A stretch of DNA of 64,000 nucleotides from Minisyncoccia bacterium (GTDB lineage: Bacteria > Patescibacteriota > Minisyncoccia > Phycocordibacterales > UBA918). Positions 1-64,000 of this stretch are shown in pieces. The stretch spans positions 83,176 through 147,175 of the forward strand of contig JBKBPM010000002.1 in assembly GCA_046293175.1 (NCBI GenBank), given 5' to 3'. Positions within the stretch are counted from its first letter, which is position 1. Each line of letters begins with the position of its first letter. The notes under the pieces are model-generated. The model did no database searches. It was not told where the DNA came from and was given only the letters and a program-made list of their open reading frames with translations. The position numbers were made by a program, and so were the translations under genes.

Positions 1-1119
1 GCCGTCACGTCCCCACAAAAATACCGGACGTTTGTATTCTTCAGCCAGCTTGTTGGCGGTCAGTCCTACGAGAGCCGGACGCCAGAGGGGATTTCCCATT
101 ACCAACACCGCAGGTATATCAGTCATCTCCTTAAGTCGACTATGCACCTCGCGTGTCATCACCGCGACCGCACCCTTGCGCTCGTTATTGAGATGCTCAA
201 GGCGCTCTACGTACCCACCAGCTTCACCCTCGTCTTTGGTTGTGAGAAGATGAAACGCATGTTCTGGTGCATCCATGCGTGAGGCCGCATTCACTCGTGG
301 ACCAATAGTGAAACCAATATCCTCTTCAGTGAGATACTGCTGGGGGACACGAGCCGCTTTGAGTAATTGCTGGAGTCCTGGCCGACGAGACTTACGGAGG
401 ACTCTCAGTCCGTAATGAGCAAAGATTCGATTCTCACCAATAAGTGGCACCATGTCTGCAATAGTGGCAATACCAACCATATCAAGCCACCATTTTTCCT
501 GTCCTGGCAAGATTCCAAAATCACCGGTGTTAATGAGGGCCTGCACTAACTTAAACACTACTCCAGCACCACAAAGATGGGGGAATGGGTAGTCACCGAG
601 TTTTGGATTAACTATCGCCACAGCTGCAGGTAATGTTTCACCCGGTTCGTGATGGTCAGTCACAATTACATCAACGCCAAGTTTGGCAGCGCGGGTAATC
701 GCGGCGATATCGTTTGTACCACAATCAATCGTAATGATTAATTTGGCTCCCGTTTTGGCGATAGTTTCAACCGCACTGACACTCAGACCAAACCCTTCAT
801 AGTGACGATGCGGGATGACGTTCGAAAAATGTGGGTACGCAATTGCCACAAAAAAATCGTGGAGTACTACCGCACCCGGAATCCCATCACAATCATAATC
901 ACTAAAGATAACGATTGGTTCCTCGGCTGTTATGGCCGCTTTAATTCGTGCCACCGCCGCACCCATGGTATGCATAAGTTCGGGTGGATGGAGAGTGGTG
1001 TAGTCTGGTTGTAAAAAGGCAGCTTGATCTGATAGGGTAGTGAGGCCACGGTGCCTAAGGAGTGACTCACGAAGCGTATCAAGCGAACCATCATGAAGGA
1101 GCGTGAACGGAAGAGTCAT
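1..1119 (-). CDS. recJ: Single-stranded-DNA-specific exonuclease RecJ, N-terminal part (the gene runs off the window start)
   Basis: My own reverse-strand translation starting at ATG (revcomp of cat 1117-1119) gives MTLPFTLLHDGSL...IFSDYDCDGIPGAVVL...DHHEPGE..., with DHH phosphoesterase motifs typical of RecJ. It is absent from the ORF track because no stop lies inside the window. Confidence 0.7.
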   Translation of the reverse strand, partial: MTLPFTLLHDGSLDTLRESLLRHRGLTTLSDQAAFLQPDYTTLHPPELMHTMGAAVARIKAAITAEEPIVIFSDYDCDGIPGAVVLHDFFVAIAYPHFSNVIPHRHYEGFGLSVSAVETIAKTGAKLIITIDCGTNDIAAITRAAKLGVDVIVTDHHEPGETLPAAVAIVNPKLGDYPFPHLCGAGVVFKLVQALINTGDFGILPGQEKWWLDMVGIATIADMVPLIGENRIFAHYGLRVLRKSRRPGLQQLLKAARVPQQYLTEEDIGFTIGPRVNAASRMDAPEHAFHLLTTKDEGEAGGYVERLEHLNNERKGAVAVMTREVHSRLKEMTDIPAVLVMGNPLWRPALVGLTANKLAEEYKRPVFLWGRDG

Positions 1120-1270
1120 AAGCTACAACTACACTCAAAATAAACTATATTTAGATACCGCTTCGCTTGACTTTTCATTGAGGATTATTTCGACTGCAAA
1201 ACATCTGCACGTTTTTAATGATCATTGTTCACTGCAAACTCCACCTCGCTTTTCGCACGAATAATCCGCA

Positions 1271-1723
1271 ATGCCTAAACCATTTATTTTGAGCGGTGTT
1301 CATCTATGGTACCATAAAATGCATATGTCGACCGAACCATCAATTTTCACCCGCATTATCAACCGTGAAATCCCGGCGGAAATTATTTATGAAGATGAAT
1401 ATTGTGTGGTAATTCCAGATAAGTTTCCCAGCCAAGTGGGGCAGCTCCTCGTAATTCCTAAAGTGCAGATTGCCTATATTGCTGATCTCGATGAAACTAC
1501 CTACCAACACACCATGGCTGTAGTGAAACGGTGCATGAAAGCCTTAGACCGAGCACTTGGGACAATTCGTACCTGTGTGGTGATTGAAGGTTTTGAAGTT
1601 CCTCATGTTCATGTACGTCTCTATCCTTGCCAGACTGCCGAGCTTAACCTCGATGATCGCCAAGAAGCCAGTGATGCAGACTTAGCAGCTCTCGCTGCTG
1701 CGCTGCGGCCACATCTCTCTTAA
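1271..1723 (+). CDS. HIT-family (histidine triad) nucleotide hydrolase
   Basis: IINREIPAEIIYEDEYCVVIPD and the HVHVRLYP histidine-triad motif. The true start may be the internal Met (MSTEPSIF, about 1327). Confidence 0.75.
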   Translation: MPKPFILSGVHLWYHKMHMSTEPSIFTRIINREIPAEIIYEDEYCVVIPDKFPSQVGQLLVIPKVQIAYIADLDETTYQHTMAVVKRCMKALDRALGTIRTCVVIEGFEVPHVHVRLYPCQTAELNLDDRQEASDADLAALAAALRPHLS

Positions 1724-1727
1724 AACA

Positions 1728-1770
1728 ATAAAACACCTAGGGCCAAAAGCCCAGGTGTTTTATTGTTTTA
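1728..1770. terminator. Bidirectional rho-independent terminator between the convergent HIT gene and pgk
   Basis: aaaacacctagggcc-aaaa-gcccaggtgtttt perfect hairpin flanked by A and T runs. Confidence 0.6.
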
Positions 1771-2895
1771 TCCTTCGTAGCCTAAGGCTTTTAGTGCTGG
1801 GGTATTCCCTTCCTCAAGGAGAGTCAGCATTGCACCGCCACCAATTGAGACAAAACCAAACTTGTCATTGAGTCCAAGTTCTTCTACCGCAGCAACAGTG
1901 TCGCCACCACCAAGGACACTCATAGCACCACTAGTGGCAATGAGCTTTGCTACCGCCTGGGTACTCCCTGGCACACCATTTTCGTAGAGCCCAAGGGGGC
2001 CATTCCAGAGAATGGTTTTTGCCGCTTGTATCTCTGGTGCTAGCTGCGCCACGGTCGCCGGACCCATATCAGTGATTTTTTCATCCGCTTGCACATCGTC
2101 AACTCGTGCGACTCGTACCCCCCTCACACTTTCGACAATGAGATCAACTGGACGAATCAACTTTGGGTTAGTAAGAAATGGCGCACCGACAAGTGAGACT
2201 TCAGATACCAGTGACGTACCTACCTCAAGTCCATCAGCGAGCATAATGTCATTGGCGAGTGCACCGGATACAAAGACTTTGTCATATGAGACCAAGTATT
2301 TTTCAACGAGTGGCATCTTCGTTTCAAACTTTGCTCCGCCGATGATGAAGAGAGATGGATGCTCTGGCTGCATCACCTGCTCAATGTGAGTCACTTCTTC
2401 GAGCAAGGTAATTCCCGCATACGCTGGAAGGAGAGTTGGAAGAGTTACCATCGACGCATGGTTACGGTGAATATTATCAAAGGCATCGTTTACATAAATA
2501 TCACCCAGTTTCGCGAGCTCCGCTGCAAAGACACCATCATTGGCAGACTCACCCTCGTGCTGACGAAGATTTTCAAGAATCAAAATGTCACCAGGCGCCA
2601 TCGCTGCCCGTGCGGTCTCAAGTTCAGAGCTCAGAAGACTACCACCCCACGTACACGGGATAAGGGTGTTCAACGCTTCAAACACTGGCTTTAAGGTATC
2701 AGTTTCATCACGACCAATATGGGCAATCAAAATTACTTTTGCTCCTGCTTCGTGCAGATAAGTCAAGGTAGGGAGAGCTCGCTTGAGGCGGTACATGTTC
2801 CCGACGACACCATCAATCAAGGGTACGTTGCATGATGAGCGAACAATCACATACCGTCCTTGCACATCCCCTACCTCTGTAATTGATCGCATCAT
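1768..2895 (-). CDS. pgk: Phosphoglycerate kinase
   Basis: 375 aa; the GGGDTVAAVEELGL...GGGAMLTLLEEG C-terminal region and overall PGK architecture. Confidence 0.9.
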   Translation of the reverse strand: MMRSITEVGDVQGRYVIVRSSCNVPLIDGVVGNMYRLKRALPTLTYLHEAGAKVILIAHIGRDETDTLKPVFEALNTLIPCTWGGSLLSSELETARAAMAPGDILILENLRQHEGESANDGVFAAELAKLGDIYVNDAFDNIHRNHASMVTLPTLLPAYAGITLLEEVTHIEQVMQPEHPSLFIIGGAKFETKMPLVEKYLVSYDKVFVSGALANDIMLADGLEVGTSLVSEVSLVGAPFLTNPKLIRPVDLIVESVRGVRVARVDDVQADEKITDMGPATVAQLAPEIQAAKTILWNGPLGLYENGVPGSTQAVAKLIATSGAMSVLGGGDTVAAVEELGLNDKFGFVSIGGGAMLTLLEEGNTPALKALGYEG

Positions 2896-2910
2896 ATGAA
2901 CTAGGTTTAT

Positions 2911-3669
2911 TTAAATACACGCGGAAATAATTTTTTGAAACTCAATGGGCTTCAGGCTCGCGCCGCCGACAAGGAACCCACCTACTGCGCTCTCCTTATA
3001 CAACTGTGGTGCTGTGTCCCCATTAACTGACCCACCATAGAGGATAGTGACGGCACTCGCTCCACTACGACCACCAATTTTGGTGAGGATCTTTTGGATA
3101 AAAAGTTTCATCTCAAGTACATCAGCCGGCGTCGCTGTCGCACCAGTACCAATCGCCCAGATAGGTTCATAAGCAATGACGATTTCTTTGTAGCGGGTAA
3201 CCGGCACGGTCGCTAGCGCCTTTGTTATCTGCGTTTCAATCTCAGCATAAAAATTCGCCTGCGCATCACGCACGCGTTCCCCCACACAAATCACCGGTCG
3301 CATGCGCTGCTTAAGGAGCATCAGGACCGCAGCGTTCACCATATTATCCGTTTCGCCACGAGCTCGACTTTCAGAGTGGCCAACAATCGCATAGTCTACC
3401 CCGTATTCTCGGCATTGGGCTGGCGAGACCATACCAGTAAACGCGCCGACCGGACCAGGGTGTACCTGCTGCACACCGAGATGCAGGTTTGATTTTTTTA
3501 CCACCTTGGCAACCGCACCCGTAAACAGCGTAGGGGGCGCAATCACCACCGTGACACCAGTACTCTTTTTGGTAGCGGTAACAACCGCTTTGGCGAGCGC
3601 TACCGCTTCACTTTCCTTCTGTGGGTTCATCTTCCAGTTGCCGATAACTAATGGGTGTTTTTGTGCCAT
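2911..3669 (-). CDS. tpiA: Triosephosphate isomerase
   Basis: 252 aa; VIGNWKMN, AYEPIWAIGTG and GGASLK motifs. Confidence 0.9.
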   Translation of the reverse strand: MAQKHPLVIGNWKMNPQKESEAVALAKAVVTATKKSTGVTVVIAPPTLFTGAVAKVVKKSNLHLGVQQVHPGPVGAFTGMVSPAQCREYGVDYAIVGHSESRARGETDNMVNAAVLMLLKQRMRPVICVGERVRDAQANFYAEIETQITKALATVPVTRYKEIVIAYEPIWAIGTGATATPADVLEMKLFIQKILTKIGGRSGASAVTILYGGSVNGDTAPQLYKESAVGGFLVGGASLKPIEFQKIISACI

Positions 3670-3841
3670 AACCTAATAAGTGTAGCATATTGAGCAATTA
3701 TATATTCTGTCCCTTTTCTTAGAAGCCGCTAAATCGAGTCAGATTCGAGGCGTTCGAGAAAAATATTTCGAGCCGTACTTTTTGTACGGTGAGGAATATT
3801 TTATCGATGAACAACAAAGAAGCTGGCCGATTTAACGGCTT

Positions 3842-5266
3842 CTAATTGGAGTCGCGCCAATCTCGATATTCATAAACATCCGACGTTTCCGGAATAAACG
3901 GCGGTGGACTTTCTACCAAATTGCGGTCGTACGAAGTGTAGCGGTCAACAAAGCCGGAAGTGGTAACCCCACCACTCGTCCATTGTGTACCCACTCGACC
4001 ATTGGAAACGATAGTTCCGTTGTGGGTTTCAGAATTGCGAATCACAAAAGGATCAAAGGCGCCGGGCAAACCACGATTAACTCCCCCTGAAATACAATTG
4101 GCACAGTAGTGATTTCGACCATACCGACCATTTTGAGCAATAAAGATGCCGTTCAAAACCATATCATCAGGCACATTTAGACCAATAAGTACATCTTGTT
4201 CGGCAATAGCTAGCAGTCCCGAGGTGGTCGGCGAGGTGTAGGTAATATTATTTGCCAAGATAATTGATGGATTGATGGTTGTTGAAGTAGCAAAACTGGC
4301 AGCCAATGTAATTTTTTGCGGAATTGTCCCCTGCAACCAGACCTTGTCTTGCACGACTATGAGCGGACAGCTGTTTGAAATAGCGTACGTACCAACCGAA
4401 CTAGTGGCGTTAATTACATTTTGTTCGGTCTGCCAACCATTTTCAGTTGTGTACCCCCAATAGGTATGAACACTCGTCACCCGATTGACGGTGACGGTGT
4501 TGTTACTATTAAAGCGAATCTGGTACCCAAAGTTGCCGGCTGGTAATTTATCAAGAAAAATACCGTTACTCCGGGCTTTTGTTTCCATTTCGGCCAAATC
4601 TACGGTGATACCACCAAAACTAACTGGCGCAGACGGATAATCAAAGAGGCCAGCATTGGCATTTGCGGTGGTGGTAAAGACACCGTTACGGGTAGTGGTT
4701 GGGTTACATCCAAAACTCGGTGTACATGACCACGTCGCTTGTCCACTCGTGACGCTCGAGTTGTTTGTACCATCCATACGTACTCCACCATTACTGTGAT
4801 AGGGACCATTAATAATGCGGTCACTACCGGCCCATACATTACTGTTAATAATGAAGGAGTATTCTGCCACATTTGGTCGTGAGTACCGAGCGGATAGCGT
4901 TCTGACTATTGCTGGATTTTTGTAGGTATAGCCACGCGAGGTGATTTGTCTCGACATAACAGTCCCACAGAAAGTAGTACTAGCGAGGGTGAGTTGGTAT
5001 TCTCCGATTGGACCAAGCTCTGGGTCGCTGTACACTCCAGTTATCGCGGTTGAAGTACTATTTGGATAGTGAGCCAAATACCAACGATAGTAATCAAGAC
5101 CAGCTTCAGCAATTTGACCTGCTTGCTCAAATTGCATACGCTGCTCAATGAGACGACTCTGGGTCACAATAAACGTCACGAATGACGTGAGAATCACCAT
5201 AAACACACTCGCAAAAATAAGCACGTAGACCATCAGGAATCCTCGTTGTGCTTGTCGATGTTTCAT
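3842..5266 (-). CDS. PilX-like type IV pilus-associated protein (N-terminal TM anchor, large Ser/Thr-rich ectodomain)
   Basis: N-terminus QRGFLMVYVLIFASVFMVILTSF resembles the PilX_N hydrophobic segment. It is the last gene of the pilB-pilC-pilin operon, and its start overlaps the upstream gene. Confidence 0.5.
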   Translation of the reverse strand: MKHRQAQRGFLMVYVLIFASVFMVILTSFVTFIVTQSRLIEQRMQFEQAGQIAEAGLDYYRWYLAHYPNSTSTAITGVYSDPELGPIGEYQLTLASTTFCGTVMSRQITSRGYTYKNPAIVRTLSARYSRPNVAEYSFIINSNVWAGSDRIINGPYHSNGGVRMDGTNNSSVTSGQATWSCTPSFGCNPTTTRNGVFTTTANANAGLFDYPSAPVSFGGITVDLAEMETKARSNGIFLDKLPAGNFGYQIRFNSNNTVTVNRVTSVHTYWGYTTENGWQTEQNVINATSSVGTYAISNSCPLIVVQDKVWLQGTIPQKITLAASFATSTTINPSIILANNITYTSPTTSGLLAIAEQDVLIGLNVPDDMVLNGIFIAQNGRYGRNHYCANCISGGVNRGLPGAFDPFVIRNSETHNGTIVSNGRVGTQWTSGGVTTSGFVDRYTSYDRNLVESPPPFIPETSDVYEYRDWRDSN

Positions 5267-5268
5267 AA

Positions 5269-5901
5269 TTATAGGTTCTCTTTCAAGTTTCGTGGTGTGG
5301 CACTCCCCTGCAACATAAATTCTCCTGGCGAGCGAGCGGGATCGATGTTCACAATAAGATTAATTCGCAGGTAACGAATGTCCGAAATCATCGCGCTTGA
5401 TGAAGCAATCAAGGAACCAGCCTCATTATAATACCTGAAGGTGGTTTGGCCTTGTGAGAGGTTCTGTACATACTGTGACAGTATCTCAGTGCGAGTTGGT
5501 GTAGTAGTACTGTAGACTGGCGGATTGCCTGTTGCTTCATAGGTATCTTTATAGAGTGTCGTGGTGGAAAGTCGATACTCGACATATTCAACACTAAAAT
5601 CTTTGTCGATATCACTATAAAAACCCATCCGATGGCTTTCTGCTCGGGCGAGAGCAAAGGCACCATTGGCACCTGAAGTCATTTCTCGCGCATCTCGTAC
5701 CCAAGTCAAAAGACCTCGTCTCGCTACCTCAATCTCGTTGGCTTGTTCTAAGGTGACACTATTGTATTTGTAGATCTGCGTCACTGCATTCATGATTGCA
5801 AAGAGGAGTATCGTAAAGAGCGCAATAACAATCAAGGTTTCAACGAGCGTAAACCCTCTCCTTGCAAAACGCAGTTTCATACTCCTCGTATTATAGCGCA
5901 A
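5269..5901 (-). CDS. Prepilin-type (type IV) minor pilin / pseudopilin
   Basis: Class III signal MKLRFARRG|FTLVETLIVIALFTILLFAI (G/F cleavage site, Glu+5). The likely start is the internal Met. Confidence 0.7.
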   Translation of the reverse strand: MRYNTRSMKLRFARRGFTLVETLIVIALFTILLFAIMNAVTQIYKYNSVTLEQANEIEVARRGLLTWVRDAREMTSGANGAFALARAESHRMGFYSDIDKDFSVEYVEYRLSTTTLYKDTYEATGNPPVYSTTTPTRTEILSQYVQNLSQGQTTFRYYNEAGSLIASSSAMISDIRYLRINLIVNIDPARSPGEFMLQGSATPRNLKENL

Positions 5902-7648
5902 CCTCTACCACGGTATCCCCTGATATTAATACAGGATCAATAGTAGCTGTTGTGTACCCAGAAGCTGATACGCTGAGTTGATAATCAGCGGCACTCGTGA
6001 GTCCGTCAAAAAATACCTGGCCGCAACCACCGGTTGTTTCAACATCACTACTACCACGAGTTAATGTGACCGTAGCATTACGCAGTGGCATGCCTCCAGC
6101 CGTCACTACAACACGAAGACTGTGTGCACTATCAGGGGTAGTTATAAGGGTTAGGGTATTACTGGTATTTGGTGCGACCGCCAAAGGATGAGTGGTGCAG
6201 GCTTCTTCAATATCATAACCAGCAATCGTAACTTGGTAGGTGTCCCATTCGACGTTATTGAGAAGTCGCTCACCGTCAGTATCAGTAGTCGTAGAATAAT
6301 CGTGTTTATAGATAGGAGAAAAATCCAGCTGTGAACCAATTACTTTAGTCCCTCGCCAATTAAACGTGGTGGAAAGTGGGGTCTCGCTCTCTGTGTAGTA
6401 GAGTGTGACCGCATCAACTTGCGGAGTTACTGCAGTATTAGAAGTTTCTAGCGACACCCCAATCGTGAGACTGGGATAGGTAGTCGTATCAAGCTGACTA
6501 ATATCGATAGTATTCCCGACAAAACCAGCACTATTACCTGGCAGATCAGTGTCAGGAATTAAAGAATCTGGTGTCGTACTGGCATACACACGAATGAGTC
6601 GTGCGGTCTGAGCCGGAATTGATTCTTGGACTGTAATAGTCTCATAGCGCGCCAGTGAGGACGGGGCTACAGCAGTGAGCATCCCTACCCCATTTGTTTG
6701 GTACACTCCAGCGCTTGAAGCCAATTCAAGATTGCCGGCTACTACAGCAACGTTGGTTGATGATGCCAATTCAGAACTCGAGGCAAACGAACGACTGCTT
6801 GAGGCCTCAGTGCGATCAGACAGCAATCGCAGCGCAACCGTGCTAAGAGCATCGATCTGTACGTTCACTGTTGAAATATCTGCCGCCAAAAGTGAAATCG
6901 GCTGTAAGACTGGATTTGGGATTGAAGTAGTTGCGACATAGGTTTGTTCAGAGGAATAGCCCGCTCGGGTCACAAACACCTGATACCCCGAACCAGCTGG
7001 AGCACCACCAAATAATACCGATCCCGTACTGTCAGTGAGTTTTGTGACATCAACAGTTGTTGTTCCCGTTGTATTTAACAGTCGCACTGACGCTCCACCA
7101 ACCGGCGCCACATTTGCATCGGTGACATTCACCCGAATCGTACCACCACCAACATTAGTCTCGATAGAGCGAGGCACTATGGTCGTCACCAAAACCAAAC
7201 TTTCTGTCTCTTCATGCATAGTCCAAGTGATTTCAATTTTTGCACGTTTGTAATCTGTCGTAATTGAATTACTGTCACTAGCACCAAGACCATCAGCAGG
7301 GTCATCAATGTATTCAATCAAGGTACGTTCAGTAAATTGAAATCCATTAAGGGTCGAGGTACTCACTTGCGGGATATTCCCAGCTGGCAAACCACTAATA
7401 GTTCCAACCGCATCATAGGAAAGTGAACGAATATACTCGAGGCGGTCATTAGCCACCGACAAGGCAGACATCCGGGCTCGACTCTCCGCCACAAGCTTAA
7501 GCGATGTCTGGATCGTTACAAAGAGTCCACCAATAAAAAGCGCCATAATCGCTGCTACAACCAAAAGTTCAATAAGTGAAAAGCCGCGCAAACGAGAAGT
7601 CCGCATGAGTTTATTTAATACTATCACCAATCGAATAAATCGGCGCAA
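5891..7648 (-). CDS. Large (585 aa) prepilin-type N-terminal cleavage/methylation domain protein, a pilin-like T-rich surface protein
   Basis: RLRG|FSLIELLVVAAIMALFIGGLF prepilin motif followed by an approximately 550-aa Thr/Ser-rich domain. It overlaps its neighbours by 11 and 38 nt, which is typical of operon coupling. Confidence 0.65.
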   Translation of the reverse strand: MRRFIRLVIVLNKLMRTSRLRGFSLIELLVVAAIMALFIGGLFVTIQTSLKLVAESRARMSALSVANDRLEYIRSLSYDAVGTISGLPAGNIPQVSTSTLNGFQFTERTLIEYIDDPADGLGASDSNSITTDYKRAKIEITWTMHEETESLVLVTTIVPRSIETNVGGGTIRVNVTDANVAPVGGASVRLLNTTGTTTVDVTKLTDSTGSVLFGGAPAGSGYQVFVTRAGYSSEQTYVATTSIPNPVLQPISLLAADISTVNVQIDALSTVALRLLSDRTEASSSRSFASSSELASSTNVAVVAGNLELASSAGVYQTNGVGMLTAVAPSSLARYETITVQESIPAQTARLIRVYASTTPDSLIPDTDLPGNSAGFVGNTIDISQLDTTTYPSLTIGVSLETSNTAVTPQVDAVTLYYTESETPLSTTFNWRGTKVIGSQLDFSPIYKHDYSTTTDTDGERLLNNVEWDTYQVTIAGYDIEEACTTHPLAVAPNTSNTLTLITTPDSAHSLRVVVTAGGMPLRNATVTLTRGSSDVETTGGCGQVFFDGLTSAADYQLSVSASGYTTATIDPVLISGDTVVEVAL

Positions 7649-8843
7649 TGAGGGCTAGCGCAAAGAAACCAACTCCGGTACCAATCACGACCATGAGGAG
7701 TGGCTCGATAATCGTTGAGAGATCTTTGGTTTTTCTTTCCACCTCAATCTCATAAAACTGTGCCAGTTCACCAAGCATCTTAGCAATCGAACCAGTCTCT
7801 TCACCAACAAGAATCATTTCACCCACCAGAATCGGATACAAATCGTTGCGTTCAATAAATGTTTCAGATAAGGCAGTTCCCTTCTCAACCCGTTGCGCCG
7901 CCTCACGAATAATCTTTTTATAAAAATGATTTTGCACCACTTCTTCAGTAATGGAAAGCGCTTGGATAACATCAACCCCAGAATTGAGGAGCGAGGAGAG
8001 AGTGCGAGCAGTACGAGCGGCATTCGTTTCTTTAGCCATCGTACCAATCACTGGAAGCCTGGTCACGAGCCACGAGGTTGCTATCTTACCAGGTTTAGAG
8101 CGAATCATATACAGGAGCGCGGTCACAAACCCAATAATTCCCGTTAATGCAAAGACAGTATTCTCTACCATAAAATCACTCGCTGAAATGAGGAATTGAG
8201 TGGTCGCAGGTAGCTCAGTCCCCATCTGCTTAAAGATTCCTGTGATTGACGGCAACACAAAAATCATCATGAGAATTGCGATAATAACCATCACTGTAAT
8301 CACAATTGATGGATAAATCATAGCGCCTTTGATTTTCTTTTTGAGACTCGTGGAGCGCTCCATTTGAATAGCGAGAGTATGAAGTGACTCAGCAAGATTT
8401 CCTGCCTCTTCACCGGCTTTAATCATCGCCACATAAAGATCATCAAATACCTTTGGGTGATTATGCAAGGCTTCAAAAAACTGCCCGCCTTTATTGATGC
8501 GATCAATAATATCATGCACCGTAGCTTTCAGTTTGGCGTTTTTGGTTTGTCGTTCTATCACCGACAGCGCCCGCGTAACGGTAAGCCCGGCATCAAGCAT
8601 CGACCCGAGGTTGCGCGTCACCATCACAAGCTCATCTTGCTTCACTTTACCGAGCCAGGCATTAATCTTCTCTATATCAAAACCGCCAAGACCCAATGAA
8701 AGACCGCCGGCTTCGGTAACACTCGAGACAGTGTGGCCATTAGTACGTGCAACATCGTACACAGCGTACCGATCGGTCGCAGTAACTATCTCGCGAACTT
8801 TCTTGCCGCTACTGTCTTCTCCCTCGTAAATAAACTTACCCAT
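7611..8843 (-). CDS. pilC: Type IV pilus assembly platform protein PilC (GspF family)
   Basis: 410 aa, polytopic, two T2SS_F-like repeats, located immediately downstream of pilB. Confidence 0.85.
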   Translation of the reverse strand: MGKFIYEGEDSSGKKVREIVTATDRYAVYDVARTNGHTVSSVTEAGGLSLGLGGFDIEKINAWLGKVKQDELVMVTRNLGSMLDAGLTVTRALSVIERQTKNAKLKATVHDIIDRINKGGQFFEALHNHPKVFDDLYVAMIKAGEEAGNLAESLHTLAIQMERSTSLKKKIKGAMIYPSIVITVMVIIAILMMIFVLPSITGIFKQMGTELPATTQFLISASDFMVENTVFALTGIIGFVTALLYMIRSKPGKIATSWLVTRLPVIGTMAKETNAARTARTLSSLLNSGVDVIQALSITEEVVQNHFYKKIIREAAQRVEKGTALSETFIERNDLYPILVGEMILVGEETGSIAKMLGELAQFYEIEVERKTKDLSTIIEPLLMVVIGTGVGFFALALIAPIYSIGDSIK

Positions 8844-8851
8844 AGATAGAG

Positions 8852-10630
8852 CTATTCACTAATCACGCGAAGCACTTCTTCAACACTGGTGAGGCCTTTG
8901 GCGGCTTTATAAATTCCATCTTCCAGCATAGTGAGCATGCCTTCCTTACGCGCTTGCATCTCAAGCTCATCACTTGTCTTATGGTTCATCACCATATCTT
9001 TGATAGCTGGAGACATCTCGAGCACTTCATGAATACCCATACGGCCGTGATACCCGTCTGGGGTAATGCCGTTTTCATGTGGGTGATAAAACGAAATATC
9101 ATTCCAGGTAGCACCCTCACCCACCACTTTTTCTTCTTTAAGGGTCGCAAGTACCTTGTCGAGGTCAGCATATTTACCAATATCTTCTCGCTCAGCCTTT
9201 GAGAGAATGTACGGGACTTTATCATCACAGAGCTTACGAACGAGACGCTGACCAATCGCTACTCGTAGCGTTGATACCAGGAGGAAGGCTTCTGAACCCA
9301 TATCAATCAATCGTGCAATGGTACCAGCCGCACTGTTGGTGTGGACAGTCGCGAGCACGAGGTGACCGGTCAAAGCCGCATTAATGGCCAAGGAGACTGT
9401 CTCTTCATCACGAATTTCCCCTACCATAATGATATCAGGGTCCTGACGCATGAGGGAGCGCAGTCCCGCCGCAAAGGTAAAGCCAATCTCCGGTTTGACC
9501 TGGGTTTGGTTCACTCTTGCCATCTGGTATTCAATTGGGTCTTCAATCGTGGAGATGTTTACCTCCGGTGTATTGAGAAGGTCGAGAACCGTGTAAAGCG
9601 TCGTTGATTTACCCGAACCAGTAGGACCAGTGACGAGGATAATACCAGTAGTAGCGCGAGTGGCGCGGTGAATACGCTCAAGCGTTGAACCGTGAAAACC
9701 AATTCCTTCGAGCGAAAAACCGGTGCGATTCTCGCGCAAAAGACGCATGACGATCTTCTCACCGTAAAATACCGGCAATATCGATACACGAAAAGCTACT
9801 TTCTGCCCATCCATCTCCATCTTAAAGCGACCATCTTGGGGAAGACGCTTTTGATCGAGTTTGAGGTTCGAGAGCACCTTGATACGAGCAACGATAGTCC
9901 CTGAAGCGATCTTCGGTAGCTTCATGGCGTCGTTTAAGATACCGTCGATACGGTAACGGACGAGCACCTCATTCTCCATTGGTTCAATATGGATATCAGA
10001 CGCGCCCTGAATAATAGCGTGTCGTAAAAGGGTATCGACAATACGTACAACCGGCAAATCTTCGGCCATCTTTTTGAGGTCTGCTTCAGATACCTCTTCC
10101 CCATCTACTTCACTAACGACCGTTAGAGACGACGCGTCTTTCATGATGAGGTCACCAAACTCGTCTTTGAGGGTCTTTTGGTACTGGCGGAGTGCCCCCC
10201 GCATTGATTCGGTATCGGTGAGGCGTGGAAGAATCTTTAATCCTACCTTCTTTTTGATGAAGTCAATCGCTGGCAGGTCAGCGGTATCAAGCATCGCGAC
10301 TTCAAGCGCAGTTGCCGTCTTTTTGTAGGCAATAATATTATGGGTACGAGCTACCGGTTCAGGAATTAAAGAGAGGATGTCAAACTCGATTTTAAGGTCT
10401 TTGAGTGACACAAACGGCACCCCGAGGATGTATGACTCCACGCGACGCATGTCGTCTTCGGTCAGGTACCCACCCGCAATCAGGGTGTGGGCCAAGGGTT
10501 TGTCTTCAGAGCGGGCAGCTTTTTCGGCCGCACTCATATCAGCCTTCGAAACTAAGTTCGAATCGAGGATGAAGCGTTTGAGCTGGTCATCTAAAATACG
10601 CATATATAAGAAACCACACGAAACGAGCAC
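8852..10630 (-). CDS. pilB: Type IV pilus assembly ATPase PilB (GspE family)
   Basis: Walker A LVTGPTGSGKSTTLY, Asp/His boxes and an N-terminal GSPII_E_N-like domain; 592 aa. Confidence 0.9.
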   Translation of the reverse strand: MLVSCGFLYMRILDDQLKRFILDSNLVSKADMSAAEKAARSEDKPLAHTLIAGGYLTEDDMRRVESYILGVPFVSLKDLKIEFDILSLIPEPVARTHNIIAYKKTATALEVAMLDTADLPAIDFIKKKVGLKILPRLTDTESMRGALRQYQKTLKDEFGDLIMKDASSLTVVSEVDGEEVSEADLKKMAEDLPVVRIVDTLLRHAIIQGASDIHIEPMENEVLVRYRIDGILNDAMKLPKIASGTIVARIKVLSNLKLDQKRLPQDGRFKMEMDGQKVAFRVSILPVFYGEKIVMRLLRENRTGFSLEGIGFHGSTLERIHRATRATTGIILVTGPTGSGKSTTLYTVLDLLNTPEVNISTIEDPIEYQMARVNQTQVKPEIGFTFAAGLRSLMRQDPDIIMVGEIRDEETVSLAINAALTGHLVLATVHTNSAAGTIARLIDMGSEAFLLVSTLRVAIGQRLVRKLCDDKVPYILSKAEREDIGKYADLDKVLATLKEEKVVGEGATWNDISFYHPHENGITPDGYHGRMGIHEVLEMSPAIKDMVMNHKTSDELEMQARKEGMLTMLEDGIYKAAKGLTSVEEVLRVISE

Positions 10631-10707
10631 AAAGAGCTTTTCGTTTCTTCATTATACACGCCACGCACCCACTCTTGCCGCGCCTGTCCACGTCTTTACC
10701 CACCACT

Positions 10708-10736
10708 TTGACACCCTAACTATCTTCCGCTATAGT
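10708..10736 (+). promoter_or_regulatory. Near-consensus sigma70 promoter TTGACA-N17-TATAGT
   Basis: TTGACA at 10708-10713, a 17-nt spacer, TATAGT at 10731-10736. It lies in the divergent pilB/nusA intergenic region. Confidence 0.45.
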
Positions 10737-10742
10737 AGTTGG

Positions 10743-10812
10743 GACTTATGCGCGGGCCTTTGGCAAAAAGCGTAAGACAAAAGCACCAAAGTTGGTGCTT
10801 TTGTAGCTTTTT
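10743..10812 (+). ncRNA. Candidate small RNA of about 70 nt (between the promoter at 10708 and the terminator at 10777-10812)
   Basis: Transcript predicted from the promoter above. It ends at the hairpin acaaaagcacca-aagt-tggtgcttttgt followed by agcttttt. Confidence 0.3.
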
Positions 10813-10863
10813 GAGCCAGAGCGATGTTTTTCTTTTCATAAGAAAGAAAAACCGCGAGGCCGG

Positions 10864-10919
10864 GGAGGAAGTTCTTACTAGAATTGGAGCTTGCGAACAA
10901 TTATAGTTAGAAACTTGAC
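10864..10919 (+). promoter_or_regulatory. Conserved 55-bp upstream element ending in a -35-like TTGAC (copy 1, upstream of nusA)
   Basis: GGAGGAAGTTCTTACTAGAATTGGAGC..GAACAATTATAGTTAGAAACTTGAC is about 90% identical to 17487-17543 upstream of rny. Confidence 0.5.
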
Positions 10920-10992
10920 CCCGCGCTTCTTGTCACCTGTTACAGATTAATTCATTGTTAACTGGGGAATACCCCACCACAACTACATATAT

Positions 10993-12375
10993 ATGTTTGA
11001 CCTTAAAGTAATTCACAGCGTGCTCGGTGAGCTCGAAGAAGAACGTGGCATTCCACGTGAAAAAATGATTGATGCTATTGAACAAGCCCTTGCTACCGCC
11101 TACAAAAAAGAGTTTGGTAAGCGTGGCCAGATTGTGACCTGTCGGTTTGATCTCGCTTCAGGTGATACTATCTTTAACCAAGTAAAAATCGTCGTTGACG
11201 AAAGTATGATCCGTACCGACGAACCAGTCGAAGGTGAGGAGGAAGCAGACGGAGATATCATTGTTGATGGTGAAATCAAGAAAGTGCGTTTTGATGAAGA
11301 AAAGCACATCATGATTGATACCGCCCGTATGATTAAGCGTGACGTTAAACTCGGTGAAGAACTCGTCTTCCCACTTGAATCAAAGGATGACTTTGGTCGT
11401 ATAGCTGCCCAAACTGCCAAGCAAGTGATTGTCCAGAAAATTCGTGAAGCTGAAAAGGAATCAGCCTTGGCTGAATTTGGTCAGAAGGCTGGTGACATCG
11501 TCATGGGGCATGTCCAGCGTTTTGAACGCGGCAACCTCTACATCGACCTTGGTCGCATTACTGCGGTGATGCCATACGATGAGCAGATTCCTGGTGAACG
11601 TTTCAAACCAGGAGAGCGTATTCGTGCTCTCCTCCTCGCTGTTGAAGAAACTCCACGTGGTATCTTCCTCAAGCTCTCACGAGCGCATGGTGATTTCCTT
11701 GCGGGACTCTTTGCGATTGAAGTACCAGAGCTCCAGAGTGGCGCTGTCGAAGTAAAGTCGATCGCTCGTGAAGCCGGTGCACGTTCAAAGATTGCGGTAT
11801 ATGCGACAGATAGTCATATTGACCCGGTTGGTTCAATGGTTGGTCAGCGTGGAGCCCGCGTCTCAACCGTAATGAGTGAACTTGGTGGCGAAAAAATCGA
11901 CATCATCGAGTGGTCAGCAGATGCCGCCACCTTCATCGAAGATGCGCTCTCACCAGCCCGTGTCATGAACGTCAGTATTATTGCTGAACCAAATGCTGAA
12001 ACCGGTGACCGTGGACACGCGGTGGTTGAAGTAGCTGGCGACCAGCAGTCTCTCGCGATTGGTCGCGGTGGACAAAACGTACGTTTGGCAGCCAAGCTCA
12101 CAGGTTGGAAAATTGATATTGTCTCTGCCCAGAGTGGTGAAGCTTTGGCTGAAGCCAACGATAAGGGTGAAACAGTAATCGAAGCCCCAGCCACCGAACC
12201 AGCTGGTCTTGAGGTAGATGACCTCGAAGCTGAAGACGGTATGACAAATGAACCGCTTGGCGTCGAAGATGATGCCGCTACTGGTGACCGCGACGTGGTA
12301 ACTACTGATGATGAGGCAGACGAAGTAGATACACCCGAAGAAGCGGAAGCTACTATTGAAGGAGAGATTAAATAA
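10993..12375 (+). CDS. nusA: Transcription termination/antitermination factor NusA
   Basis: N-terminal NusA domain, S1 and tandem KH domains (GRGGQNVRLAAKLTGWKIDIVS), acidic C-terminal tail. Confidence 0.85.
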   Translation: MFDLKVIHSVLGELEEERGIPREKMIDAIEQALATAYKKEFGKRGQIVTCRFDLASGDTIFNQVKIVVDESMIRTDEPVEGEEEADGDIIVDGEIKKVRFDEEKHIMIDTARMIKRDVKLGEELVFPLESKDDFGRIAAQTAKQVIVQKIREAEKESALAEFGQKAGDIVMGHVQRFERGNLYIDLGRITAVMPYDEQIPGERFKPGERIRALLLAVEETPRGIFLKLSRAHGDFLAGLFAIEVPELQSGAVEVKSIAREAGARSKIAVYATDSHIDPVGSMVGQRGARVSTVMSELGGEKIDIIEWSADAATFIEDALSPARVMNVSIIAEPNAETGDRGHAVVEVAGDQQSLAIGRGGQNVRLAAKLTGWKIDIVSAQSGEALAEANDKGETVIEAPATEPAGLEVDDLEAEDGMTNEPLGVEDDAATGDRDVVTTDDEADEVDTPEEAEATIEGEIK

Positions 12376-12387
12376 AAGATGGAACCT

Positions 12388-12424
12388 AAAAACTCCTCGG
12401 GCTCATGAGCCCGAGGAGTTTTTA
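12388..12424 (+). terminator. Rho-independent terminator of nusA
   Basis: aaaaactcctcgggctc-atg-agcccgaggagttttt. Confidence 0.7.
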
Positions 12425-12488
12425 CTTCTTGCATCCTACGCTGCCCTAGTCTACACTACAATTCTTAATCAATAACCATTTTTACTTT

Positions 12489-13409
12489 ATGGTACACGTA
12501 TTTGGACATCTCTCACCAGACACTGACGCAACGTGTTCGGCATTAATTTGGGCCTGGTATTTGAACACGCACACGGCGACTCCAGCTACCCCATTTGTGC
12601 TTGGCGAGCTTAATAGTGAAACGAGTTTTGTACTCAATCGCTTTGGGATTACTACCCCTGAACTCCTCCCTACTCTCAGTGCCGGCACTGAAGTGGTTGT
12701 GGTGGACACCAATAACCCACAGGAACTCCCCGAGAACATTAATGAGCTTACCCTCCTTGGACTTATTGATCATCACAAGCTTGTTGGTGGGCTTGAGACA
12801 AGTGCCCCAACTCATATCACTATCCGTCCGCTCGCCTGTACCGCGACTGTTATGTACGACCTCATCACCGCCGAAGGTCATACGATTCCGGCAGATATCG
12901 CTGGCCTTATGCTCTCGGCTATTCTCTCAGATACGCTAGGCTTTCGCTCACCAACCACTACCCCACACGATAAGGATGTAGCGGAAAAGCTCGCAGCAAT
13001 TCTCGACATCGATATGTATACCCACGCTGACGAAATGTTCGCGGCCAAGTCTGATATTTCAGGCTTTAGTGATAGTGGTCTTGTAAAACTTGATAGTAAG
13101 AAGTACGAAGTTGGTGATAAGAACTTCCGCGTCTCAGTAGTCGAGACCACGAACCCAGCGACCGTCCTTGCTCGTCAGGCGGGTATTATTGAAGCTATCA
13201 AATCCTGTATTACCGAAGAAGGTGATATTGATGATGTACTCTTCTTTATCGTCGATATCCTCAAAGAAGAAGCGACCGTCCTCACCTATAGCGACCTGAC
13301 AAAGCAGGTCATCGCTGCCTCATTTGGTGTCGCTACTACAGGAGATACCGAAGTGCTTCCGGGGGTGGTGTCGCGGAAGAAGCAGATACTCCCTGCTCTC
13401 AAACTCTAA
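12489..13409 (+). CDS. ppaC: Manganese-dependent inorganic pyrophosphatase (family II, DHH-DHHA2)
   Basis: VFGHLSPDTDATCSA and DHHKL motifs, about 306 aa, DHHA2 C-terminal domain. Confidence 0.8.
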   Translation: MVHVFGHLSPDTDATCSALIWAWYLNTHTATPATPFVLGELNSETSFVLNRFGITTPELLPTLSAGTEVVVVDTNNPQELPENINELTLLGLIDHHKLVGGLETSAPTHITIRPLACTATVMYDLITAEGHTIPADIAGLMLSAILSDTLGFRSPTTTPHDKDVAEKLAAILDIDMYTHADEMFAAKSDISGFSDSGLVKLDSKKYEVGDKNFRVSVVETTNPATVLARQAGIIEAIKSCITEEGDIDDVLFFIVDILKEEATVLTYSDLTKQVIAASFGVATTGDTEVLPGVVSRKKQILPALKL

Positions 13410-13424
13410 TACACTAAATATGTG

Positions 13425-13461
13425 TATAGCCCCGCGGCGTCATAGACGCCGCGGGGCTATA
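13425..13461 (+). terminator. Rho-independent terminator of ppaC
   Basis: tatagccccgcggcg-tcataga-cgccgcggggctata. Confidence 0.7.
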
Positions 13462-13474
13462 CTTAGCCTATCTA

Positions 13475-14055
13475 TGAAATATGTATTGTTCATCTGCAGC
13501 TTTTTAACAGTGGTTGGTCTACTGCCGAGTCAGATCTTGGCACAAAGTACCTCCACCGCGACCAGCAGTGCTTCTGGTACAACACCCGTAGTAGAAACCC
13601 CGGCACCAACTAATCGACTAGTGATTGAACCCCGTGCTCTAAATGCGGCGGCCCAAACCCGCCTCACCAATCTCGCTGCGAACGTCAGTAATCGTCTTGA
13701 TGCCTACGTCCGTCGCATCACCAATGTAACCGACCGACTCGAGTCACGAGCTAACAAGATGGCCGAAAACGGTCTTGATGTGACAGCTGCCCGAGCCAAA
13801 ATTGCCGAAGCGAGAACCGAACTAGAAAAAGCGCGTCAGAGTCTCATAAATATTGATTCCGCAGTGAATAATTTTGTCAGAAGTGAAAACCCTCGCACCT
13901 ACTGGCAGCAAGTAAAAGCCACCTACATAAATGCTCGCGATGCCATCAAAGCCGCCCACCGCGCTACCGTGGGAACCCTTCTCTTACTCAAGACTGCTTC
14001 CACTCCGGCACCCACAGCCTCGAGCACCACATCAAGCACTAATGACGTAGAATAA
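13475..14055 (+). CDS. Secreted hypothetical protein (signal peptide plus coiled-coil region)
   Basis: MKYVLFICSFLTVVGLLPSQILAQ signal. The upstream part of the listed ORF (13324-) overlaps ppaC and its terminator, so I used the internal ATG at 13475. Confidence 0.5.
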
Positions 14056-14061
14056 TCGTAT

Positions 14062-14499
14062 ATGAATCCAACAACTAACAATCAACCAGTCAACGAGCCA
14101 AACTTCGAAGGTGAGGAGATGAAAATCCCTCCTTCAATGAAGGCAGTTACCCCTGAACAGAACAACACATCTTTAGTTAGCGGCCCAATTTTGATTTTAC
14201 TCTTTGCGATTTTACTCGCGCTCCTTGGTGGTATCTATTACTGGTACACCATTCTCATGAGTGAGCCGATTGCAATCCCCGCCACCAGACCAACGGCCGA
14301 AATGAACAATGAACCCGAGAGTACCACGGCTGAAGCTCGTACTAGTGCCACCGATGTCGTGAGTACTTCAGACGAACTTGATGCTATCCAAGCCGATATC
14401 GAAAGTACTCGGTTTGATGATATTGATGATGGTTTCACTGCCGTCGAAAATGAACTGGGTGGCGCCCTTGAAGCAACCGACACCCAACCCGCACAATAA
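14062..14499 (+). CDS. Hypothetical single-pass membrane protein, acidic C-terminus
   Basis: 145 aa, TM helix ILILLFAILLALLGGIYYWY, ends directly before the terminator. Confidence 0.45.
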   Translation: MNPTTNNQPVNEPNFEGEEMKIPPSMKAVTPEQNNTSLVSGPILILLFAILLALLGGIYYWYTILMSEPIAIPATRPTAEMNNEPESTTAEARTSATDVVSTSDELDAIQADIESTRFDDIDDGFTAVENELGGALEATDTQPAQ

Positions 14500-14511
14500 G
14501 ATCTCGAAGAC

Positions 14512-14549
14512 CAAACCGCGACAGCCCCAGCTGCCGCGGTTGTCTTTTA
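14512..14549 (+). terminator. Rho-independent terminator
   Basis: aaccgcgacagc-cccagctgccgcggtt followed by gtctttt. Confidence 0.55.
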
Positions 14550-14575
14550 CCTCCTCTTATTCTACAATCAAGACT

Positions 14576-14800
14576 GTAGCCCCCTGAGGCTACGCCAATG
14601 AGGGAGACGCCTATGCTGGGTCACGTCGCTTTCGCCGCCGGTCACTGAGCGCGGCCGTCCGCTCGCCAACACCGGCATCCCCCGTCGCGAGCACCCCAAA
14701 GCTCCGACTAATTTTCCTCTAACCGAGAGACCTCCTTATGCCAGCGGCATGACAGGGTCTCTCACCCAACCCACTGTGTCCAATCTGGATGCAGTTTTTT
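14576..14800 (+). ncRNA. Candidate GC-rich structured small RNA of about 225 nt, with its own promoter (TTGTCT-N18-TACAAT at 14540-14569) and terminator (14773-14800); identity unknown
   Basis: No ORF of 60 aa or more in any frame. Local GC is about 62-65% (68% across the 14.61-14.70 kb core) against a 49% background. Nested hairpins (gagagacc..ggtctctc; atgcc-agc-ggcat; gctcgc..gcgagc). It ends in the hairpin ctgtgtcca-atc-tggatgcag followed by tttttt. Confidence 0.35.
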
Positions 14801-14864
14801 ATTTGCAATAACACATTTTCACCAGCTTGCTTTTTGGCCTAAGACGGGTACACTAGCGCGTACT

Positions 14865-15998
14865 ATGGCACACACACATCACCATCATAATATTGATTTT
14901 AAAAAGGCTTTTACCGTGACCACCGAAGCTGGTAGTCAGGTCACTATTGCGGGCGAAATCCCCTGGGAAGAGCTGGTCGCTGAACGCAGTGAAGCGATTA
15001 AAAAGCTTGGTGCAAACGTTGTTATCGACGGCTTTCGCCCTGGCCACGTACCTGAAGCCATGCTCGTAAAGCGTATTGGTGAAATGAATATTCTCATGGA
15101 AATGGCCGAACGTGTCATTGCCCACATGTACCCACATATCGTCGAAGCACACAAGCTTGAGGTTATTGGCTACCCAAAGATTGATATTACAAAAATTGCT
15201 CCGGAGAACCCACTTGGTTTTACCGCCACTGTCGCTGTCCTCCCGGCCATCACCCTCCCGGATTACCACTCAATTGCCAAGGAAGCAAATAGTAAAAAAG
15301 AATCAGCCGACGTAACTGACGCTGATGTCGACAAGCAGATCGAGGACATCCTTCGCCAAAAAGCCGCCTACGAACGACTCCAAGCTAAAGCGGTAGCGAA
15401 GGCCGACGGTGACCTCCCGACTCCAGAGACAGTTGACCCAATTGAAACTGAAGAAGACCTCAAGAAGCTCCCGATTCCAGAACTCACCGACGAAGTAGTC
15501 GCCGGACTTGGACAACCAGGTCAATTCACCAGTGTCGCAGACTTCAAGGCCAAGGTTCGTGAACATCTCGAAATTGAAAAGAAGCGTGAGGTCGAAGCGA
15601 AGCATCGTGCTCTCATCACCGACACCATCATTGCTGGTACTGAGATGGAACTGCCAGCAGTCCTCCTCGAAAGCGAAATCAATCAGATGTTTGCCCAGAT
15701 GAGTGAAGACCTCGAGCGAGCCAATCTCAACATGGACGATTACCTGGCTCATATCAAGAAGACCAAAGAAGATCTGAAGGCCGAGTGGACTCCAGCGGCC
15801 GAAAAGCGGGCGAAGCTCCAACTGGTGCTGAACGAAATCGCCAAAAAAGAAAACATCACGCCAGACAAGGATCAACTCAAGAGTCAGGTGGACCAGCTTG
15901 CCGCCCAGTATAAAGAGGCTGACCCACACCGCATTGCCGTGTATGTAGCGTCTATTATGCAGAATGAGGCTGTAATGAAAATGTTAGAGAACGTCTAA
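14865..15998 (+). CDS. tig: Trigger factor (short form, 377 aa)
   Basis: N-terminal ribosome-binding motif IDGFRPGHVPEAMLVKRIG, and the conserved tig-clpP synteny. Confidence 0.8.
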   Translation: MAHTHHHHNIDFKKAFTVTTEAGSQVTIAGEIPWEELVAERSEAIKKLGANVVIDGFRPGHVPEAMLVKRIGEMNILMEMAERVIAHMYPHIVEAHKLEVIGYPKIDITKIAPENPLGFTATVAVLPAITLPDYHSIAKEANSKKESADVTDADVDKQIEDILRQKAAYERLQAKAVAKADGDLPTPETVDPIETEEDLKKLPIPELTDEVVAGLGQPGQFTSVADFKAKVREHLEIEKKREVEAKHRALITDTIIAGTEMELPAVLLESEINQMFAQMSEDLERANLNMDDYLAHIKKTKEDLKAEWTPAAEKRAKLQLVLNEIAKKENITPDKDQLKSQVDQLAAQYKEADPHRIAVYVASIMQNEAVMKMLENV

Positions 15999-16011
15999 AA
16001 GCAACCAATCT

Positions 16012-16078
16012 ACTTTGTTAAAAATAAAAATAGGCCCTCAAAGTACACCTCGTACATCTCGGGCTTATTTTTATTTTT
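16012..16078. terminator. Long hairpin / bidirectional terminator after tig
   Basis: aaaaataaaaataggccc ... gggcttatttttattttt forms an approximately 18-bp stem with an inner hairpin gtacacctcgtac. Confidence 0.55.
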
Positions 16079-16626
16079 GCCTTGTATCTCGGTCACTTTT
16101 AGACGTCCTTGTACATCGTTATAAACTGCGAAAATGAGTAACTCTCCACTCGTAGCAAAGGCCCCAAGCGGGGCCTTTCTGCGTTCAAAATGCGAGCATA
16201 AACCAGATAATACCGAGCAGTATCCACCCCCAGAAGAGCGCTGACACCAGTTCACTTTCACTACAGATAATCAAGAATCGCTCAGTAACACCAGCCCGCA
16301 CATACTGCACATTACCGCGCTGTGTCCACCATATTTCATGATGAAGACTGCAGTGATACACCATGACATTCCCTACCATAAGCTGGCAAAGGATTAGAAA
16401 TACAATCATCAGTTTTCCTCCGCTATCTGGCTGATAGTATACCAAGTAGTCAAAATTAGGCAATGAATGAGCCGGTGTCGCATAAGGGGGAGTGAAGCCG
16501 ATTTTGGTCGGACACTCTTTGAAGTAGTCGTAGCGAATTAGCGCTAGTGCCTGACACCATAACGAGATTCCAGGTGCATAAAAAGTGCCAAGCTAGCGTC
16601 TATGGGCTTCGCAAAAATTCCTCCAG

Positions 16627-16668
16627 GAAGAGAGCGATTGCTTCGGTGCCGCTCTTTCTTATTTCCCT
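16627..16668 (+). terminator. Rho-independent terminator or attenuator about 40 nt upstream of clpP
   Basis: gaagagagcg-attgcttcggtgc-cgctctttc followed by ttatttccc. Confidence 0.5.
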
Positions 16669-16702
16669 ACCTTTTGCTAGGATGTGAGAGCGCAGCCAGT
16701 TA

Positions 16703-17338
16703 TTGTCCAAACGCGCCAAACTAGCCTTATATTCTATGAAATCTGAAATAAATCCAATTCAAAACAACCTTGTCCCGATGGTGATCGAAAAAACCCAAGG
16801 GGGTGAACGAGCGTTTGATATTTTCTCACGTCTCCTTAAGGAACGCATCATCTTCATTACCGGTGGTATTGAAGACCACATGGCGAACCTCGTCGTAGCC
16901 CAGCTCCTCTTCCTTGAAGCTGAAGATCCAAAGAAAGACATCTTCCTCTACATCAACTCACCAGGCGGTAGTGTAACCGCCGGTCTCTCGATTATCGACA
17001 CCATGCACCATATCAAGCCTGACGTAGCAACAGTTTGTGTGGGTATGGCCGCTTCGATGGGTTCACTCATTCTCTCACAAGGTGCCAAGGGTAAGCGAGC
17101 GATTCTCCCGAACGCCGAAGTAATGATCCACCAGCCATCAGGTGGTGCATACGGTCAGGCGTCAGACATTGATATAACCGCAAAGCATATCATGAAGACC
17201 CGTGACCGCCTCAACAAGATGCTTGCCCGCGCCACTGGTCAGAAGCTCCAGCAGATTGAAAAGGACGTAGACCGCGACTACTTCATGGATGCGGAGGAGG
17301 CGATGAAATATGGCATCGTTGACAAAGTTTTTAAATAA
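16703..17338 (+). CDS. clpP: ATP-dependent Clp protease proteolytic subunit
   Basis: [32 protein letters not shown] aligns to the mature ClpP N-terminus. Catalytic Ser sits in GMAASMG and His in MIHQPSGG. The true start may be the internal MKSEINP (about 16736). Confidence 0.9.
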
Positions 17339-17352
17339 ACTTTGTCAACGAT
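17306..17352 (+). terminator. Terminator of clpP (perfect 17-bp hairpin overlapping the stop codon)
   Basis: catcgttgacaaagttt-ttaaataa-actttgtcaacgatg. Confidence 0.7.
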
Positions 17353-17486
17353 GAGGCGCAGCGATGTGAGAAACCCCTTTCCTAGGGTGACGAACCAGCG
17401 AGCCCGGGGTGAGAAATGGGATGGGACCCATTTCGCAAGACCTTTTGAGAAATCTTTGATTTCCAAAAGGTATACTGCTCCTGTAA

Positions 17487-17543
17487 GGAGGAAGTCCTTA
17501 CTAGAATTGGAGCGAAGTGAACAGTTATAGTTAAAAACTTGAC
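17487..17543 (+). promoter_or_regulatory. Conserved upstream element, copy 2, in front of the rny promoter (TTGACT-N18-TTATAA)
   Basis: GGAGGAAGTCCTTACTAGAATTGGAGC...GAACAGTTATAGTTAAAAACTTGAC, homologous to 10864-10919. Confidence 0.5.
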
Positions 17544-17716
17544 TCTTGTAGATAAAGTTTTCTTATAAACTTTATCTACTTGGAGTAGTAAAAGCGGGAG
17601 CGACCATTAGTCGTTCCCACTTTACGTTCCAACATTTTTCTGGTACTGTAAAGACACGACCGCACCGCTAGATTTGACCGCCTCACCACCCTTTTACTGA
17701 ACTTAGTCCCCGAAAT

Positions 17717-19246
17717 ATGCCATTAATAACTCTGATTCTGGCCATTGCTGCTGGAGTCGTTGTTGGCGCCGCAGCTGGATATTATCTCCGTTACCTAGTC
17801 GCCTTAGGAAAAAAAACTTCGATAGAGCTCTCCATCAAAGAAAAGCTTGTCGAAGCTGAAGAAAAAGCTCTTAAGATAGTCGAAAAAGCTGAAGCCAAAG
17901 CTGAAGCACTGATTGCCGAAGCAAAAGCTGAAGAAAAAGCTACCGAAGAAAAACTCGATCAAAAAGAATCCCACCTCCAAAAGCGTGAGGAGCTTTTGGA
18001 TAGTCGGCAGATTGAAATTGATTCGCAAAAAGAATCCTTACGTGCCAAGGTGGAAGAAATTAAGGCAATCAAAACTCGCCTTGATGAACGTAAAGACGAA
18101 CTTGATGAGCGTCTTGAGAGTATTGCCGGCATTACACGCGAAGAAGCCTTCTTACAAATTGTTGAAAAAGTAGAAAAAGAACGAGCGGCCGACCTTGTCA
18201 CCCGCCTCCGTAAGATTGAGATGTTCAATAATGAACAATTTGAGGCAAAGGCACAGAATCTCCTCCTCGCCGCCATCCACCGAGTTGGTAACAATATGCC
18301 AACGAGTGTCATGACCGCTCACGTAGAGATTCCATCAGATGACATCAAAGGTAAGGTAATTGGTAAGGAGGGTCGCAATGTTCGTGCTTTTGAACGAGCC
18401 ACCGGGGTGGATGTGCTCGTTGATGAGACACCAGGCTACGTCGTCCTCTCTTCTTTTGATCCAATTCGTCGCGAGATTGCCCGTGTGGCGATGGAAGCAC
18501 TCGTAAAAGACGGGCGTATCCAGCCTGCGAAGATTGAAGAATGTGTTGAGACTGCACGCAAAGAAGTCTCACAAACCGTCCGTAAGATGGGTGAGAAGGC
18601 CTGCTATGATGCCGGGGTACCCAACCTCCATCCTGACCTCGTCGCCATCCTCGGTCGCCTCCACTTCCGTACCAGTTATGGCCAGAATGTCTTGTGGCAT
18701 TCGGTCGAGATGGCTAATATGGCTGCGATAATCGCTGAGGAAGTAGGTGCTGATGTGGCGGTCGCTCGCGCGGGTGCACTCCTCCATGATATCGGCAAGA
18801 CCGTTAGTCACGAAGTGGCTGGTACCCACGTCGAAATCGGTATCCGTATCTTACAGAAGTACGGCGTGGATGAGGCAGTTATCCTCGCGATGCGCGCCCA
18901 CCACGAGGAATATCCATACGAAACGCCCGAATCTATCATTGTGCAGGTCTGTGATGCCGTATCAGGTGCTCGTCCCGGTGCGCGTCGAGATTCAATCGAA
19001 AATTACATTAAGCGTCTCGCTGACCTCGAAGCCATTGCCACCACACTTGAGGGCGTGGACAAAGCTTTTGCCATTGCCGCTGGTCGAGAGATTCGTGTCC
19101 TCGTGAATCCAACCACGCTGAATGATTTTCAAACCCATGCGCTCGCGCGCACGATTGCGACCACTATTGAAGCGAAGCTCCGCTATCCGGGTGAGATTAA
19201 GGTCCACGTCATCCGTGAGACACGCGTCGTCTCCTACGCTCGCTAA
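17717..19246 (+). CDS. rny: Ribonuclease Y
   Basis: N-terminal TM helix, KE-rich coiled coil, KH domain (GKVIGKEGRNVRAFERATGVDV) and HD domain (LLHDIGK). Confidence 0.85.
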   Translation: MPLITLILAIAAGVVVGAAAGYYLRYLVALGKKTSIELSIKEKLVEAEEKALKIVEKAEAKAEALIAEAKAEEKATEEKLDQKESHLQKREELLDSRQIEIDSQKESLRAKVEEIKAIKTRLDERKDELDERLESIAGITREEAFLQIVEKVEKERAADLVTRLRKIEMFNNEQFEAKAQNLLLAAIHRVGNNMPTSVMTAHVEIPSDDIKGKVIGKEGRNVRAFERATGVDVLVDETPGYVVLSSFDPIRREIARVAMEALVKDGRIQPAKIEECVETARKEVSQTVRKMGEKACYDAGVPNLHPDLVAILGRLHFRTSYGQNVLWHSVEMANMAAIIAEEVGADVAVARAGALLHDIGKTVSHEVAGTHVEIGIRILQKYGVDEAVILAMRAHHEEYPYETPESIIVQVCDAVSGARPGARRDSIENYIKRLADLEAIATTLEGVDKAFAIAAGREIRVLVNPTTLNDFQTHALARTIATTIEAKLRYPGEIKVHVIRETRVVSYAR

Positions 19247-19249
19247 ATC

Positions 19250-19286
19250 ACATAAGCTGCCCAGCCTTTTGGTAAGGCAGCTTATG
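19250..19286 (+). terminator. Terminator of rny
   Basis: cataagctgcc-cagccttttggtaa-ggcagcttatg. Confidence 0.7.
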
Positions 19287-19352
19287 TTATACCCACCTCC
19301 CTATCGCAGTGTGATTAAAACAGGCGTACGCTAAATGCAGGAGGAGATGTTC

Positions 19353-19505
19353 ATGAATCTCGGAAGACTAATGCTCGATTGGACTTTGTTCTACGAGAAA
19401 CAGATGGAAGGTCTTGGACTGCTCTCGCTAGTCCAAGACACAACCATCTGGTGGAAGCTTGGTGCGATGACGCTCGAACGCACCCTACGGCCACAGAGCA
19501 ACTGA
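19353..19505 (+). CDS. Possible small protein (50 aa), below the ORF-track size cutoff
   Basis: Consensus RBS AGGAGG 7 nt upstream of ATG; MNLGRLMLDWTLFYEKQMEGLGLLSLVQDTTIWWKLGAMTLERTLRPQSN. It is followed by the hairpin gccggcgg-tacaccaa-ccgccggc and a T-rich tract. Confidence 0.3.
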   Translation: MNLGRLMLDWTLFYEKQMEGLGLLSLVQDTTIWWKLGAMTLERTLRPQSN

Positions 19506-19539
19506 TGCCGGCGGTACACCAACCGCCGGCTTCGCCATT

Positions 19540-20109
19540 TTATTTGTCGATTGATTCAGCCACCAAAAAGGTAGTTTTGTTTATTTGCGCGTCTTGAATT
19601 GATGATGCGAGTATAGAAAGTCCATAGACATCTCCCGCACGACGAGACGCAATCACGGCGGTGGTTTTTGACAGCACGCCACTTGCGAGATCAGCTGCCG
19701 CCGCTGCCGTGTCTTTGTACGGCATTACCTCAGCTTCTATCCATTCTCGCTCGAGATATCCCCGACATTGCTTGAGGGCCTGATCGTGAGAAACGATAGT
19801 CGTCACCATATCTTTAGTAACGCCCTCTGCCACCAAGAGCATATGATGAATATCAATAGCAAAAATTGTTTCAATTACACATTGGTATTTAGCGAGTGCA
19901 TGCATCGCTTCGATGACGAGCCCGCCGTTATTATTCATCACCGGAAATATGGCTTTATCAATAGCTTTTTCGGCTAGTGCACCAAGTACGGCGTCGGCGG
20001 TCACGAGTGGCACAATCGTACTATCGAACAACCCTTCCTGATTACGATAATGCTCTCCGGCCTGTTCCGAAAAGCTCCCCACCGCTCCCATGACACCAAT
20101 TTTTATCAT
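19540..20109 (-). CDS. pheA: Prephenate dehydratase domain protein (lacks an ACT regulatory domain)
   Basis: IGVMGAVGSFSEQA N-terminus and the VSHDQALKQC signature (compare SHPQALAQC); 189 aa. Confidence 0.7.
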   Translation of the reverse strand: MIKIGVMGAVGSFSEQAGEHYRNQEGLFDSTIVPLVTADAVLGALAEKAIDKAIFPVMNNNGGLVIEAMHALAKYQCVIETIFAIDIHHMLLVAEGVTKDMVTTIVSHDQALKQCRGYLEREWIEAEVMPYKDTAAAAADLASGVLSKTTAVIASRRAGDVYGLSILASSIQDAQINKTTFLVAESIDK

Positions 20110-20288
20110 CTTGGTATGGTACCACAGGCAGTTTGGTGACCAATATTAGAACACACTTTTGCCTCAAGAGAAGTGTTGGCGCAAAAATATCCTTACTATA
20201 TAATGATGGTAAGCCAACATTTCGGCAGCGCGGCTCGGCGTCAACATGAGCAGACAAATATTACACGTACAAAATAATTTTCCGTACT

Positions 20289-20561
20289 ATGAACAAAGCA
20301 GATATCATCGCAAAGGTGCACGAAGTTCTCGGTTCTACTAAGGCCGACGCAGAACGTGCAGTAGACACTGTTTTTGGCAGTATCGAGGCTGCTCTTAAGG
20401 ATGGTGATCAGGTATCAGTTGCTGGTTTCGGTATTTTCGAAGCAAAGAAGCGTGCTGCCCGCGAAGCACGTAACCCACGCACTGGTGAAACCGTAAAGGT
20501 TCCAGCTATGCGCGCTCCAAAGTTCCGCGCTGCCAAGGCTCTCAAGGATTCTGTAAAGTAA
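20289..20561 (+). CDS. hup: DNA-binding protein HU
   Basis: 90 aa; the GFGIFEAKKRAAREARNPRTGETVKVPA arm motif. Confidence 0.9.
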   Translation: MNKADIIAKVHEVLGSTKADAERAVDTVFGSIEAALKDGDQVSVAGFGIFEAKKRAAREARNPRTGETVKVPAMRAPKFRAAKALKDSVK

Positions 20562-20571
20562 TCAAAGAGTC

Positions 20572-20610
20572 AAAAAAAAATCGCATCACGTAGTGATGCG
20601 ATTTTTGTTT
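20572..20610 (+). terminator. Terminator of hup
   Basis: aaaaaaatcgcatcac-gtag-tgatgcgatttttgtttt. Confidence 0.75.
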
Positions 20611-20756
20611 TACCCATAGTTATGAAGATGTCTATCCCCCACTAATCCCCATACATATCCTCTCGCGTCAATATTTACTCTATGATAAAATATTTGTGTA
20701 GCGGAGGTAATAACGCTATGGAAGTAGTAAAAGAGTGGATCTTCACTATTTCCCAT

Positions 20757-20799
20757 CACAAAACAAAAACGCCCTTCAGCCGGGCGTTTTTGTTTTGTG
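20757..20799. terminator. Second, bidirectional terminator hairpin about 150 bp after hup
   Basis: cacaaaacaaaaacgccc-ttcagcc-gggcgtttttgttttgtg. Between the two terminators lies a 36-aa ORF with a GGAGGT RBS (MEVVKEWIFTISHHKTK...). Confidence 0.6.
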
Positions 20800-21306
20800 C
20801 TAGAATACACACCTATGGCTCACAATAATTACTATTTAGATCTTTGCGTTGATACCTTTGTAGTTAATGATAATGCCGTTTTACTTCGACTTCACGATAA
20901 ATACCATCATTGGAATGCTCCTGGAGGCCATGTTGATGCGAACGAAGATCTTAATGAAGCAGCAAAACGTGAAGTCCTAGAAGAAGTAGGTCTTGAAGTA
21001 GAACTAGTACCGCCACATGGATGGATAAAAATGGATACTGATTTTAATCAGGACTTAGTACCACCTCATTTTATAAACCGTCACCGTATTAACGATGTCC
21101 ATGAACATTCCGCTTGTGTGTTTTTTGCGGTATCTAAATCTCGAGATATTGACCCCCAATCTGAAGAAGATAAATTGAGTCAATCTCCATGCGTTTGGGT
21201 AACACTATCCGAATTAGAAGAAATGCACAAAAATGATGGTCGACTCCGATACGATACATATCGGTATGCTAAAGCAGCCCTTTTACTAATTGGAGATGGA
21301 AGTTAA
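20797..21306 (+). CDS. NUDIX hydrolase
   Basis: Nudix box GGHVDANEDLNEAAKREVLEEVGLEV. Confidence 0.75.
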   Translation: MLEYTPMAHNNYYLDLCVDTFVVNDNAVLLRLHDKYHHWNAPGGHVDANEDLNEAAKREVLEEVGLEVELVPPHGWIKMDTDFNQDLVPPHFINRHRINDVHEHSACVFFAVSKSRDIDPQSEEDKLSQSPCVWVTLSELEEMHKNDGRLRYDTYRYAKAALLLIGDGS

Positions 21307-21319
21307 TACCCGTATTCCG

Positions 21320-21770
21320 AATACATCACATCTTTAAGGTAATTTTGTAAAGCAACTTGAACATAATCCACCATATTTGCTGGTAAATTATCCAATGGAA
21401 ACCAGCTAGGGGGTCATCACATTAAATCAGCAAAATCTTTTTTCTTTTCTACCCTAACTGATTCTGCATCCTTAATTGCATTTGCTGTAATTCCTTGAGC
21501 TTTGCATAGTTACCAAAAAAATCGTATGTAACCATCGTGAGTGTATGAATTGAGACTGGGTCAGAATCTCTAAAATATATAAATGTATTGCAGCCTCAAG
21601 TTGCCTTTTCGCAGCATCGATTTTAGAAATAAAAATGATTGGTGCTCCTTTAGGCGTTTCCATATTTTTATTATAACTGGATGAGAAGAATCGGTCACTC
21701 TCATGGCTCTATTATTCGCAAGCTCATAATCTAGCTCATTCGCTCGGTTCTTACAGAACCTGTCCACTCA
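21320..21770 (-). pseudogene. Degraded, frameshifted remnant of an unidentified gene
   Basis: Several short overlapping minus-strand ORFs (21472-21663, 21570-21767) plus an in-frame C-terminal fragment ...PLDNLPANMVDYVQVALQNYLKDVMYSEYGY* read across frames. Confidence 0.35.
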
Positions 21771-22200
21771 TTCGCTTATTTGTTTCGCATGGCTCACAAA
21801 TATGCTGAATGAGTCTTGCGAAATGGGTCCCAGCCCATTTCTCACCCCACTCGCGTCACCCAATCCTCATTTCATTCCGGTCGGGTCCCCGACGCTTCGG
21901 TTCGATTCTTCACGAAAAGTGTCCCACACCTTTCTTCACTCCGCACAGCAATGTTGTCCGGGGATCCAAGTCCTTTTTCTGCCGCACCTCCCACTAGGTT
22001 GGCACACCGTCCATTCACTATGGGTGCTAGGGGAGAGCTGACGATCTGACCGGCTGATGGAGCCGTTCTAACATGCAGCACGTTACGGGGAACTTGCAGG
22101 CAGCACTACGGTGCGTGAGTCCTTCCCCCAACAGGGCCGTTCGCTCACGCGAACGGCTTATTACTTTGTCTGGGCGAGAAGAATCGGTCAGGAGTCGACT
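21684..22200. repeat. Cluster of degenerate tRNA-like fragments and dispersed AATCGGTCAC-type repeats
   Basis: gagaagaatcggtcactctcatggctc (21690) and gggcgagaagaatcggtcaggagtcgac (22165); cggttcgattcttcacg (21885). These are related to copies at 29690-29800 and to the 126-bp tandem repeat. Confidence 0.45.
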
Positions 22201-22297
22201 ATTTTTATACTCGTTTCACTCGTTAAAAATATGTCGCTCACGACCCTGCCTCGCCTCTCTCTTTTTCCGCTTCGCTCCAAAATTCACATGAGGCTCC

Positions 22298-22369
22298 GGC
22301 TTTCGATTCTTCTCACCCGCTACAAACGGCAACGGCCTAGAAACTTTCGTTTCTGGGCCGGCCGATTTG
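22298..22369. repeat. Extended inverted repeat / terminator downstream of tRNA-Gly(TCC); it contains a mirror pseudo-copy of the tRNA 3' half
   Basis: ggctttcgattcttctcacccgc + acaaacggcaacggcc-[loop]-ggccggccgatttgt, then the tRNA 3' end gcgggcgagaagaatcgaa. Confidence 0.6.
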
Positions 22370-22440
22370 TGCGGGCGAGAAGAATCGAACTCCCATCTAC
22401 TGGTTGGAAGCCAGTCATTTTACCACTAAACTACGCCCGC
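22370..22440 (-). tRNA. tRNA-Gly (anticodon TCC), no encoded CCA
   Basis: Revcomp gcgggcgtagtttagtggtaaaatgactggCTTCCAAccagtagatgggagttcgattcttctcgcccgc: 7-bp acceptor, D arm, anticodon stem actgg/ccagt with a 7-nt loop, T arm ttcgatt. Confidence 0.8.
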
Positions 22441-22446
22441 AATATT

Positions 22447-22548
22447 TTGTTGTTTTGTTTTAAAAGAGGTTTGGTGTCTGGCTTTATTTTGGAAGCCAGT
22501 TTTTCGGAAGTATCCAATACTTCCTCAATACCACTAAACTACGCCCGC
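22447..22548 (-). pseudogene. Truncated duplicate of the tRNA-Gly(TCC) 5' half (acceptor 5' strand, D arm, anticodon arm with an expanded loop; no T arm)
   Basis: Revcomp gcgggcgtagtttagtggta-[ttgaggaagtattggatacttccgaaaaa]-ctggcttccaaaataaagccag... Confidence 0.45.
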
Positions 22549-22605
22549 TTTTAAATTGTCATTCTTTTGCTACGTCAGGCAGTATACAGAATTTAGACCA
22601 TAATA

Positions 22606-23259
22606 TCAACCTAGTAACAGATCCATATAAGCTGTGATTTTCCTCGAAAGCGCTGTGCCAAAAGCACTATTCCCCTTTGCTCCAACCGTCAGATGGAGCG
22701 TTCCCCACTCATGTGTGCCGGCTCGTTTTTTGTCTTTTCCCTGCCTTCTATCGATACAAGGTGGTTGAAATTGGCCGGCCGGTATGTGGGTATGATTCGA
22801 CCAATATTCTTGGGCTTTTTTGAAGTCCGTCGTAGGATACGCATGGATTCTTGCTTTGACATGAGACAAAGGAACACCAATAACTTCTAACCACCGCAAA
22901 AATAAACCAATTACCCGCTCATCACTGTTTACCAACCGCACGATATTTTGAGTTTTACTTCCCTCACCAACATACAGAGCTATACCAGCCATAAAAATAT
23001 CTCGCTTAGATAGTTTGCCAATTTCTTTTTGAGCAATTTGTTTGGCAGTGTTGATTCTTGAAACCTTTTGCCGGTGTTTGGTCTCGGCTGATTTTCGTTG
23101 CGCTTGTTTCTTTTCCTTTTGCGTGTAGACATTTGGAGTATATGGCACAGTAGCAAGATGATACGACAACGTACTTTTGGCCAATCCGGTCTTCTCGTGA
23201 ATATACCGATAGGAATACCCTGCTTGCCGTAACTCAATAGCTTTTTGCTTAGCGTTCAT
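22606..23259 (-). CDS. HTH DNA-binding protein with a C-terminal LAGLIDADG-like / endonuclease-like region (paralog A), immediately upstream of tRNA-Gly(TCC)
   Basis: N-terminal HTH LRQAGYSYRYIHEKTGLAKSTLSYHL; FMAGIALYVGEGSK motif; clear homology across the full length to 30084-30764. Confidence 0.55.
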   Translation of the reverse strand: MNAKQKAIELRQAGYSYRYIHEKTGLAKSTLSYHLATVPYTPNVYTQKEKKQAQRKSAETKHRQKVSRINTAKQIAQKEIGKLSKRDIFMAGIALYVGEGSKTQNIVRLVNSDERVIGLFLRWLEVIGVPLSHVKARIHAYPTTDFKKAQEYWSNHTHIPAGQFQPPCIDRRQGKDKKRAGTHEWGTLHLTVGAKGNSAFGTALSRKITAYMDLLLG

Positions 23260-23331
23260 ATCGATATTATATCATGTGCAATCCATCATATTTTGTATGT
23301 TCTATTTAGAGCATGATGGTATACTACCCCT

Positions 23332-24435
23332 ATGCAGTTCATTATTGATATTTTGGTGGCCGGACTCATGGCCTACCTCTCTTTTACTAACTATCTCGCG
23401 GTCGGTATCGAGAAGCTTTTTAGTACCGACGAACCAAAGCCAGCCAAATCCGCACCAGTAGAAGAAGCCAAGACCGACACCGTCAGCACCGAACCAACAC
23501 GGCTTGAATCCATCTTTGCCCGTATCCCGGACATCCTCAAGCGTAGTGCCGAGTACCAACAGGCTACTGTCATTGAAAGCACTACCGTTGCCCCCACCCC
23601 AACCACTAATCCCGAAGCGGCAATCGTGAACATCTACTGTACCTTCGTGACCGAACGGACTATCCGTACCACCACTGGTACCGGCTTTATGGTCAGTGAA
23701 GACGGTATCATCCTCACCAATGCGCACGTCGCACAATTCCTCCTCCTTGAAGCCTCTGGTGCACTAGGCGAAAGTACCTGTACCATCCGTACCGGATCGC
23801 CAGCCTCTCCACGCTACGTGGCCGAGCTCCTCTATATTCCACCGGCATGGGTTGCGGAGCACGCATCTTTGATCGATGCCGCTTCACCCAGTGGTACTGG
23901 CGAACGAGACTACGCTCTCTTGCATATCACCAAATCAGTTGATGGTGCACCACTTCCCGCCAAGTTCACCGCCCTCCCCCTCTACGATGGCCAGCTCACT
24001 CAGCGATCGATTCGTGGTGAGGTCATTGCGGCCGGCTACCCGGCTGTCTATGCCGCCGGTGACACCGATACAAACCTGCGTACCCGCAGTGCTACCACCT
24101 CAGTCTCTGAGCTCTTCACCTTTGGTAAGCAGGATGTGGATGTACTGGCACTCCGCGGTAGTAGTATGGGGCAACAAGGTTCCTCAGGTGGACCAGTGGT
24201 TAATGCCGATGGCTACGTAATTGGGATGATTGCTACACGTGGTAATGATGAGAAGGATGGTCCCGGCAGTCTCCGCGCTATCACGATTGATCACATCAAC
24301 CGGACGATTACCGAAGAAACCAATGCGTCGTTAAACCAACACCTCAGTGGCGATATTACCTCCCGTGCCCGCATCTTTGCAACCACAATGACCCCGTTCC
24401 TCACTGAGCTACTGATAGAAGAAATCGGTCAGTAA
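23332..24435 (+). CDS. Trypsin-like (S1/HtrA-like) serine protease, membrane-anchored, no PDZ domain
   Basis: GTGFMVSEDGIILTNAHV (His), GSSGGPVVNADGYVIGMI (Ser), N-terminal TM segment. Confidence 0.75.
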   Translation: MQFIIDILVAGLMAYLSFTNYLAVGIEKLFSTDEPKPAKSAPVEEAKTDTVSTEPTRLESIFARIPDILKRSAEYQQATVIESTTVAPTPTTNPEAAIVNIYCTFVTERTIRTTTGTGFMVSEDGIILTNAHVAQFLLLEASGALGESTCTIRTGSPASPRYVAELLYIPPAWVAEHASLIDAASPSGTGERDYALLHITKSVDGAPLPAKFTALPLYDGQLTQRSIRGEVIAAGYPAVYAAGDTDTNLRTRSATTSVSELFTFGKQDVDVLALRGSSMGQQGSSGGPVVNADGYVIGMIATRGNDEKDGPGSLRAITIDHINRTITEETNASLNQHLSGDITSRARIFATTMTPFLTELLIEEIGQ

Positions 24436-24448
24436 TTGACATAACCAT

Positions 24449-24489
24449 ATACAAAAGCGGCTGATCTATAGACCAGCCGCTTTTGTATT
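24449..24489. terminator. Bidirectional terminator between the protease and the anti-sigma-like gene
   Basis: atacaaaagcggctg-atctatagac-cagccgcttttgtat. Confidence 0.7.
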
Positions 24490-24498
24490 GACTAAGTA

Positions 24499-25866
24499 TT
24501 ATTCACTAAGGGGAGTATCGATAATCACGTCTCGTGTACCGGTTGCACTATTGATTAAACCATCGGTTGTCGTCGCAGTACTTGAAGCATCAACATCGAG
24601 TGTCATCATCGCAGTATCAGGATTGAGATTCGTGAATGAAGCGAGACTCATAATTGAACGAGTGTAATCACGGGCTTCAAAAGCTGAAGCTTTGGCCACC
24701 TCTACATCGGTATCAAGTGAAGTTGAGGCCGTGAGGAGAAGGGTCTTGATTTGTGGGATAGTCAGGGTGACCTTATCACTAATACCCACATCAGTAACCG
24801 CTGGGAGAGTCTCTTCAATCTTTGTAAGGGCCGTCTCTGCTTCATTGTACGCATTAATCGCCAGAGCTCGCTCTTCTTCTGGGGTGAGCACTATTGGGAC
24901 GAAGCTTTCAATTGCGAGTGATGAACGAACATCAATATCAGTCATGAACGTAATCACTACCTGCATATCACGCCAGGTTTGGGTCAGGAATTCCTGTCCA
25001 CGAACTGCATCTTCGGTATACATAATGGTACCTTGAACAATCTTCCGCTCCACATCACCAATACGACGTTCGAGATCGGCATATTCCTGTTCGTTGACAT
25101 TGTCTTTGATACTAAGGAGGAGCTCACGACCCCGAGTAGTCTCTTGTTCAAGCTTGGCGACGAGGCGTTCGTAGGATACACCATCTGATGAAACCTGCTC
25201 AACATGCGCCTGCGCTTCATCAAGAGCCATCGCAATAGCGACGGTAGACATACCTTTGGTGGTACTGGCAGTATCACCAGCGCGGAGCGCGGCTGATTGG
25301 ACATCAAGAACTGAAACAAGGGTAAGTTCCGCAAGAGCAGCGGCATCAGCATCGATACTTCGCAGGGTAGCAATTTGACCAGCGGCTGCTACTTGATGTT
25401 CGTTTACCGCCGCAATCACACCCGCTTCAATTTCTGGCGTAAGCTTCCCTTCTTTGGCCAAGAGCCGAGCTTCGGAGATGCGACGTTCGAGTCGCTTCGT
25501 TTCCCAAGCCACTTTTTCATAACCACCAGAGGTGAGACTAGCGCGCACTTCCTCATTTACGCGCACCTTCATCGGATAGAGGACATCACCAGGCACGGCA
25601 CGTTCAGCGAGGGCTGGTACACCAACAAACACCAGCGCAAAACAACCAAGCACAAGCTGGCGATAGAGACGGGTTGGCATCGCCCACTCAATAAATGGTT
25701 CGGTAAACATCGCTCGACGAGATGATGTGGCGGTCTTTGGAGCTGGAGTCGTAATAGGGTGGTACGCCATATACGCAGTGAGTCGATCACGAAGTACGTC
25801 CTTCTCCGCCGCTGAAAGACGGATATTGGATGCTTGTTTCTTAAACTGTTCGCTAAATCGTTTCAT
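24499..25866 (-). CDS. Membrane-anchored coiled-coil protein co-transcribed with the ECF sigma factor (putative anti-sigma or regulatory partner)
   Basis: Its start lies 9 nt after the sigma gene; TM helix LVLGCFALVFVGVPALA; 455 aa. Confidence 0.4.
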   Translation of the reverse strand: MKRFSEQFKKQASNIRLSAAEKDVLRDRLTAYMAYHPITTPAPKTATSSRRAMFTEPFIEWAMPTRLYRQLVLGCFALVFVGVPALAERAVPGDVLYPMKVRVNEEVRASLTSGGYEKVAWETKRLERRISEARLLAKEGKLTPEIEAGVIAAVNEHQVAAAGQIATLRSIDADAAALAELTLVSVLDVQSAALRAGDTASTTKGMSTVAIAMALDEAQAHVEQVSSDGVSYERLVAKLEQETTRGRELLLSIKDNVNEQEYADLERRIGDVERKIVQGTIMYTEDAVRGQEFLTQTWRDMQVVITFMTDIDVRSSLAIESFVPIVLTPEEERALAINAYNEAETALTKIEETLPAVTDVGISDKVTLTIPQIKTLLLTASTSLDTDVEVAKASAFEARDYTRSIMSLASFTNLNPDTAMMTLDVDASSTATTTDGLINSATGTRDVIIDTPLSE

Positions 25867-25874
25867 TGTGTATA

Positions 25875-26456
25875 TTATTTCTTTTTCTTCTTGATTGCCA
25901 TATCGGGATTATTCCGATTTTCAATCATGTCGCGTAAGAGCTTCAGTCCTCGATGAATGCGGACCGAGACCACGTTTTCACTTTCTTCCACCAGCTCACT
26001 GATTTCTTTTGGTCCAAGCCCATCCACAAACCGGAAAAGGAGTACCTCACGGTACACATCAGGCAGGGTCGATACCAGGGTAAACGCCTGCTTCCCATCG
26101 AGGGTAGCGGCGAGCGCCTCAGTAGTATCTTCTACCAGATCAGAAAATGAGCCTTCGGTCACCCCCTCTTGGGCCAAAAGGGTATCAAGTGATTGTTCCC
26201 GCTGCTTTCGGTACTCATCAATAATGAGATTGTTGAGTACTTTGTACAAAAAAGGGCGGTACTGCTCCACTTCGTGACCATTTTTTATGTATGTCCACAC
26301 TTTTGTAAACGTGTCGTGAACCAGGTCAATAGCCCGTTCACGGTCGCTTATACGGAGTGCAGCGTGACGAAAAAGAGCGTCGTTGTATTCAGAAAACGCT
26401 TCTAAAAAGCGCTCCTCTTGGCTTCCGCTTGTCGATGTGGTTTTTGAACCCGCCAT
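25875..26456 (-). CDS. ECF-family RNA polymerase sigma-70 factor
   Basis: Region 2 (ALFRHAALRISDRERAIDLVHDTFTKVW) and region 4 (VLLFRFVDGLGPKEISELV), 193 aa. Confidence 0.8.
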   Translation of the reverse strand: MAGSKTTSTSGSQEERFLEAFSEYNDALFRHAALRISDRERAIDLVHDTFTKVWTYIKNGHEVEQYRPFLYKVLNNLIIDEYRKQREQSLDTLLAQEGVTEGSFSDLVEDTTEALAATLDGKQAFTLVSTLPDVYREVLLFRFVDGLGPKEISELVEESENVVSVRIHRGLKLLRDMIENRNNPDMAIKKKKK

Positions 26457-26581
26457 GTGGAAACCATTATATATGTAGACGGCGTCCCTGCCTAATACTT
26501 ACGGGGAACTAGTGAGTTTTCCACAGGTTCCACATTCAACCACAATGATTGAAATTTGCAAGTATTTTTCGTCTACATTCC

Positions 26582-27514
26582 TTAAAACCACCCTTTCTTC
26601 TGGAAAAACCACACCAAAACAGCGAGGATAACCCCATTGGCCGCCAAGATATAGAAAAAGGCAAACGGCGAATCCTGAAGCGGCAAGTTGATGTTCATTC
26701 CGTAAAACGACGCAATCACCAGCGGTACAGTAAGGAGAATGGTAAGGACGGTGAGAATACTCAAAGAATTATTAAGCCGACTGGTCATAATCGCCTCAAT
26801 GCCCCCGCGCATATTTTGAATAGTCTTGAGGATAGATCGCGCCTGTTCCACCACCTGATTGTTCGCAATGATAATGTCCTCCATATCATCAATATCATCG
26901 GCAAAAAGTTGCATGTAGTTTCCTTTTGGTACCTGCTGGAGCCAGGCGTTGGTGGGCACTAGAGCATCCACCATACTATTAAGCCTCGATTCGTATTGCA
27001 CGAGACGTTCAATCCCCTTCATTCCAATCTTCGTGAGGCGTACGCGCTCCTTTTGCACCGCTTTACGCAGTTTAATCAGTTCACTATCGTAGGCCTGGGT
27101 CAGTGCTTCCACCATCAAAATAAATAATTTGGCTTTCTGGGTAGTCACCACCGCCTCTTTACCACACAAAAATCGCTCGAGGAACGGGACGGGACGGAGT
27201 GCCATCGTGAGTACAAACGATTCCCCCATGATAATGAGGAGTGGCGCAGTTTCACTATCTTCTTTAATCTCCCGATAAGGGTAGCGGGTAAAGAAATACG
27301 TGCCACCATCAGATTTTTCAAGGCGCGGCACCTCAAAGAAGTCCTCAGCATCTTCCATAATATCCTCATCAAGCCCAAAATCAGCCTGCAATTTCTTGAT
27401 CTCTTCAGTTGTTGGCGATTCAGCATGAACCCACACTCCCGTCCGCACGGCGTCGAGCTTCTTTAGTTCAGTGTCTTTAATCGTGCGAAAATAGTACGTA
27501 ATCATCACCATCAC
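26582..27514 (-). CDS. corA: CorA-family Mg2+/Co2+ transporter
   Basis: The YGMNINLP signature (GMN motif) and two C-terminal TM helices. Confidence 0.8.
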   Translation of the reverse strand: MMVMITYYFRTIKDTELKKLDAVRTGVWVHAESPTTEEIKKLQADFGLDEDIMEDAEDFFEVPRLEKSDGGTYFFTRYPYREIKEDSETAPLLIIMGESFVLTMALRPVPFLERFLCGKEAVVTTQKAKLFILMVEALTQAYDSELIKLRKAVQKERVRLTKIGMKGIERLVQYESRLNSMVDALVPTNAWLQQVPKGNYMQLFADDIDDMEDIIIANNQVVEQARSILKTIQNMRGGIEAIMTSRLNNSLSILTVLTILLTVPLVIASFYGMNINLPLQDSPFAFFYILAANGVILAVLVWFFQKKGWF

Positions 27515-27640
27515 AATACCCTACTCAACCATTTTTTGAAAGTATATATTTAGCGTATCTCGGTATTCAGGAAATAAGTTTAGATCTTCAACTTGATCAG
27601 CATAAATCCACCGCGCTTCACAAACCTCTCCATCATTAAA

Positions 27641-27892
27641 CTACATCTCTGTTTCCTTTGGAATAGTCACTTCGTAGGCAATCATTAGAGCATTCTTCTG
27701 TTCACTTCCTTGAAGAAATTGAGTGAGGTGTATAACATTTCCGACAACACCAATAACACCGAGCTCTTCATTAATTTCTCTTACTAAACCTTGCTTCGGA
27801 TTTTCACCAACATTTAACCTTCCGCCAGGAATTTCCCAAATTTCACGCTTTTCACGAGGATCTCTTACCACCAATACTTTGCCATCACGCAA
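27641..27892 (-). CDS. Short NUDIX-box protein (83 aa, TTG start), possibly an N-terminally truncated NUDIX hydrolase
   Basis: Nudix box GGRLNVGENPKQGLVREINEELGV. An in-frame TAA lies directly upstream, so the usual N-terminal beta strands are absent. Confidence 0.45.
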   Translation of the reverse strand: MRDGKVLVVRDPREKREIWEIPGGRLNVGENPKQGLVREINEELGVIGVVGNVIHLTQFLQGSEQKNALMIAYEVTIPKETEM

Positions 27893-27941
27893 AATAACTG
27901 CTTTTTATGCCACTTTGCCCTCAAAGTGAACTTCTTTCATG

Positions 27942-28012
27942 TCGGGGAGCCGAGAATCGAACTCGGACCATTCGGTCCCAAACCGAACACACTACCACTA
28001 TGCTACACCCCG
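27942..28012 (-). tRNA. tRNA-Pro (anticodon TGG), no encoded CCA
   Basis: Revcomp cggggtgtagcatagtggtagtgtgttcggTTTGGGAccgaatggtccgagttcgattctcggctccccga. Anticodon stem ttcgg/ccgaa; T arm ccgag-ttcgatt-ctcgg; one T-T mismatch in the acceptor stem. Confidence 0.7.
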
Positions 28013-28397
28013 ATAGTGGCCAATACTATAGCATATCAATAATAAAATGCGAGGGGTATTATCCGTGGAGTTCGATAAGTACCGCATCAATATTTTTTTC
28101 CATTGAGTTGCCGAATGGTAATGAAACATAGCCTCGGGAATCTCATCGGCTAAGGCAAATATTTTTGGTTTACCGTCTTTCTGGGCCAATGTAAGCGCTG
28201 CGCCTAGCTCAGCAAACAGCCCAGCCGTCATAATGTGCGAGAAAAATACAAACATCTGCCGCAGTAATACCTTTTAATTGTAGCTCAGCATACTTTCCTG
28301 CCTCATGAGGGTGTTCATGGTAAGACTTCACCATAGGAAGAACAGTCCGGTCATGAGTTATTTCGTGCCCGCGGTCACGCAAACAACTGCGTAACAC
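27998..28397 (-). pseudogene. Frameshifted gene remnant (two overlapping ORFs, 28209-28397 and 27998-28255) of unknown function
   Basis: The adjacent fragments ...KGITAADVCIF and FSHIMTAGLFAELGAALTLAQKDGKPKIF read as one protein split by a frameshift. Confidence 0.35.
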
Positions 28398-28486
28398 GGA
28401 CTATCTCAGTAAAATTTGAGGACCGACCAGAAACAAAACATTTCATATCACTAATCTAACATACATGTTACATGTGAAACTAATTA

Positions 28487-28997
28487 TTATGGCACCAAAG
28501 CCATCTTTAGTACCTCAAGACAACTTGTAACGGTCTTAAAACGACCATTAGCTACCTCACTTCCCTTTGCGCCCGGCCGTGCTATGCGAATCGCCTGGCC
28601 AGTGGTTATCTCCGCTACAAAAGCTTTCAAATGCTCAATGGTGACATCAATAAATACCACCTTTTCACATGAAACGCCCAAATCAAGGTAATTCTTAATG
28701 GTTTTGGCCTTACTTCCCTGTTCCACGTAGAACGTTTGATCAAAATAAGGCTCTAAACCAGAGAGTTTAAACTTACATTCCTGGACACTCCGACAACCAA
28801 ACGTCACTAAGTAGCAATTAAAACCCGCTTCTCGGACGTTCCATATGAAACTAAGTAGATCAGGATAGAGAAACCGCGAGAAGTCAGCACCGATATTCCC
28901 CCGCCATAATGCCTTGTATATAAGTCAGTTCCAAAGAATTATAAAATCGTTCGGTATCAAACAGTGTCCGATCAAAATCCAGGAAGATATGCTTCAT
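28487..28997 (-). pseudogene. HAD-superfamily hydrolase pseudogene (N-terminal fragment interrupted by a stop, then a C-terminal ORF)
   Basis: MKHIFLDFDRTLFDTERFYNSLE (HAD motif I DxDxT), then stop codons, then the ORF 28487-28807. Confidence 0.4.
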
Positions 28998-29041
28998 TTC
29001 CCATTAAAACTGGGAAAACGATCCGAATGTTGCACATGAAA

Positions 29042-29500
29042 CTACGCAACAATGATATTCTCAATGATTTTTATGGTCGAAAATGTTTCACGTGGTACAA
29101 CTCGGACCGCTACTACATCAATTTGCCAGTCTCCATCGTACTTTTGCTCCATAAGCCAGCTTTCTATAGCTCGTGATAGTTTCTTGAGCTTAAACGGATG
29201 AACATTCTCCTCTGGCCGCCAAGTTCCATATGAAACGGCGTTTTTTAGATCCTGCTTTGTTCGGTATGAAACGGTTTTGACCTCAACAAAGTGAACTTTG
29301 TTGTTTTTACTCACAACTACGTCAATTTCACCCCATTTCTTGCGGTAGTTGCGCGCTACTAAGGAAAAACCACGATTAATGAGGTACTGGGCAGCTAATT
29401 TTTCACCAATTTGACCGGTTTCTATATGTTCTGGCGTAATTTTGGCTTTTTGTGCCATAGTAGCTATAGTATAACAGGCTAGAATGCTTAAATTGCCCAA
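29042..29500 (-). CDS. YraN/UPF0102-family endonuclease
   Basis: GEKLAAQYLINRGFSLVARNYRKKWGEIDVVVSKNNKVHFVEVKT; the likely start is MAQKAK (about 29458). Confidence 0.7.
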   Translation of the reverse strand: MGNLSILACYTIATMAQKAKITPEHIETGQIGEKLAAQYLINRGFSLVARNYRKKWGEIDVVVSKNNKVHFVEVKTVSYRTKQDLKNAVSYGTWRPEENVHPFKLKKLSRAIESWLMEQKYDGDWQIDVVAVRVVPRETFSTIKIIENIIVA

Positions 29501-29535
29501 TTATGCATGTTCTACGTGTAACAGGTGCAAAGTGT

Positions 29536-29549
29536 GCCACGTGGCACAT
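29536..29549. promoter_or_regulatory. Perfect 14-bp palindrome GTGCCACGTGGCAC
   Basis: Seen directly in the sequence; a candidate dimeric-regulator operator. Confidence 0.3.
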
Positions 29550-29689
29550 GTATTTTTTATAAGATATCCACGGCTTTAAGATTATGGCTATATTTTACAA
29601 GGGTTTTTGTAAAAGAATCCTGTCTTTGAGACATGTCCTTTATGCACATATTCACGTGGTTATACACTGTTTGAGGAGGGAGGTTGGTG

Positions 29690-29930
29690 TGCAGAATCGG
29701 TCACGAGTCACTAGGCATAATCTTTCGCTTTGCTTAGTGTGGCCAGAGAGAATCGGTCCTTACAGGACCAGTTTTCATGAGTCGGTCACTCTCGTGGCTG
29801 GATTATGAATCGTCCTGACGGTCACCATGCTAGATTATTTCACTGTGTTCATAATCTAGCAGGTGCCGCGGGACACGCCTCACTTGTTTTGGCATTAGGA
29901 ATAGCCAAAACATCGTTCCGGCGTTCGATT
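29690..29930. repeat. Cluster of degenerate tRNA-3'-end-like repeats (AATCGGTCAC family) and T-arm-like fragments
   Basis: gcagaatcggtcacgagtcac, ggccagagagaatcggtccttacaggacc, gagtcggtcactctcgtggctgg, ggcgttcgattctctacgc; also one ATGTCCTTTAT site at 29636. Confidence 0.45.
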
Positions 29931-29957
29931 CTCTACGCAAAGCATACTAATACTTTG

Positions 29958-30019
29958 CTCTGGCCGCACATATGAAAAAAGACCCAGGGAAGGGTCTTTT
30001 TTCATATGTGCGGCCAGAG
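29958..30019. repeat. 28-bp-arm inverted repeat / terminator overlapping the tRNA-Gly(GCC) 3' end
   Basis: ctctggccgcacatatgaaaaaagaccc-aggga-agggtcttttttcatatgtgcggccagag. Confidence 0.65.
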
Positions 30020-30079
30020 AGAATCGAACTCTCGACTAAACCTTGGCAAGGTCTCATTATACCACTTAACCATGGCCGC
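30009..30079 (-). tRNA. tRNA-Gly (anticodon GCC), no encoded CCA
   Basis: Revcomp gcggccatggttaagtggtataatgagaccTTGCCAAggtttagtcgagagttcgattctctctggccgc. Confidence 0.8.
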
Positions 30080-30083
30080 AATA

Positions 30084-30764
30084 TTAATTTTTCAGCTCTT
30101 TCTCAAGCAAAGTAACCCAGTGACTAAGCTTCTTCTTGAGTAAAGTACTGGCGATTATAGTATTTCCGACGCCAAAATGCAACGTCTCTTTCCCAGCTCG
30201 ACCGGTAATAACCTGGTTTTTGTAGAATTGAGCAGGGGAGAGGGTAGTTTTTTGGCACCAGTGCTTCATACAAGCCACTTCATCAAGATCAGGGTAGAGA
30301 AGGAGCCAAAAGCGGATAGAACTCTTGGGTACGCCAAGATAGCCCGTGAGGAAGCGTATAAAGAGCTTGTGGAGTTGTGGGCGACTACCCGAGAGGCGAA
30401 TGAGGCGCGGGTTCTCTTGGTCTCCAGCGGTCATGTAGAGGGTGAGCCCAGCGACAAATAGTGGGGAAAAACGGTAGTTTTTGAATTCGACCTCAGCTAA
30501 GCGGGTGATTTCGGAGTATTGGTGCTTTCGTTCAGCCACTCGCGCTTTATTGATGAGGGCAAGACGCTTGGTGTTCTGTGCTACCGCTTGTTTCTTATTG
30601 TCTTTGGCCACCGCTTTGGAGAATGGTTCGTTCTTCAGCCAATTACTCACGGTGCCACGCGAAACACTACAGATCTTCGCGATTTCGGTATAGGTAAAGC
30701 CACGCCGGCGAAAGACGAGGGCTTGTTCATAGGCTTCAGGCTTGTACGAACGTACTTTTGACAT
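30084..30764 (-). CDS. HTH DNA-binding / LAGLIDADG-like protein (paralog B); stop codon 4 nt from the tRNA-Gly(GCC) 5' end
   Basis: HTH FRRRGFTYTEIAKICSVSRGTVSNWL; FVAGLTLYMTAGDQ motif; homologous along the full length to 22606-23259. Confidence 0.55.
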   Translation of the reverse strand: MSKVRSYKPEAYEQALVFRRRGFTYTEIAKICSVSRGTVSNWLKNEPFSKAVAKDNKKQAVAQNTKRLALINKARVAERKHQYSEITRLAEVEFKNYRFSPLFVAGLTLYMTAGDQENPRLIRLSGSRPQLHKLFIRFLTGYLGVPKSSIRFWLLLYPDLDEVACMKHWCQKTTLSPAQFYKNQVITGRAGKETLHFGVGNTIIASTLLKKKLSHWVTLLEKELKN

Positions 30765-30904
30765 TATAAAAGTTGTCTATAGTATACTGTAGCCAGTGTT
30801 CATTTCTAGCGCAAAACAATACCGGCAGGGGATACCGGTTGTGTTTACTCCTTTGATCTTAAGAATCGCCGTCGATTTCTTCTTTCTTACAGAAACAGTC
30901 CACT

Positions 30905-31262
30905 CATTGGGTATTTTATTTCGTTCCTCATAAAATATCTCATTCGCCCGACCCGGACTGTTCCGGCCCTAAAGGGAACCCCGGAACAGTCTTTCGAGTC
31001 CCTCCGGGGGCGACATGGACTCGGTCACGCTCATGGATATTTTATTTCGTTCCTCATAAAATATCTCATTCGCCCGACCCGGACTGTTCCGGCCCTAAAG
31101 GGAACCCCGGAACAGTCTTTCGAGTCCCTCCGGGGGCGACATGGACTCGGTCACGCTCATGGATATTTTATTTCGTTCCTCATAAAATATCTCATTCGCC
31201 CGACCCGGACTGTTCCGGCCCTAAAGGGAACCCCGGAACAGTCTTTCGAGTCCCTCCGGGGG
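30905..31262. repeat. 126-bp tandem repeat, about 2.8 near-identical copies, each carrying a plus-orientation pseudo-copy of the tRNA-Arg 3' half
   Basis: Unit ggatattttatttcgttcctcataaaatatctcattcgcccgacccggactgttccggccctaaagggaaccccggaacagtctttcgagtccctccgggggcgacatggactcggtcacgctcat; copies start at 30909, 31035 and 31161. Confidence 0.85.
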
Positions 31263-31264
31263 CG

Positions 31265-31311
31265 ACAAACGGCAACGGCCCAAATGCTTGCGCATTTGGG
31301 CCGGCCGTTTG
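31265..31311. terminator. Hairpin terminator downstream of tRNA-Arg, same scaffold as at 22322-22369
   Basis: acaaacggcaacggcccaaatgc-ttgc-gcatttgggccggccgtttgt. Together with 31245-31260 and 31316-31331 it forms an inverted repeat of about 40 bp per arm. Confidence 0.6.
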
Positions 31312-31383
31312 TGCACCCGGAGGGACTCGAACCCCCGACGACTGTTCCGAAGACAGTAATGATATCCACTTCACCACGGGTGC
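31312..31383 (-). tRNA. tRNA-Arg (anticodon TCG), no encoded CCA
   Basis: Revcomp gcacccgtggtgaagtggatatcattactgtCTTCGGAacagtcgtcgggggttcgagtccctccgggtgca. Confidence 0.75.
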
Positions 31384-31422
31384 AATGACTGGCAGTGTAC
31401 TACTCTTTGACCCAAAACTCAA

Positions 31423-32028
31423 TTAGCGAAGATTGAAATGCTTTAAGATGGCATTAAAGACGATGAGTCCGTCGCTTTCGCTATGGTATTTCTCTAGGTG
31501 AAAGATGGTGCCAATTTGTGGCTTACTTTCGTGGCCAAACATCAGGATACCGCGCGCAGAAGGGATGATGGGGTAAAGTGGTGACGCCACCGCTTCAATA
31601 ATCCACTGATGGCCTTCGTAAAGGCAAAGGAGCGGCGGTAAACCAAAAGAGTTTTCTGGTACGACATTGGCGAAAAAGCCTTTCTGTTTATTTTCGGGAC
31701 CTAGATGATGGAGTTTACCACCATACGCCTCCACAATCAGTTCAGCGCCATAACAAATACCAAGAATTGGCTTAGTCTGCTCAGGTATCCAGGCGAGGAT
31801 AGCTTCTAATTCAGTGCGAAAGTAGGGGATGGGGTGATGGTTGCTGCCGGTGAGCACAATGAGATCATGGGTGGCTTGCGGATAGAGCTCGGCTACTGTT
31901 GTAAAGGGCACCACCTCAACAGCATCGTCAGTGAACAATGCCACGACATTCTTTGGATATCGAACACCGTTATTAATGATAAGCACGCGCATAGGGAGTT
32001 CCCTGCAGTATACCGCGCAAGAGGGCAA
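31423..32028 (-). CDS. Type-1 glutamine amidotransferase-like protein
   Basis: GICYGAELI nucleophile elbow and a downstream His; the start is probably MRVLIINNG (31992). Confidence 0.6.
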   Translation of the reverse strand: MPSCAVYCRELPMRVLIINNGVRYPKNVVALFTDDAVEVVPFTTVAELYPQATHDLIVLTGSNHHPIPYFRTELEAILAWIPEQTKPILGICYGAELIVEAYGGKLHHLGPENKQKGFFANVVPENSFGLPPLLCLYEGHQWIIEAVASPLYPIIPSARGILMFGHESKPQIGTIFHLEKYHSESDGLIVFNAILKHFNLR

Positions 32029-32060
32029 ATGGGAGACTTTCTGCTACAATAGCCCTATCT

Positions 32061-33530
32061 ATGATTCAGTCGACTGATATTCCACTTGAGGTCCGCGCGG
32101 TCGCTGACAGACTCCGAAGTGCTGGCTATGACGCCTACCTCGTGGGTGGTTGTGTGCGTGATCTTCTCCTCGGGAAGAACCCAAAGGACTGGGATTTTAC
32201 GACCGATGCCGTGCCAGAGGCAATTATCGCTATATTTCCTGATAGTTTTTGTAACAATGACTACGGGACCGTGGGAGTAAAGACTGGCAGTGAAGACCCG
32301 CGCCTCTCAGTAGTCGAAGTCACCCCATACCGCAGTGAAGGGGAATATAGCGACGCCAGACGACCTGATTCTGTCACCTTTGGGGTATCGCTCGAAGAAG
32401 ACTTGGCCCGCCGGGACTTTACGGTCAATGCCATCGCACTACGGCCGCATGATGTAGCAATTATTGATATCTATGGCGGACTAGAGGATCTCCGCGCCAA
32501 GCGTCTCAAAGCGGTCGGGGAACCGGGTGAACGGTTTGCTGAAGATGCGCTCCGTATGATGCGAGCGGTACGACTGGCCGCTGAACTTGATTTCACTATT
32601 GATAGTGAAACGATGCAGGGAATTTTTGCCAACCGCGAGCGTCTGGGGCAAATTGCCATCGAACGTATCAGTACCGAGTTTCAAAAGCTTTTGTTGTCTG
32701 CCACCCCGATGCAAGGTATTGGTTTCTTAGAAAAACTTGGCCTATTGCCGTATGTTCTCCCCGAAATTGAACCAGCCATTGGCTGCGAGCAGGGAGGTAT
32801 TCATGAGTATGATGTCTACGAACACCTCTTGCGCACGCTGCAGGCGGCGGCTGATAAGGGCTACGGTATTGAAATGCGTCTCGCAGCACTGCTGCATGAT
32901 ATCGGGAAGCCAGCGACTAGACGAACTGGTGGTAAAAATAAGCTCTACACCTTCTTTGGCCACGAGGTAGTGGGTGCTCGGATGACCAAAGCGATACTAG
33001 AACGCCTGAAGATGCCACGCGATATCATCGATACGGTCGAAAATCTTGTGCGTTGGCATATGTTTTTTGCGGACACCGAAGAAATCACTCTGTCAGCCGT
33101 CCGTCGCACCATTACCCGAGTAGGGGAAGATCAAATTGAAAATCTCCTTAATCTCCGTGTCTGTGACCGGATTGGTACCGGACGTCCTAAGGAACAGCCG
33201 TTTCGCTTCCGTAAATACAAAGCCATGGTGGACGAAGCGTTGCGTGACCCAATATCGGTGAAAATGCTTAAAATGGACGGAACCCGGATTATGGCTTTAA
33301 CTGGGGAAAAGCCGGGGAAAAGGCTCGGATATATACTGCATGCACTACTGGAAGAAGTGTTGGTAGACCCTAGTAAAAACCGTGAAGAATACCTGGATAA
33401 CCGCGTAAAAGATTTGATTTTACTTGATGAAACAGCCCTTAAGGCCCTCGGGGACGCTGGTAAAGACAAACTGGCCGAAGAAGAGGCAGCGGCCCTCAAA
33501 GAAATCGCCCGCGAGCATAAGGTTGGTTAA
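32061..33530 (+). CDS. cca: CCA-adding tRNA nucleotidyltransferase with a C-terminal HD domain
   Basis: GGCVRDLLLGKNPKDWDFTTDA (pol-beta-like head), RDFTVNAIA, the HD motif LLHDIGKP. Confidence 0.8.
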   Translation: MIQSTDIPLEVRAVADRLRSAGYDAYLVGGCVRDLLLGKNPKDWDFTTDAVPEAIIAIFPDSFCNNDYGTVGVKTGSEDPRLSVVEVTPYRSEGEYSDARRPDSVTFGVSLEEDLARRDFTVNAIALRPHDVAIIDIYGGLEDLRAKRLKAVGEPGERFAEDALRMMRAVRLAAELDFTIDSETMQGIFANRERLGQIAIERISTEFQKLLLSATPMQGIGFLEKLGLLPYVLPEIEPAIGCEQGGIHEYDVYEHLLRTLQAAADKGYGIEMRLAALLHDIGKPATRRTGGKNKLYTFFGHEVVGARMTKAILERLKMPRDIIDTVENLVRWHMFFADTEEITLSAVRRTITRVGEDQIENLLNLRVCDRIGTGRPKEQPFRFRKYKAMVDEALRDPISVKMLKMDGTRIMALTGEKPGKRLGYILHALLEEVLVDPSKNREEYLDNRVKDLILLDETALKALGDAGKDKLAEEEAAALKEIAREHKVG

Positions 33531-33549
33531 ACCAAAACATACTAAAATG

Positions 33550-33580
33550 GGAAAGGCCGGGGTTTCACTCCCGGCCTTTT
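33550..33580 (+). terminator. Terminator of cca
   Basis: gaaaggccggg-gtttcactc-ccggccttttc. Confidence 0.7.
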
Positions 33581-34136
33581 CTAAACAAAAAGCAAACGGT
33601 AGCTTCGGAATTTTGAGGTTATTTTCAAAGCCAGGCGAAGGAAAATGCTATTTTTACGACGGAGGTGTATGTAAACGTTATTTTGGCTCAGGATTTTTGT
33701 AGGCAGAAACGAGAGCTGGACTGAAAGGATATTTCGAGCGGGATATGGACATCCAGCGAGAAATATACTGAGGGAAGCACCGTTTCTGGCACAAAAAGAC
33801 CAGCCAAAATAGAAAAAGGCCTTGGGAGATCGTAAGTCGAAGGAATAGTTTCAACTGCCGATGTCCCAAGGCCTTTCGTCGAGCTTTGTTTGTTTGAGAC
33901 TAGGTCTCTGTTTGGAGTTACATAGGTGTAATCTGACCAAAAATTAAGCTCTTGTAAAGTGAGAAATCAATGTTACTTGCATATACCAGCGTAAGTCCAT
34001 CTCAGCCGACCTTCGCTAATCATGTAAGAAGATTTCTCTTTGGTTGGATCTTCTTTTTGTGCGTTAGAATTTTTTTGGAGGTAATTCTTTATTTACAATG
34101 TACTCTTTAAGGGGTACCTCCAGGGTTCGAATCGTA

Positions 34137-34275
34137 ATGTCCTTTATGAACCGAACTCTGGAGATTCCTGCTCGCCCTCTCTGGGCCTACATGTATAGTA
34201 TGTCCTTTATAGATAGTCGTAAAGGACACCATAGTGGATATCTGTGGATTGTGTAAAAAAAATATGTCCTTTATA
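34137..34275. promoter_or_regulatory. Three direct copies of ATGTCCTTTAT about 64 bp apart; the middle copy is part of the palindrome TGTCCTTTAT-N9-TAAAGGACA
   Basis: aatgtcctttatgaa (34137), tatgtcctttatagatagtcgtaaaggaca (34201), atatgtcctttataaaag (34265). Confidence 0.4.
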
Positions 34276-34295
34276 AAAGATATTCACTTTGTATA

Positions 34296-34333
34296 CTAAA
34301 ATTACCCTTATAAAACAAGGGTAATTTTAGTAC
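34296..34333 (-). terminator. Terminator of xthA (14-bp perfect stem)
   Basis: ctaaaattaccctt-ataaaaca-agggtaattttag. Confidence 0.55.
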
Positions 34334-34377
34334 TTCAATGATATTATTGACAATCTTCTGTTATGTATTCTTATTTT

Positions 34378-35196
34378 CTACTCATTTGACAAGGGTAAGT
34401 TGAGCTCAACCGAGACCGGGCAGTGGTCGGAGCCAAATACTAATGGATGAATCTGTGCCCGCTTGAGGAAGGGGAGGAGTTCGGGAGATACCATCACGTA
34501 GTCAATCCGCCAACCGACGTTGCGCTCGCGGGCGTCACCCCAGTGTGACCACCAGGTGTAGTGCCCGGTCTCACCTGGATGGAGGTGGCGGAAAGTATCG
34601 ACAAAGCCGGCCGCGGTCATAGCTTCAAAACCCGCTCGCTCTTCCTTCGTGAAGCCCTTCTTGCCATCGTTTTCCTTCGGACGGGCGAGGTCAAGCTCGG
34701 TGTGTGCCACATTAAAGTCGCCGCAGTAGATAACGGGCTTTTCTGCCGCCAACCGTTTCATGTACATAAGAAAGGCTGGGTCCCAGGCTTGGCGCATCGG
34801 GATACGCGAGAGGTCATCTTTGGCGTTTGGAGTGTAGACGGTACTAACAAAAAAGCCTTCAAATTCAAGGGTTACTACCCGCCCTTCGGTGGTCGTGTCG
34901 CCATAAGAGTCCGACAAGGCAAACTGTGCTGCAATATCAGTCGGCAAACCATAAAACACCGAAACCGGACTTACTTTTGTGAAGATAGCGGTGCCAGAAT
35001 AGCCTTTCTTTTCAGCACTGTACCAGTATTCCTCATATTCCCCGAGGTCGATGTCGGCCTGTTCGCGCTGTGCCTTGGTTTCCTGCAGGCAAAGAATATC
35101 GGGGTCATGTTCAGTCAAAAACCTTTGTAAATCACCTTTTTTGTGAACTGCTCGAATACCATTAACGTTCCAGGAATAGAGTTTCATACGCCCCAT
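34378..35196 (-). CDS. xthA: Exodeoxyribonuclease III (AP endonuclease)
   Basis: MKLYSWNVNGIRAV...LCLQETK... and the C-terminal SDHCPV motif. Confidence 0.85.
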   Translation of the reverse strand: MGRMKLYSWNVNGIRAVHKKGDLQRFLTEHDPDILCLQETKAQREQADIDLGEYEEYWYSAEKKGYSGTAIFTKVSPVSVFYGLPTDIAAQFALSDSYGDTTTEGRVVTLEFEGFFVSTVYTPNAKDDLSRIPMRQAWDPAFLMYMKRLAAEKPVIYCGDFNVAHTELDLARPKENDGKKGFTKEERAGFEAMTAAGFVDTFRHLHPGETGHYTWWSHWGDARERNVGWRIDYVMVSPELLPFLKRAQIHPLVFGSDHCPVSVELNLPLSNE

Positions 35197-35249
35197 AGTA
35201 GCACTAATTCAAAACCAGTCATTAGGCGAATATATGTTACTATTTTTGT

Positions 35250-35471
35250 ATGAAACGACACAAGCATGGGATTGATTATTTTATTAAAAACTTAGGCACT
35301 ATAGTTGGTATTGTCTTGATATGGCGGGGTATTTGGCACGTTTTAGACCAGATTGACATAGCTATAATTGGTGATGAAACACATCTTATTACCGCAATTG
35401 GGGGTATTGTTATTGGTTTCCTCATTTTGTACATCCCTGACCGAGATCTAAAAGAAATTGAAAAGCTCTAA
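35250..35471 (+). CDS. Small hypothetical membrane protein (73 aa)
   Basis: Two predicted TM segments; divergent from xthA. Confidence 0.35.
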   Translation: MKRHKHGIDYFIKNLGTIVGIVLIWRGIWHVLDQIDIAIIGDETHLITAIGGIVIGFLILYIPDRDLKEIEKL

Positions 35472-35593
35472 AAGACTTGTATTTATCTATACATGTGCTT
35501 TAATAGCCATAGCGAAACAAATACCTCCTTGAGGCAAGGACAACGTTGATCAGGTGTAGTGATGTTTTGTTTTAAACAAAAATAAAAAATAAT

Positions 35594-35791
35594 ATGACAG
35601 GTTCAATTGTACGTAAGACTGATAAAGGCTTCGGCTTTATCAAGCCTGACGACGGTGGAAAAGATGTATTCTTCCACGCACAAAATGTAGTAGACGGATT
35701 GTTTGACGAACTCGCAGAAGGTGAAAAGGTTACCTTCGAAATCGAGCAGGGTCCAAAAGGTCCAGCTGCCAAAGACGTTCGCCGCGCATAA
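35594..35791 (+). CDS. cspA: Cold-shock protein (CspA family)
   Basis: The KGFGFI and VFFH RNP motifs, 65 aa. Confidence 0.9.
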   Translation: MTGSIVRKTDKGFGFIKPDDGGKDVFFHAQNVVDGLFDELAEGEKVTFEIEQGPKGPAAKDVRRA

Positions 35792-35805
35792 GCCACGCGT
35801 CACTC

Positions 35806-35843
35806 ACAAAAAGCCGCAGGCCATGGCCTGCGGCTTTTTGTGC
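35806..35843 (+). terminator. Terminator of the cold-shock gene
   Basis: cacaaaaagccgcagg-ccatgg-cctgcggctttttgtg. Confidence 0.75.
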
Positions 35844-35888
35844 ATACAGTACATATATAGGTATAGGCTTACGGTATACTGGTGAGGT

Positions 35889-36278
35889 ATGTTCTTCGGA
35901 CTCTTTTTTGAGTACACGCGTTGGCATTATAGTCGTGCGCTCATTAGCTATGTCCGGATACTCAAAAATTTTTGGTGGTTTACGGTGGCTTACTTTTCGA
36001 TGCCACTTCTTTTTAAAACCCTCTTTGTACCCTACAAGCGTATGACTGAGACACCAGAACGAACGATTAGTTCTTGGCTTGAAGCGCAGGTTATCAATAC
36101 TTTGTCTCGACTCGTCGGATTCTGTGTCCGACTCTTTCTCCTCGCTTGCGGATTTTTGGCGCTATGCTTTTTGACGATAGGCGGGATTCTAGGCTATGCC
36201 GTCTGGTTGATTGCTCCAATTCTTTCAACGCTCCTCGCTACCTACGGCGGCCTCCTTATCATTGCCAATCTTTTTTAG
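35889..36278 (+). CDS. Hypothetical polytopic membrane protein (129 aa)
   Basis: Three to four hydrophobic helices. Its stop at 36276-36278 is coupled to the start of the next gene at 36280. Confidence 0.4.
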   Translation: MFFGLFFEYTRWHYSRALISYVRILKNFWWFTVAYFSMPLLFKTLFVPYKRMTETPERTISSWLEAQVINTLSRLVGFCVRLFLLACGFLALCFLTIGGILGYAVWLIAPILSTLLATYGGLLIIANLF

Positions 36279-36279
36279 T

Positions 36280-38676
36280 ATGTCAGTCAACATCAGTAAA
36301 CACCATGCGGCCGTCATAGAATTTGAGCGCTACTTTTCTCGCCGAAAACAAGACTATTGGCGGGGGAGTGCCTTACTTCTTTTGACCCTAGGTATTGGTC
36401 TCTTGTTTGTTGACGGCACCGTGACTGACATTGTTGATGAACAAATTCTCATTGGTGTACTCTGCTTGGTACTCGCCACCTATGTAGATCTATTGGTTCT
36501 TCGACTCTTTTCCAATGCCACATATTATGCCGGTTTGTTCTCCACTACTGGTAGCGGCAACTATCAAGAGCATGGCCTTACCTATGATGCAATGGTAGTG
36601 CTGAGCGCTGGACAGCACGATCTCACCAAAGCGTTTCTCGAATCTTCGTTTGGACAACATATATATGTACGCGCAGAGCTAAGTGAAGAGGTGGTGAAAG
36701 CATGGCTTATAAGTGAGCGCTATCCGGTCAAAGCAGCGGTAGTGAGTCTCTCAGCTGGACGGGCGACTTCACTCATTGATATTGTTCAGGCCATCCTTGC
36801 TCACGATATTGCATTTTCGCGCTTTCTAGAACGCCATGGAGTCACCCACGATACTTTACTTGGAGCGGCACACCTGGTGCTTGGTCACTACTACCAAACA
36901 AAGCGCCTTGAACGGTGGTGGAGTCGGGATCAACTCAGTCGCCGTGGTTCACTGGGACGTGAATTAACCCTTGGGGCCTGGCGGGAATATGTTCCGTATA
37001 CTGAACCGGTCGCTATCAATACCGAAACGCCTAACGAGTTTGAGCAGCATTATCTCAATTTTCTTCAAACCATTTTACAATCACGCAGGGATAGCAACAT
37101 TCTCCTCGTTGCCCCTGATCGTGATTGGAACCGTGTACTCATCGAAAAGCTTCAGCATACATTTGTAACAGGCACCGCCCTTGGCTCTATCAATACTATG
37201 AGTGTCATGACGATCAATCATGATTCTCTATTGTTTGAAAATACCACAACAGTGAGCGTTGAGGCAGCCTTACGCAGTATCCTGACTGAAGCCAGTCTGG
37301 CCGGCAATATGATACTCGTGCTTCCTGACCTAGAACAAGTAGCGGCACGCTACGCTTCTAAGGGAGTACTATTTACGCACATCCTCGAAGAATTCCTCAC
37401 GGCCGACCGACTCCATGTCATCATTACAAGCACAACTGAAGCATATCCAGTTATTAAGCGCACCGAGCTTGCCCTCGTTAAGCGTTGCGAGGAAGTAGTG
37501 GTCGAGGCGCTAACCGAAGAAACACTTTTGCGTTACCTCACGCATCATATATATAGTATCGAAGCTAAAAACAAAACCGTCTTTAGCTATCACGCGTTGA
37601 CCGCTATTGCTAAAACGGTTTATACCTATGATGTCCCTCTCGGTGCCCGAGTACAAGAAATAGCCGCTACTATTGCAAAAGAATATTTTGGTCAAGCGCT
37701 TATCACTCATGATATGGCAGAACGAAGCCTTGGTACACTCCTCGATTTACCCGTTGGACCACTGACTCAAAACGAACGGGACATTTTGCTTTCCATTGAA
37801 CGCATTATGCAACAAGAAGTCGTTGGGCAAGACCGAGCAATTCATGCTGTCGGCATTGCACTGCGCCGGATGCGGGCAGCGCTGGTTGATACCAAACGAC
37901 CACTCGCCTCATTTTTATTCTTAGGTCCAAGTGGCGTCGGAAAAACGGAGACTGCCAAGACGCTGGCCAAAGTATATTTTGGAAATGCTGACGCACTACT
38001 ACGATTCGATATGTCTGAATTCGCAGACGGTGAAGGATTACCACGACTCATTGGTAGCGAAACAACCTCGAGCCTCCTTGAAGATAAACTCCTTCAGCAT
38101 CCGCGCGGTCTCATACTCCTTGATGAATTTGAAAAATCTCATCCGGATGTACAAGAATTATTTTTGCAAATTCTTGACGAGGGTCAGGTACACACCCACA
38201 GCGGTACAGTCCTCCATTTCCGCCAATACATCATCATTGCCACCAGTAATGCGGGGAGTCAACTCATCGCACGCACCAAAGACAAACGTGCGGAGAGTCC
38301 AACCCTTGATAGTGATGTCATAGCCCATATTATTCAGACTCGTGCACTTGCTCCGGAACTCATTGGTCGCTTTGGTGATGTTATCCTTTTTGATGCACTC
38401 ACTTTTGCTGATGAAGTCACCATCGCCAATCAACTGATTGCTACACTTGGACACCGCATTTTGGAGCGAGGTTTTATACTCGCCGTACAAGATGGGGTAA
38501 GCGAAACTATTGTTGAGCAATACCATAACAGTCAATTCGGCGCTCGACCAATTCGGCATGCTATCGAACATATTCTTGAGGACATTATTGCAACCCGAAT
38601 TATTCGAGGGGATGCAAAACCAGGTGACACTATCACTATCTCCTGCGAAGATTTACCGCACAGCACTCGCAACTAA
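36280..38676 (+). CDS. Membrane-anchored ClpB/ClpC-like AAA+ ATPase with a degenerate first nucleotide-binding domain
   Basis: The D2 domain is intact: VVGQDRAIHAVGIALRRMRAAL, Walker A FLGPSGVGKTETAKTLA, LLDEFEKSHPDVQELFLQILDEG. In D1 the Walker A position reads LLVAPDRDWNRVLIEKL. N-terminal TM helix. I used the internal start MSVNISK. Confidence 0.65.
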   Translation: MSVNISKHHAAVIEFERYFSRRKQDYWRGSALLLLTLGIGLLFVDGTVTDIVDEQILIGVLCLVLATYVDLLVLRLFSNATYYAGLFSTTGSGNYQEHGLTYDAMVVLSAGQHDLTKAFLESSFGQHIYVRAELSEEVVKAWLISERYPVKAAVVSLSAGRATSLIDIVQAILAHDIAFSRFLERHGVTHDTLLGAAHLVLGHYYQTKRLERWWSRDQLSRRGSLGRELTLGAWREYVPYTEPVAINTETPNEFEQHYLNFLQTILQSRRDSNILLVAPDRDWNRVLIEKLQHTFVTGTALGSINTMSVMTINHDSLLFENTTTVSVEAALRSILTEASLAGNMILVLPDLEQVAARYASKGVLFTHILEEFLTADRLHVIITSTTEAYPVIKRTELALVKRCEEVVVEALTEETLLRYLTHHIYSIEAKNKTVFSYHALTAIAKTVYTYDVPLGARVQEIAATIAKEYFGQALITHDMAERSLGTLLDLPVGPLTQNERDILLSIERIMQQEVVGQDRAIHAVGIALRRMRAALVDTKRPLASFLFLGPSGVGKTETAKTLAKVYFGNADALLRFDMSEFADGEGLPRLIGSETTSSLLEDKLLQHPRGLILLDEFEKSHPDVQELFLQILDEGQVHTHSGTVLHFRQYIIIATSNAGSQLIARTKDKRAESPTLDSDVIAHIIQTRALAPELIGRFGDVILFDALTFADEVTIANQLIATLGHRILERGFILAVQDGVSETIVEQYHNSQFGARPIRHAIEHILEDIIATRIIRGDAKPGDTITISCEDLPHSTRN

Positions 38677-38735
38677 CAACCGTCCGTACTATACTTATAT
38701 AGTGATCAGCATGTGTTAGTCTGGTCGCGTAATAA

Positions 38736-39119
38736 TTGTATATGCCACCTACTCAATCAACTCCGACACCAGCTGAAACAGTTCCTGCGACAGGGACACC
38801 AACTGGCGGGGATAATAGTGCACTCCTTGGAATCCTTGCATACCTTGGACCACTAGTCATCGTGTCATACCTCATGGGGAAAGATAATCCCTTTGTGGTC
38901 TTCCATACCAAACAAGGGATGGTGCTCTTTGCCATCGAACTCGCTATTTATATATTATCGAGTTTTATGTTTTATGGATTCTTCTTTCTAGCCCCACTGC
39001 TTGCTTTAGTGAATCTTGGATGCTTCGTTCTTTCTATTGTAGGAATTATCCATGTTGTGCAAAAAGAACAAAAACCGTTACCGGTTGTGGGCGGTCTCTC
39101 AAAACACATACCCTTTTAG
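38736..39119 (+). CDS. DUF4870-like small membrane protein
   Basis: The HTKQGMVLFAIELAIYIL motif region and three TM helices. Confidence 0.5.
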   Translation: MYMPPTQSTPTPAETVPATGTPTGGDNSALLGILAYLGPLVIVSYLMGKDNPFVVFHTKQGMVLFAIELAIYILSSFMFYGFFFLAPLLALVNLGCFVLSIVGIIHVVQKEQKPLPVVGGLSKHIPF

Positions 39120-39130
39120 GAGGGAACACT

Positions 39131-39166
39131 TGCAAAAAACACCTCACCAGATGAGGTGTTTTTTGC
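39131..39166 (+). terminator. Rho-independent terminator
   Basis: gcaaaaaacacctca-ccag-atgaggtgttttttgc. Confidence 0.7.
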
Positions 39167-39213
39167 ACGCTACGTATGTCTAAAAATTAGACATAGGGTG
39201 TATACTTAGAGTT

Positions 39214-39912
39214 ATGAAAACGACATCTTATGCGAAGCTCTTGCGCTTCCTTCGGACCGAACGCAATCTCTCACAAATTACGGTAGCTAAACAGCTCGGA
39301 CTATCTCGTGCCTCATACCTGGCACTTGAGCATGGAAGTCGCGAACTTTCACTCCGCGAAGCTATCAAAGTAACAACCCTCTATGGGATTCGTATTGATG
39401 ATCTTATCCTCAACCACAAACCCGATTTTGAAAAATACAAAATGATGGTTTTGGCACTCCTGCGAGCTGCCAAAGAAGAATCAGTGGTTCTGAAGAAAAC
39501 AAAGCTATCACTCCTCCTCTACCTTGCCGATATGCGCAACTACTACGAAACTAAAGAAAGTATGAGTGGCATGACGTATCGCAAACAGAGCTATGGCCCA
39601 GTCTCTGATGTATTCCACCGCTTAATTGATGAAATGGAACGCGACGGATCACTGACCATCACCCAGATACTCCGCGATGACTACCACATGTACGAAATCA
39701 AAGAGAGTCGAGGCAGTGCACGCACAAAACTTTTGCATCTTAGCCCCAAAGAGCAAAAGCGTCTCTACGAACTTTGCCGGGCATGGGGGACTACACCAAC
39801 CGCCGAACTCCAGCAATTCATCATGGCTGGGCGTCCTATTAGTGAAACGGCCGAGGGATGTGATATCGACTACGCGCTCATAAGTGACGAAGAGCCGCAT
39901 CTCGTCTCCTAA
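39214..39912 (+). CDS. XRE-family HTH fused to a Panacea/SocA-like (DUF4065) domain, an antitoxin-like protein
   Basis: HTH RNLSQITVAKQLGLSRASYLALEHG; DUF4065-like core KLSLLLYLADMRNYYETKESMSGMTYRKQSYGPV. Confidence 0.6.
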   Translation: MKTTSYAKLLRFLRTERNLSQITVAKQLGLSRASYLALEHGSRELSLREAIKVTTLYGIRIDDLILNHKPDFEKYKMMVLALLRAAKEESVVLKKTKLSLLLYLADMRNYYETKESMSGMTYRKQSYGPVSDVFHRLIDEMERDGSLTITQILRDDYHMYEIKESRGSARTKLLHLSPKEQKRLYELCRAWGTTPTAELQQFIMAGRPISETAEGCDIDYALISDEEPHLVS

Positions 39913-40180
39913 CAGCACCCTTCCCCAAAGAGCAAGTATCACCCTTTCTAACCGCGTGCTTTCGGTGTCATCAGTTTTACCCAGCAAAACACCACAGAAG
40001 CTCGACACTATTTGGCACACCAGTAGTTAATTACCAGGTTGCCACGCCAGCAAGACACGGAACGTGGGGGGGAAAAGGAGCCTACAAGAGACAAATGTAA
40101 TAACTTGCATTTTTAATAGATTATGCTATAATTTAAGCATCCTTCGCAGGTTATAACGGTGAGGCAAACGACAAGGAAAC

Positions 40181-40489
40181 TTGGGTATCTACGCTTTGTT
40201 TCACCATCACATACATCATTTTATGTTAAGTAAGCGAGTAAAAGAAAATGTCTTGAAGGGCGTCAAACGTCACGATACTGATACTGGATCACCAGAAGCA
40301 CAAGTAGCTCTCCTCACTCGTCAGATTGAAGAGCTCTCGACGCACCTCCGCAAGCACAAGAAAGATTTTCACTCACGTCGTGGTCTCTTGCAGCTCGTGG
40401 CAGACCGTCGCAAGCACCTCAAGTACCTGGAACGCAAAGACACAAAGGCCTACCAGGCACTCATTGAGAAGCTCGGACTTAAGCGCTAA
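40181..40489 (+). CDS. rpsO: 30S ribosomal protein S15
   Basis: TGSPEAQVALLTRQIEELSTHLRKHKKDFHSRRGLLQLVADRRKHLKYL. Confidence 0.9.
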   Translation: MGIYALFHHHIHHFMLSKRVKENVLKGVKRHDTDTGSPEAQVALLTRQIEELSTHLRKHKKDFHSRRGLLQLVADRRKHLKYLERKDTKAYQALIEKLGLKR

Positions 40490-40493
40490 CATT

Positions 40494-40529
40494 TTGCTCC
40501 AGTACGGAGCATTTTGTTTTTTTTCAAAG
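40494..40529 (+). terminator. Terminator after rpsO
   Basis: tgctcc-agtac-ggagca followed by a T8 run. Confidence 0.5.
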
Positions 40530-40539
40530 AGGCGTATAG

Positions 40540-41154
40540 TTGAGGGGTGCGAAAGCATTAAAATATTTTTATATGGGAATCATAAGACATCCAGACCAGC
40601 GCGTCGCTGTTTTGATCGACACGCAAAACCTCTACCACAGTGCAAAGAACTTATACAAAGCGAAAGTAAATTTCGGCAATGTTGTGAAAGCTGCAGTTGG
40701 TGATCGTAAACTTATCCGCGCCCTATCGTATGTGGTAAATACCGAAAGCGGGGAAGAGACACCATTTTTTGAAGCCCTTGAAAAGGTCGGTATCGAAATT
40801 AAAACTAAAGACCTGCAAATATTTTTTGGTGGTGCAAAAAAAGCTGACTGGGATGTTGGTCTTGCTATCGATGCAATTAAGCTTGCACATAAGGTCGATG
40901 CCATAGTCCTGGCCAGTGGCGACGGCGATTTTATCCCGCTCGTGGAATACGTCAAAAGTCAGGGTTGTCAAGTTGAGGTCATTACATTTGGTCGCTCAGC
41001 TTCTGGTCGTTTGCGAGAAGTTGTTGATGACTTTATTGACCTTGATGAAGCTCCTCAGGATTTTTTGATTGGCTATCGCAATCATCGCGGCAAAGGCAAT
41101 GGATCACGCAAGCAAATGAAACACATCGTTGGTACTGACACTGACAATTTATAA
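40540..41154 (+). CDS. NYN-domain (LabA-like, PIN-fold) protein
   Basis: VAVLIDTQNLYHS and IVLASGDGDFIPLVEYVKSQGCQVEVI. Confidence 0.7.
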   Translation: MRGAKALKYFYMGIIRHPDQRVAVLIDTQNLYHSAKNLYKAKVNFGNVVKAAVGDRKLIRALSYVVNTESGEETPFFEALEKVGIEIKTKDLQIFFGGAKKADWDVGLAIDAIKLAHKVDAIVLASGDGDFIPLVEYVKSQGCQVEVITFGRSASGRLREVVDDFIDLDEAPQDFLIGYRNHRGKGNGSRKQMKHIVGTDTDNL

Positions 41155-41172
41155 CGCAACACGCTACAACAA

Positions 41173-41211
41173 CCACCTTGCACACATTGAGCGTGCAAGG
41201 TGGTTTTGATA
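41173..41211 (+). terminator. Terminator after the NYN gene
   Basis: ccaccttgcac-acattgagc-gtgcaaggtgg followed by ttttgat. Confidence 0.65.
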
Positions 41212-41300
41212 TGCTTGGAGTGACGCTTACCAGTAAGTGGGGAGGTAAGTAGATTTCAAAGATTGAAATCTAAAACTTCCCCATTTCAAAATGATAATTC

Positions 41301-43427
41301 ATGTACAAAAAAACTTACGAGATGCAGTTAGGAGGAAAGTTACTCATTGCCGAATTTAATGATCTCACCCCCAAAGCACATGGTTCAGTTATGATGCGCT
41401 ACGGAGAAACTGTGGTACTGGTCACTGCCGTCATGGGTGAAAAGGAACAGCCAGACCTACCGTACTTTCCACTCTCTGTTGAGTACGAAGAGAAGTTTTA
41501 TGCAGCCGGTGCCATTCTTGGGAGTCGTTACGGACGTCGTGAGGGACGACCGAGCGATGAGGCCATCCTCAGTGCGCGGATTGTTGACCGCACCATTCGT
41601 CCACTTTTTAACCACGCACTTCGTCGTGACGTGCAGGTAGTTGTAACGGTACTCGCTATTGGGGATGAGGACCCAGACGTACTCTCGGTCATTGGTGCAG
41701 GACTTGCATTAGGGGTTTCACCAATCCCTTGGGATGGTCCGATTGGTGCCGTACGTATTGTGAAACGACAGGATACTGGAGCAGTTATTATTAACCCGAC
41801 ATTTAGCGATCGCGCTTCAACACCATTTGCTTTTGAGGTGTTGGCGTGTGGGAAGGATGGCAGTATTAATATGATTGAGACTGCTGCGGATGAGGTCAGT
41901 GAAACAGATATCATCGCAGTACTCGAAGCAGCTACTGTTCTCCATAGCGATATTGTTTCTTTTGCCCGAACAATTATTGCTGAGCGCGGTAGTAAAAAGT
42001 ATGACCTCCCAGCCACCCCTGACATGAGTGCACTCGAAACGCTATTCACAAATGACTTTGCGAATCGACTCGGACAAACGTTATTTAGTAACCAGCCAGG
42101 CAAAGCTCACCTCTATGCACTAAAAAATGACTGGCTCGCAGCTGTTGCGCTACTCCCCACACCGGTCAGTCGGGTACTGGCCGATAGTTTCTTTGAGGAA
42201 ATGATAAACGAAGCAATCCATGTCGGCGCAGTTGAGTTTGGGAAACGGGCTGACGGACGAGGACTTGATGAAGTACGTCCCCTCTATGCACAAGCTGGTG
42301 GTGTTTCACCAGTCCTTCATGGCAGCGGTATCTTCTACCGGGGAGACACGCATATCTTTAGTGCACTTACCCTTGGTGGACCTGAAGCGGCACAGCTCAT
42401 TGATACGATTGAAGACCAATCAACCAGTAAGCGCTTTATGCACCACTATAACTTTCCGCCGTTTTCAGTCGGTGAAACTGGTCGGGTCGGAGGATTTAAT
42501 CGTCGTATGATTGGCCACGGTGCACTTGCCGAAAAAGCGCTCCTCCCTGTCATTCCCGATAAAGAGTCATTCCCATACACCATTCGTCTCGTTTCGGAGA
42601 CCTTCTCGAGTAACGGCTCGAGTTCCATGGGATCAGTATGCGCTAGCACGCTGGCCCTCATGGATGGTGGTGTCCCGATTAAGAAACCAGTGGCGGGGAT
42701 AGCCTCAGGGGTGATGATTCAAGGCGACCGCCACGCGCTTCTCACTGACATCCAGGGACCAGAAGATGAACATGGTGACATGGACTTTAAAGTGGCCGGA
42801 ACCAGAGACGGCATTACTGCAATCCAGATGGATGTCAAAGTCGGTGGTATCTCACTGTCGATACTCGAAGAAGCACTTGAGAAAGCCCGTCTTGCACGCC
42901 TCCATATATTAGATACCATCACCAACACTATCAGCGCACCACGACCTACCATCTCACCACGAGCGCCAGAAATTATTACCCTCACTATTTTGCCTGAGCA
43001 GATTGGTCTAGTGATCGGTAGTGGCGGCAAAACCATCAACAAGATCAAAGATGAGTCTGGTGTCGCTGACATCACCATAGAAGATGACGGGACTGTCTAT
43101 ATTACTGGCAAAGATGGCACAGCAGGTATCGCTGCCGCTACAATTAAAAGTCTAACTCGAACTTACCAAGTGGGAGAGAAGGCGACTGCAACGGTCACTA
43201 AAATCACTGCCTTTGGTGCCTTTGCAAAATTGGATGACTTTCATGAAGGATTGATTCACATCTCCGAAATCGCCCCTTTCAGACTCGACGATTTGACCAG
43301 TGTTCTCACCGAAGGGGAAACCGTGTCGGTAGTGGTATGTAAGGTTGAAGACGGCAAGATTGGTCTATCAATTAAACAAATTGACCCTGAGTTTGCTACA
43401 CGCAAAGGTATTATTGCCCAAAAATAA
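41301..43427 (+). CDS. pnp: Polyribonucleotide nucleotidyltransferase (PNPase)
   Basis: 708 aa; two RNase PH domains plus KH (GSGGKTINKIKDESG) and S1 domains. Confidence 0.95.
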   Translation: MYKKTYEMQLGGKLLIAEFNDLTPKAHGSVMMRYGETVVLVTAVMGEKEQPDLPYFPLSVEYEEKFYAAGAILGSRYGRREGRPSDEAILSARIVDRTIRPLFNHALRRDVQVVVTVLAIGDEDPDVLSVIGAGLALGVSPIPWDGPIGAVRIVKRQDTGAVIINPTFSDRASTPFAFEVLACGKDGSINMIETAADEVSETDIIAVLEAATVLHSDIVSFARTIIAERGSKKYDLPATPDMSALETLFTNDFANRLGQTLFSNQPGKAHLYALKNDWLAAVALLPTPVSRVLADSFFEEMINEAIHVGAVEFGKRADGRGLDEVRPLYAQAGGVSPVLHGSGIFYRGDTHIFSALTLGGPEAAQLIDTIEDQSTSKRFMHHYNFPPFSVGETGRVGGFNRRMIGHGALAEKALLPVIPDKESFPYTIRLVSETFSSNGSSSMGSVCASTLALMDGGVPIKKPVAGIASGVMIQGDRHALLTDIQGPEDEHGDMDFKVAGTRDGITAIQMDVKVGGISLSILEEALEKARLARLHILDTITNTISAPRPTISPRAPEIITLTILPEQIGLVIGSGGKTINKIKDESGVADITIEDDGTVYITGKDGTAGIAAATIKSLTRTYQVGEKATATVTKITAFGAFAKLDDFHEGLIHISEIAPFRLDDLTSVLTEGETVSVVVCKVEDGKIGLSIKQIDPEFATRKGIIAQK

Positions 43428-43439
43428 TTGAGCACGCGA

Positions 43440-43472
43440 AGAAATGCCCACAACTACCTGTGTGGGCATTTC
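43440..43472 (+). terminator. Hairpin after pnp
   Basis: agaaatgcccaca-actacc-tgtgggcatttct. Confidence 0.45.
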
Positions 43473-43530
43473 TCTATACCCACGAAAAAGTCTTTCTGAC
43501 ACTTCACCAATATGAGATACTATAGTCATA

Positions 43531-45249
43531 ATGTCTACTCCTGTTCTTAAAAAAGTTCACACCTTTGCTGATGACCTAAACCTCGTTCGAAGCGAGCGTG
43601 GTATCACGACTAAAAAATCTGCGCCTGTAGCACAAAAAATGCCGACACCGGTTACTAGAGATCAAGTCACCGTTGCGACAGCTAGTGCCACTGGTCCGAA
43701 AAAGATCATCACGAATTCAAGTGCCACACTCAAACCTTCAGCGAATGATCTCCCGGCTACCATCATCACTGATCAGCGAAGTAAGCGCTTCAATTTGACT
43801 TCTGAAATGAGTTCTGCCATTGGTGAGTGGTGGAATAAAAAAGTGCAGTCAGTTAAAAAAACAAAGAAGAAGAACCTATACGGTCTCCCTGCCGCTGAGC
43901 GACGGAAAGGTGTCGTGACTGCTGCCACCACACACACCGGTCGTCACGTCGCCAGTGATTATCATGCGGTCGTAGAACGAGTAAAAACAAAACCAGAACC
44001 AGAACCCACAACTGTTGTTGAACGAGTTATGCCACCGCCAACAACCACCCCTTCAGTTGAGCCAGCTAGTGGTTGGGAGACGGCGAATGAAGCCGCTTTA
44101 AATACAGTATTGTCGATCCAAACCACAACAGAAACCTCAGGGTTTGTATCTCAAATGGAAGAGCCCCAAACCACAGGTGTAGTGGTAACAGATATAACCT
44201 ACCGCCAACCACGGATTGAACCAACTATACCTGAATATCCAATAGAGGAATCAAAACCCGAAGAGGAAGAACTATTGCAACCTACCATTGATGAAACAAA
44301 GTCAGTCATTTTTACAGAATTTCAAGAACCGGCAGTAACACCGATTACACCAACACCTCGTTCGTTTGAAAAAATTACTCCAACTTTACCAACCATAGCA
44401 ACCACCACTTCTACTTCGCCGAATGCCTTCACCATGATGAGTGAGGTACCAGCTCCAGTACTCCAGAACAAACCTGACTATGTAAAGACAACAATAGCGG
44501 CTCGTAAAGAAGCACTAGCCAGTACACCAACGACAACACCATCAAGACTGTTCACGCTTGCGCCTTATTTGGCAGGTGGAACTTTTGTATTTGTCACCGT
44601 TGGAACGATTGCTTATTTCATGATTGCAGGGACGAGTAGTGCTCCTGAAGTCATAACAGGGGACACCACCTTGCCAATCAATACGTTTGGCAACTCGGGT
44701 GATCAACTCCCCCTCACTACCACAGGTGGTGTCGTGACTGCTACTCTCGATGCACCAAACAAATCATCGCTCTACAAAGCAATATCTGAAACAGCAAATC
44801 AAGGTGAAGGTTTACAAATTGTCACACCACTTGCGCACGACTCCATTTTGCCACTCGGTAGTCGCGAAATCCTTAGCCTCCTCAACCGGCAATTTTCACC
44901 ATCCTTTATTGGCAGTGTCATACAAGTAAAACTCGGTATGTACCGAAACGAACCAGTTATAATTCTTTCGGTGAGTGACGGGGCAACTGCACGAGGGAGC
45001 ATGTTCTTGTGGGAGAACAGCATGAGTCAAGACCTCAGTCCTTGGTTTGGTATACCATTTACCAATAATGCATCCGGATCTAGTTCTCAATTCAAAGACA
45101 GTCAGATTGCTGGTTATGATGTACGCATCCTTAAAGATGATATCGGCACCGAACGAATTACGTATGGTATCATCGGACAATCAACTATCTTGATTACCAC
45201 TACCAGCACAGCTTTTCTTAACATCACTGAAAATTACAATCTGTTCTAG
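43531..45249 (+). CDS. Hypothetical Thr/Pro-rich membrane-anchored protein (572 aa)
   Basis: Central TM helix LAPYLAGGTFVFVTVGTIAYFMIAG; low-complexity T/P-rich N-terminal half. Confidence 0.45.
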   Translation: MSTPVLKKVHTFADDLNLVRSERGITTKKSAPVAQKMPTPVTRDQVTVATASATGPKKIITNSSATLKPSANDLPATIITDQRSKRFNLTSEMSSAIGEWWNKKVQSVKKTKKKNLYGLPAAERRKGVVTAATTHTGRHVASDYHAVVERVKTKPEPEPTTVVERVMPPPTTTPSVEPASGWETANEAALNTVLSIQTTTETSGFVSQMEEPQTTGVVVTDITYRQPRIEPTIPEYPIEESKPEEEELLQPTIDETKSVIFTEFQEPAVTPITPTPRSFEKITPTLPTIATTTSTSPNAFTMMSEVPAPVLQNKPDYVKTTIAARKEALASTPTTTPSRLFTLAPYLAGGTFVFVTVGTIAYFMIAGTSSAPEVITGDTTLPINTFGNSGDQLPLTTTGGVVTATLDAPNKSSLYKAISETANQGEGLQIVTPLAHDSILPLGSREILSLLNRQFSPSFIGSVIQVKLGMYRNEPVIILSVSDGATARGSMFLWENSMSQDLSPWFGIPFTNNASGSSSQFKDSQIAGYDVRILKDDIGTERITYGIIGQSTILITTTSTAFLNITENYNLF

Positions 45250-45258
45250 TTCCCGAGA

Positions 45259-45645
45259 GTGATATACAATGGAGGTATGCACGAAACAGAAAAAACCTTG
45301 CTTGAAGCACAGCTTGAAGCAGTAACCGCCGAACTTACAACATTGGCTGTGCTCCATAAAGAAACAGGAGATTGGGAAATTCGTTTTGATAACGATCCTC
45401 GTAGTGAAGCTGATGAAGATATCATTAGTGATAATGCTGAAGCAGCTGAAGAAGCGATTGCAACATTGGCACTCTTGGAAACACGCTACCGTAATATAAA
45501 TCGTGCGCTCACTAAAATAGCTGATGGTACATACGGTGCCTGTGAAATCTGTGGTGAACCAATAGAAGCAGACCGACTTAGTGCCAATCCCGCCGCCCGT
45601 ACGTGTAAGTCACACCTCAATGACGAAGTGGACTTAGCCCTCTAA
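45259..45645 (+). CDS. DksA/TraR-family C4 zinc-finger protein
   Basis: CEICGEPIEADRLSANPAARTCKSH zinc finger, N-terminal coiled coil. Confidence 0.7.
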   Translation: MIYNGGMHETEKTLLEAQLEAVTAELTTLAVLHKETGDWEIRFDNDPRSEADEDIISDNAEAAEEAIATLALLETRYRNINRALTKIADGTYGACEICGEPIEADRLSANPAARTCKSHLNDEVDLAL

Positions 45646-45657
45646 GTACAACCAACT

Positions 45658-47181
45658 ATGTCTATCGCGCGCCTCTATACGGTTCAACCAACAGTGACCG
45701 GTGGGCATGTGATTTCTATTGAAGCTGATATTTCCCGTGGTCTCCATGCATTTTCAATCGTTGGACTAGCTGGGAAAGCAATAGAAGAAGCAAAAGATCG
45801 TGTTTCTGCTGCTATCAAATATAGTGGGTATCCGGCACCAAAATCACAAAATCACAAAATTGTGATGTCCTTAGCACCAGCCGACCTTAAGAAAGAAGGG
45901 CCACTGTTTGACCTCCCATTAGCACTGGCGTACCTCATTGCCCTTGATGAGATACTCATGGATGACACACGGCGTATTTTTGTTGGTGAACTTGGTCTTG
46001 ATGGGAGCCTTAAACCCATTCGTGGCGTCATTAATATGGTAAGTGCGGCCAAAGCAGCCGGTTTTAGTGAAATATTTGTACCGGCAGAAAATGCCCGTGA
46101 AGCGGCGTGTATTTCAGGAATCACCGTCTTTGGAGCTACGGACTTGGCGGCTGTTATTAGTCATGTAAATATCAAAAGTACCGAACGACACTATCTCACC
46201 GCAAAGCCACTCTCCACACTCGATGAGTCATGGACAGATACAGCGGTAAAACTTGAAGATATTAAAGGGCAAGAAAGTGCAAAGCGTGCCCTCCTCATTG
46301 CTGCCGCTGGGCGACATAATGTCATTATGGTTGGACCACCAGGAACTGGTAAAACCATGTTGGCACGAGCGTTTCAAAGTATTCTCCCACCACTCACCAG
46401 AGAAGAAGCTTTGGCAGTTGCCATGATTCGTTCGATTGCCGGCGAAACAACTGACCTTCTCACCACAAAGCCTCCGTTTCGTACCCCACACCATACCGCC
46501 TCACATACCGCGCTGGTTGGTGGTGGTACTAATCCGCGACCAGGAGAAGTAACCTTAGCCCATTTGGGCGTATTGTTTATGGATGAGTTTCCAGAATTCG
46601 ATCGACGGAGTATTGATGCACTACGTCAGCCACTTGAGGATCGGGTAGTAAGTATTTCTCGGGTGCAGGGTACCGCACTCTTTCCAGCTGATATCATACT
46701 CATAGCCGCTATGAACCCGTATCGAGGTAGTGAGGATGGAACTACCGATCTCGCACGGGCGATGCAGCAAACTTACAAAGATAAAATCTCTGGCCCGATC
46801 CTTGATCGTATTGATCTCTGGATTGAAGTACCCCATGTATCATACGAGACACTGGCAGGCAAAACACGTCACGACCACGAAACCAGAGATGCTCGTAGAC
46901 TCATCAAAGCAGCTCGCCTCCGGCAGGCCAATCGTCTGTCTGAGCGAGGTATTTCTACTAACGCCAGTATGACCAGTCGAGATATTGAAGATACAATTAC
47001 ATTAAATAGTGAGGTTGAGACATTACTCAAATCATCGGCCACCAAACTTAACCTGTCACCACGGAGTTACCATCGCTTGATTAAAGTGGCGCAAACTATT
47101 GCTGATATCGAAGGGGTGGAAACCATCAGTACAGATCATCTCCTTGAGGCATTGCAATACCGGGTCCGTCTAAGCATATAA
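45658..47181 (+). CDS. comM: YifB/ComM-family Mg-chelatase-like AAA+ ATPase
   Basis: Walker A VIMVGPPGTGKTM, Walker B LFMDEFPEF, an N-terminal Lon-like domain, 507 aa. Confidence 0.85.
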   Translation: MSIARLYTVQPTVTGGHVISIEADISRGLHAFSIVGLAGKAIEEAKDRVSAAIKYSGYPAPKSQNHKIVMSLAPADLKKEGPLFDLPLALAYLIALDEILMDDTRRIFVGELGLDGSLKPIRGVINMVSAAKAAGFSEIFVPAENAREAACISGITVFGATDLAAVISHVNIKSTERHYLTAKPLSTLDESWTDTAVKLEDIKGQESAKRALLIAAAGRHNVIMVGPPGTGKTMLARAFQSILPPLTREEALAVAMIRSIAGETTDLLTTKPPFRTPHHTASHTALVGGGTNPRPGEVTLAHLGVLFMDEFPEFDRRSIDALRQPLEDRVVSISRVQGTALFPADIILIAAMNPYRGSEDGTTDLARAMQQTYKDKISGPILDRIDLWIEVPHVSYETLAGKTRHDHETRDARRLIKAARLRQANRLSERGISTNASMTSRDIEDTITLNSEVETLLKSSATKLNLSPRSYHRLIKVAQTIADIEGVETISTDHLLEALQYRVRLSI

Positions 47182-47322
47182 CAGGCTCTATTACACCCTG
47201 AGCAAATCACGTATTGAACAACCTTTACCCGAAAGTGAGGGGTTTGCTCACAAAGGTTTTTTAATTCAAATAGATATGAAGACAAGCAAAGCCACTACAG
47301 TATTGTGTTTTATGGCTTGAGA

Positions 47323-48369
47323 TTAAAATGGATTGCGTCCTCCACGCACCTCAAAGTGTAAGTGTGGACCGGTTGATTTTCCGGTGTTTCCAAGTGCACC
47401 AATGGTTTCACCAGTGGCCACAACATCACCAACACCAACGGCATTACTTGAAAGGTGTGCGTAGAATGTTTGTGTACCGTTAGCATGTTTGATAACCACA
47501 TATTGACCATACCCACCATTCCAACCTGAACTCTTTGAGACAATTACCTCTCCACCTAAAGCTGCACGAACCGGAGAACCAACTGAACCACCGAAGTCAA
47601 CACCGTTATATCCATGAATACCCTGAGTTTTAATAGTGCCTGGTGCAGGATGTACGAAACTGCCTGTACCCTTACTGCCGCCACCTTTACTACTGATTGT
47701 TGGTTTCTTGGCTACAGTAGCATGAAGGGCGCCACCAGGCACAATAATAGTTTCACCAACAGTTAACACTGAACCTTTCTCAAGTTGATTGTATGAAGCC
47801 ACTTCATCAGTATTGGCTTCATACTTCTTGGCAATTGAGGCGATAGTGTCGCCTGACTTCACGACGTGACGAACGCCAGCAATCGGAAGAATAATCAGCG
47901 TGTCACCTGGTTTAATTGCTTTAGCGTTTGGCAAGTCATTAGCCCATAAAATAGTGTTAGCAGTTACATCGAACATCTCAGCAATCATTGAGAGAGAATC
48001 TCCTTCACGAACAGTATAGACACTGATTTCACCACTACTTTGCTTCTTTTCACTCAGTTCATCTTTACCAATCGGTCCTGAAGAAACTAAAGTTCCTTCA
48101 CTGACTATCACATCGGCACCACCTCGTGAGCTACTTGGATCTGGATTAGTGGCTGCAGCCAAAAGCGGGGTATCAAGCACTGTCGTCATAGTCACCACTT
48201 CTGGGGTGGATAGGGTACTGGTGGCATCAGTACCACCAAAAAACGGAAAAACACCTGCCTGAACAGAAAAAGGCACCACCACAATAAGGAGACCAACGAG
48301 TATTTCAAGCGAACGGCCAAGGGCCGATGGAGTATAGTATGACGTCACCGAACGGGCTACAGTTTGCAC
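47323..48369 (-). CDS. LysM-domain M23 family peptidoglycan metalloendopeptidase
   Basis: Two LysM repeats (YTVREGDSLSMIA..., VVKSGDTIASIAKKY...) and the M23 core GYGQYVVIKHANGTQTFYAHL...GPHLHFEV. Confidence 0.8.
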   Translation of the reverse strand: MQTVARSVTSYYTPSALGRSLEILVGLLIVVVPFSVQAGVFPFFGGTDATSTLSTPEVVTMTTVLDTPLLAAATNPDPSSSRGGADVIVSEGTLVSSGPIGKDELSEKKQSSGEISVYTVREGDSLSMIAEMFDVTANTILWANDLPNAKAIKPGDTLIILPIAGVRHVVKSGDTIASIAKKYEANTDEVASYNQLEKGSVLTVGETIIVPGGALHATVAKKPTISSKGGGSKGTGSFVHPAPGTIKTQGIHGYNGVDFGGSVGSPVRAALGGEVIVSKSSGWNGGYGQYVVIKHANGTQTFYAHLSSNAVGVGDVVATGETIGALGNTGKSTGPHLHFEVRGGRNPF

Positions 48370-48685
48370 TCGTACCGATGAGTTTTTAATAAAACGTTGA
48401 ATAAGGTAATGCTTATGGACTCGCCGCCTTGTTACTACTATTACGGAAAAACTGAAATCCTGGGAAGTCTTAACCAGACTTCAGGATAGGGCACCAAGCA
48501 AACAGGTGCACGTGAGGATTATTTTACTAGATCGAGAAAAAGGGGCAATTGACTGTGTCAGGTTTCTGGGGTATCGGACAGAAGAAAGTAAACGACAACT
48601 GAATATATAGCTATTTTTTGACTAGACAATCATAATTATTTATTATGTATTACGTAATGAGGGTCTATGGTATAGTACTCGCACT

Positions 48686-50647
48686 ATGGAATCACGACCG
48701 TATCTGGAAACATTAAACAACGCTCAAAAAAATGCCGTTACGCACATAGCAGGACCACTATTGGTGCTGGCAGGCGCCGGATCAGGTAAAACCCGGGTAA
48801 TTACCCACCGCATCGTGCATCTCATCCACGAGGGAGTACGACCAAATAACATCTTAGCAGTAACCTTTACAAACAAGGCCGCAAAGGAGATGTGGGAACG
48901 CGTCATGGCACTGATGAATGAATATAGTCCGTCAGCGAGAGCCTCAGCTGACGCTCTCCCGACCGTCACCACCTTCCACTCGTTTGGGGTACGAGTTCTA
49001 CGAGAGTTCCACGATGTCCTTGGATTACGTCGTCACTTCACTATCTATGATCGTAGCGATAGTGTCCGCGCAGTGAAGATGGCAATTGAACGGGCTAACT
49101 ATAACCCGAAAGAATTTGAGCCACGTACCATTCTCGGAAAAATTTCTCGTGCCAAAGGGGACGCTGTAAGTGTGCAGAGTTTTAAAGATAACGCGAACTC
49201 CTATCCCGACCGGGTAGCAGCAGAGGTATGGGTAAAGTATGAAGAAATTCTCACCACTGAAGACGCACTTGATTTTGATGACCTACTCGTGAAGACCTTA
49301 ATACTCTTGCGCGATTACACACCCGTGCGCGAATCACTTATCTCGCGCTATCACTACATCCATATCGATGAATACCAAGATACTAATCGGGTGCAATTTG
49401 AGATTGCCCGACTGTTAGCTGGTGATACGGGGCACATTTGCGCTGTAGGGGATATTGATCAGAACATCTATTCTTGGCGCGGTGCGGACATTAAAAACGT
49501 TTTACAGTTTGAACGCTTTTTCCCAAAAGCTGAGACCATCCTCCTTGAAGAAAATTATCGTTCGACCAAAAATATCATTGGCGCCGCCAATGATATCATC
49601 ACTAAAAATAAAAACCGCATCGAAAAAAATGTGTTTACCACCAATGAAGAGGGTGAAAAAATCACACTATACGCAGCTATGAATGGAGGGGACGAGGCTG
49701 AATATATTGCACGAACAGCCAACAAATTAATCGGTGAGGGAGTCTCACCAAGTAGTATTGCGGTGTTGTACCGAACAAACTTTCAGTCACGCGCCCTTGA
49801 AGAAGCGTTTTTGAATTATGGGGTGAGCTACCAGCTCTTGGGTACCAAGTTTTATGAACGTAAAGAAATCAAAGATGTCCTCTCGTACCTTCGCCTCGCC
49901 ATGAACCCCGGAAGTACGGCCGATTTGGCGCGGATTATTAATGAACCAGCCCGTGGGATTGGTAAAGTAACCATGCTCAAGGTGATTGAAGGGAGACGGA
50001 GTGACCTCACCGGCGCAGCTTTAGAGAAAGTGACTCGCTTTGATGATATGATGATGGATATTGCAGCTGAGGCTAAGACTAAAAAACTTTCGTCAACACT
50101 CAAATTTATTATTGCTCGTACTGGTATGGAAACCGAATTCAAAAAGAGCGGTACGGACGAAGATCTCTCCCGTCTTGAGAACCTTCGTGAACTCGTCTCC
50201 ATCGCTACTCGTTATGATGATATGGACAACGAAGCCGGCATCGAAGCATTTATTGAAACGGTTGCTCTCCAGAGTGACCAGGACGAACTGAAAGACAAAA
50301 GTGAACAAGACGCGGTGCGACTCATGACGGTACATGCCGCGAAAGGTCTAGAGTTCCCGTACGTATTTATAGCCGGGCTTGAAGAGGGGCTCTTCCCACA
50401 TGAGCGCCTCGATGATAGTGGAATTGACCACGAGGAGGAACGACGTCTGTTTTATGTCGCTCTCACACGGGCGGAAAAAAAGATTTACCTTACCTACGCC
50501 CATATGCGAACGATATACGGTAGCCAACGAATTAATGTTCCCTCGAATTTCCTCAATGATATTAGTCGGGAATATGTTGAGAGCGCTAACCCGAAGGGTT
50601 GGGGGAGTAGTTCATCGGGTTACGAAACCACCATTTTCCTTGACTAA
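48686..50647 (+). CDS. uvrD: ATP-dependent DNA helicase UvrD/PcrA
   Basis: Walker A LAGAGSGKTRVITHR, motifs II-VI, 653 aa. Confidence 0.9.
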   Translation: MESRPYLETLNNAQKNAVTHIAGPLLVLAGAGSGKTRVITHRIVHLIHEGVRPNNILAVTFTNKAAKEMWERVMALMNEYSPSARASADALPTVTTFHSFGVRVLREFHDVLGLRRHFTIYDRSDSVRAVKMAIERANYNPKEFEPRTILGKISRAKGDAVSVQSFKDNANSYPDRVAAEVWVKYEEILTTEDALDFDDLLVKTLILLRDYTPVRESLISRYHYIHIDEYQDTNRVQFEIARLLAGDTGHICAVGDIDQNIYSWRGADIKNVLQFERFFPKAETILLEENYRSTKNIIGAANDIITKNKNRIEKNVFTTNEEGEKITLYAAMNGGDEAEYIARTANKLIGEGVSPSSIAVLYRTNFQSRALEEAFLNYGVSYQLLGTKFYERKEIKDVLSYLRLAMNPGSTADLARIINEPARGIGKVTMLKVIEGRRSDLTGAALEKVTRFDDMMMDIAAEAKTKKLSSTLKFIIARTGMETEFKKSGTDEDLSRLENLRELVSIATRYDDMDNEAGIEAFIETVALQSDQDELKDKSEQDAVRLMTVHAAKGLEFPYVFIAGLEEGLFPHERLDDSGIDHEEERRLFYVALTRAEKKIYLTYAHMRTIYGSQRINVPSNFLNDISREYVESANPKGWGSSSSGYETTIFLD

Positions 50648-50807
50648 AAACACAATATTTGACCCCATCTTCTTTGTTGTCTTCGTCAAAGAACCGTTCA
50701 ACGTACAAGTAGTACGCCTCACGCTTCTTTAACTCGACGCCGAGAATCTGGGGCCATCTATTGCGTTTTAGTAACTCAAATTATTGTAAATAAATATTTA
50801 TCTTTTC

Positions 50808-51680
50808 TTGGATAATTTAAGGTTGCGAAACCTAAGTTTTACCGCTATGCTCACGGTAATGACTACTCGAGATGACGAGACTAAAGAAGGTTTTGCGCAC
50901 AAAAAGTCCTTGGGGCAGAATTTTTTGACGACCCCGGTGGTTCCGAATTGGATGTGTGAAGCCGGCGGGGTGACAGCAGGGGACATAATCATTGAAATTG
51001 GCCCCGGGACTGGTGCATTGACCCGGGCCTTGCTGCAACGTGGCGCTACTGTCTACGCTATTGAGACCGATGAACGGGCGGTGGCGGTTCTCAAAGAGAC
51101 ATTTGAGTCTGAAATTAGAGCCAGACAGCTATATCTTATATATGATGATGTGCGGACATTTGATTTTGGAACCCTCGGGGTAACTACAAAACCCTATAAA
51201 ATAGTGGCCAATATCCCATATTACCTCTCGGGTTTTCTCCTGCGACATTGTCTTGAACTACCAAAACCACCAACCACCCTGGTATTTTTGATGCAAAAAG
51301 AGGTGGTTGAACGTATTACGAGAGATAAAAAGAGCTCATTATTATCTTTGTCGGTTCTCGTCTACGGCATACCAAAGTATTTTAAGACCGTCTCTCGCGG
51401 CCATTTTAAGCCTGCACCAAACGTCGATTCAGCGATTCTCGCTATTCATAACATTTCTCATGTTGAACTACCGACAAAGTCTGATCGTGAAGCTTTTTTT
51501 ACCCTTCTCCATGCCGGCCTCGGGCAGCGCCGCAAGCAACTCCTTGGGACACTCACCAATCTTTATCCGCGTGACATCCTTGAACGTATCTTTACCGAAC
51601 TTAAGTTACCACTTACTGTTCGTGGTGAAGACTTACCAATCAAGACCTGGCTTGCCCTATTTCGTACACTACAACAGTAG
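50808..51680 (+). CDS. rsmA: 16S rRNA (adenine1518/1519-N6)-dimethyltransferase
   Basis: KSLGQNFL and IIEIGPGTGALTRAL (SAM motif I). Confidence 0.85.
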   Translation: MDNLRLRNLSFTAMLTVMTTRDDETKEGFAHKKSLGQNFLTTPVVPNWMCEAGGVTAGDIIIEIGPGTGALTRALLQRGATVYAIETDERAVAVLKETFESEIRARQLYLIYDDVRTFDFGTLGVTTKPYKIVANIPYYLSGFLLRHCLELPKPPTTLVFLMQKEVVERITRDKKSSLLSLSVLVYGIPKYFKTVSRGHFKPAPNVDSAILAIHNISHVELPTKSDREAFFTLLHAGLGQRRKQLLGTLTNLYPRDILERIFTELKLPLTVRGEDLPIKTWLALFRTLQQ

Positions 51681-51751
51681 CAAAAGTATGCCCCATACAC
51701 AGGGAAGGGGATCGAAGTATCAAATCTGTTGCTATACTGTATTTGTAGTCT

Positions 51752-52651
51752 ATGGAACGATTCCATATTAATAAAAAAGTATTAGGCGCCACGCTAGTCG
51801 GTGGAGCTTTGGTGTGTGGTGCATTTGTTCTTAATAACCTACGCACCAGTCAAGAACCAATTGCCGCTGCAGTAGAACCGGTACAACAGATTGACACCAC
51901 CTTGGGTGACCGCACCTTCATCCCCGTGAGTGACACAAACAATGACGGAGTGGAAGATTGGCGAGAAGAATTCGTAGTACAAGCACCCATTGAATTACCT
52001 GCCACAGGGACCCCGGTTGCTTTTACTATGCCGACCACGATCACTGACCAAGTTGGTATCCAAGTATTTGAGTCATTACTTAAAAACAAAGCTAGTGTTC
52101 AATTCACTCAATCAAACGAAGAAATTGTTAGTCGTACTACCGACAAAGTAAAGAGCCTAGCCAAAGATACACTGTATACGCGCGAGAGTATTACGGTCGT
52201 ACCAACTGAACCGGTTGCCATTCGCCGCTACGCCAATATGATGGGACAAAGTCTCATCACCAATAATGTCACAGGTTCAGAAGGGGAACTGGAGATTGTG
52301 TATACTGCGCTCCAAACCAATCGACAAGAAGATCTCAAAAAACTCGTGCCTTTGGCCGAAATGTATAAGAAGCTCCGTGATGATGCGCTTGCTGCCCCTG
52401 TCCCTGAACGTTTTGCCGAAGACCACCTCAATCTTATCAATGCGTATCATGCCATGTACCGCAATATTAGTGATTTCCAACTTATTTTTGACGATCCGCT
52501 CGTTGCCCTGTTACGCATCAAACGCTACCAGGATGACGCGACCGCGCTCGCTCTCATCCTCAACGCTATGTATCGTAACGCGGCACCATTTCAGTCACTC
52601 TTTACTGAGGATGATCCTGCCACGGTATTTTTAGCCTTTAGTATTAATTAA
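51752..52651 (+). CDS. Hypothetical membrane-anchored / secreted protein
   Basis: Signal-anchor VLGATLVGGALVCGAFVL, 299 aa. Confidence 0.4.
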   Translation: MERFHINKKVLGATLVGGALVCGAFVLNNLRTSQEPIAAAVEPVQQIDTTLGDRTFIPVSDTNNDGVEDWREEFVVQAPIELPATGTPVAFTMPTTITDQVGIQVFESLLKNKASVQFTQSNEEIVSRTTDKVKSLAKDTLYTRESITVVPTEPVAIRRYANMMGQSLITNNVTGSEGELEIVYTALQTNRQEDLKKLVPLAEMYKKLRDDALAAPVPERFAEDHLNLINAYHAMYRNISDFQLIFDDPLVALLRIKRYQDDATALALILNAMYRNAAPFQSLFTEDDPATVFLAFSIN

Positions 52652-52661
52652 TAGTATCACC

Positions 52662-54170
52662 ATGTCACTGTTACTTGCCAAAGCACGTTCACTTCTCATA
52701 GTCATTTTGATTGTGAGTATTGCCACTGTTGCCGTTCCCTATGATGATGCCCTCGCTGGAGGCGGTCTTAGTGGCGACTACTCAGAACGCACCGGTCAAC
52801 GCGCCTTACAACAACAACGAATTACAGCGGTACAAGGGACAGTGACTGCCGCGAATACCGGAGCAACCGCCTTGGCTACCGGGAACCTCTTCGTAAAGGA
52901 AAACCTCCTTGATGGTATCGCTTGGGCGGTCGCGAAGCAGATGGTGAGTAACATCACTCGCAGTCTCATCAATTGGATCAACTCTGGCTTCCAGGGTAGC
53001 CCTGCTTTTGTGACCGACTTCAAGCAGATGCTGCTTGATGCCCTTGATCAAGTAGCTGGTGAATATATTCGCAGCCTCGGTGGACTCGGAGAATTCATTT
53101 GTTCACCCTTCCAACTCGATGTCCAGGCCGCCCTGTCTATCAACTATGCCCAGGCCCGCAGCGGTAATCCGTCTGGTCCAAATGAAAACCTTTGTACCCT
53201 CACCGGTATTGCCTCGAATATTGAAAACTTCCTCTCCGGTACGGCCGACAACTGGGGGCAGTGGCTTGATGTGACGGCCAATCCGCAGAATACGCCATAT
53301 GGTGCCTACATTGCTGCTGAAGCTGCGCTTAACATCCGTCTTAGGAACGAAGCTGGGCAAGAAATTGAAGTGGCAAGGTGGGGTGACGGATTCCTCTCAA
53401 AAAAAGTCTGTCAGGCGATTGAAGGTACAACTCGTGAAGACTGTAAAATCACCACTCCTGGTCAAGTCATTAGTGAAGCACTAACCTTCCAGCTTTCAAC
53501 CGGTCCGCGCACCCTGATTGAAGCCGATGAAATAAACGAACTTATCGGGGCCCTCCTTAATCAATTAGTGTTACAAGTAGTCCAAGGACTCAATGGTCTG
53601 CTTGGTCTTAGTGAAAGTGGCTATGGCGGCGGTAGTGGGTCGTTCCTCGATGCGGTAGTAGACGAAGGCGCTAATTTAGTTGATTACACCCCGTACAAGC
53701 GTGAGATGGATGAAGCGCTCGCCCGTGAAATCAGCATGCTCACTTTAATTGATCGCGCCCTTGATTCTGCCTCAACTAGTGCTACAAGCACCTTATCGGC
53801 AGAGGAACAACGTGTTCTTAATGAAGCCACCAGTATTGTGAACCGCGTTTCAAATAACCTAGCGCAGCTTACCGTGCTGATTAACCGCTACAACGGCGCC
53901 TCAACCACGGCCGCAGCCCGAATCGCTTCTTCATCAGCTACCGCCACTACTACCGACAATCGTCCAACTAATGTACTTGGAAACCGCATCAGCACAGGTA
54001 CCGGAGGGGGCGGCAACCTCAATGCCGAAATCAATCGCATCCGCCAAGAAGTCGTCCTCGATTACCTAGCTCTCAAGAGTAGTGGTACCCTCACAACCCA
54101 AGCGTTTATTAATCAAAAGCGAACCGAGTGGCAAGCGGTTATATACCCATACGGAGAAGGACAGTTGTAG
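52662..54170 (+). CDS. Secreted hypothetical protein; first gene of the T4SS-like cluster
   Basis: Signal peptide LLIVILIVSIATVAVP, 502 aa, its start is 10 nt after the previous stop. Confidence 0.4.
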   Translation: MSLLLAKARSLLIVILIVSIATVAVPYDDALAGGGLSGDYSERTGQRALQQQRITAVQGTVTAANTGATALATGNLFVKENLLDGIAWAVAKQMVSNITRSLINWINSGFQGSPAFVTDFKQMLLDALDQVAGEYIRSLGGLGEFICSPFQLDVQAALSINYAQARSGNPSGPNENLCTLTGIASNIENFLSGTADNWGQWLDVTANPQNTPYGAYIAAEAALNIRLRNEAGQEIEVARWGDGFLSKKVCQAIEGTTREDCKITTPGQVISEALTFQLSTGPRTLIEADEINELIGALLNQLVLQVVQGLNGLLGLSESGYGGGSGSFLDAVVDEGANLVDYTPYKREMDEALAREISMLTLIDRALDSASTSATSTLSAEEQRVLNEATSIVNRVSNNLAQLTVLINRYNGASTTAAARIASSSATATTTDNRPTNVLGNRISTGTGGGGNLNAEINRIRQEVVLDYLALKSSGTLTTQAFINQKRTEWQAVIYPYGEGQL

Positions 54171-54324
54171 TTCTGTAGCATCACTCGCTACCGAGATCTA
54201 AAAATCGACAACACATCCGCGCCTACAGCGCGGATGTGTTGTAGTGTTTATTTGATTTAATTAATCACCACATTTTTGGTTTTTTCAAAAGACAGAGTGA
54301 ACACGACAATGGTATGATAGCGGT

Positions 54325-56652
54325 ATGTTGGAGGGAATGGTCCCGTGTTTCAGACGTGCGCTTGTGGTCGCGCTCATTCTCTGTGCCTTTTTTGTAACTA
54401 TACAATATGCACAAGCACAAGCAGTTACCCCCTCGCCAGTTGATGGGGAGGGAGGAGGGCTTAGTGGCGGTGGAGGTGGTGGAAGTATTCCAATCACTGG
54501 AGGACCATTTAATGGTCCTGGACCTGTCCCAAATGGTTCGATTAACCCGGTGACCGGCGCACCCATTAGTGGCAATGGTGCTAGTGGGGGAGGTGGAAAT
54601 GATGCTGGTGGATTTAATAATCCCGGGCAACAAACTACCCAAACCGTGGAAACTCCACCTATTATCGTCCAAGACGGCGCTAGTTGTTGGAGTTCACCAC
54701 AAGGTTTTTTCCACTGTATTGCCACAGCCTTTTTTGGAACATTTGTCGCTATTGCAGGTTATGCCTTTGATTGGTCAATTCAATTATTTATTACCCAGTT
54801 TGGGCAGATGTACCTTACCTACGGTGTCGGGGCAGTAGTTGAGGGAACTTGGGGTACGGTCCGTGATATCTTCAACCTAACCTTTATCTTTGGGCTCGTT
54901 TATATCGGATTCCAAATTATTCTTGGCGTAAACGAAAGTAGTGCTAAGCGCACCATTCCACTTCTCATTGTAGCCGCACTGCTCGTCAACTTCAGTCTTT
55001 TTATTGTGAAGTTTGTAGTTGATTTTGCCAACTTGGCTGCACTTCAAATTTATAACCTCTTTAGCGCTGCTAACACCCTCAATGCTGGTGGTGGACAAGC
55101 AAGTCCAGGCACCATTGTGGACATTTTAGGTGGTGATACACCGAGTATTGCTCTTGCATTTATCAATACTATAGGAGTCACCAGTCTTCTTAGTCATAAC
55201 CCAAGTGCCGGAGTGGCCGATGGCGTACCTCTCTTCTACACCTTTGGGATGATTGTGGTCTTTTTGGTCCTTATCTACGTATTTTTTGCGGCAGCTATCC
55301 TTATTACCATCCGCTTTGCGGCCCTGACGTTCTACATGATCTTTTCACCCATCATGTTCCTGGGGTGGGTCTTCCCGGGTATGAAGTCCTACAGTGACAA
55401 GTTCTGGAGCGGTCTTTTTGGACAAGCGTTTTTTGCTCCGGCCCTCCTTTTCATGTTGTATATCACATACCAACTCTCGGCTGGTTTGGCGGGTCCAAAT
55501 CGCGTTGACGGACGAGTATTCGAAAACCAAGCCAACGCCCTTGGCTTTGCCCAGTTCATTCCGTACCTAGTTCTCATTGTTGTCTTCCTCATGGCCTCAC
55601 TTATCGTCGCCAAAAAGATGGCGAACCAAGGTGCCAGTATGGTAGGGAAGGTCAATGACTGGGCAGTCAGCAAGGCTGGACTGGCCGCCGGTGGTATGAC
55701 TGCTGGACTTATGGCCCGAGCGGGACGAAATACTATCGGGGCTGCAGCCTACGGGATACAAAATAGTGAAGGTTTTAAAGAATTTGCAGCACGCAATGGT
55801 AGATTTGGTAAAATGATGTATTCCGGAGTTGGTAAAGTAGCTGACAGTAGCTTTGATGCGAGGAAAGTCGGTGGTGCTGGTAAATTAATGGGTGTTGGTG
55901 AGGGACGTAAAGGGGGAATTGCTACCATCACCAAGGACAACAAGGAATCTGATGAAAAATTTCTTAAAGCCATCGGTACGCGGGAGTGGACTAAGGGTAA
56001 GTTTGAGGATAGCGATGAAGGCATTAGGTTAAAATCAAACATTACGGCCATCGAACAAAGTATGGCAGGTGTTACAGACCAACAGAAACTTGACCAGATG
56101 AAAAGCGAACTGGTGGCCGCTACAAAAGCGTACGTTGCTGGTAGCAAAAAATGGGATTCAGAGGAATCACAACACATATATGGTCGTCAGCTTAGCTATA
56201 TTGAAAATATGGAACGCTGGCAAAAAGTCTATGGTGCTACTGCAAAAGCAGCTGGTGTAGCTAGTGCTGGTATTATTGCTGGTGTAGCCACTGGTGGATT
56301 AGGTTGGGCAGCAGCTGCTGGTGCTGGTGTAGCCGCTGGAGGCAGCACCTATGCAGCAGGTAAAAGTACTTGGTATAAATCTCGAAATGAAGCGGCTGCA
56401 CTTCGTAAAGATTATGGTGCTGATGGAAGTAAGAAGAAGAAAGCTGATCAAAAGAAAAAGGCTCAAGAAGAAGCTGCCGCAGCCCTTGGGCTTAAAAAGG
56501 AAGAAGAAGATCATGGTAAAAAAGATAAGGTGAAGGAGGATCATGGTAAAAAAGATGATCATCACTCAACACCTAAAGCAGCTGCTTCAGCACCAAAAGC
56601 GGCACCAAGTGGTGGTGGAGGCGGTCATAATAATCATGGTGGTGGCCATTAA
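54325..56652 (+). CDS. VirB6/TrbL-like polytopic T4SS membrane protein (putative)
   Basis: Signal peptide, Gly-rich linker, six or more TM helices, lysine-rich low-complexity C-terminal tail; sits next to the PrgI-like and VirB4 genes. Confidence 0.45.
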   Translation: MLEGMVPCFRRALVVALILCAFFVTIQYAQAQAVTPSPVDGEGGGLSGGGGGGSIPITGGPFNGPGPVPNGSINPVTGAPISGNGASGGGGNDAGGFNNPGQQTTQTVETPPIIVQDGASCWSSPQGFFHCIATAFFGTFVAIAGYAFDWSIQLFITQFGQMYLTYGVGAVVEGTWGTVRDIFNLTFIFGLVYIGFQIILGVNESSAKRTIPLLIVAALLVNFSLFIVKFVVDFANLAALQIYNLFSAANTLNAGGGQASPGTIVDILGGDTPSIALAFINTIGVTSLLSHNPSAGVADGVPLFYTFGMIVVFLVLIYVFFAAAILITIRFAALTFYMIFSPIMFLGWVFPGMKSYSDKFWSGLFGQAFFAPALLFMLYITYQLSAGLAGPNRVDGRVFENQANALGFAQFIPYLVLIVVFLMASLIVAKKMANQGASMVGKVNDWAVSKAGLAAGGMTAGLMARAGRNTIGAAAYGIQNSEGFKEFAARNGRFGKMMYSGVGKVADSSFDARKVGGAGKLMGVGEGRKGGIATITKDNKESDEKFLKAIGTREWTKGKFEDSDEGIRLKSNITAIEQSMAGVTDQQKLDQMKSELVAATKAYVAGSKKWDSEESQHIYGRQLSYIENMERWQKVYGATAKAAGVASAGIIAGVATGGLGWAAAAGAGVAAGGSTYAAGKSTWYKSRNEAAALRKDYGADGSKKKKADQKKKAQEEAAAALGLKKEEEDHGKKDKVKEDHGKKDDHHSTPKAAASAPKAAPSGGGGGHNNHGGGH

Positions 56653-56657
56653 AAAAT

Positions 56658-57614
56658 ATGTCGATAGAACTCATCAACAACCGCATAACATCGTTTACTC
56701 CTGAATACCGTGATTTTGTCATGAGTGACTTTAGTGATGTGGTTGCAGCGAAGATTGCTCAGAAAGAAAGCTTCGACGAAGATACCGAAACCGCCATCGC
56801 TAACATGATCTTTTTGTACACCATTCTGATCTTGAGTGACTACGAACTCACCGAAGCACTAGTGGCTGACTGCGGACTTGGGATGAATGAAGCCCTTCGT
56901 ATCACCAAGTCAATCCTCTCGACGATGCCGCCGGAGATGCTCGAAGCACAGCGTGATGCCTATGCCGAACTTATGAAAAGCGACAATCCGATTGATGAAA
57001 AGATCCGTCGCGATATTATTGCTGCCCAACCAGAACGACAAAAGCTTGTCTACCTATATACCAAAACCAATCCTCACCTCCGAGTACTTCTTGAACAATT
57101 TGCACTACCGGAAGAACAGGTAGAAGCCGGTATCATGCTCCTTGGTGATATCATCCTCGGTTTTTATCGAACTGAAGATACCGTACCACTCCTCCAGCAA
57201 GAACTCGGACTTGATCCAAAGACGGCAGCACTACTAGGAGCTGAAGTGCTCGAATTTTTGACGAGTATCACCGACCCCAACTGGCAACCACCGACTGATG
57301 CCCCTCGGATACAAGAAACACCCACTAATCAAGTACCCCTTAAAGCACCAGCCGGATTTACCACACCTACTCCTCTGGTCGTTGAACCATCTGCGGTTGT
57401 TGAACCAACTCCCGTCTACCAGCCAGCTCCAGTAGGGTATATGAGTACACCGACTCCTAATCCAACTCCTATTTACCAATCCACCCAACCAACACCGGCT
57501 CCAGTTCCACTCTCAACTATTCCAAGCTACACCCCAGCGCCAACCCCACCGACTCCTCCAGCACCAGCTCCGGCTCCGGCTCCCGATCGACCACGATGGA
57601 GCACGGAAATTTAA
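56658..57614 (+). CDS. Hypothetical protein with a Pro/Thr-rich C-terminus
   Basis: 318 aa, tightly coupled (5-nt gap) to the upstream gene. Confidence 0.4.
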   Translation: MSIELINNRITSFTPEYRDFVMSDFSDVVAAKIAQKESFDEDTETAIANMIFLYTILILSDYELTEALVADCGLGMNEALRITKSILSTMPPEMLEAQRDAYAELMKSDNPIDEKIRRDIIAAQPERQKLVYLYTKTNPHLRVLLEQFALPEEQVEAGIMLLGDIILGFYRTEDTVPLLQQELGLDPKTAALLGAEVLEFLTSITDPNWQPPTDAPRIQETPTNQVPLKAPAGFTTPTPLVVEPSAVVEPTPVYQPAPVGYMSTPTPNPTPIYQSTQPTPAPVPLSTIPSYTPAPTPPTPPAPAPAPAPDRPRWSTEI

Positions 57615-57728
57615 CCCATGAGAAGTTGCTGAGAAACAGCTAATACCAACTTTAGTATGAGTAATACCATCTATAGTTGTACAACTTTTGGTGTGACTTC
57701 TAACGGGGTGAATGTATAATAGACAGGT

Positions 57729-58142
57729 ATGCAGTTTGAAGTCCCACAGTTTATTGAAATCGAGGACAAAATCTTTGGTCCACTCACCTGGCGACAATTT
57801 CTCTATGTTGGTGGGGGAGGACTGATGGCTGTCGTACTCTTTTTAACCACACCCATCTTTGTCTTCTTGCTCCTTGGACTCCCAATTGGGATTGTCGCTT
57901 TTCTCCTCGCGTTTTATCCAGTGAATAACCGACCATTTTCACACCTCCTTGAAGCTATGTGGACATTTCTCACTCGTTCACGGGTGTACCATTGGCAGCG
58001 GAAGCAGGAAGTGATATATAAAGACGCACAACCAGTTTACGATGGTAGTGACAACCCCGCGCTTAGTGACACTCTCATGGGCAAAAAAGATATTGCCTCC
58101 TTAGCGCGGCGCCTCGAACTCGACGCAATGCAAAAAAAGTAA
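57729..58142 (+). CDS. PrgI-family (VirB3-like) T4SS membrane protein
   Basis: IEIEDKIFGPLTWRQFLYVGGGGLMAVVLFL followed by a second TM helix; about 137 aa. Confidence 0.55.
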   Translation: MQFEVPQFIEIEDKIFGPLTWRQFLYVGGGGLMAVVLFLTTPIFVFLLLGLPIGIVAFLLAFYPVNNRPFSHLLEAMWTFLTRSRVYHWQRKQEVIYKDAQPVYDGSDNPALSDTLMGKKDIASLARRLELDAMQKK

Positions 58143-58145
58143 TCC

Positions 58146-58769
58146 ATGGCTTCTTCTACTTCATCAACCCAAGATTTCGTACCAATCCGTGACGTCAAAA
58201 ACGGCGTGGTTTTTTTGAAAAATGGGCAACTGTGCAAAATCCTCCTCGCATCGTCTATCAACTTTGCGCTTAAATCCCGCGACGAGCAGCAAGCGATTCT
58301 GTTCCAGTTCCAAAACTTCCTTAATACGCTTGATTTTTCTCTCCAAATCTATGTGCAGTCACGTCGCCTTAATATCGAGCCATACCTTGCCACCTTGAAG
58401 TCTCTCGAGAGTATCCAGTACAGCGACCTTATGCGTGTACAGCTCCGCGAATACATCGAATTCATTCGCACCTTCACGACTGAAGTAGACGTGATGAGTA
58501 AAAACTTCTTTGTCGTGATTCCATACACCCCGCCAAAACTCGATTTTAAGAAGAGCTTCACCACTATCCTCTCCCAAGGGCGGGCGGTTGAAACCAATAC
58601 CCAAGACGAGCAACGACTCCAGCTCGAGCAGCGTCAGACTGTGGTGGAGCAGGGACTTAACCGTATTGGTGTGCGTACAATCGCACTGCAGGATGAAGAA
58701 CTGGTCGAATTATTTTATCACATTTATAATCCAAGTGATGTCACGGGCAGTGCACCAATGCGCCAATAA
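58146..58769 (+). CDS. VirB4/TrbE-family ATPase, N-terminal domain, encoded as a separate ORF
   Basis: DFVPIRDVKNGVVFLKNGQLCKILLAS... ; the stop TAA lies 2 nt before the next ATG (TAATTATG). Confidence 0.55.
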   Translation: MASSTSSTQDFVPIRDVKNGVVFLKNGQLCKILLASSINFALKSRDEQQAILFQFQNFLNTLDFSLQIYVQSRRLNIEPYLATLKSLESIQYSDLMRVQLREYIEFIRTFTTEVDVMSKNFFVVIPYTPPKLDFKKSFTTILSQGRAVETNTQDEQRLQLEQRQTVVEQGLNRIGVRTIALQDEELVELFYHIYNPSDVTGSAPMRQ

Positions 58770-58771
58770 TT

Positions 58772-60565
58772 ATGGGTATTTTTGATAACTTCAAACCAAA
58801 AAAAGAAGAAAACAATGTCGATATGAGCGACAGCCTGTTAACTCTAACCGACGTCGTTGCACCATCAGCCATTTCAATTACGCCTCGAAGCATTAATATC
58901 AGTGGTACGATGGCTCGAGTTTTTTATGCGGTGTCCTATCCGCGATACCTCACCGATGGGTGGCTCGAACCGGTTCTTAATATGGAGAAGGAGCTTGATG
59001 TATCTATCGTCATCCATCCAATTAACACTGCCGAAACACTCAAAAAATTCCAAAAGAAAGTGGCTGAAGTGCAAAGCCAAATCAACATGCGGGCTTCACG
59101 TGGGGAAGTACGTGACCCTCAACTTGAAGCGGCGTACCGAAACCTCGAGGATCTCCGTGACAAGCTTCAGCAGGCTGAAGAAAAGCTTTTTGATGTGGGA
59201 CTCTACGTGGCAATCTACGGAGAAAATGAAACCGTCCTCAACAAAGTAGAGAATGAAATCAAAGGTAGTCTTGATTCGCGTCTCATTTATATCAAACCAG
59301 CCCTCTTTAAACAGGAGCAGGGGATTCACAGTATTGTACCAACCGCCACTGACGAGCTCCTTGTCCATAGCAAGTTTAATTCCTCACCACTCTCTAGTTT
59401 CTTTCCGTTTACCTCCTTTGACCTTACTTCAGACAACGGTATCCTCTATGGTATCAACCGCCACAATTCGTCTTTGGTGCTCTTTGACCGCTTTAGTCTC
59501 ACGAACTACAACTCAGTAACTTTTGCTACCTCCGGGGCAGGGAAGTCCTACAGTATCAAACTTGAAATTCTTCGTTCACTGATGTTTGGATCAGAAGTAA
59601 TTGTGATCGACCCGGAGCGTGAGTATGAGTATTTGGCCGAAGCTACCGGTGGTCGGTTTTTCAATATCTCACTCTCCTCAAACCACCACATTAACCCGTT
59701 TGACCTCCCACCACCAGGGGCGGACGAGAACCCAGCTGATGTACTACGGTCCCAGGTAGTGCACCTCATCGGCTTATTCCGGTTAATGCTCGGAGGGTTG
59801 TCTCCTGAAGAGGAAACGATTATTGACCTCGCCATCCGAGAGACCTACGCCCTTAAGGACATCACTGAGCAAATCAACTTTGCTGACCTCGAACCACCAC
59901 TCTTGTCTGACTTTGAGATGGTGCTGGCTGGTATGAATGGCTCAGCATCACTGATTGCTCGTCTCCAGAAGTATACCTCTGGTACCTGGTCTGGCTTCAT
60001 GAACCAGCCGACCAACGTCGATATCAACCAAAAGTTCATTGTGTTTAGTCTCCGTGACATGGAAGATGAACTCAAGACCATCGCGATGTTCATCATCACG
60101 AACTTTATTTGGTCAGCGATTCGTCGTCGTCTCGTGAAGCGCCTTCTCGTTATCGACGAAGCTTGGTGGATGATGAAAAGTGAAGATACGGCCTCCTTCC
60201 TCTTTAGTCTCGCAAAGCGCGGACGAAAATACTACCTCGGTATTGCAACGATTACCCAAGACGTAGACGACTTCCTTCGCTCACCGTACGGCGTCCCAAT
60301 GATTACGAACTCATCGCTACAATTTTTGATGAAGCAATCACCAACCGCTATCGATAACATTCAGCGGACCTTTAACCTCACTGACGAAGAAAAGTACCTC
60401 CTCCTTGAGTCAGACGTCGGGGAAGGGCTCTTCTTCGTAGGTCTCAAACATGTCGCTATTAAAGTGATTGCCTCGTACACTGAAGACCAAATCATTACCT
60501 CTGATCCGTCACAGATTTTGAAAATTCAAAATGCAAAACGTGAGCTCGCAGATCGTGAGTTGTAA
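58772..60565 (+). CDS. VirB4/TrbE/CagE-family T4SS ATPase (C-terminal ATPase domain)
   Basis: Walker A ATSGAGKSYS, Walker B LLVIDEAWWMM, 597 aa. Confidence 0.85.
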   Translation: MGIFDNFKPKKEENNVDMSDSLLTLTDVVAPSAISITPRSINISGTMARVFYAVSYPRYLTDGWLEPVLNMEKELDVSIVIHPINTAETLKKFQKKVAEVQSQINMRASRGEVRDPQLEAAYRNLEDLRDKLQQAEEKLFDVGLYVAIYGENETVLNKVENEIKGSLDSRLIYIKPALFKQEQGIHSIVPTATDELLVHSKFNSSPLSSFFPFTSFDLTSDNGILYGINRHNSSLVLFDRFSLTNYNSVTFATSGAGKSYSIKLEILRSLMFGSEVIVIDPEREYEYLAEATGGRFFNISLSSNHHINPFDLPPPGADENPADVLRSQVVHLIGLFRLMLGGLSPEEETIIDLAIRETYALKDITEQINFADLEPPLLSDFEMVLAGMNGSASLIARLQKYTSGTWSGFMNQPTNVDINQKFIVFSLRDMEDELKTIAMFIITNFIWSAIRRRLVKRLLVIDEAWWMMKSEDTASFLFSLAKRGRKYYLGIATITQDVDDFLRSPYGVPMITNSSLQFLMKQSPTAIDNIQRTFNLTDEEKYLLLESDVGEGLFFVGLKHVAIKVIASYTEDQIITSDPSQILKIQNAKRELADREL

Positions 60566-60591
60566 TTCACGGATTGTAGTATACTGTCCGT

Positions 60592-61368
60592 ATGGCGACT
60601 AAAGGCTACACCGACTACGAGCCAGTAAATGGTGCATATCCGGGTGTTTCCGGTGATTTCATAAATGAACAGCATAGCCGCCGGGGTTTTGGTGTGCAAA
60701 ACGTCAAAGCTGTAGCTAATGAAGCTACTCGCACATCAACCTCCAAGACTCTTCGCTATGTTGGTGATCGAGCCCAATCATATGGTAGATACCTCCAAGA
60801 CCGTAGTGACGAGCTCGAAGAACTACCTGTTGCCGGTAAAACAATGGCAAAAGCCAGGCGGCAAGCGGGACGGTTTATTGAACGAAGTGGCAAAGCCTCA
60901 AAGTTGACCTCTCGCTCACTCCTCACCGGCCGAGGGCGTACTGTCAGCACCGCCACCGGACGGGTTCAGGTTACCTTTGCGATGGGTTGGACGGGACTTC
61001 TGAACATTCTTTCACTTCCAGTTGGTATCATGGCACTTGCTGCTTTTGGTGGCGCCGCATTGGTAGCCGACACAACCGTTGGAGATATTGTTACTCTAGT
61101 AGTGTATTGGATGCTTGGACTTGAGTATTTTAATGTGTGGGTACTTGGTATTGGTCTCTATGTCCTCCATGCTTTTCTTATTATTACGATGTTTGCGGGG
61201 TCTTACATGCAACTAAAGTTGGGTGGGCTTGAACCCCTTGGTGGGCAAGCTACAGTAGCCAAAAATCTTACGTTTATTGGTGCTTTTGTTGTCTCCGCCA
61301 TACCTGGAACCACCTTTGTGCCCTGGATTTTTGCTTGGCTACTGATTGTCTGGTTATATCCCAACTAA
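60592..61368 (+). CDS. Hypothetical polytopic membrane protein
   Basis: Four C-terminal TM helices. Confidence 0.4.
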   Translation: MATKGYTDYEPVNGAYPGVSGDFINEQHSRRGFGVQNVKAVANEATRTSTSKTLRYVGDRAQSYGRYLQDRSDELEELPVAGKTMAKARRQAGRFIERSGKASKLTSRSLLTGRGRTVSTATGRVQVTFAMGWTGLLNILSLPVGIMALAAFGGAALVADTTVGDIVTLVVYWMLGLEYFNVWVLGIGLYVLHAFLIITMFAGSYMQLKLGGLEPLGGQATVAKNLTFIGAFVVSAIPGTTFVPWIFAWLLIVWLYPN

Positions 61369-61407
61369 TCTCTAAGTAGTAGGAGAGCATCTGATACAAT
61401 ATCTAGT

Positions 61408-62382
61408 ATGAAGTATCTCGTCTTCGTTACTCTCTTTTTTGTGAGTATTGTCGGGCAGGCAAACGCTCAATTTGATACAGGTTTTGTTGACCAAACCAGT
61501 GGTATCTCTGTGAGTCTTAGTCCCACTTACCCGGCACCAGGGGAGCGTGTGACAGCCACACTCGATGACTACGCAATTGGATCAGCGTTTAGCACTATTA
61601 CCTGGTTTCTCAATGGTACCGAAGTATCCGTTGCAAAAAATAGCCGTATGATGACTTTTGTGGCCCCAGCATTGGGTGAAAAACTCACCATTACTGTCAA
61701 ACTTACCTTACCGAGCGGCCTAACTATCGAAGCTAGTCAGTCAATTACTCCACTCTACACCGATGTTATTGTCGAACCACAGACCTACATACCGCGACAG
61801 TACCAGGGTCGCGCTCTTCCGAGTATTGGTAGTCTCGTACGAGCCACCGCGTTGGTGCAAGACGAGAATGGCTTTATCAATCCAGCTCTCCACTCGTATG
61901 TATGGAAACTTAATGGGACTGCGGTTGGTGGTGGCGGTCGCAATAACGGATTTCAAGTTGAATACGTTGTTCCCTACGGCCGCAACCACACCCTCACAGT
62001 TGAAGTGTACGACCGTACTGGACAGATGCTGACCCGCCGCGGCACGAACATTCAAACTGAGGATGTCGATTTGGTTTTGTATGAGGTCAATCCATTGTAT
62101 GGCAAGAGCAATATCGCAATTGGTGGACAACTCCAGTTCTTGTCTAACACACTTCAATTGCGCGCAGTACCTTACAACCTTGACCTTAGGTCGACTCCGC
62201 AAAATACCTTCTCGGAATGGCGTCTTGGTAATCGTGCCGTCGCTAGTGATACCACTAGTCCATTTGACCTAACACTTGAACGGACTGGCCAAGGTAAAAT
62301 ACCGGTCAATTTCAAGCTCCGTAATCGCGACGCTCTCCTCCAGGGCGGGGAAGTAAGTACTAGTCTCAATTTTGGTCTATGA
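61408..62382 (+). CDS. Secreted hypothetical protein
   Basis: Signal peptide MKYLVFVTLFFVSIVGQANAQ; its TGA stop overlaps the next start (ATGA). Confidence 0.4.
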   Translation: MKYLVFVTLFFVSIVGQANAQFDTGFVDQTSGISVSLSPTYPAPGERVTATLDDYAIGSAFSTITWFLNGTEVSVAKNSRMMTFVAPALGEKLTITVKLTLPSGLTIEASQSITPLYTDVIVEPQTYIPRQYQGRALPSIGSLVRATALVQDENGFINPALHSYVWKLNGTAVGGGGRNNGFQVEYVVPYGRNHTLTVEVYDRTGQMLTRRGTNIQTEDVDLVLYEVNPLYGKSNIAIGGQLQFLSNTLQLRAVPYNLDLRSTPQNTFSEWRLGNRAVASDTTSPFDLTLERTGQGKIPVNFKLRNRDALLQGGEVSTSLNFGL

Positions 62383-63539
62383 AACGTACGTATTTTTTCA
62401 TCGCTGGAGGAGTAATTATTTGTATACTCGTTGGTTTTTGGGTGTATAGCTTTTTATACGGGTCTCCAACGAATGATGGCTCAATTTTCACCAACCTTGG
62501 TATCTTTGGTCAAAATAACACCGAAGAAATCTACACCCCACCAGTGTCTGACGAACTTCCTACTGTTGATGTAAACACCGAAAAACTGCGTCAATTGACC
62601 ACCAAGCCCGTGATTGGAGCAAGGATTTTGGAAAAAAACGGGGTATTCCTCATCCGGTATGTTGAAGCTGGTACAGGGCACGTTTTTGATATTGACCTCG
62701 TGTCAGGTCAAGAGGTACGCGTCTCCCAAATCTCCGTGCCAGCAGCTGAAAAGGCAGCGGTTAGTCCAAACGGGAGCTATGTCGCAATTCGATCAGGATT
62801 GGGAAATGAAGGTCTTGTAACACTAATAAATCTCTCTGATACTACTAATCCGTCGAGTACAAATTTACCAAATCAAATGCGCACTTTTGCTTTTGGGTAT
62901 AACAATGAACTTCTTTTTACCGAAACTTCACTTGGACAAACAGAAGGGAAGGGCTATCTCCCGAGTACCGCCACAACCAGACGTCTCTTCACCGCTCCTT
63001 TTGTAGCCCACGAAATGGCTTGGAGTGAAAGTAGTACCACCAACCACATCATCTATACAAAGCCAGCAGCAAGTCAGATTGGCTACGCGTATGAGGTATC
63101 CGCCAGTGGCCTCAAACGTTTTCCATACAGTGGTTTTGGGATGACCATTAGCCAAAGTGGGGGAGTACGTTTTGTTGGTCGTATTATGGATGATGGTTAT
63201 CGGGCTGTTGTGATTAATGGAGCAGGCCAAATGAGTGAATCACCAGCCGCTTTAATTCCTGAAAAATGTGTCGCCGGTAATACCGGACGTGTAAGTCAAT
63301 TCTGTGCTAGTCCGTTTGAGCTCACAGAGCGTAATTTCCCTGATGCGTGGTACAAGGGGCAGTTTGTGAGTAATGATAATATTTGGGAAATTAATGGTAG
63401 CACGGCCACACTACTCGCTTTTCCAAGTCGCACAGTAGGAAGAAATCTCGACATTATTGATCTTCGTCTCAGTCAAGATGGGCGGATGATATACTTTATA
63501 AACCGTATTGATAACACACTCTGGCTTTATGAAATATAG
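62379..63539 (+). CDS. Membrane-anchored hypothetical protein (possible beta-propeller ectodomain)
   Basis: N-terminal TM helix FFIAGGVIICILVGFWVYSFL. Confidence 0.4.
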   Translation: MKRTYFFIAGGVIICILVGFWVYSFLYGSPTNDGSIFTNLGIFGQNNTEEIYTPPVSDELPTVDVNTEKLRQLTTKPVIGARILEKNGVFLIRYVEAGTGHVFDIDLVSGQEVRVSQISVPAAEKAAVSPNGSYVAIRSGLGNEGLVTLINLSDTTNPSSTNLPNQMRTFAFGYNNELLFTETSLGQTEGKGYLPSTATTRRLFTAPFVAHEMAWSESSTTNHIIYTKPAASQIGYAYEVSASGLKRFPYSGFGMTISQSGGVRFVGRIMDDGYRAVVINGAGQMSESPAALIPEKCVAGNTGRVSQFCASPFELTERNFPDAWYKGQFVSNDNIWEINGSTATLLAFPSRTVGRNLDIIDLRLSQDGRMIYFINRIDNTLWLYEI

Positions 63540-64000
63540 TCTCCTAGCAATTCTTTCGCTCTTGACCCTACCAGTAATTGCTTTGGCTGGAGGTAGTGAA
63601 GGTTATGTTCCACTGGTTGGTATTCCTGGCCTTACTGGTCAACCCAGATTTGATGATTATATTGATGCTCTGTATGCACTCGCTATCAGTGTGGCCGCAC
63701 TTATTGCGGTGATTCAAATTGTGATTGGTGGAGCGCAGTACATGATGGATGACCTCATTACAAGTAAAAGTGCTGCTAAAGAACGTATCAAAAACGCCCT
63801 CATTGGTCTCCTCATCATCATTGCCGCGGCTCTTATCCTTACGACTATTAATAGTGACCTGACTCGACTTGAAATCAGTGCACCGGTGATTGAAGTTGAT
63901 AATAGTAGACCAGACCCAGTTGAGGCTATCAATCGTGCAGAACAAGCAATCACTCGTAACACACAATGGGTTGAGAGTAATTGTCCATCATATGGAGGTG
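63528..64000 (+). CDS. VirB2/TrbC-like pilin-like protein, partial (runs off the window end)
   Basis: My own translation: MKYSLLAILSLLTLPVIALAGG...ALYALAISVAALIAVIQIVIGGAQYMM...IKNALIGLLIIIAAALILTTI, a signal peptide plus two hydrophobic helices. Confidence 0.4.

What the first reader, a model, noticed from the sequence alone, without database searches (positions are those of the whole stretch)
38736..39912. Orphan XRE-HTH::Panacea (DUF4065/SocA-like) antitoxin-like gene next to a DUF4870 small membrane protein
Panacea-domain proteins typically act as antitoxins in two-gene modules with diverse toxins, which are frequently small membrane proteins. Here the HTH-Panacea gene (39214-39912) stands alone between terminators. 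The only neighbour is a three-TM DUF4870 protein upstream, separated by its own terminator. This could be an unconventional or degenerate toxin-antitoxin pair, or a Panacea protein repurposed as a transcription factor.
Basis: partly seen in the sequence, partly recalled or inferred. Interest (0 to 1): 0.55.

Follow-up and report, generated by a model that had tools for sequence, protein, structure and literature searches.

The report
Solo HTH-Panacea antitoxin that lost its toxin
This is an intact, strongly conserved DNA-binding "antitoxin-type" gene in a tiny-genome Parcubacteria bacterium. Its relatives almost always sit in front of a RelE-like toxin gene that this lineage has lost, and the membrane-protein gene beside it is just a neighbour, so the finding is real but fairly ordinary.

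Summary
The domain calls are correct. Window 39214-39912 encodes a 232-aa XRE-HTH + Panacea (PF13274, 35.9 bits against a cut-off of 25.7) protein. Window 38742-39119 encodes a three-TM DUF4870 protein.

The gene belongs to a large Patescibacteria family. In 66 of 81 loci it is followed, with an overlap of 11 nt to a gap of 8 nt, by a ~130-aa protein I call c1. c1 matches no Pfam or NCBIfam model. Its AlphaFold model (pLDDT 90) matches RelE, HigB and YoeB toxins.

The window lineage has no c1 and no remnant of it. Even so, its PanA is under strong purifying selection (dN/dS 0.03-0.10). It also keeps the family's promoter design: a palindromic operator at 39176-39194 and a -10 box 7 nt before the ATG, which implies a leaderless mRNA.

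DUF4870 is linked to PanA only inside one syntenic clade (clpB-like, DUF4870, panA, rpsO, NYN, pnp). In all 18 such loci a covarying intrinsic terminator separates the two genes. More distant DUF4870 genes never have a PanA beside them.

Verdict: this is a solo, autoregulated PanA descended from a PanA/RelE-like toxin-antitoxin module. The DUF4870 toxin idea is not supported. It is a new member of a known kind, of modest interest.

The parts
38742..39119 (+). DUF4870 (PF09685, MamF/MmsF-like) three-TM membrane protein. It is the last gene of the upstream unit (TM protein, clpB-like AAA+, DUF4870). It is a neighbour, not a partner of the Panacea gene.
   Evidence: Pfam 31.7 bits against a cut-off of 25. 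The gene call starts at this ATG on the Logan contig. Hydrophobic segments at residues 28-48 and 60-110. Linked to PanA only within the syntenic clade.
39131..39166 (+). Intrinsic terminator (A-run, 15-bp stem, U-run) that ends the DUF4870 transcript.
   Evidence: Folds at -23.1 kcal/mol, z = -5.4. An equivalent hairpin plus T-run, with different stem sequences, is present in all 18 DUF4870-panA spacers.
39176..39194 (.). Palindrome ATGTCTAAAAATTAGACAT, the candidate operator of the HTH domain. It covers the position where a -35 element would lie.
   Evidence: It is the only copy in the 64-kb window. It is conserved in L002 and L003, and other palindromes occupy the same place in L005 and L006. 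A TGTY-N7-11-RACA motif occurs upstream of 45 of 82 family members, against 1.9 expected from shuffles.
39201..39206 (+). -10 box TATACT, 7 nt before the ATG. This implies a leaderless or nearly leaderless panA mRNA.
   Evidence: Invariant in the six clade sequences. A TAnnnT box lies 4-10 nt before the ATG (mode 6-7 nt) in 69 of 82 family members, against about 25 in shuffles.
39214..39912 (+). Solo PanA: XRE-type HTH (residues ~7-66, nt 39232-39411) plus Panacea/DUF4065 domain (Pfam match residues 101-202, nt 39514-39819; structural domain ~72-232).
   Evidence: Pfam. AlphaFold model with pLDDT 90.6. The HTH matches C.AhdI, HipB and DdrO folds. 263 full-length homologues. dN/dS 0.03-0.10 in both domains.
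39913..40104 (.). Poorly conserved non-coding spacer at the position where relatives carry the RelE-like partner gene c1. No remnant of c1, no conserved ORF and no terminator.
   Evidence: The c1 profile finds nothing in the window or in any locus of the clade. Small ORFs are not conserved between relatives. Alignment A6. Fold z = -0.17.
40105..40222 (+). rpsO promoter (weak -35 TTGCAT at 40105-40110; extended -10 TGcTATAAT at 40124-40132) and leader. It marks the start of the next, unrelated transcription unit (rpsO 40223-40489, NYN 40573-41154, pnp 41301-43427).
   Evidence: Nearly invariant across six relatives, in contrast to the spacer before it. Gene calls and Pfam families on L001.

Best explanation
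The gene is a solo ('orphan') PanA.

Shown:
- It descends from a Patescibacteria-wide, antitoxin-first two-gene module. In that module an HTH-Panacea protein is translationally coupled to a ~130-aa RelE-fold protein (c1).
- In the ancestor of the window's Kaiserbacteria-like clade the module sat between the DUF4870 gene and rpsO. c1 was then lost without trace, and panA was kept under strong purifying selection.
- The DUF4870 gene is only a syntenic neighbour, transcribed separately.

Inferred mechanism:
- The protein dimerises and its XRE-HTH binds the palindrome ATGTCTAAAAATTAGACAT.
- That palindrome occupies the -35 region of its own promoter, so the protein represses its own leaderless transcript.
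- The Panacea domain no longer serves a cis-encoded toxin. In the window subclade it carries about a dozen fixed substitutions at positions that are invariant in toxin-paired relatives. It has therefore probably been re-tuned as a sensor or interaction module of a small transcription factor. It has probably not been kept as a spare c1 antidote.
For: - Domains score above the curated cut-offs, and the model is confident at pLDDT 90.6.
- Family size: 263 full-length homologues and relatives in 230 GTDB species genomes, including the cultured Minisyncoccus archaeiphilus.
- In 57 of 80 loci by ORF clustering, and 66 of 81 by profile, panA is followed on the same strand by c1, with an 11-nt overlap to an 8-nt gap in all but two loci (14- and 41-nt overlaps).
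- The c1 model has pLDDT 90.4. Its top ~40 Foldseek hits in the PDB are almost all RelE, HigB2, YoeB, YafQ or ParE toxins; the best is 1wmi_A, E = 4.6e-4, probability 1.0.
- c1 is absent from the window and from all 18 DUF4870-linked loci.
- Toxin loss with PanA retention recurs elsewhere. L030 has a ~311-nt deletion of c1 relative to L028, whose panA is 99% identical. L043 lacks c1 while its sister L058 has it. c1 is split in L033 and L076.
- dN/dS is 0.03-0.10 in both the HTH and Panacea parts. PanA identity to L002 is 94%, similar to NYN (95%) and PNPase (92%).
- The operator and the leaderless promoter are conserved in the clade and across the family. The operator is unique within the window.
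- The window subclade shares derived substitutions at positions conserved in at least 60 of the 64 paired PanAs (most in all 64): K100, F107, W109, F135, K190, V200, T203, H204, Q206, Y209.
- Published background: about half of all DUF4065 proteins are not in TA-like loci, 343 PanAs carry an HTH, and a YoeB/ParE-like PanT cluster (T28) exists (PMC8832971).
Against: - No experiment supports DNA binding, autorepression or the leaderless start. All three rest on sequence patterns.
- Only 64 kb of this genome is visible, so a c1-type or other toxin encoded elsewhere and neutralised in trans cannot be excluded.
- The neighbour-joining tree places c1-bearing members (L009, L012, L013) among the orphans. 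The number and order of losses is therefore uncertain.
- Whether the derived substitutions lie on a toxin-binding face was not tested, because no complex model could be made.
- The DUF4870-panA adjacency, with a spacer of 97-138 nt, does persist down to ~43-48% PanA identity. It also persists in L087 and L088, where the clpB-like gene is missing. That adjacency would pass a naive distance-and-conservation filter for TA pairs.
Confidence: 0.65

Rival explanations
1. One reading: DUF4870 (toxin-first, membrane toxin) and HTH-Panacea form an unconventional toxin-antitoxin pair. The Panacea domain would bind the membrane protein and hold it in check.
For: - The two genes are adjacent on the same strand, with a spacer of 97-138 nt, in 18 loci spanning ~43-100% PanA identity. 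This includes L087 and L088, which lack the clpB-like gene.
- Three validated PanTs are membrane-depolarising proteins, and toxin-first order occurs in PanAT systems (PMC8832971; PMC10440598).
- The Panacea domain of this clade has diverged at positions that are invariant in c1-paired relatives. That pattern could reflect a change of partner.
Against: - A strong terminator with covarying stems separates the genes in all 18 loci, and panA has its own operator and promoter.
- The adjacency is confined to one clade in which the whole housekeeping block is syntenic.
- 75 other PanA loci lack DUF4870.
- The other 35 DUF4870 loci (50% identity or less) show no PanA match; the 8 read in full sit in unrelated contexts.
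- DUF4870 is truncated or frameshifted in L004 while panA there is intact.
- DUF4870 has no PADLOC hit. From my own knowledge, it is a widespread housekeeping-type membrane family not known to be toxic.
Confidence: 0.1
2. The solo PanA is kept as an in-trans antidote (anti-addiction or immunity). It would neutralise c1-type RelE-like toxins that are encoded elsewhere in the genome or that arrive on mobile elements or from neighbouring cells.
For: - The Panacea fold core is intact and under purifying selection.
- The c1 family is very large in Patescibacteria, at 1626 clusters, so exposure to it is plausible.
- Toxin loss with antitoxin retention recurs in the family.
Against: - The window subclade has replaced about a dozen residues that are invariant in all or nearly all 64 c1-paired PanAs. 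That argues against continued recognition of c1.
- No c1 is present in the 64-kb window or in up to 12 kb around related loci.
- No member of either family was found on viral contigs.
Confidence: 0.2
3. The gene is a decaying remnant of a dead toxin-antitoxin module, with no present function.
For: The toxin partner is gone. Antitoxin genes often outlive toxin genes for a while.
Against: - The ORF is intact in every member of the clade.
- dN/dS is 0.03-0.10 at dS of about 1 or more.
- Protein identity is on a par with neighbouring housekeeping genes.
- The promoter and operator are conserved.
Confidence: 0.03
4. The protein is a SocA-like (type VI) proteolytic adaptor that delivers a substrate to the Clp-family AAA+ protein encoded two genes upstream.
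For: A Panacea domain is shared with SocA (the Pfam family name). A ClpB/ClpC-like AAA+ gene at 36280-38676 lies nearby in most loci of the clade.
Against: - There is no SocB-like gene among the neighbours.
- The AAA+ protein is of ClpB type (AAA_2 plus ClpB_D2-small), not ClpX.
- It is missing from L087 and L088, where panA is retained.
- It is absent from the other 75 PanA loci.
Confidence: 0.04

Closest known systems
PanAT type II toxin-antitoxin systems with HTH-bearing PanA (Kurata et al. 2022, PMC8832971; Ernits et al. 2023, PMC10440598)
   Same: It has the same Panacea/DUF4065 domain and the same N-terminal HTH add-on, which the paper reports in 343 PanAs. The relatives of the window gene have the common antitoxin-first order and a tightly coupled downstream partner. 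A YoeB/ParE/RelE-like PanT cluster (T28) is already described.
   Different: The window copy has no partner gene at all. The family and its ~130-aa RelE-fold partner are from Patescibacteria, which I did not find in the parts of the paper's data that I could search. The partner matches no Pfam or NCBIfam model.
HigBA/RelBE-type modules (XRE-HTH antitoxin plus RelE-fold mRNA interferase)
   Same: In relatives, an HTH antitoxin precedes a RelE-fold protein; the closest folds are 1wmi RelE, 8a0x HigB2 and 7v6w YoeB. There is a palindromic operator at the promoter.
   Different: The element presumed to bind the toxin is a Panacea domain, not a HigA or RelB C-terminal segment. c1 has two extra C-terminal helices and only 11-20% identity to known RelE-family toxins among the closer fold matches. 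The window has no toxin.
SocAB (type VI; SocA is a ClpXP adaptor for SocB)
   Same: It shares the Panacea domain.
   Different: There is no SocB and no ClpX context. The window protein has an HTH, which SocA lacks (from my own knowledge of SocA).
Orphan or solo antitoxins and R-M controller (C) proteins
   Same: It is a small autoregulated XRE-HTH repressor with a palindromic operator over its own promoter. The HTH fold is closest to C.AhdI, C.BclI, HipB and DdrO. It has lost its toxin partner, as chromosomal solo antitoxins have (from my own knowledge).
   Different: It carries a full Panacea domain. It has been fixed in a housekeeping synteny block across a family-level clade under strong constraint.

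Membership tests
PanA (Panacea/DUF4065-containing protein) | Panacea domain (PF13274) scoring above Pfam's gathering threshold | tested here: met
   35.9 bits against a cut-off of 25.7, residues 101-202. All listed full-length homologues carry precomputed PF13274. The fold model is confident.
PanAT toxin-antitoxin system (as a two-gene module) | A partner gene within 100 nt or less, conserved across species and forming a two-gene operon with PanA | tested here: not met
   In the window the downstream 310 nt are non-coding and rpsO follows. The family partner c1 is absent. DUF4870 lies 94 nt upstream but is cut off by a terminator conserved in 18 of 18 loci. The feature is met in relatives: c1 follows panA in 66 of 81 loci.
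PanAT toxin-antitoxin system (as a two-gene module) | The partner is toxic and PanA neutralises it by forming a complex | not testable with these tools
   This needs co-expression and pull-down assays. Here there is only the fold similarity of c1 to RelE-family toxins.
XRE-family autoregulated repressor | Cro/C1-type HTH above threshold, plus a palindromic operator at its own promoter | tested here: met
   HTH_3 scores 39.4 bits against a cut-off of 23. The palindrome at 39176-39194 sits in front of the -10 box at 39201-39206 and is unique in the window. The pattern holds across the family. DNA binding itself was not tested.
SocA-type proteolytic adaptor (type VI TA) | An adjacent SocB-like toxin and dependence on ClpXP | tested here: not met
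   The neighbours are DUF4870, a ClpB-like AAA+ protein, S15, NYN and PNPase. None is SocB-like or ClpX.
DUF4870 / MamF_MmsF (PF09685) | Domain above threshold and about three TM helices | tested here: met
   31.7 bits against a cut-off of 25. Hydrophobic segments at residues 28-48 and 60-110.
Membrane-type PanT toxin (DUF4870 as candidate) | Genetic linkage to PanA that is independent of general synteny, plus co-transcription | tested here: not met
   Linkage occurs only in the syntenic clade. A terminator separates the genes in 18 of 18 loci. Toxicity is not testable here.
RelE/ParE-superfamily toxin (partner c1 of relatives, not in the window) | RelE-type fold (beta-alpha-alpha followed by an antiparallel sheet) | tested here: met
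   The AF2 model has pLDDT 90.4. Almost all of the top ~40 Foldseek PDB hits are RelE, HigB, YoeB, YafQ or ParE; the best has E = 4.6e-4, probability 1.0, and TM-score normalised to the target of 0.73.
RelE/ParE-superfamily toxin (partner c1 of relatives, not in the window) | A sequence-family match and catalytic residues | tested here: inconclusive
   No significant Pfam, NCBIfam, PADLOC or PDB sequence match, only chance-level hits. The invariant residues K65, E67, R83, Y101 and K103 could be catalytic, but they were not mapped onto RelE active sites.

The most novel reading that the evidence does not exclude
In one Parcubacteria (Kaiserbacteria-like) lineage, a toxin-antitoxin antitoxin has been domesticated into a fixed, housekeeping-grade regulator. 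After the RelE-like toxin was lost, the Panacea domain was remodelled at about a dozen formerly invariant positions. It now senses or binds a new partner, which could be the adjacent DUF4870 membrane protein or a small molecule. Through that partner it would control transcription beyond its own promoter. If so, it would be a natural example of Panacea acting purely as a sensor domain, which is the role Ernits et al. 2023 hypothesised.
Probability: 0.15. Interest if true: 0.55.

Novelty: new member of a known kind. Interest (0 to 1): 0.3.

Why it matters
For the window itself the result is mainly a correct annotation: a solo, autoregulated PanA-type repressor, not a toxin-antitoxin pair with DUF4870.

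The wider by-products are of more use.
- Patescibacteria carry a very large HTH-PanA/RelE-fold module that no family model covers. The toxin side alone has 1626 sequence clusters, all labelled 'hypothetical'. The module is also present in the cultured Minisyncoccus archaeiphilus, where it could be tested.
- The contrast between toxin-paired and long-term solo PanAs points to candidate toxin-contact residues of the Panacea domain (K100, F107, W109, K190, V200, H204 and others).
- The family shows a consistent leaderless-promoter and operator design in a phylum whose gene regulation is little known.

Tried and rejected
- I looked for a c1 remnant in the window with hmmsearch --max on all six frames. 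The best E-value was 2.4, so nothing was found. The same search in all clade loci also found nothing.
- I looked for conserved small ORFs in the panA-rpsO spacer. None is shared between relatives.
- An Rfam scan of 38000-41500 gave only sub-threshold chance hits.
- I searched the window for further operator copies that might define a regulon. Only the site at the gene's own promoter was found.
- I searched PDB sequences for a solved Panacea relative. Only the HTH part matches. The Foldseek search of the full model was likewise dominated by HTH proteins, with only a loose DarG similarity (PADLOC DarG E = 0.0012).
- I searched for a sequence family for c1 in Pfam, NCBIfam, PADLOC and PDB sequences. 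None was found.
- I asked whether other orphans have alternative downstream partners. The adjacent ORFs in L008, L010, L015 and L016 (from their sequences they look like DUF1801- and DUF1697-type proteins, a DNA methyltransferase and a secreted protein; not scanned against Pfam) show no toxin-like pattern and are not conserved.
- I scanned IMG/VR viral contigs for both families to test mobility on phages. There were no relatives.
- I rejected the decaying-pseudogene reading because of dN/dS.
- I rejected the SocA-adaptor reading because there is no SocB or ClpX and the AAA+ neighbour is not consistently present.
Full report
**What is in the sequence**

The ORF at 39214-39912 (+) encodes a 232-aa protein. 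It scores HTH_3 39.4 bits (cut-off 23; residues 10-64) and SocA_Panacea PF13274 35.9 bits (cut-off 25.7; residues 101-202). ATG 39214 is the only possible in-frame start, and the N-terminus MKTTSYA aligns with the N-termini of homologues. An AlphaFold model built on 26 homologues is confident, with pLDDT 90.6. It shows a five-helix HTH followed by a helical domain with a beta-hairpin. By fold and by sequence, the HTH is closest to R-M controller proteins, HipB and DdrO. No solved structure matches the Panacea part by sequence.

The upstream ORF scores DUF4870/PF09685 31.7 bits against a cut-off of 25. Its likely true start is ATG 38742, which gives 125 aa, as called on the Logan contig. Its hydrophobic stretches fit three TM helices.

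Between the two genes lies a textbook intrinsic terminator at 39131-39166: -23.1 kcal/mol, z = -5.4. Downstream of the Panacea gene I found no terminator. The next 310 nt are non-coding and run into the rpsO promoter. 'Between terminators' is only half right.

**Genomic setting**

The window comes from a Patescibacteria genome of the Parcubacteria/Kaiserbacteria type, judging by the names of related records. The local gene order is:

- a small TM protein
- a ClpB-like AAA+ protein (36280-38676)
- DUF4870
- panA
- rpsO (40223-40489)
- an NYN-domain protein
- PNPase

**The family and its usual partner**

- The protein has 263 full-length (~231 aa) homologues with the same two domains.
- A scan of one genome per GTDB species found relatives in 230 species. 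All appear to be Patescibacteria (a few records carry other labels), and they include the cultured Minisyncoccus archaeiphilus.
- I clustered the ORFs of 80 fetched loci. The only widely shared neighbour is a ~130-aa protein, which I call c1. It lies immediately downstream on the same strand, usually from an 11-nt overlap to an 8-nt gap.
- With a profile search, c1 is present in 66 of 81 loci.
- c1 has no significant match in Pfam, NCBIfam, PADLOC or PDB sequences. It forms a family of 1626 sequence clusters, all labelled 'hypothetical'.
- Its AlphaFold model has pLDDT 90.4. By Foldseek, almost all of its top ~40 PDB hits are RelE-superfamily toxins: RelE 1wmi at E = 4.6e-4 and probability 1.0, then HigB2, YoeB, YafQ and ParE.
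- A second, smaller PanA subfamily (L063, L071) is followed by a 111-aa ORF with a classic RelE/HigB look.

The canonical form of this family is therefore an antitoxin-first HTH-PanA plus RelE-fold module. This is a known kind of system. Kurata et al. report 343 HTH-bearing PanAs and a YoeB/ParE/RelE-like PanT cluster, T28 (PMC8832971).

**The window copy has lost the partner**

- The c1 profile finds nothing in any frame of the 64-kb window.
- It finds nothing in L001-L006.
- It finds nothing in 12 further metagenomic loci of the same clade.
- The 39913-40104 spacer is poorly conserved and holds no shared ORF.

Toxin loss with PanA retention recurs in the family:

- L030 has a PanA 99% identical to that of L028, but a ~311-nt deletion removes c1.
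- L043 lacks c1 while its sister L058 has it.
- c1 is split in L033 and L076.

Other orphans in the same broad clade (L007, L008, L010, L011, L015, L016) have unrelated, non-conserved neighbours. In a neighbour-joining tree the orphans concentrate in one Kaiserbacteria-like clade, with a few c1-bearing members interspersed. The exact number of losses is uncertain.

**The solo gene is functional**

- Pairwise dN/dS within the window subclade is 0.03-0.10, at dS of about 0.1-2, in both the HTH and the Panacea parts.
- Protein identity to L002 is 94%. The neighbouring NYN protein is at 95%, PNPase at 92% and the AAA+ protein at 90%.
- The upstream region is conserved. It comprises the palindrome ATGTCTAAAAATTAGACAT (39176-39194) and an invariant TATACT box (39201-39206) 7 nt before the ATG.
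- The design holds across the family. Of 82 members, 69 have a -10-like box 4-10 nt before the ATG (about 25 in shuffles). 35 also have a TTGACA-like -35 matching at 5 of 6 positions or better, at proper spacing (0.8 in shuffles). 45 have a TGTY-N7-11-RACA motif (1.9 in shuffles).

This points to leaderless transcripts and autorepression through the HTH. Both are inferred, not shown. The palindrome occurs only once in the window, so no wider regulon is visible.

**Signs of re-specialisation**

68 positions are at least 90% conserved among 64 c1-paired PanAs. The six DUF4870-linked sequences L001-L006, which include the window copy, all keep 9 of the 11 such positions in the HTH but only 26 of the 57 in the Panacea part. 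L001-L004 share derived residues at positions that are invariant or nearly invariant in paired proteins: K100L/C, F107M, W109N, F135H, K190A/V, V200Q, T203I, H204M/L, Q206G, Y209I/M/S and Y232S. L005 and L006 share a subset of these, at K100, K190, V200 and H204. More recent orphans keep the ancestral residues.

These new residues are themselves under strong constraint. I therefore read the pattern as a retuned interaction surface after toxin loss. This is inference, because no complex model could be made.

**The DUF4870 question**

A scan of metagenome contigs with a DUF4870 alignment returned 47 loci.

- Twelve of them (L082-L088, L090-L094) have PanA next to DUF4870. All belong to the same syntenic block: csp, TM protein, AAA+, DUF4870, panA, rpsO, NYN, pnp. 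L087 and L088 lack the AAA+ gene.
- The other 35 loci, with DUF4870 identity of 50% or less, show no PanA match; the 8 read in full sit in unrelated contexts.
- Conversely, 75 PanA loci outside the clade have no DUF4870.
- In all 18 adjacent pairs the 97-138-nt spacer contains a strong hairpin plus T-run. The stem sequences differ from locus to locus, so the structure is conserved by covariation.
- In L004 the DUF4870 gene is truncated while panA is intact.

The adjacency is thus explained by vertical synteny with separate transcription. A functional pairing cannot be excluded without experiments, but nothing specific supports it.

**Comparison with known systems and verdict**

The protein is a PanA by domain content, but it does not meet the defining two-gene criterion of a PanAT system. 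It works most like a small autoregulated XRE repressor that carries a Panacea domain. In published surveys about half of all DUF4065 proteins lie outside TA-like loci (PMC8832971), so a solo PanA is not surprising in itself. Ernits et al. (PMC10440598) hypothesise a sensory role for Panacea. The long-conserved solo copy here is compatible with that role but does not prove it.

I rate it as a new member of a known kind, with interest 0.3. The more useful by-product is the large, unmodelled RelE-fold partner family in Patescibacteria.

Noticed in passing
window 40105-40222: The rpsO promoter (extended -10 TGcTATAAT at 40124-40132, weak -35 TTGCAT at 40105-40110) and a ~90-nt leader are almost invariant in six relatives, although the 190 nt before them vary freely. 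There is no Rfam match. This is a candidate S15 autoregulatory leader of a type not yet described.
   Followed up: partly
window ~39953-39975: A conserved block GCGTGCTTWYGGTGTCATCAG sits inside the otherwise poorly conserved panA-rpsO spacer in five of six relatives. It has no obvious hairpin or ORF and remains unexplained.
   Followed up: no
window 36280-38676: The ClpB/ClpC-like AAA+ protein has two N-terminal hydrophobic (TM-like) segments at residues ~49-102. Only its second ATPase module (AAA_2 plus ClpB_D2-small) scores in Pfam, so the first module appears degenerate. This looks like a membrane-anchored Clp-type ATPase. It is preceded by a 129-aa TM protein that overlaps its start.
   Followed up: partly
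L009-L081 (e.g. L018:6677-7069, L060:6662-7054): A ~130-aa RelE-fold protein family (c1; motifs SGNRCI, LLVYxKxD, NETxxW) follows HTH-PanA in 66 of 81 loci. It has 1626 sequence clusters, no Pfam, NCBIfam or PADLOC model, and every member is labelled hypothetical. It is also present in the cultured Minisyncoccus archaeiphilus.
   Followed up: yes
L063:2372-3441, L071:9941-10997: A second, divergent HTH-PanA subfamily is followed by a 111-112-aa ORF with a classic RelE/HigB-like sequence pattern. It sits next to a first PanA-c1 module in the same loci.
   Followed up: partly
L030:6600-6850 vs L028:6600-7100: A very recent toxin loss: the panA genes are 99% identical, but about 311 nt covering most of c1 are deleted in L030. 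c1 is also split into two ORFs in L033 and L076.
   Followed up: yes
L006:6782-7054, L090:6254-6532: A Cys-rich ~90-aa ORF (CPCGCGG... motif) is conserved between two Kaiserbacteria loci in the enlarged panA-rpsO spacer. It is absent from the window.
   Followed up: no
L004:5537-5893: The DUF4870 gene of this relative is interrupted by two stops, leaving only a 73-aa C-terminal ORF, while the adjacent panA is intact. This could be a pseudogene or an assembly error.
   Followed up: partly
window 40573-41154: An NYN-domain (LabA-like, PIN-related nuclease) gene lies between rpsO and pnp. It is the most conserved protein of the block, at 76-96% identity across the clade. The grouping rpsO, NYN, pnp suggests an RNA-turnover operon.
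   Followed up: no

Follow-up and report, generated by a model that had tools for sequence, protein, structure and literature searches.

The locus analysed here raises two questions, namely whether a VirB4 ATPase encoded by two closely spaced ORFs is a genuine two-subunit motor or a frameshifted gene, and whether the T4SS around it serves conjugation or interaction with a host. It lies on the + strand between 51.7 and 64.0 kb of a 64-kb stretch of DNA (the window, analysed at its full length), and contains genes for PrgI/VirB3-like, 207-aa, VirB4 ATPase, VirB6/TrbL-like, anchored or secreted, and VirB2-like pilin-domain proteins (Table 1). The ORFs listed in the initial annotation could all be confirmed from the sequence. 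Its description of a chromosomal conjugative-T4SS-like cluster holds as well, with matches to PrgI PF12666, P-loop_TraG and T4SS_pilin PF18895. The range given to the cluster, 52662-64000, has to be extended upstream, as the ORF of a 299-aa protein (p299) just outside it is syntenic in many relatives.

Table 1. Features of the T4SS cluster and its upstream neighbour (positions in the window)
Feature	Position	Strand	Remarks
ksgA	50808-51680		Directly upstream of the T4SS cluster
299-aa protein (p299)	51752-52651	+	Probably the first gene of the cluster
502-aa anchored/secreted protein (p502)	52662-54170	+	N-terminal hydrophobic segment, residues 1-32
Hairpin, putative	54208-54242	+	Terminator-/attenuator-like; 15-bp GC-rich stem and U-rich tail; terminator scan
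Polytopic membrane protein, putatively VirB6/TrbL-like, 775 aa	54325-56652	+	Topology, orthologues
318-aa soluble protein	56658-57614	+	Pro-rich C-terminus; no TM segment
PrgI/VirB3-like small membrane protein, 137 aa	57729-58142	+	PF12666
TrsD-like protein, 207 aa	58146-58769	+	Free-standing N-terminal VirB4 module; NCBIfam, AlphaFold/Foldseek
Junction TAAttATG	58767-58774	+	TrsD-like stop, 2 nt, virB4 start; read from sequence
VirB4 ATPase, 597 aa	58772-60565	+	Without the first ~170-200 residues of canonical VirB4; NF045971
258-aa membrane protein	60592-61368	+	Soluble N-terminal half, 3-4 C-terminal TM segments
324-aa secreted/anchored protein (p324)	61408-62382	+	Ig-like repeats; N-terminal signal-like segment
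386-aa membrane-anchored protein (p386)	62379-63539	+	TolB-like beta-propeller; N-terminal TM segment 2-30
VirB2-like T4SS_pilin-domain protein	63529-64000	+	PF18895; runs off the window end

The first question concerns the junction between the TrsD-like gene and virB4, which reads ...CAA TAA tt ATG GGT...; the TrsD-like gene stops at 58767-58769, and virB4 begins with the ATG at 58772. The two ORFs do not share a frame, and that of the downstream one has stops up to about 58738 and is open for about 30 nt before the ATG, so that one indel could join them. A single fused homologue of 797 aa exists as well. Both observations would fit a sequencing or assembly indel artefact, or a recent inactivating frameshift, in what is truly a virB4 gene for about 800 aa. 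However, the identical arrangement recurs in an independent Logan contig, and a stop codon separates the two genes in all 81 relatives, each from a different GTDB species (84 loci carry both genes, the extra three being near-identical contigs). Across the 84 loci, the relative frame of the two genes is 0 in 21, +1 in 39 and +2 in 24, and a frameshift cannot be the common cause because all three relative frames are occupied. The spacer in the 81 relatives ranges from 1 to 486 nt with a median of 5 nt (0-5 nt in 43, 6-20 nt in 24, 21-100 nt in 5 and more than 100 nt in 9).

The lengths of the homologues are uniform. Among 7239 homologues of the 207-aa protein, the best 120 all have lengths of 206-210 aa, and clustering at 50% left a fused protein only once among the best 150 representatives, the other 149 standing alone; stand-alone homologues of about 207 aa number in the thousands. 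The best 120 homologues of the ATPase measure 580-609 aa, and the close ones, all of about 600 aa, share an MG... N-terminus. These comparative data refute the reading as a single gene broken by artefact or frameshift, to which we attach practically no probability. The split is shown to be ancient and under maintaining selection.

The two products are also complementary. On the CD1110-family VirB4 model (NF045971, 752 positions), the 207-aa product covers positions 2-169 (4.5e-6) and the 597-aa product positions 178-733 (360.1 bits, cutoff 325). Likewise, residues 1-212 of the rare fused homologue (P0144, 797 aa) align with the 207-aa protein and residues 229-791 with the 597-aa protein. Compared at the sequence level, the two products are thereby shown to be non-overlapping parts of one full-length VirB4. 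Junction and model coverage bear out the initial annotation in reading VirB4 as two closely spaced ORFs in different frames. Between the two options that it offered, the comparative evidence identifies the two-subunit arrangement as genuine and excludes the frameshift.

A fused VirB4 might nevertheless be made by programmed frameshifting or stop-codon readthrough, given that the genes adjoin with a very short spacer and that in 21 of the 84 loci they share a frame, where readthrough would fuse them. Against this, no slippery sequence and no fixed frame relation is conserved, and the shift needed varies (0, +1 or +2). The identity of the stop codon varies too (TAA in 62, TAG in 15 and TGA in 4 of the 81 relatives), and the spacer exceeds 20 nt in 14 of the 81, reaching 486 nt. 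After the stop, an ATG GG(N) start is conserved in almost all of the 81 loci, and the two-gene arrangement of pSK41 is annotated as separate proteins. The chance of such a fusion is accordingly very small, and the preferred reading of two separately translated genes is retained below.

Next, the identity of the upstream piece was considered. According to NCBIfam, the 207-aa ORF matches the N-termini of four VirB4 models, among them VirB4_plasma (positions 100-260 of 894, 3e-9) and TIGR00929 VirB4_CagE (3-172 of 792, 4e-7) in addition to the CD1110 model. Its match to TrsD NF041427 extends over positions 13-200 of 201 (E 2.1e-5), with 24.4 bits far below the cutoff of 200, and the N-termini of fused VirB4 families are matched at least as well as the TrsD model. 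Homologues of the protein bear the precomputed domain PF26593 TraC-like. The AlphaFold model has a pLDDT of 91.9, and in a Foldseek search against the PDB its top 14 matches are all R388 TrwK/VirB4 (probability 1.0, TMq 0.54-0.63), with no significant PDB match besides these. The protein is thus predicted to take the VirB4 N-terminal fold. Its gene lies directly between the PrgI gene and an N-terminally short VirB4 gene, which is the placement of TrsD/TraD-type genes. The upstream VirB4 piece therefore appears to correspond to the already named TrsD-type protein, either by orthology with staphylococcal TrsD or by independent fission at the same linker.

The downstream ORF gives Pfam matches to P-loop_TraG PF19044 (8.8e-26), AAA_10 and DUF87, and the 597-aa protein contains a Walker A motif SGAGKS at residues 254-259 and a Walker B motif LLVIDE at 458-463. 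Its match to TraC_F_IV (positions 275-349 of 375) is weak and below cutoff. In the initial annotation, the two ORFs had been described as N-terminal domain and ATPase domain. The two genes stand, but the break is not at the domain boundary: judged from the alignments, it falls after about 170-200 residues, and the 597-aa protein keeps the distal part of the N-terminal region.

Among the remaining core components, the 137-aa protein is a clear PrgI match (E 4.7e-12, 46.7 bits, cutoff 27) with a hydrophobic hairpin at residues 24-66, and a PrgI-like gene precedes the TrsD-like gene in 77 of 80 species-level loci (76 complete ORFs). The 775-aa protein has a signal-like N-terminus, at least five hydrophobic segments between residues 127 and 434, and a long hydrophilic C-terminal tail rich in Lys/Glu and Gly/His. 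The window protein itself has no Pfam match, but 12 of 59 orthologues match TrbL/VirB6 PF04610 (best E 2e-8). With hhalign, the family aligns to pSK41 TraL of the TrbL family at a probability of 64.6% and E 6e-5, over 58 columns only, and the family profile gives a weak match to TrwI/VirB6 in the PDB (E 0.41). The polytopic protein is thus a candidate VirB6/TrbL-like protein, as initially proposed, on its topology and by way of its orthologues.

The VirB2-like pilin-like ORF reported at the window end matches PF18895 with 30.7 bits as a fragment and 28.3 bits at full length (cutoff 26.6), although its start had to be corrected to 63529. The complete protein, taken from the identical Logan contig (L001:11151-12332), has 393 aa, and differs in this from the small size that is usual for VirB2-like pilins. 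It consists of a signal peptide, a two-helix hairpin and, at the C-terminus, some 280 aa of Cys-rich extension, with hydrophobic segments at 1-24, 43-73 and 85-112. Its orthologues retain the pilin domain at lengths from 122 to 614 aa.

The accessory genes are conserved to different degrees. p299, with one TM-like segment (residues 9-28) and an SdrD_B match that is weak and below cutoff, occupies the place between ksgA and the 502-aa gene in 36 of 80 species-level loci (35 complete ORFs), with identities of 21-67%. p502 has no Pfam or NCBIfam match, and its orthologues occupy the same position in 51 loci. The 154-nt spacer that follows (54171-54324, up to the 775-aa gene) holds the putative terminator- or attenuator-like hairpin, and folds with an MFE of -48.5 kcal/mol (z -4.69), a stability reached by none of 200 shuffles. 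The 318-aa protein, also without Pfam or NCBIfam matches, is poorly conserved and is found by tblastn in only about 10 loci. The 258-aa protein (hydrophobic segments 133-160, 179-205 and 226-255) gives no Pfam or NCBIfam match either and evolves fast; tblastn finds it in few loci, but a gap of similar size is kept 3' of virB4, before the next gene. p324 has orthologues in 74 loci, and its family profile matches the Ig-like T4 Hoc protein in the PDB (1e-5), with a W..NG motif occurring three times in the alignment. For p386 (orthologues in 69 loci), the family profile matches TolB beta-propeller chains (6e-5 to 8e-4).

As to the second question, the surroundings of the cluster are informative. 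The close homologues all come from MAGs of Paceibacteria, Kaiserbacteria, Nomurabacteria or Patescibacteria, and on this basis the organism is a CPR bacterium of the Paceibacteria/Kaiserbacteria type and not one of the Saccharibacteria. In the species-level loci, the order uvrD, ksgA, p299, p502, VirB6-like, PrgI, TrsD-like, VirB4, p324, p386 and pilin is kept. The window ends before yidC-rnpA-dnaA, and the downstream neighbours were taken from relatives. In those of 94-95% identity and in more distant ones, the pilin gene is followed on its 3' side by yidC, rnpA, (rpmH), dnaA and dnaN, and DnaA lies within 10 kb of the cluster in 62 loci. The cluster is thus near dnaA/dnaN/rnpA/rpmH/ksgA, the site of the chromosomal T4SS of the Patescibacteria clade. 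Its GC content is the same as that of the rest of the window, the composition being uniform, and the remainder of the window contains mostly housekeeping genes and one type IV pilus cluster.

Pfam scans of the remainder of the 64-kb window, covering 37 ORFs of 150 aa or more, found no relaxase or coupling protein, in agreement with the initial annotation. Its suggestion to look downstream for VirD4 or a relaxase was followed in the relatives: tblastn with pSK41 TraK, Nes and MobV, a search of low sensitivity that used single distant queries and ±10-kb flanks only, gave no match in the window or the 81 loci. An integrase was likewise not found in the window or the ±10-kb flanks. A virB4 without an associated relaxase or T4CP, as is typical of the Patescibacteria clade, is thus seen in the 64-kb window and in the 81 loci at ±10 kb. 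The combination that marks conjugative MPF-FATA systems, i.e. a relaxase, VirD4/TcpA and an oriT on a mobile element, was not found in the window and the ±10-kb flanks, and the chromosomal site is fixed across species.

The cluster could still be the mating-pair-formation module of an integrated conjugative element with its relaxase and coupling protein elsewhere. In favour of this are the score of VirB4 as a conjugal transfer ATPase of the CD1110 family, the descent of the system from the conjugation machinery of monoderms (MPF-FATA), and the VirD4-like genes that Patescibacterial genomes commonly carry at other places (PMC12102498). Mobile elements, however, would not be expected at the same ksgA / yidC-rnpA-dnaA site in dozens of species, nor does the GC content set the cluster apart, nor were an integrase, relaxase or T4CP found within the range searched. 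Moreover, no more than 103 Patescibacterial genomes contain a relaxase, and in S. epibionticum the T4SS is essential but the t4cp homologue is not (PMC12102498). This makes a conjugative module improbable. The region is very probably a chromosomally fixed T4SS of a Paceibacteria-class CPR bacterium, with a two-polypeptide VirB4 motor and no nearby relaxase or coupling ATPase.

For such a two-polypeptide motor, the short spacer might allow translational coupling, and thereby near-equal amounts of both proteins. This mechanism is conjectural, because no Shine-Dalgarno-like sequence is evident by eye 5' of the virB4 ATG in the junction. In the inner-membrane complex of R388, the N-terminal domain of VirB4 contacts VirB3. 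By analogy, the TrsD-like piece might dock on the PrgI/VirB3-like and VirB6-like proteins and, once docked, recruit the ATPase hexamer as the covalent N-terminal domain would do in R388. The machine would build a VirB2-like surface structure and/or export host-interaction proteins rather than transfer DNA; the association of the two polypeptides, their stoichiometry and the substrate are what we infer here. The host-interaction reading is favoured because the homologous cluster of Ca. Southlakia epibionticum, also without recognizable coupling or relaxase proteins, is essential for epibiotic growth (PMC10633639). A host-interaction role, as raised in the initial annotation, agrees with the literature (PMC12102498; PMC10633639).

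Another possibility is that the machine imports DNA or other macromolecules from the host, like the archaeal Ced system, instead of exporting proteins. CPR bacteria are unable to make nucleotides and depend on acquiring them, no effector is known, and the ATPase weakly matches CedB (NF041017; 8.9e-10). This match, however, is confined to about 70 residues of the generic P-loop region and lies far below the cutoff (37.8 bits against 700). In S. epibionticum, furthermore, competence (ComEC) is dispensable and the T4SS essential, the latter being read as an exporter or an 'alternative capacity' (PMC10633639; PMC12857230). Import is therefore considered unlikely, though less so than a conjugative module, and export for host interaction remains the preferred reading.

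Among known systems, there is a likeness to R388 TrwK/VirB4 (PDB 7O43, 8RTB, 8RTD), where the 207-aa protein is predicted to share its fold with a stretch of about 206-225 columns, presumably the N-terminal region of TrwK given the match of the 207-aa protein to VirB4 positions 3-172. R388 differs in being a diderm MPF-T system with a single-chain VirB4, 14-17% identity and outer-membrane core components that are missing here. Of the curated families, the CD1110-family VirB4 of CTn2-type ICEs (NF045971) gives the 597-aa protein its best score. In that family, however, both parts form one polypeptide of about 750 aa in a conjugative system, whereas the N-terminal ~170 residues are here encoded by the separate 207-aa ORF.

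A further likeness is found in the staphylococcal conjugative plasmids pSK41/pGO1 (MPF-FATA, pGO1 subclass), which have the same order of a VirB3-like protein, a ~210-230-aa homologue of the VirB4 N-terminus and a shortened VirB4. In pSK41, trsC (135 aa), trsD (227 aa) and trsE (672 aa) follow directly on one another and are annotated as separate proteins, with a trsD-trsE spacer of 14 nt compared to 2 nt here. The 207-aa family aligns to pSK41 TrsD (hhalign probability 76.6%, E 2.2e-5, 172 columns) at a marginal 18% identity. By BLASTP, the 597-aa protein matches pSK41 TrsE/TraE at 2e-35 with the N-termini aligned at residues 7 and 6, so the two proteins begin at the same alignment position and the breakpoint coincides. 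pSK41 differs as a conjugative plasmid with a VirD4-like TraK, a relaxase, a topoisomerase and SSB.

The closest known systems are the T4SS of Patescibacteria described by Quiñonero-Coronel et al. (2025, PMC12102498), together with the essential cluster SEML1_0006-0019 of Ca. Southlakia epibionticum (Wang et al. 2023, PMC10633639). According to the former, no T4SS component is more abundant in Patescibacteria than the TrsD homologues (2,272, with 1,664 adjoining virB4), and PrgI, VirB6 and PF18895 pilins are reported as well; relaxases are rare, and the genes lie near dnaA, dnaN, ksgA, rnpA and rpmH (PMC12102498). The locus has the same components (VirB4, an adjoining TrsD homologue, PrgI/VirB3, a putative VirB6-like protein and a PF18895 pilin) and the same chromosomal site between ksgA and rnpA/rpmH/dnaA/dnaN, and the class Paceibacteria is part of that survey. 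Nothing essential differs. The locus has a single pilin-domain gene with a long Cys-rich extension where the pilins of Saccharimonadia and Microgenomatia are short and form arrays of 2-11, and the accessory p299, p502, Ig-like p324 and TolB-like p386 are unnamed in the text of PMC12102498. The TrsD homologues beside virB4, the pilins, the missing relaxase and the proximity to dnaA/ksgA were thus already reported by Quiñonero-Coronel et al. (2025) and Wang et al. (2023), and the locus is an ordinary representative of a system described in 2023-2025 (PMC10633639; PMC12102498).

The window ends in a compact row of plus-strand genes starting at 51752 (cluster ORFs are named by their length in amino acids, e.g. 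p299). Family searches matched the 137-aa protein to PrgI PF12666 (46.7 bits; cutoff 27), the 597-aa protein to P-loop_TraG, AAA_10 and DUF87, and the last ORF to the T4SS_pilin family PF18895. Since coordinates, junction and family matches agree, the T4SS-like cluster with a two-ORF VirB4 described in the initial annotation is confirmed. No significant Pfam or NCBIfam match was obtained for p299, p502, p318 and p258. The remaining window is ordinary chromosome, with pgk, tpiA, nusA, trigger factor, clpP, RNase Y, PNPase, uvrD, ksgA, four tRNAs and a type IV pilus / T2SS-like cluster (3842-10630, minus strand). The composition is uniform along the window, and an Rfam scan of it retrieved nothing beyond the four tRNAs. 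Amid the housekeeping genes lies an antitoxin-like protein with HTH_3 and SocA/Panacea domains (39214-39912, +), and a 572-aa ORF without Pfam match (43531-45249, +) is located between PNPase (41301-43427) and a ComM/Mg-chelatase-like ATPase (45658-47181).

Genes and spacers of the T4SS-like cluster and genes of the type IV pilus / T2SS-like cluster
Feature	Position	Strand	Remarks
p299	51752-52651	+	cluster row
p502	52662-54170	+	
Spacer, 154 nt	54171-54324		between p502 and p775
p775	54325-56652	+	polytopic, VirB6-like candidate
p318	56658-57614	+	
Spacer, 114 nt			between p318 and 137-aa gene
137-aa PrgI/VirB3-like gene	57729-58142	+	PF12666
207-aa TrsD-like gene	58146-58769	+	
597-aa VirB4 ATPase gene	58772-60565	+	P-loop_TraG, AAA_10, DUF87
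p258	60592-61368	+	
p324	61408-62382	+	
p386	62379-63539	+	
Pilin-domain ORF	from 63529, past window end	+	T4SS_pilin PF18895
PilB-type ATPase	8852-10630	-	T2SSE, MshEN
PilC-type platform protein	7611-8843	-	T2SSF
N-terminal methylation motif protein	5891-7648	-	CarboxypepD_reg, SpaA-like domains
N-terminal methylation motif protein	5269-5901	-	
474-aa ORF	3842-5266	-	no Pfam match

The split of VirB4 is real, as indicated by four independent lines of evidence: protein lengths, comparison of loci, an independent assembly and complementarity of the two products. At the junction (CAA TAA tt ATG GGT), the two ORFs lie in different frames, and stops close the frame of the 597-aa ORF up to about 58738. 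The initial annotation had left open whether this is a genuine two-subunit arrangement or a frameshift. A search of a 5.8-billion-protein collection yielded 7239 homologues of the 207-aa protein, the best 120 of which are all 206-210 aa long, while the best 120 ATPase homologues measure 580-609 aa. In an exhaustive search of 50%-identity representatives, 2239 match the 207-aa protein, which is stand-alone in 149 of the best 150. A comparative set was made of 80 loci from different GTDB species and contigs from exact-protein look-ups. A stop codon ends the upstream ORF in 81 out of 81 non-redundant loci (TAA 62, TAG 15, TGA 4), with spacers of 0-5 nt in 43, 6-20 nt in 24, 21-100 nt in 5 and more than 100 nt in 9. 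Both genes are present in 84 loci, with relative frames of 0 (21 loci), +1 (39) and +2 (24); in nearly all loci, the downstream gene starts with ATG GG(N). The arrangement is also identical in an independent Logan assembly. Neither a frameshift error nor a programmed frameshift could generate such variety in frame, stop and spacer. A frameshift or sequencing error is thus ruled out by the homologue lengths, the loci and the stand-alone representatives, and programmed recoding by the variability of frame relation, stop codon and spacer length, which settles the earlier question in favour of two genuine subunits. Two conserved genes with little space between them encode the motor, and for annotation purposes a two-ORF VirB4 of this kind must not be "repaired" or called a pseudogene. 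The 2-nt spacer (median 5 nt across species) might allow coupled translation and matched protein amounts; visual inspection of the junction reveals nothing resembling a Shine-Dalgarno sequence.

The two proteins divide a VirB4 between them. In the 752-position model of the CD1110 VirB4 family (NF045971), the 207-aa protein corresponds to positions 2-169; it also matches 3-172 of 792 in TIGR00929 and 100-260 of 894 in a Mycoplasma ICE VirB4 model. The 597-aa protein covers positions 178-733 of the CD1110 model with 360 bits, exceeding the curated cutoff, and both its Walker A (SGAGKS, 254-259) and its Walker B (LLVIDE, 458-463) motif are intact. A fused homologue of 797 aa (P0144) contains both parts: its residues 1-212 align to the 207-aa protein, its residues 229-791 to the 597-aa protein. 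An N-terminal duplication instead of a fission was rejected, because the two ORFs match separate stretches of the model and the fused homologue runs colinear with them. The fold of the small protein, taken from a high-confidence AlphaFold model (pLDDT 91.9), was compared with the PDB: all significant neighbours are chains of R388 TrwK/VirB4, and the best 14 matches have a probability of 1.0 and a TMq of 0.54-0.63. The protein is hence predicted to take the VirB4 N-terminal fold. For the TrsD-like family, fold comparison alone gave PDB matches, a sequence-profile search against PDB sequences returning none at E up to 1. Based on the model matches, the colinear fused homologue and the fold match, the breakpoint lies about 170-200 residues into VirB4; the initial annotation had put it at the border of the N-terminal and ATPase domains. 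The large protein keeps the distal N-terminal region, as judged from its CD1110 match starting at 178 and a weak, below-cutoff TraC_F_IV match (positions 275-349 of 375). Residue-level complementarity, the fused homologue and the fold match show that the TrsD-like protein and the short VirB4 correspond to one canonical VirB4, which the two products are predicted from sequence to reconstitute jointly. P0144 (L087:544-2937; GCA_964615945.1, contig CAZTUR010000004.1) is the sole fused TrsD-VirB4 in the best 150 family representatives. Its context is the usual one (PrgI, VirB4, then yidC, rnpA, dnaA and dnaN), and it could be a true re-fusion, the ancestral form or an assembly error deleting the stop.

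Synteny is strong across species, the usual order being uvrD, ksgA, p299, p502, p775, (p318), PrgI, TrsD-like and VirB4, followed by (p258), p324, p386 and the pilin gene, the last two being swapped in some species. The polytopic p775 has no Pfam match itself, but 12 of 59 orthologues match TrbL/VirB6 (best 2e-8). Its family profile weakly matches TraL of the staphylococcal conjugative plasmid pSK41, shows no similarity to the pSK41 TraF membrane protein and, against the PDB, reaches TrwI/VirB6 at E 0.41 only; p775 likely has a VirB6-like role. The p386 family profile matches the TolB beta-propeller (6e-5) and that of p324 the Ig-like repeats of phage T4 Hoc (1e-5), giving provisional fold assignments for two conserved accessory genes. 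Since p324, p386, p299 and p502 each have a single N-terminal hydrophobic segment, they are extracytoplasmic. The complete pilin-domain protein, found on an identical Logan contig (L001:11151-12332), is 393 aa long instead of about 100 aa, and consists of a signal peptide, a hairpin of two helices as in VirB2, and a C-terminal extension of some 280 aa that is rich in Cys and matches no family. Orthologues keep the PF18895 domain at lengths of 122-614 aa. In one of them (L056:11873-13717, with the ORF extended mechanically), a VanY D-Ala-D-Ala carboxypeptidase domain appears to be present. The variable C-terminal extension might, though with rather low probability, display enzymatic or adhesive domains on the outer face of a T4SS filament. 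Just upstream of uvrD, and in the same place in a relative (L005), a LysM and Peptidase_M23 protein is encoded (47323-48369, minus strand). By tblastn, its gene was found in 11 loci, most fetched flanks being too short to cover the position. VirB1-type matches with M23/LysM domains associated with virB4 were noted in Paceibacteria (PMC12102498), and this protein may be the T4SS cell-wall hydrolase.

Promoter and terminator scans gave counts no higher than the shuffled expectation. The only large spacer inside the cluster, 54171-54324, contains a perfect 15-bp GC-rich hairpin (54208-54242) and, after it, a U-rich stretch, folds far better than shuffles (z -4.69) and has a promoter-like site downstream of the hairpin (54289-54318). 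Another promoter-like site (57693-57720, 10/12 match) precedes prgI. Only the placement of the hairpin and of this second site in the two real intergenic gaps is suggestive. The arrangement suggests that the cluster may form two or three transcription units, or that an attenuator is present.

The context beyond the window end was taken from the identical short contig and from 94-95% identical relatives. Downstream of the pilin gene, relatives have yidC, rnpA, rpmH, dnaA and dnaN; DnaA is at most 10 kb away in 62 loci. As initially annotated, the window holds no relaxase or coupling protein, and family searches of the rest of the window retrieved no relaxase, coupling ATPase or integrase. Inspection of the relatives' flanks detected no VirD4-like or relaxase-like sequence in a search of limited sensitivity. 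A mobile element was rejected given the fixed chromosomal synteny and the mobility genes not being found. In Ca. Southlakia epibionticum, a homologous cluster without recognizable coupling and relaxase proteins, but including essential pilins, is essential for epibiotic growth (PMC10633639). On these grounds, host interaction, whether the machine assembles a pilus, exports proteins or does both, is a more probable role than conjugation; import of macromolecules from the host is conceivable. The initial interpretation, including the suggestion of host interaction, is supported; the organism belongs to the Paceibacteria and not to the Saccharibacteria. T4P and T4SS were each reported essential for the epibiotic lifestyle in Saccharibacteria. 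Third-party ENA MAGs titled 'uncultured Candidatus Saccharibacteria bacterium' (L007, L009, L011, L012 and many others) carry the locus, at 68-94% identity and fully syntenic to Kaiserbacteria, Paceibacteria and Nomurabacteria loci; these titles look like taxonomic mislabels.

In the R388 inner-membrane complex, the VirB4 N-terminal region contacts VirB3 and the membrane platform. By analogy, the TrsD-like protein would be seated on PrgI/VirB3 and the VirB6-like protein, holding the ATPase ring. In a more speculative and rather improbable model, the VirB4 fission is not neutral but a functional innovation that creates a regulated, dissociable adaptor subunit, combined with an extended pilin-domain protein displaying functional domains on the T4SS filament. 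The free TrsD-like module would then stay membrane-bound to PrgI/VirB3 and VirB6 and recruit or release the ATPase ring, an on/off assembly step for an essential CPR machine.

According to Quiñonero-Coronel et al. (2025; PMC12102498), Patescibacteria, including Paceibacteria, have a distinct VirB4 clade related to MPF-FATA, together with PrgI/VirB3, VirB6 and PF18895 or VirB2-like pilins. Relaxases are nearly absent, and dnaA, dnaN, rnpA, rpmH and ksgA are often close by. A 2025 review restates these T4SS findings (PMC12857230), and close homologues are already named in NCBI records, so the present finding is correct but already known. The locus is typical of Paceibacteria, and its system, with the TrsD-like gene beside virB4, had already been catalogued in thousands of genomes. 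New details are the exact complementarity, the breakpoint shared with pSK41, the rare fused form and the fold hints for two accessory proteins. The system matters in CPR/Patescibacteria: it is widespread, kept in tiny genomes and located beside the replication origin, and the only species tested cannot grow epibiotically without it.

In pSK41, trsC (VirB3-like, 135 aa), trsD (227 aa) and trsE/traE (672 aa) follow the same three-gene order as in the window, although trsD and trsE/traE are 14 nt apart, compared to 2 nt here. The CPR small-protein family profile aligns full-length with TrsD (hhalign probability 76.6%, E 2e-5), and the alignment of the 597-aa protein with TrsE (BLASTP 2e-35) begins right at their N-termini, at residues 7 and 6, respectively, placing the breakpoint at the same position as in pSK41. 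The small protein scores below the curated cutoff of the TrsD family (NF041427; 24 against 200 bits), and the N-termini of fused VirB4 families match it at least as well as the TrsD family does. It is predicted to work like TrsD, and the shared split reflects either orthology with TrsD or convergent fission at the same linker. In the case of common descent, the CPR system would be linked to a single subclass (pGO1/pSK41) of the conjugation systems of Gram-positive bacteria.
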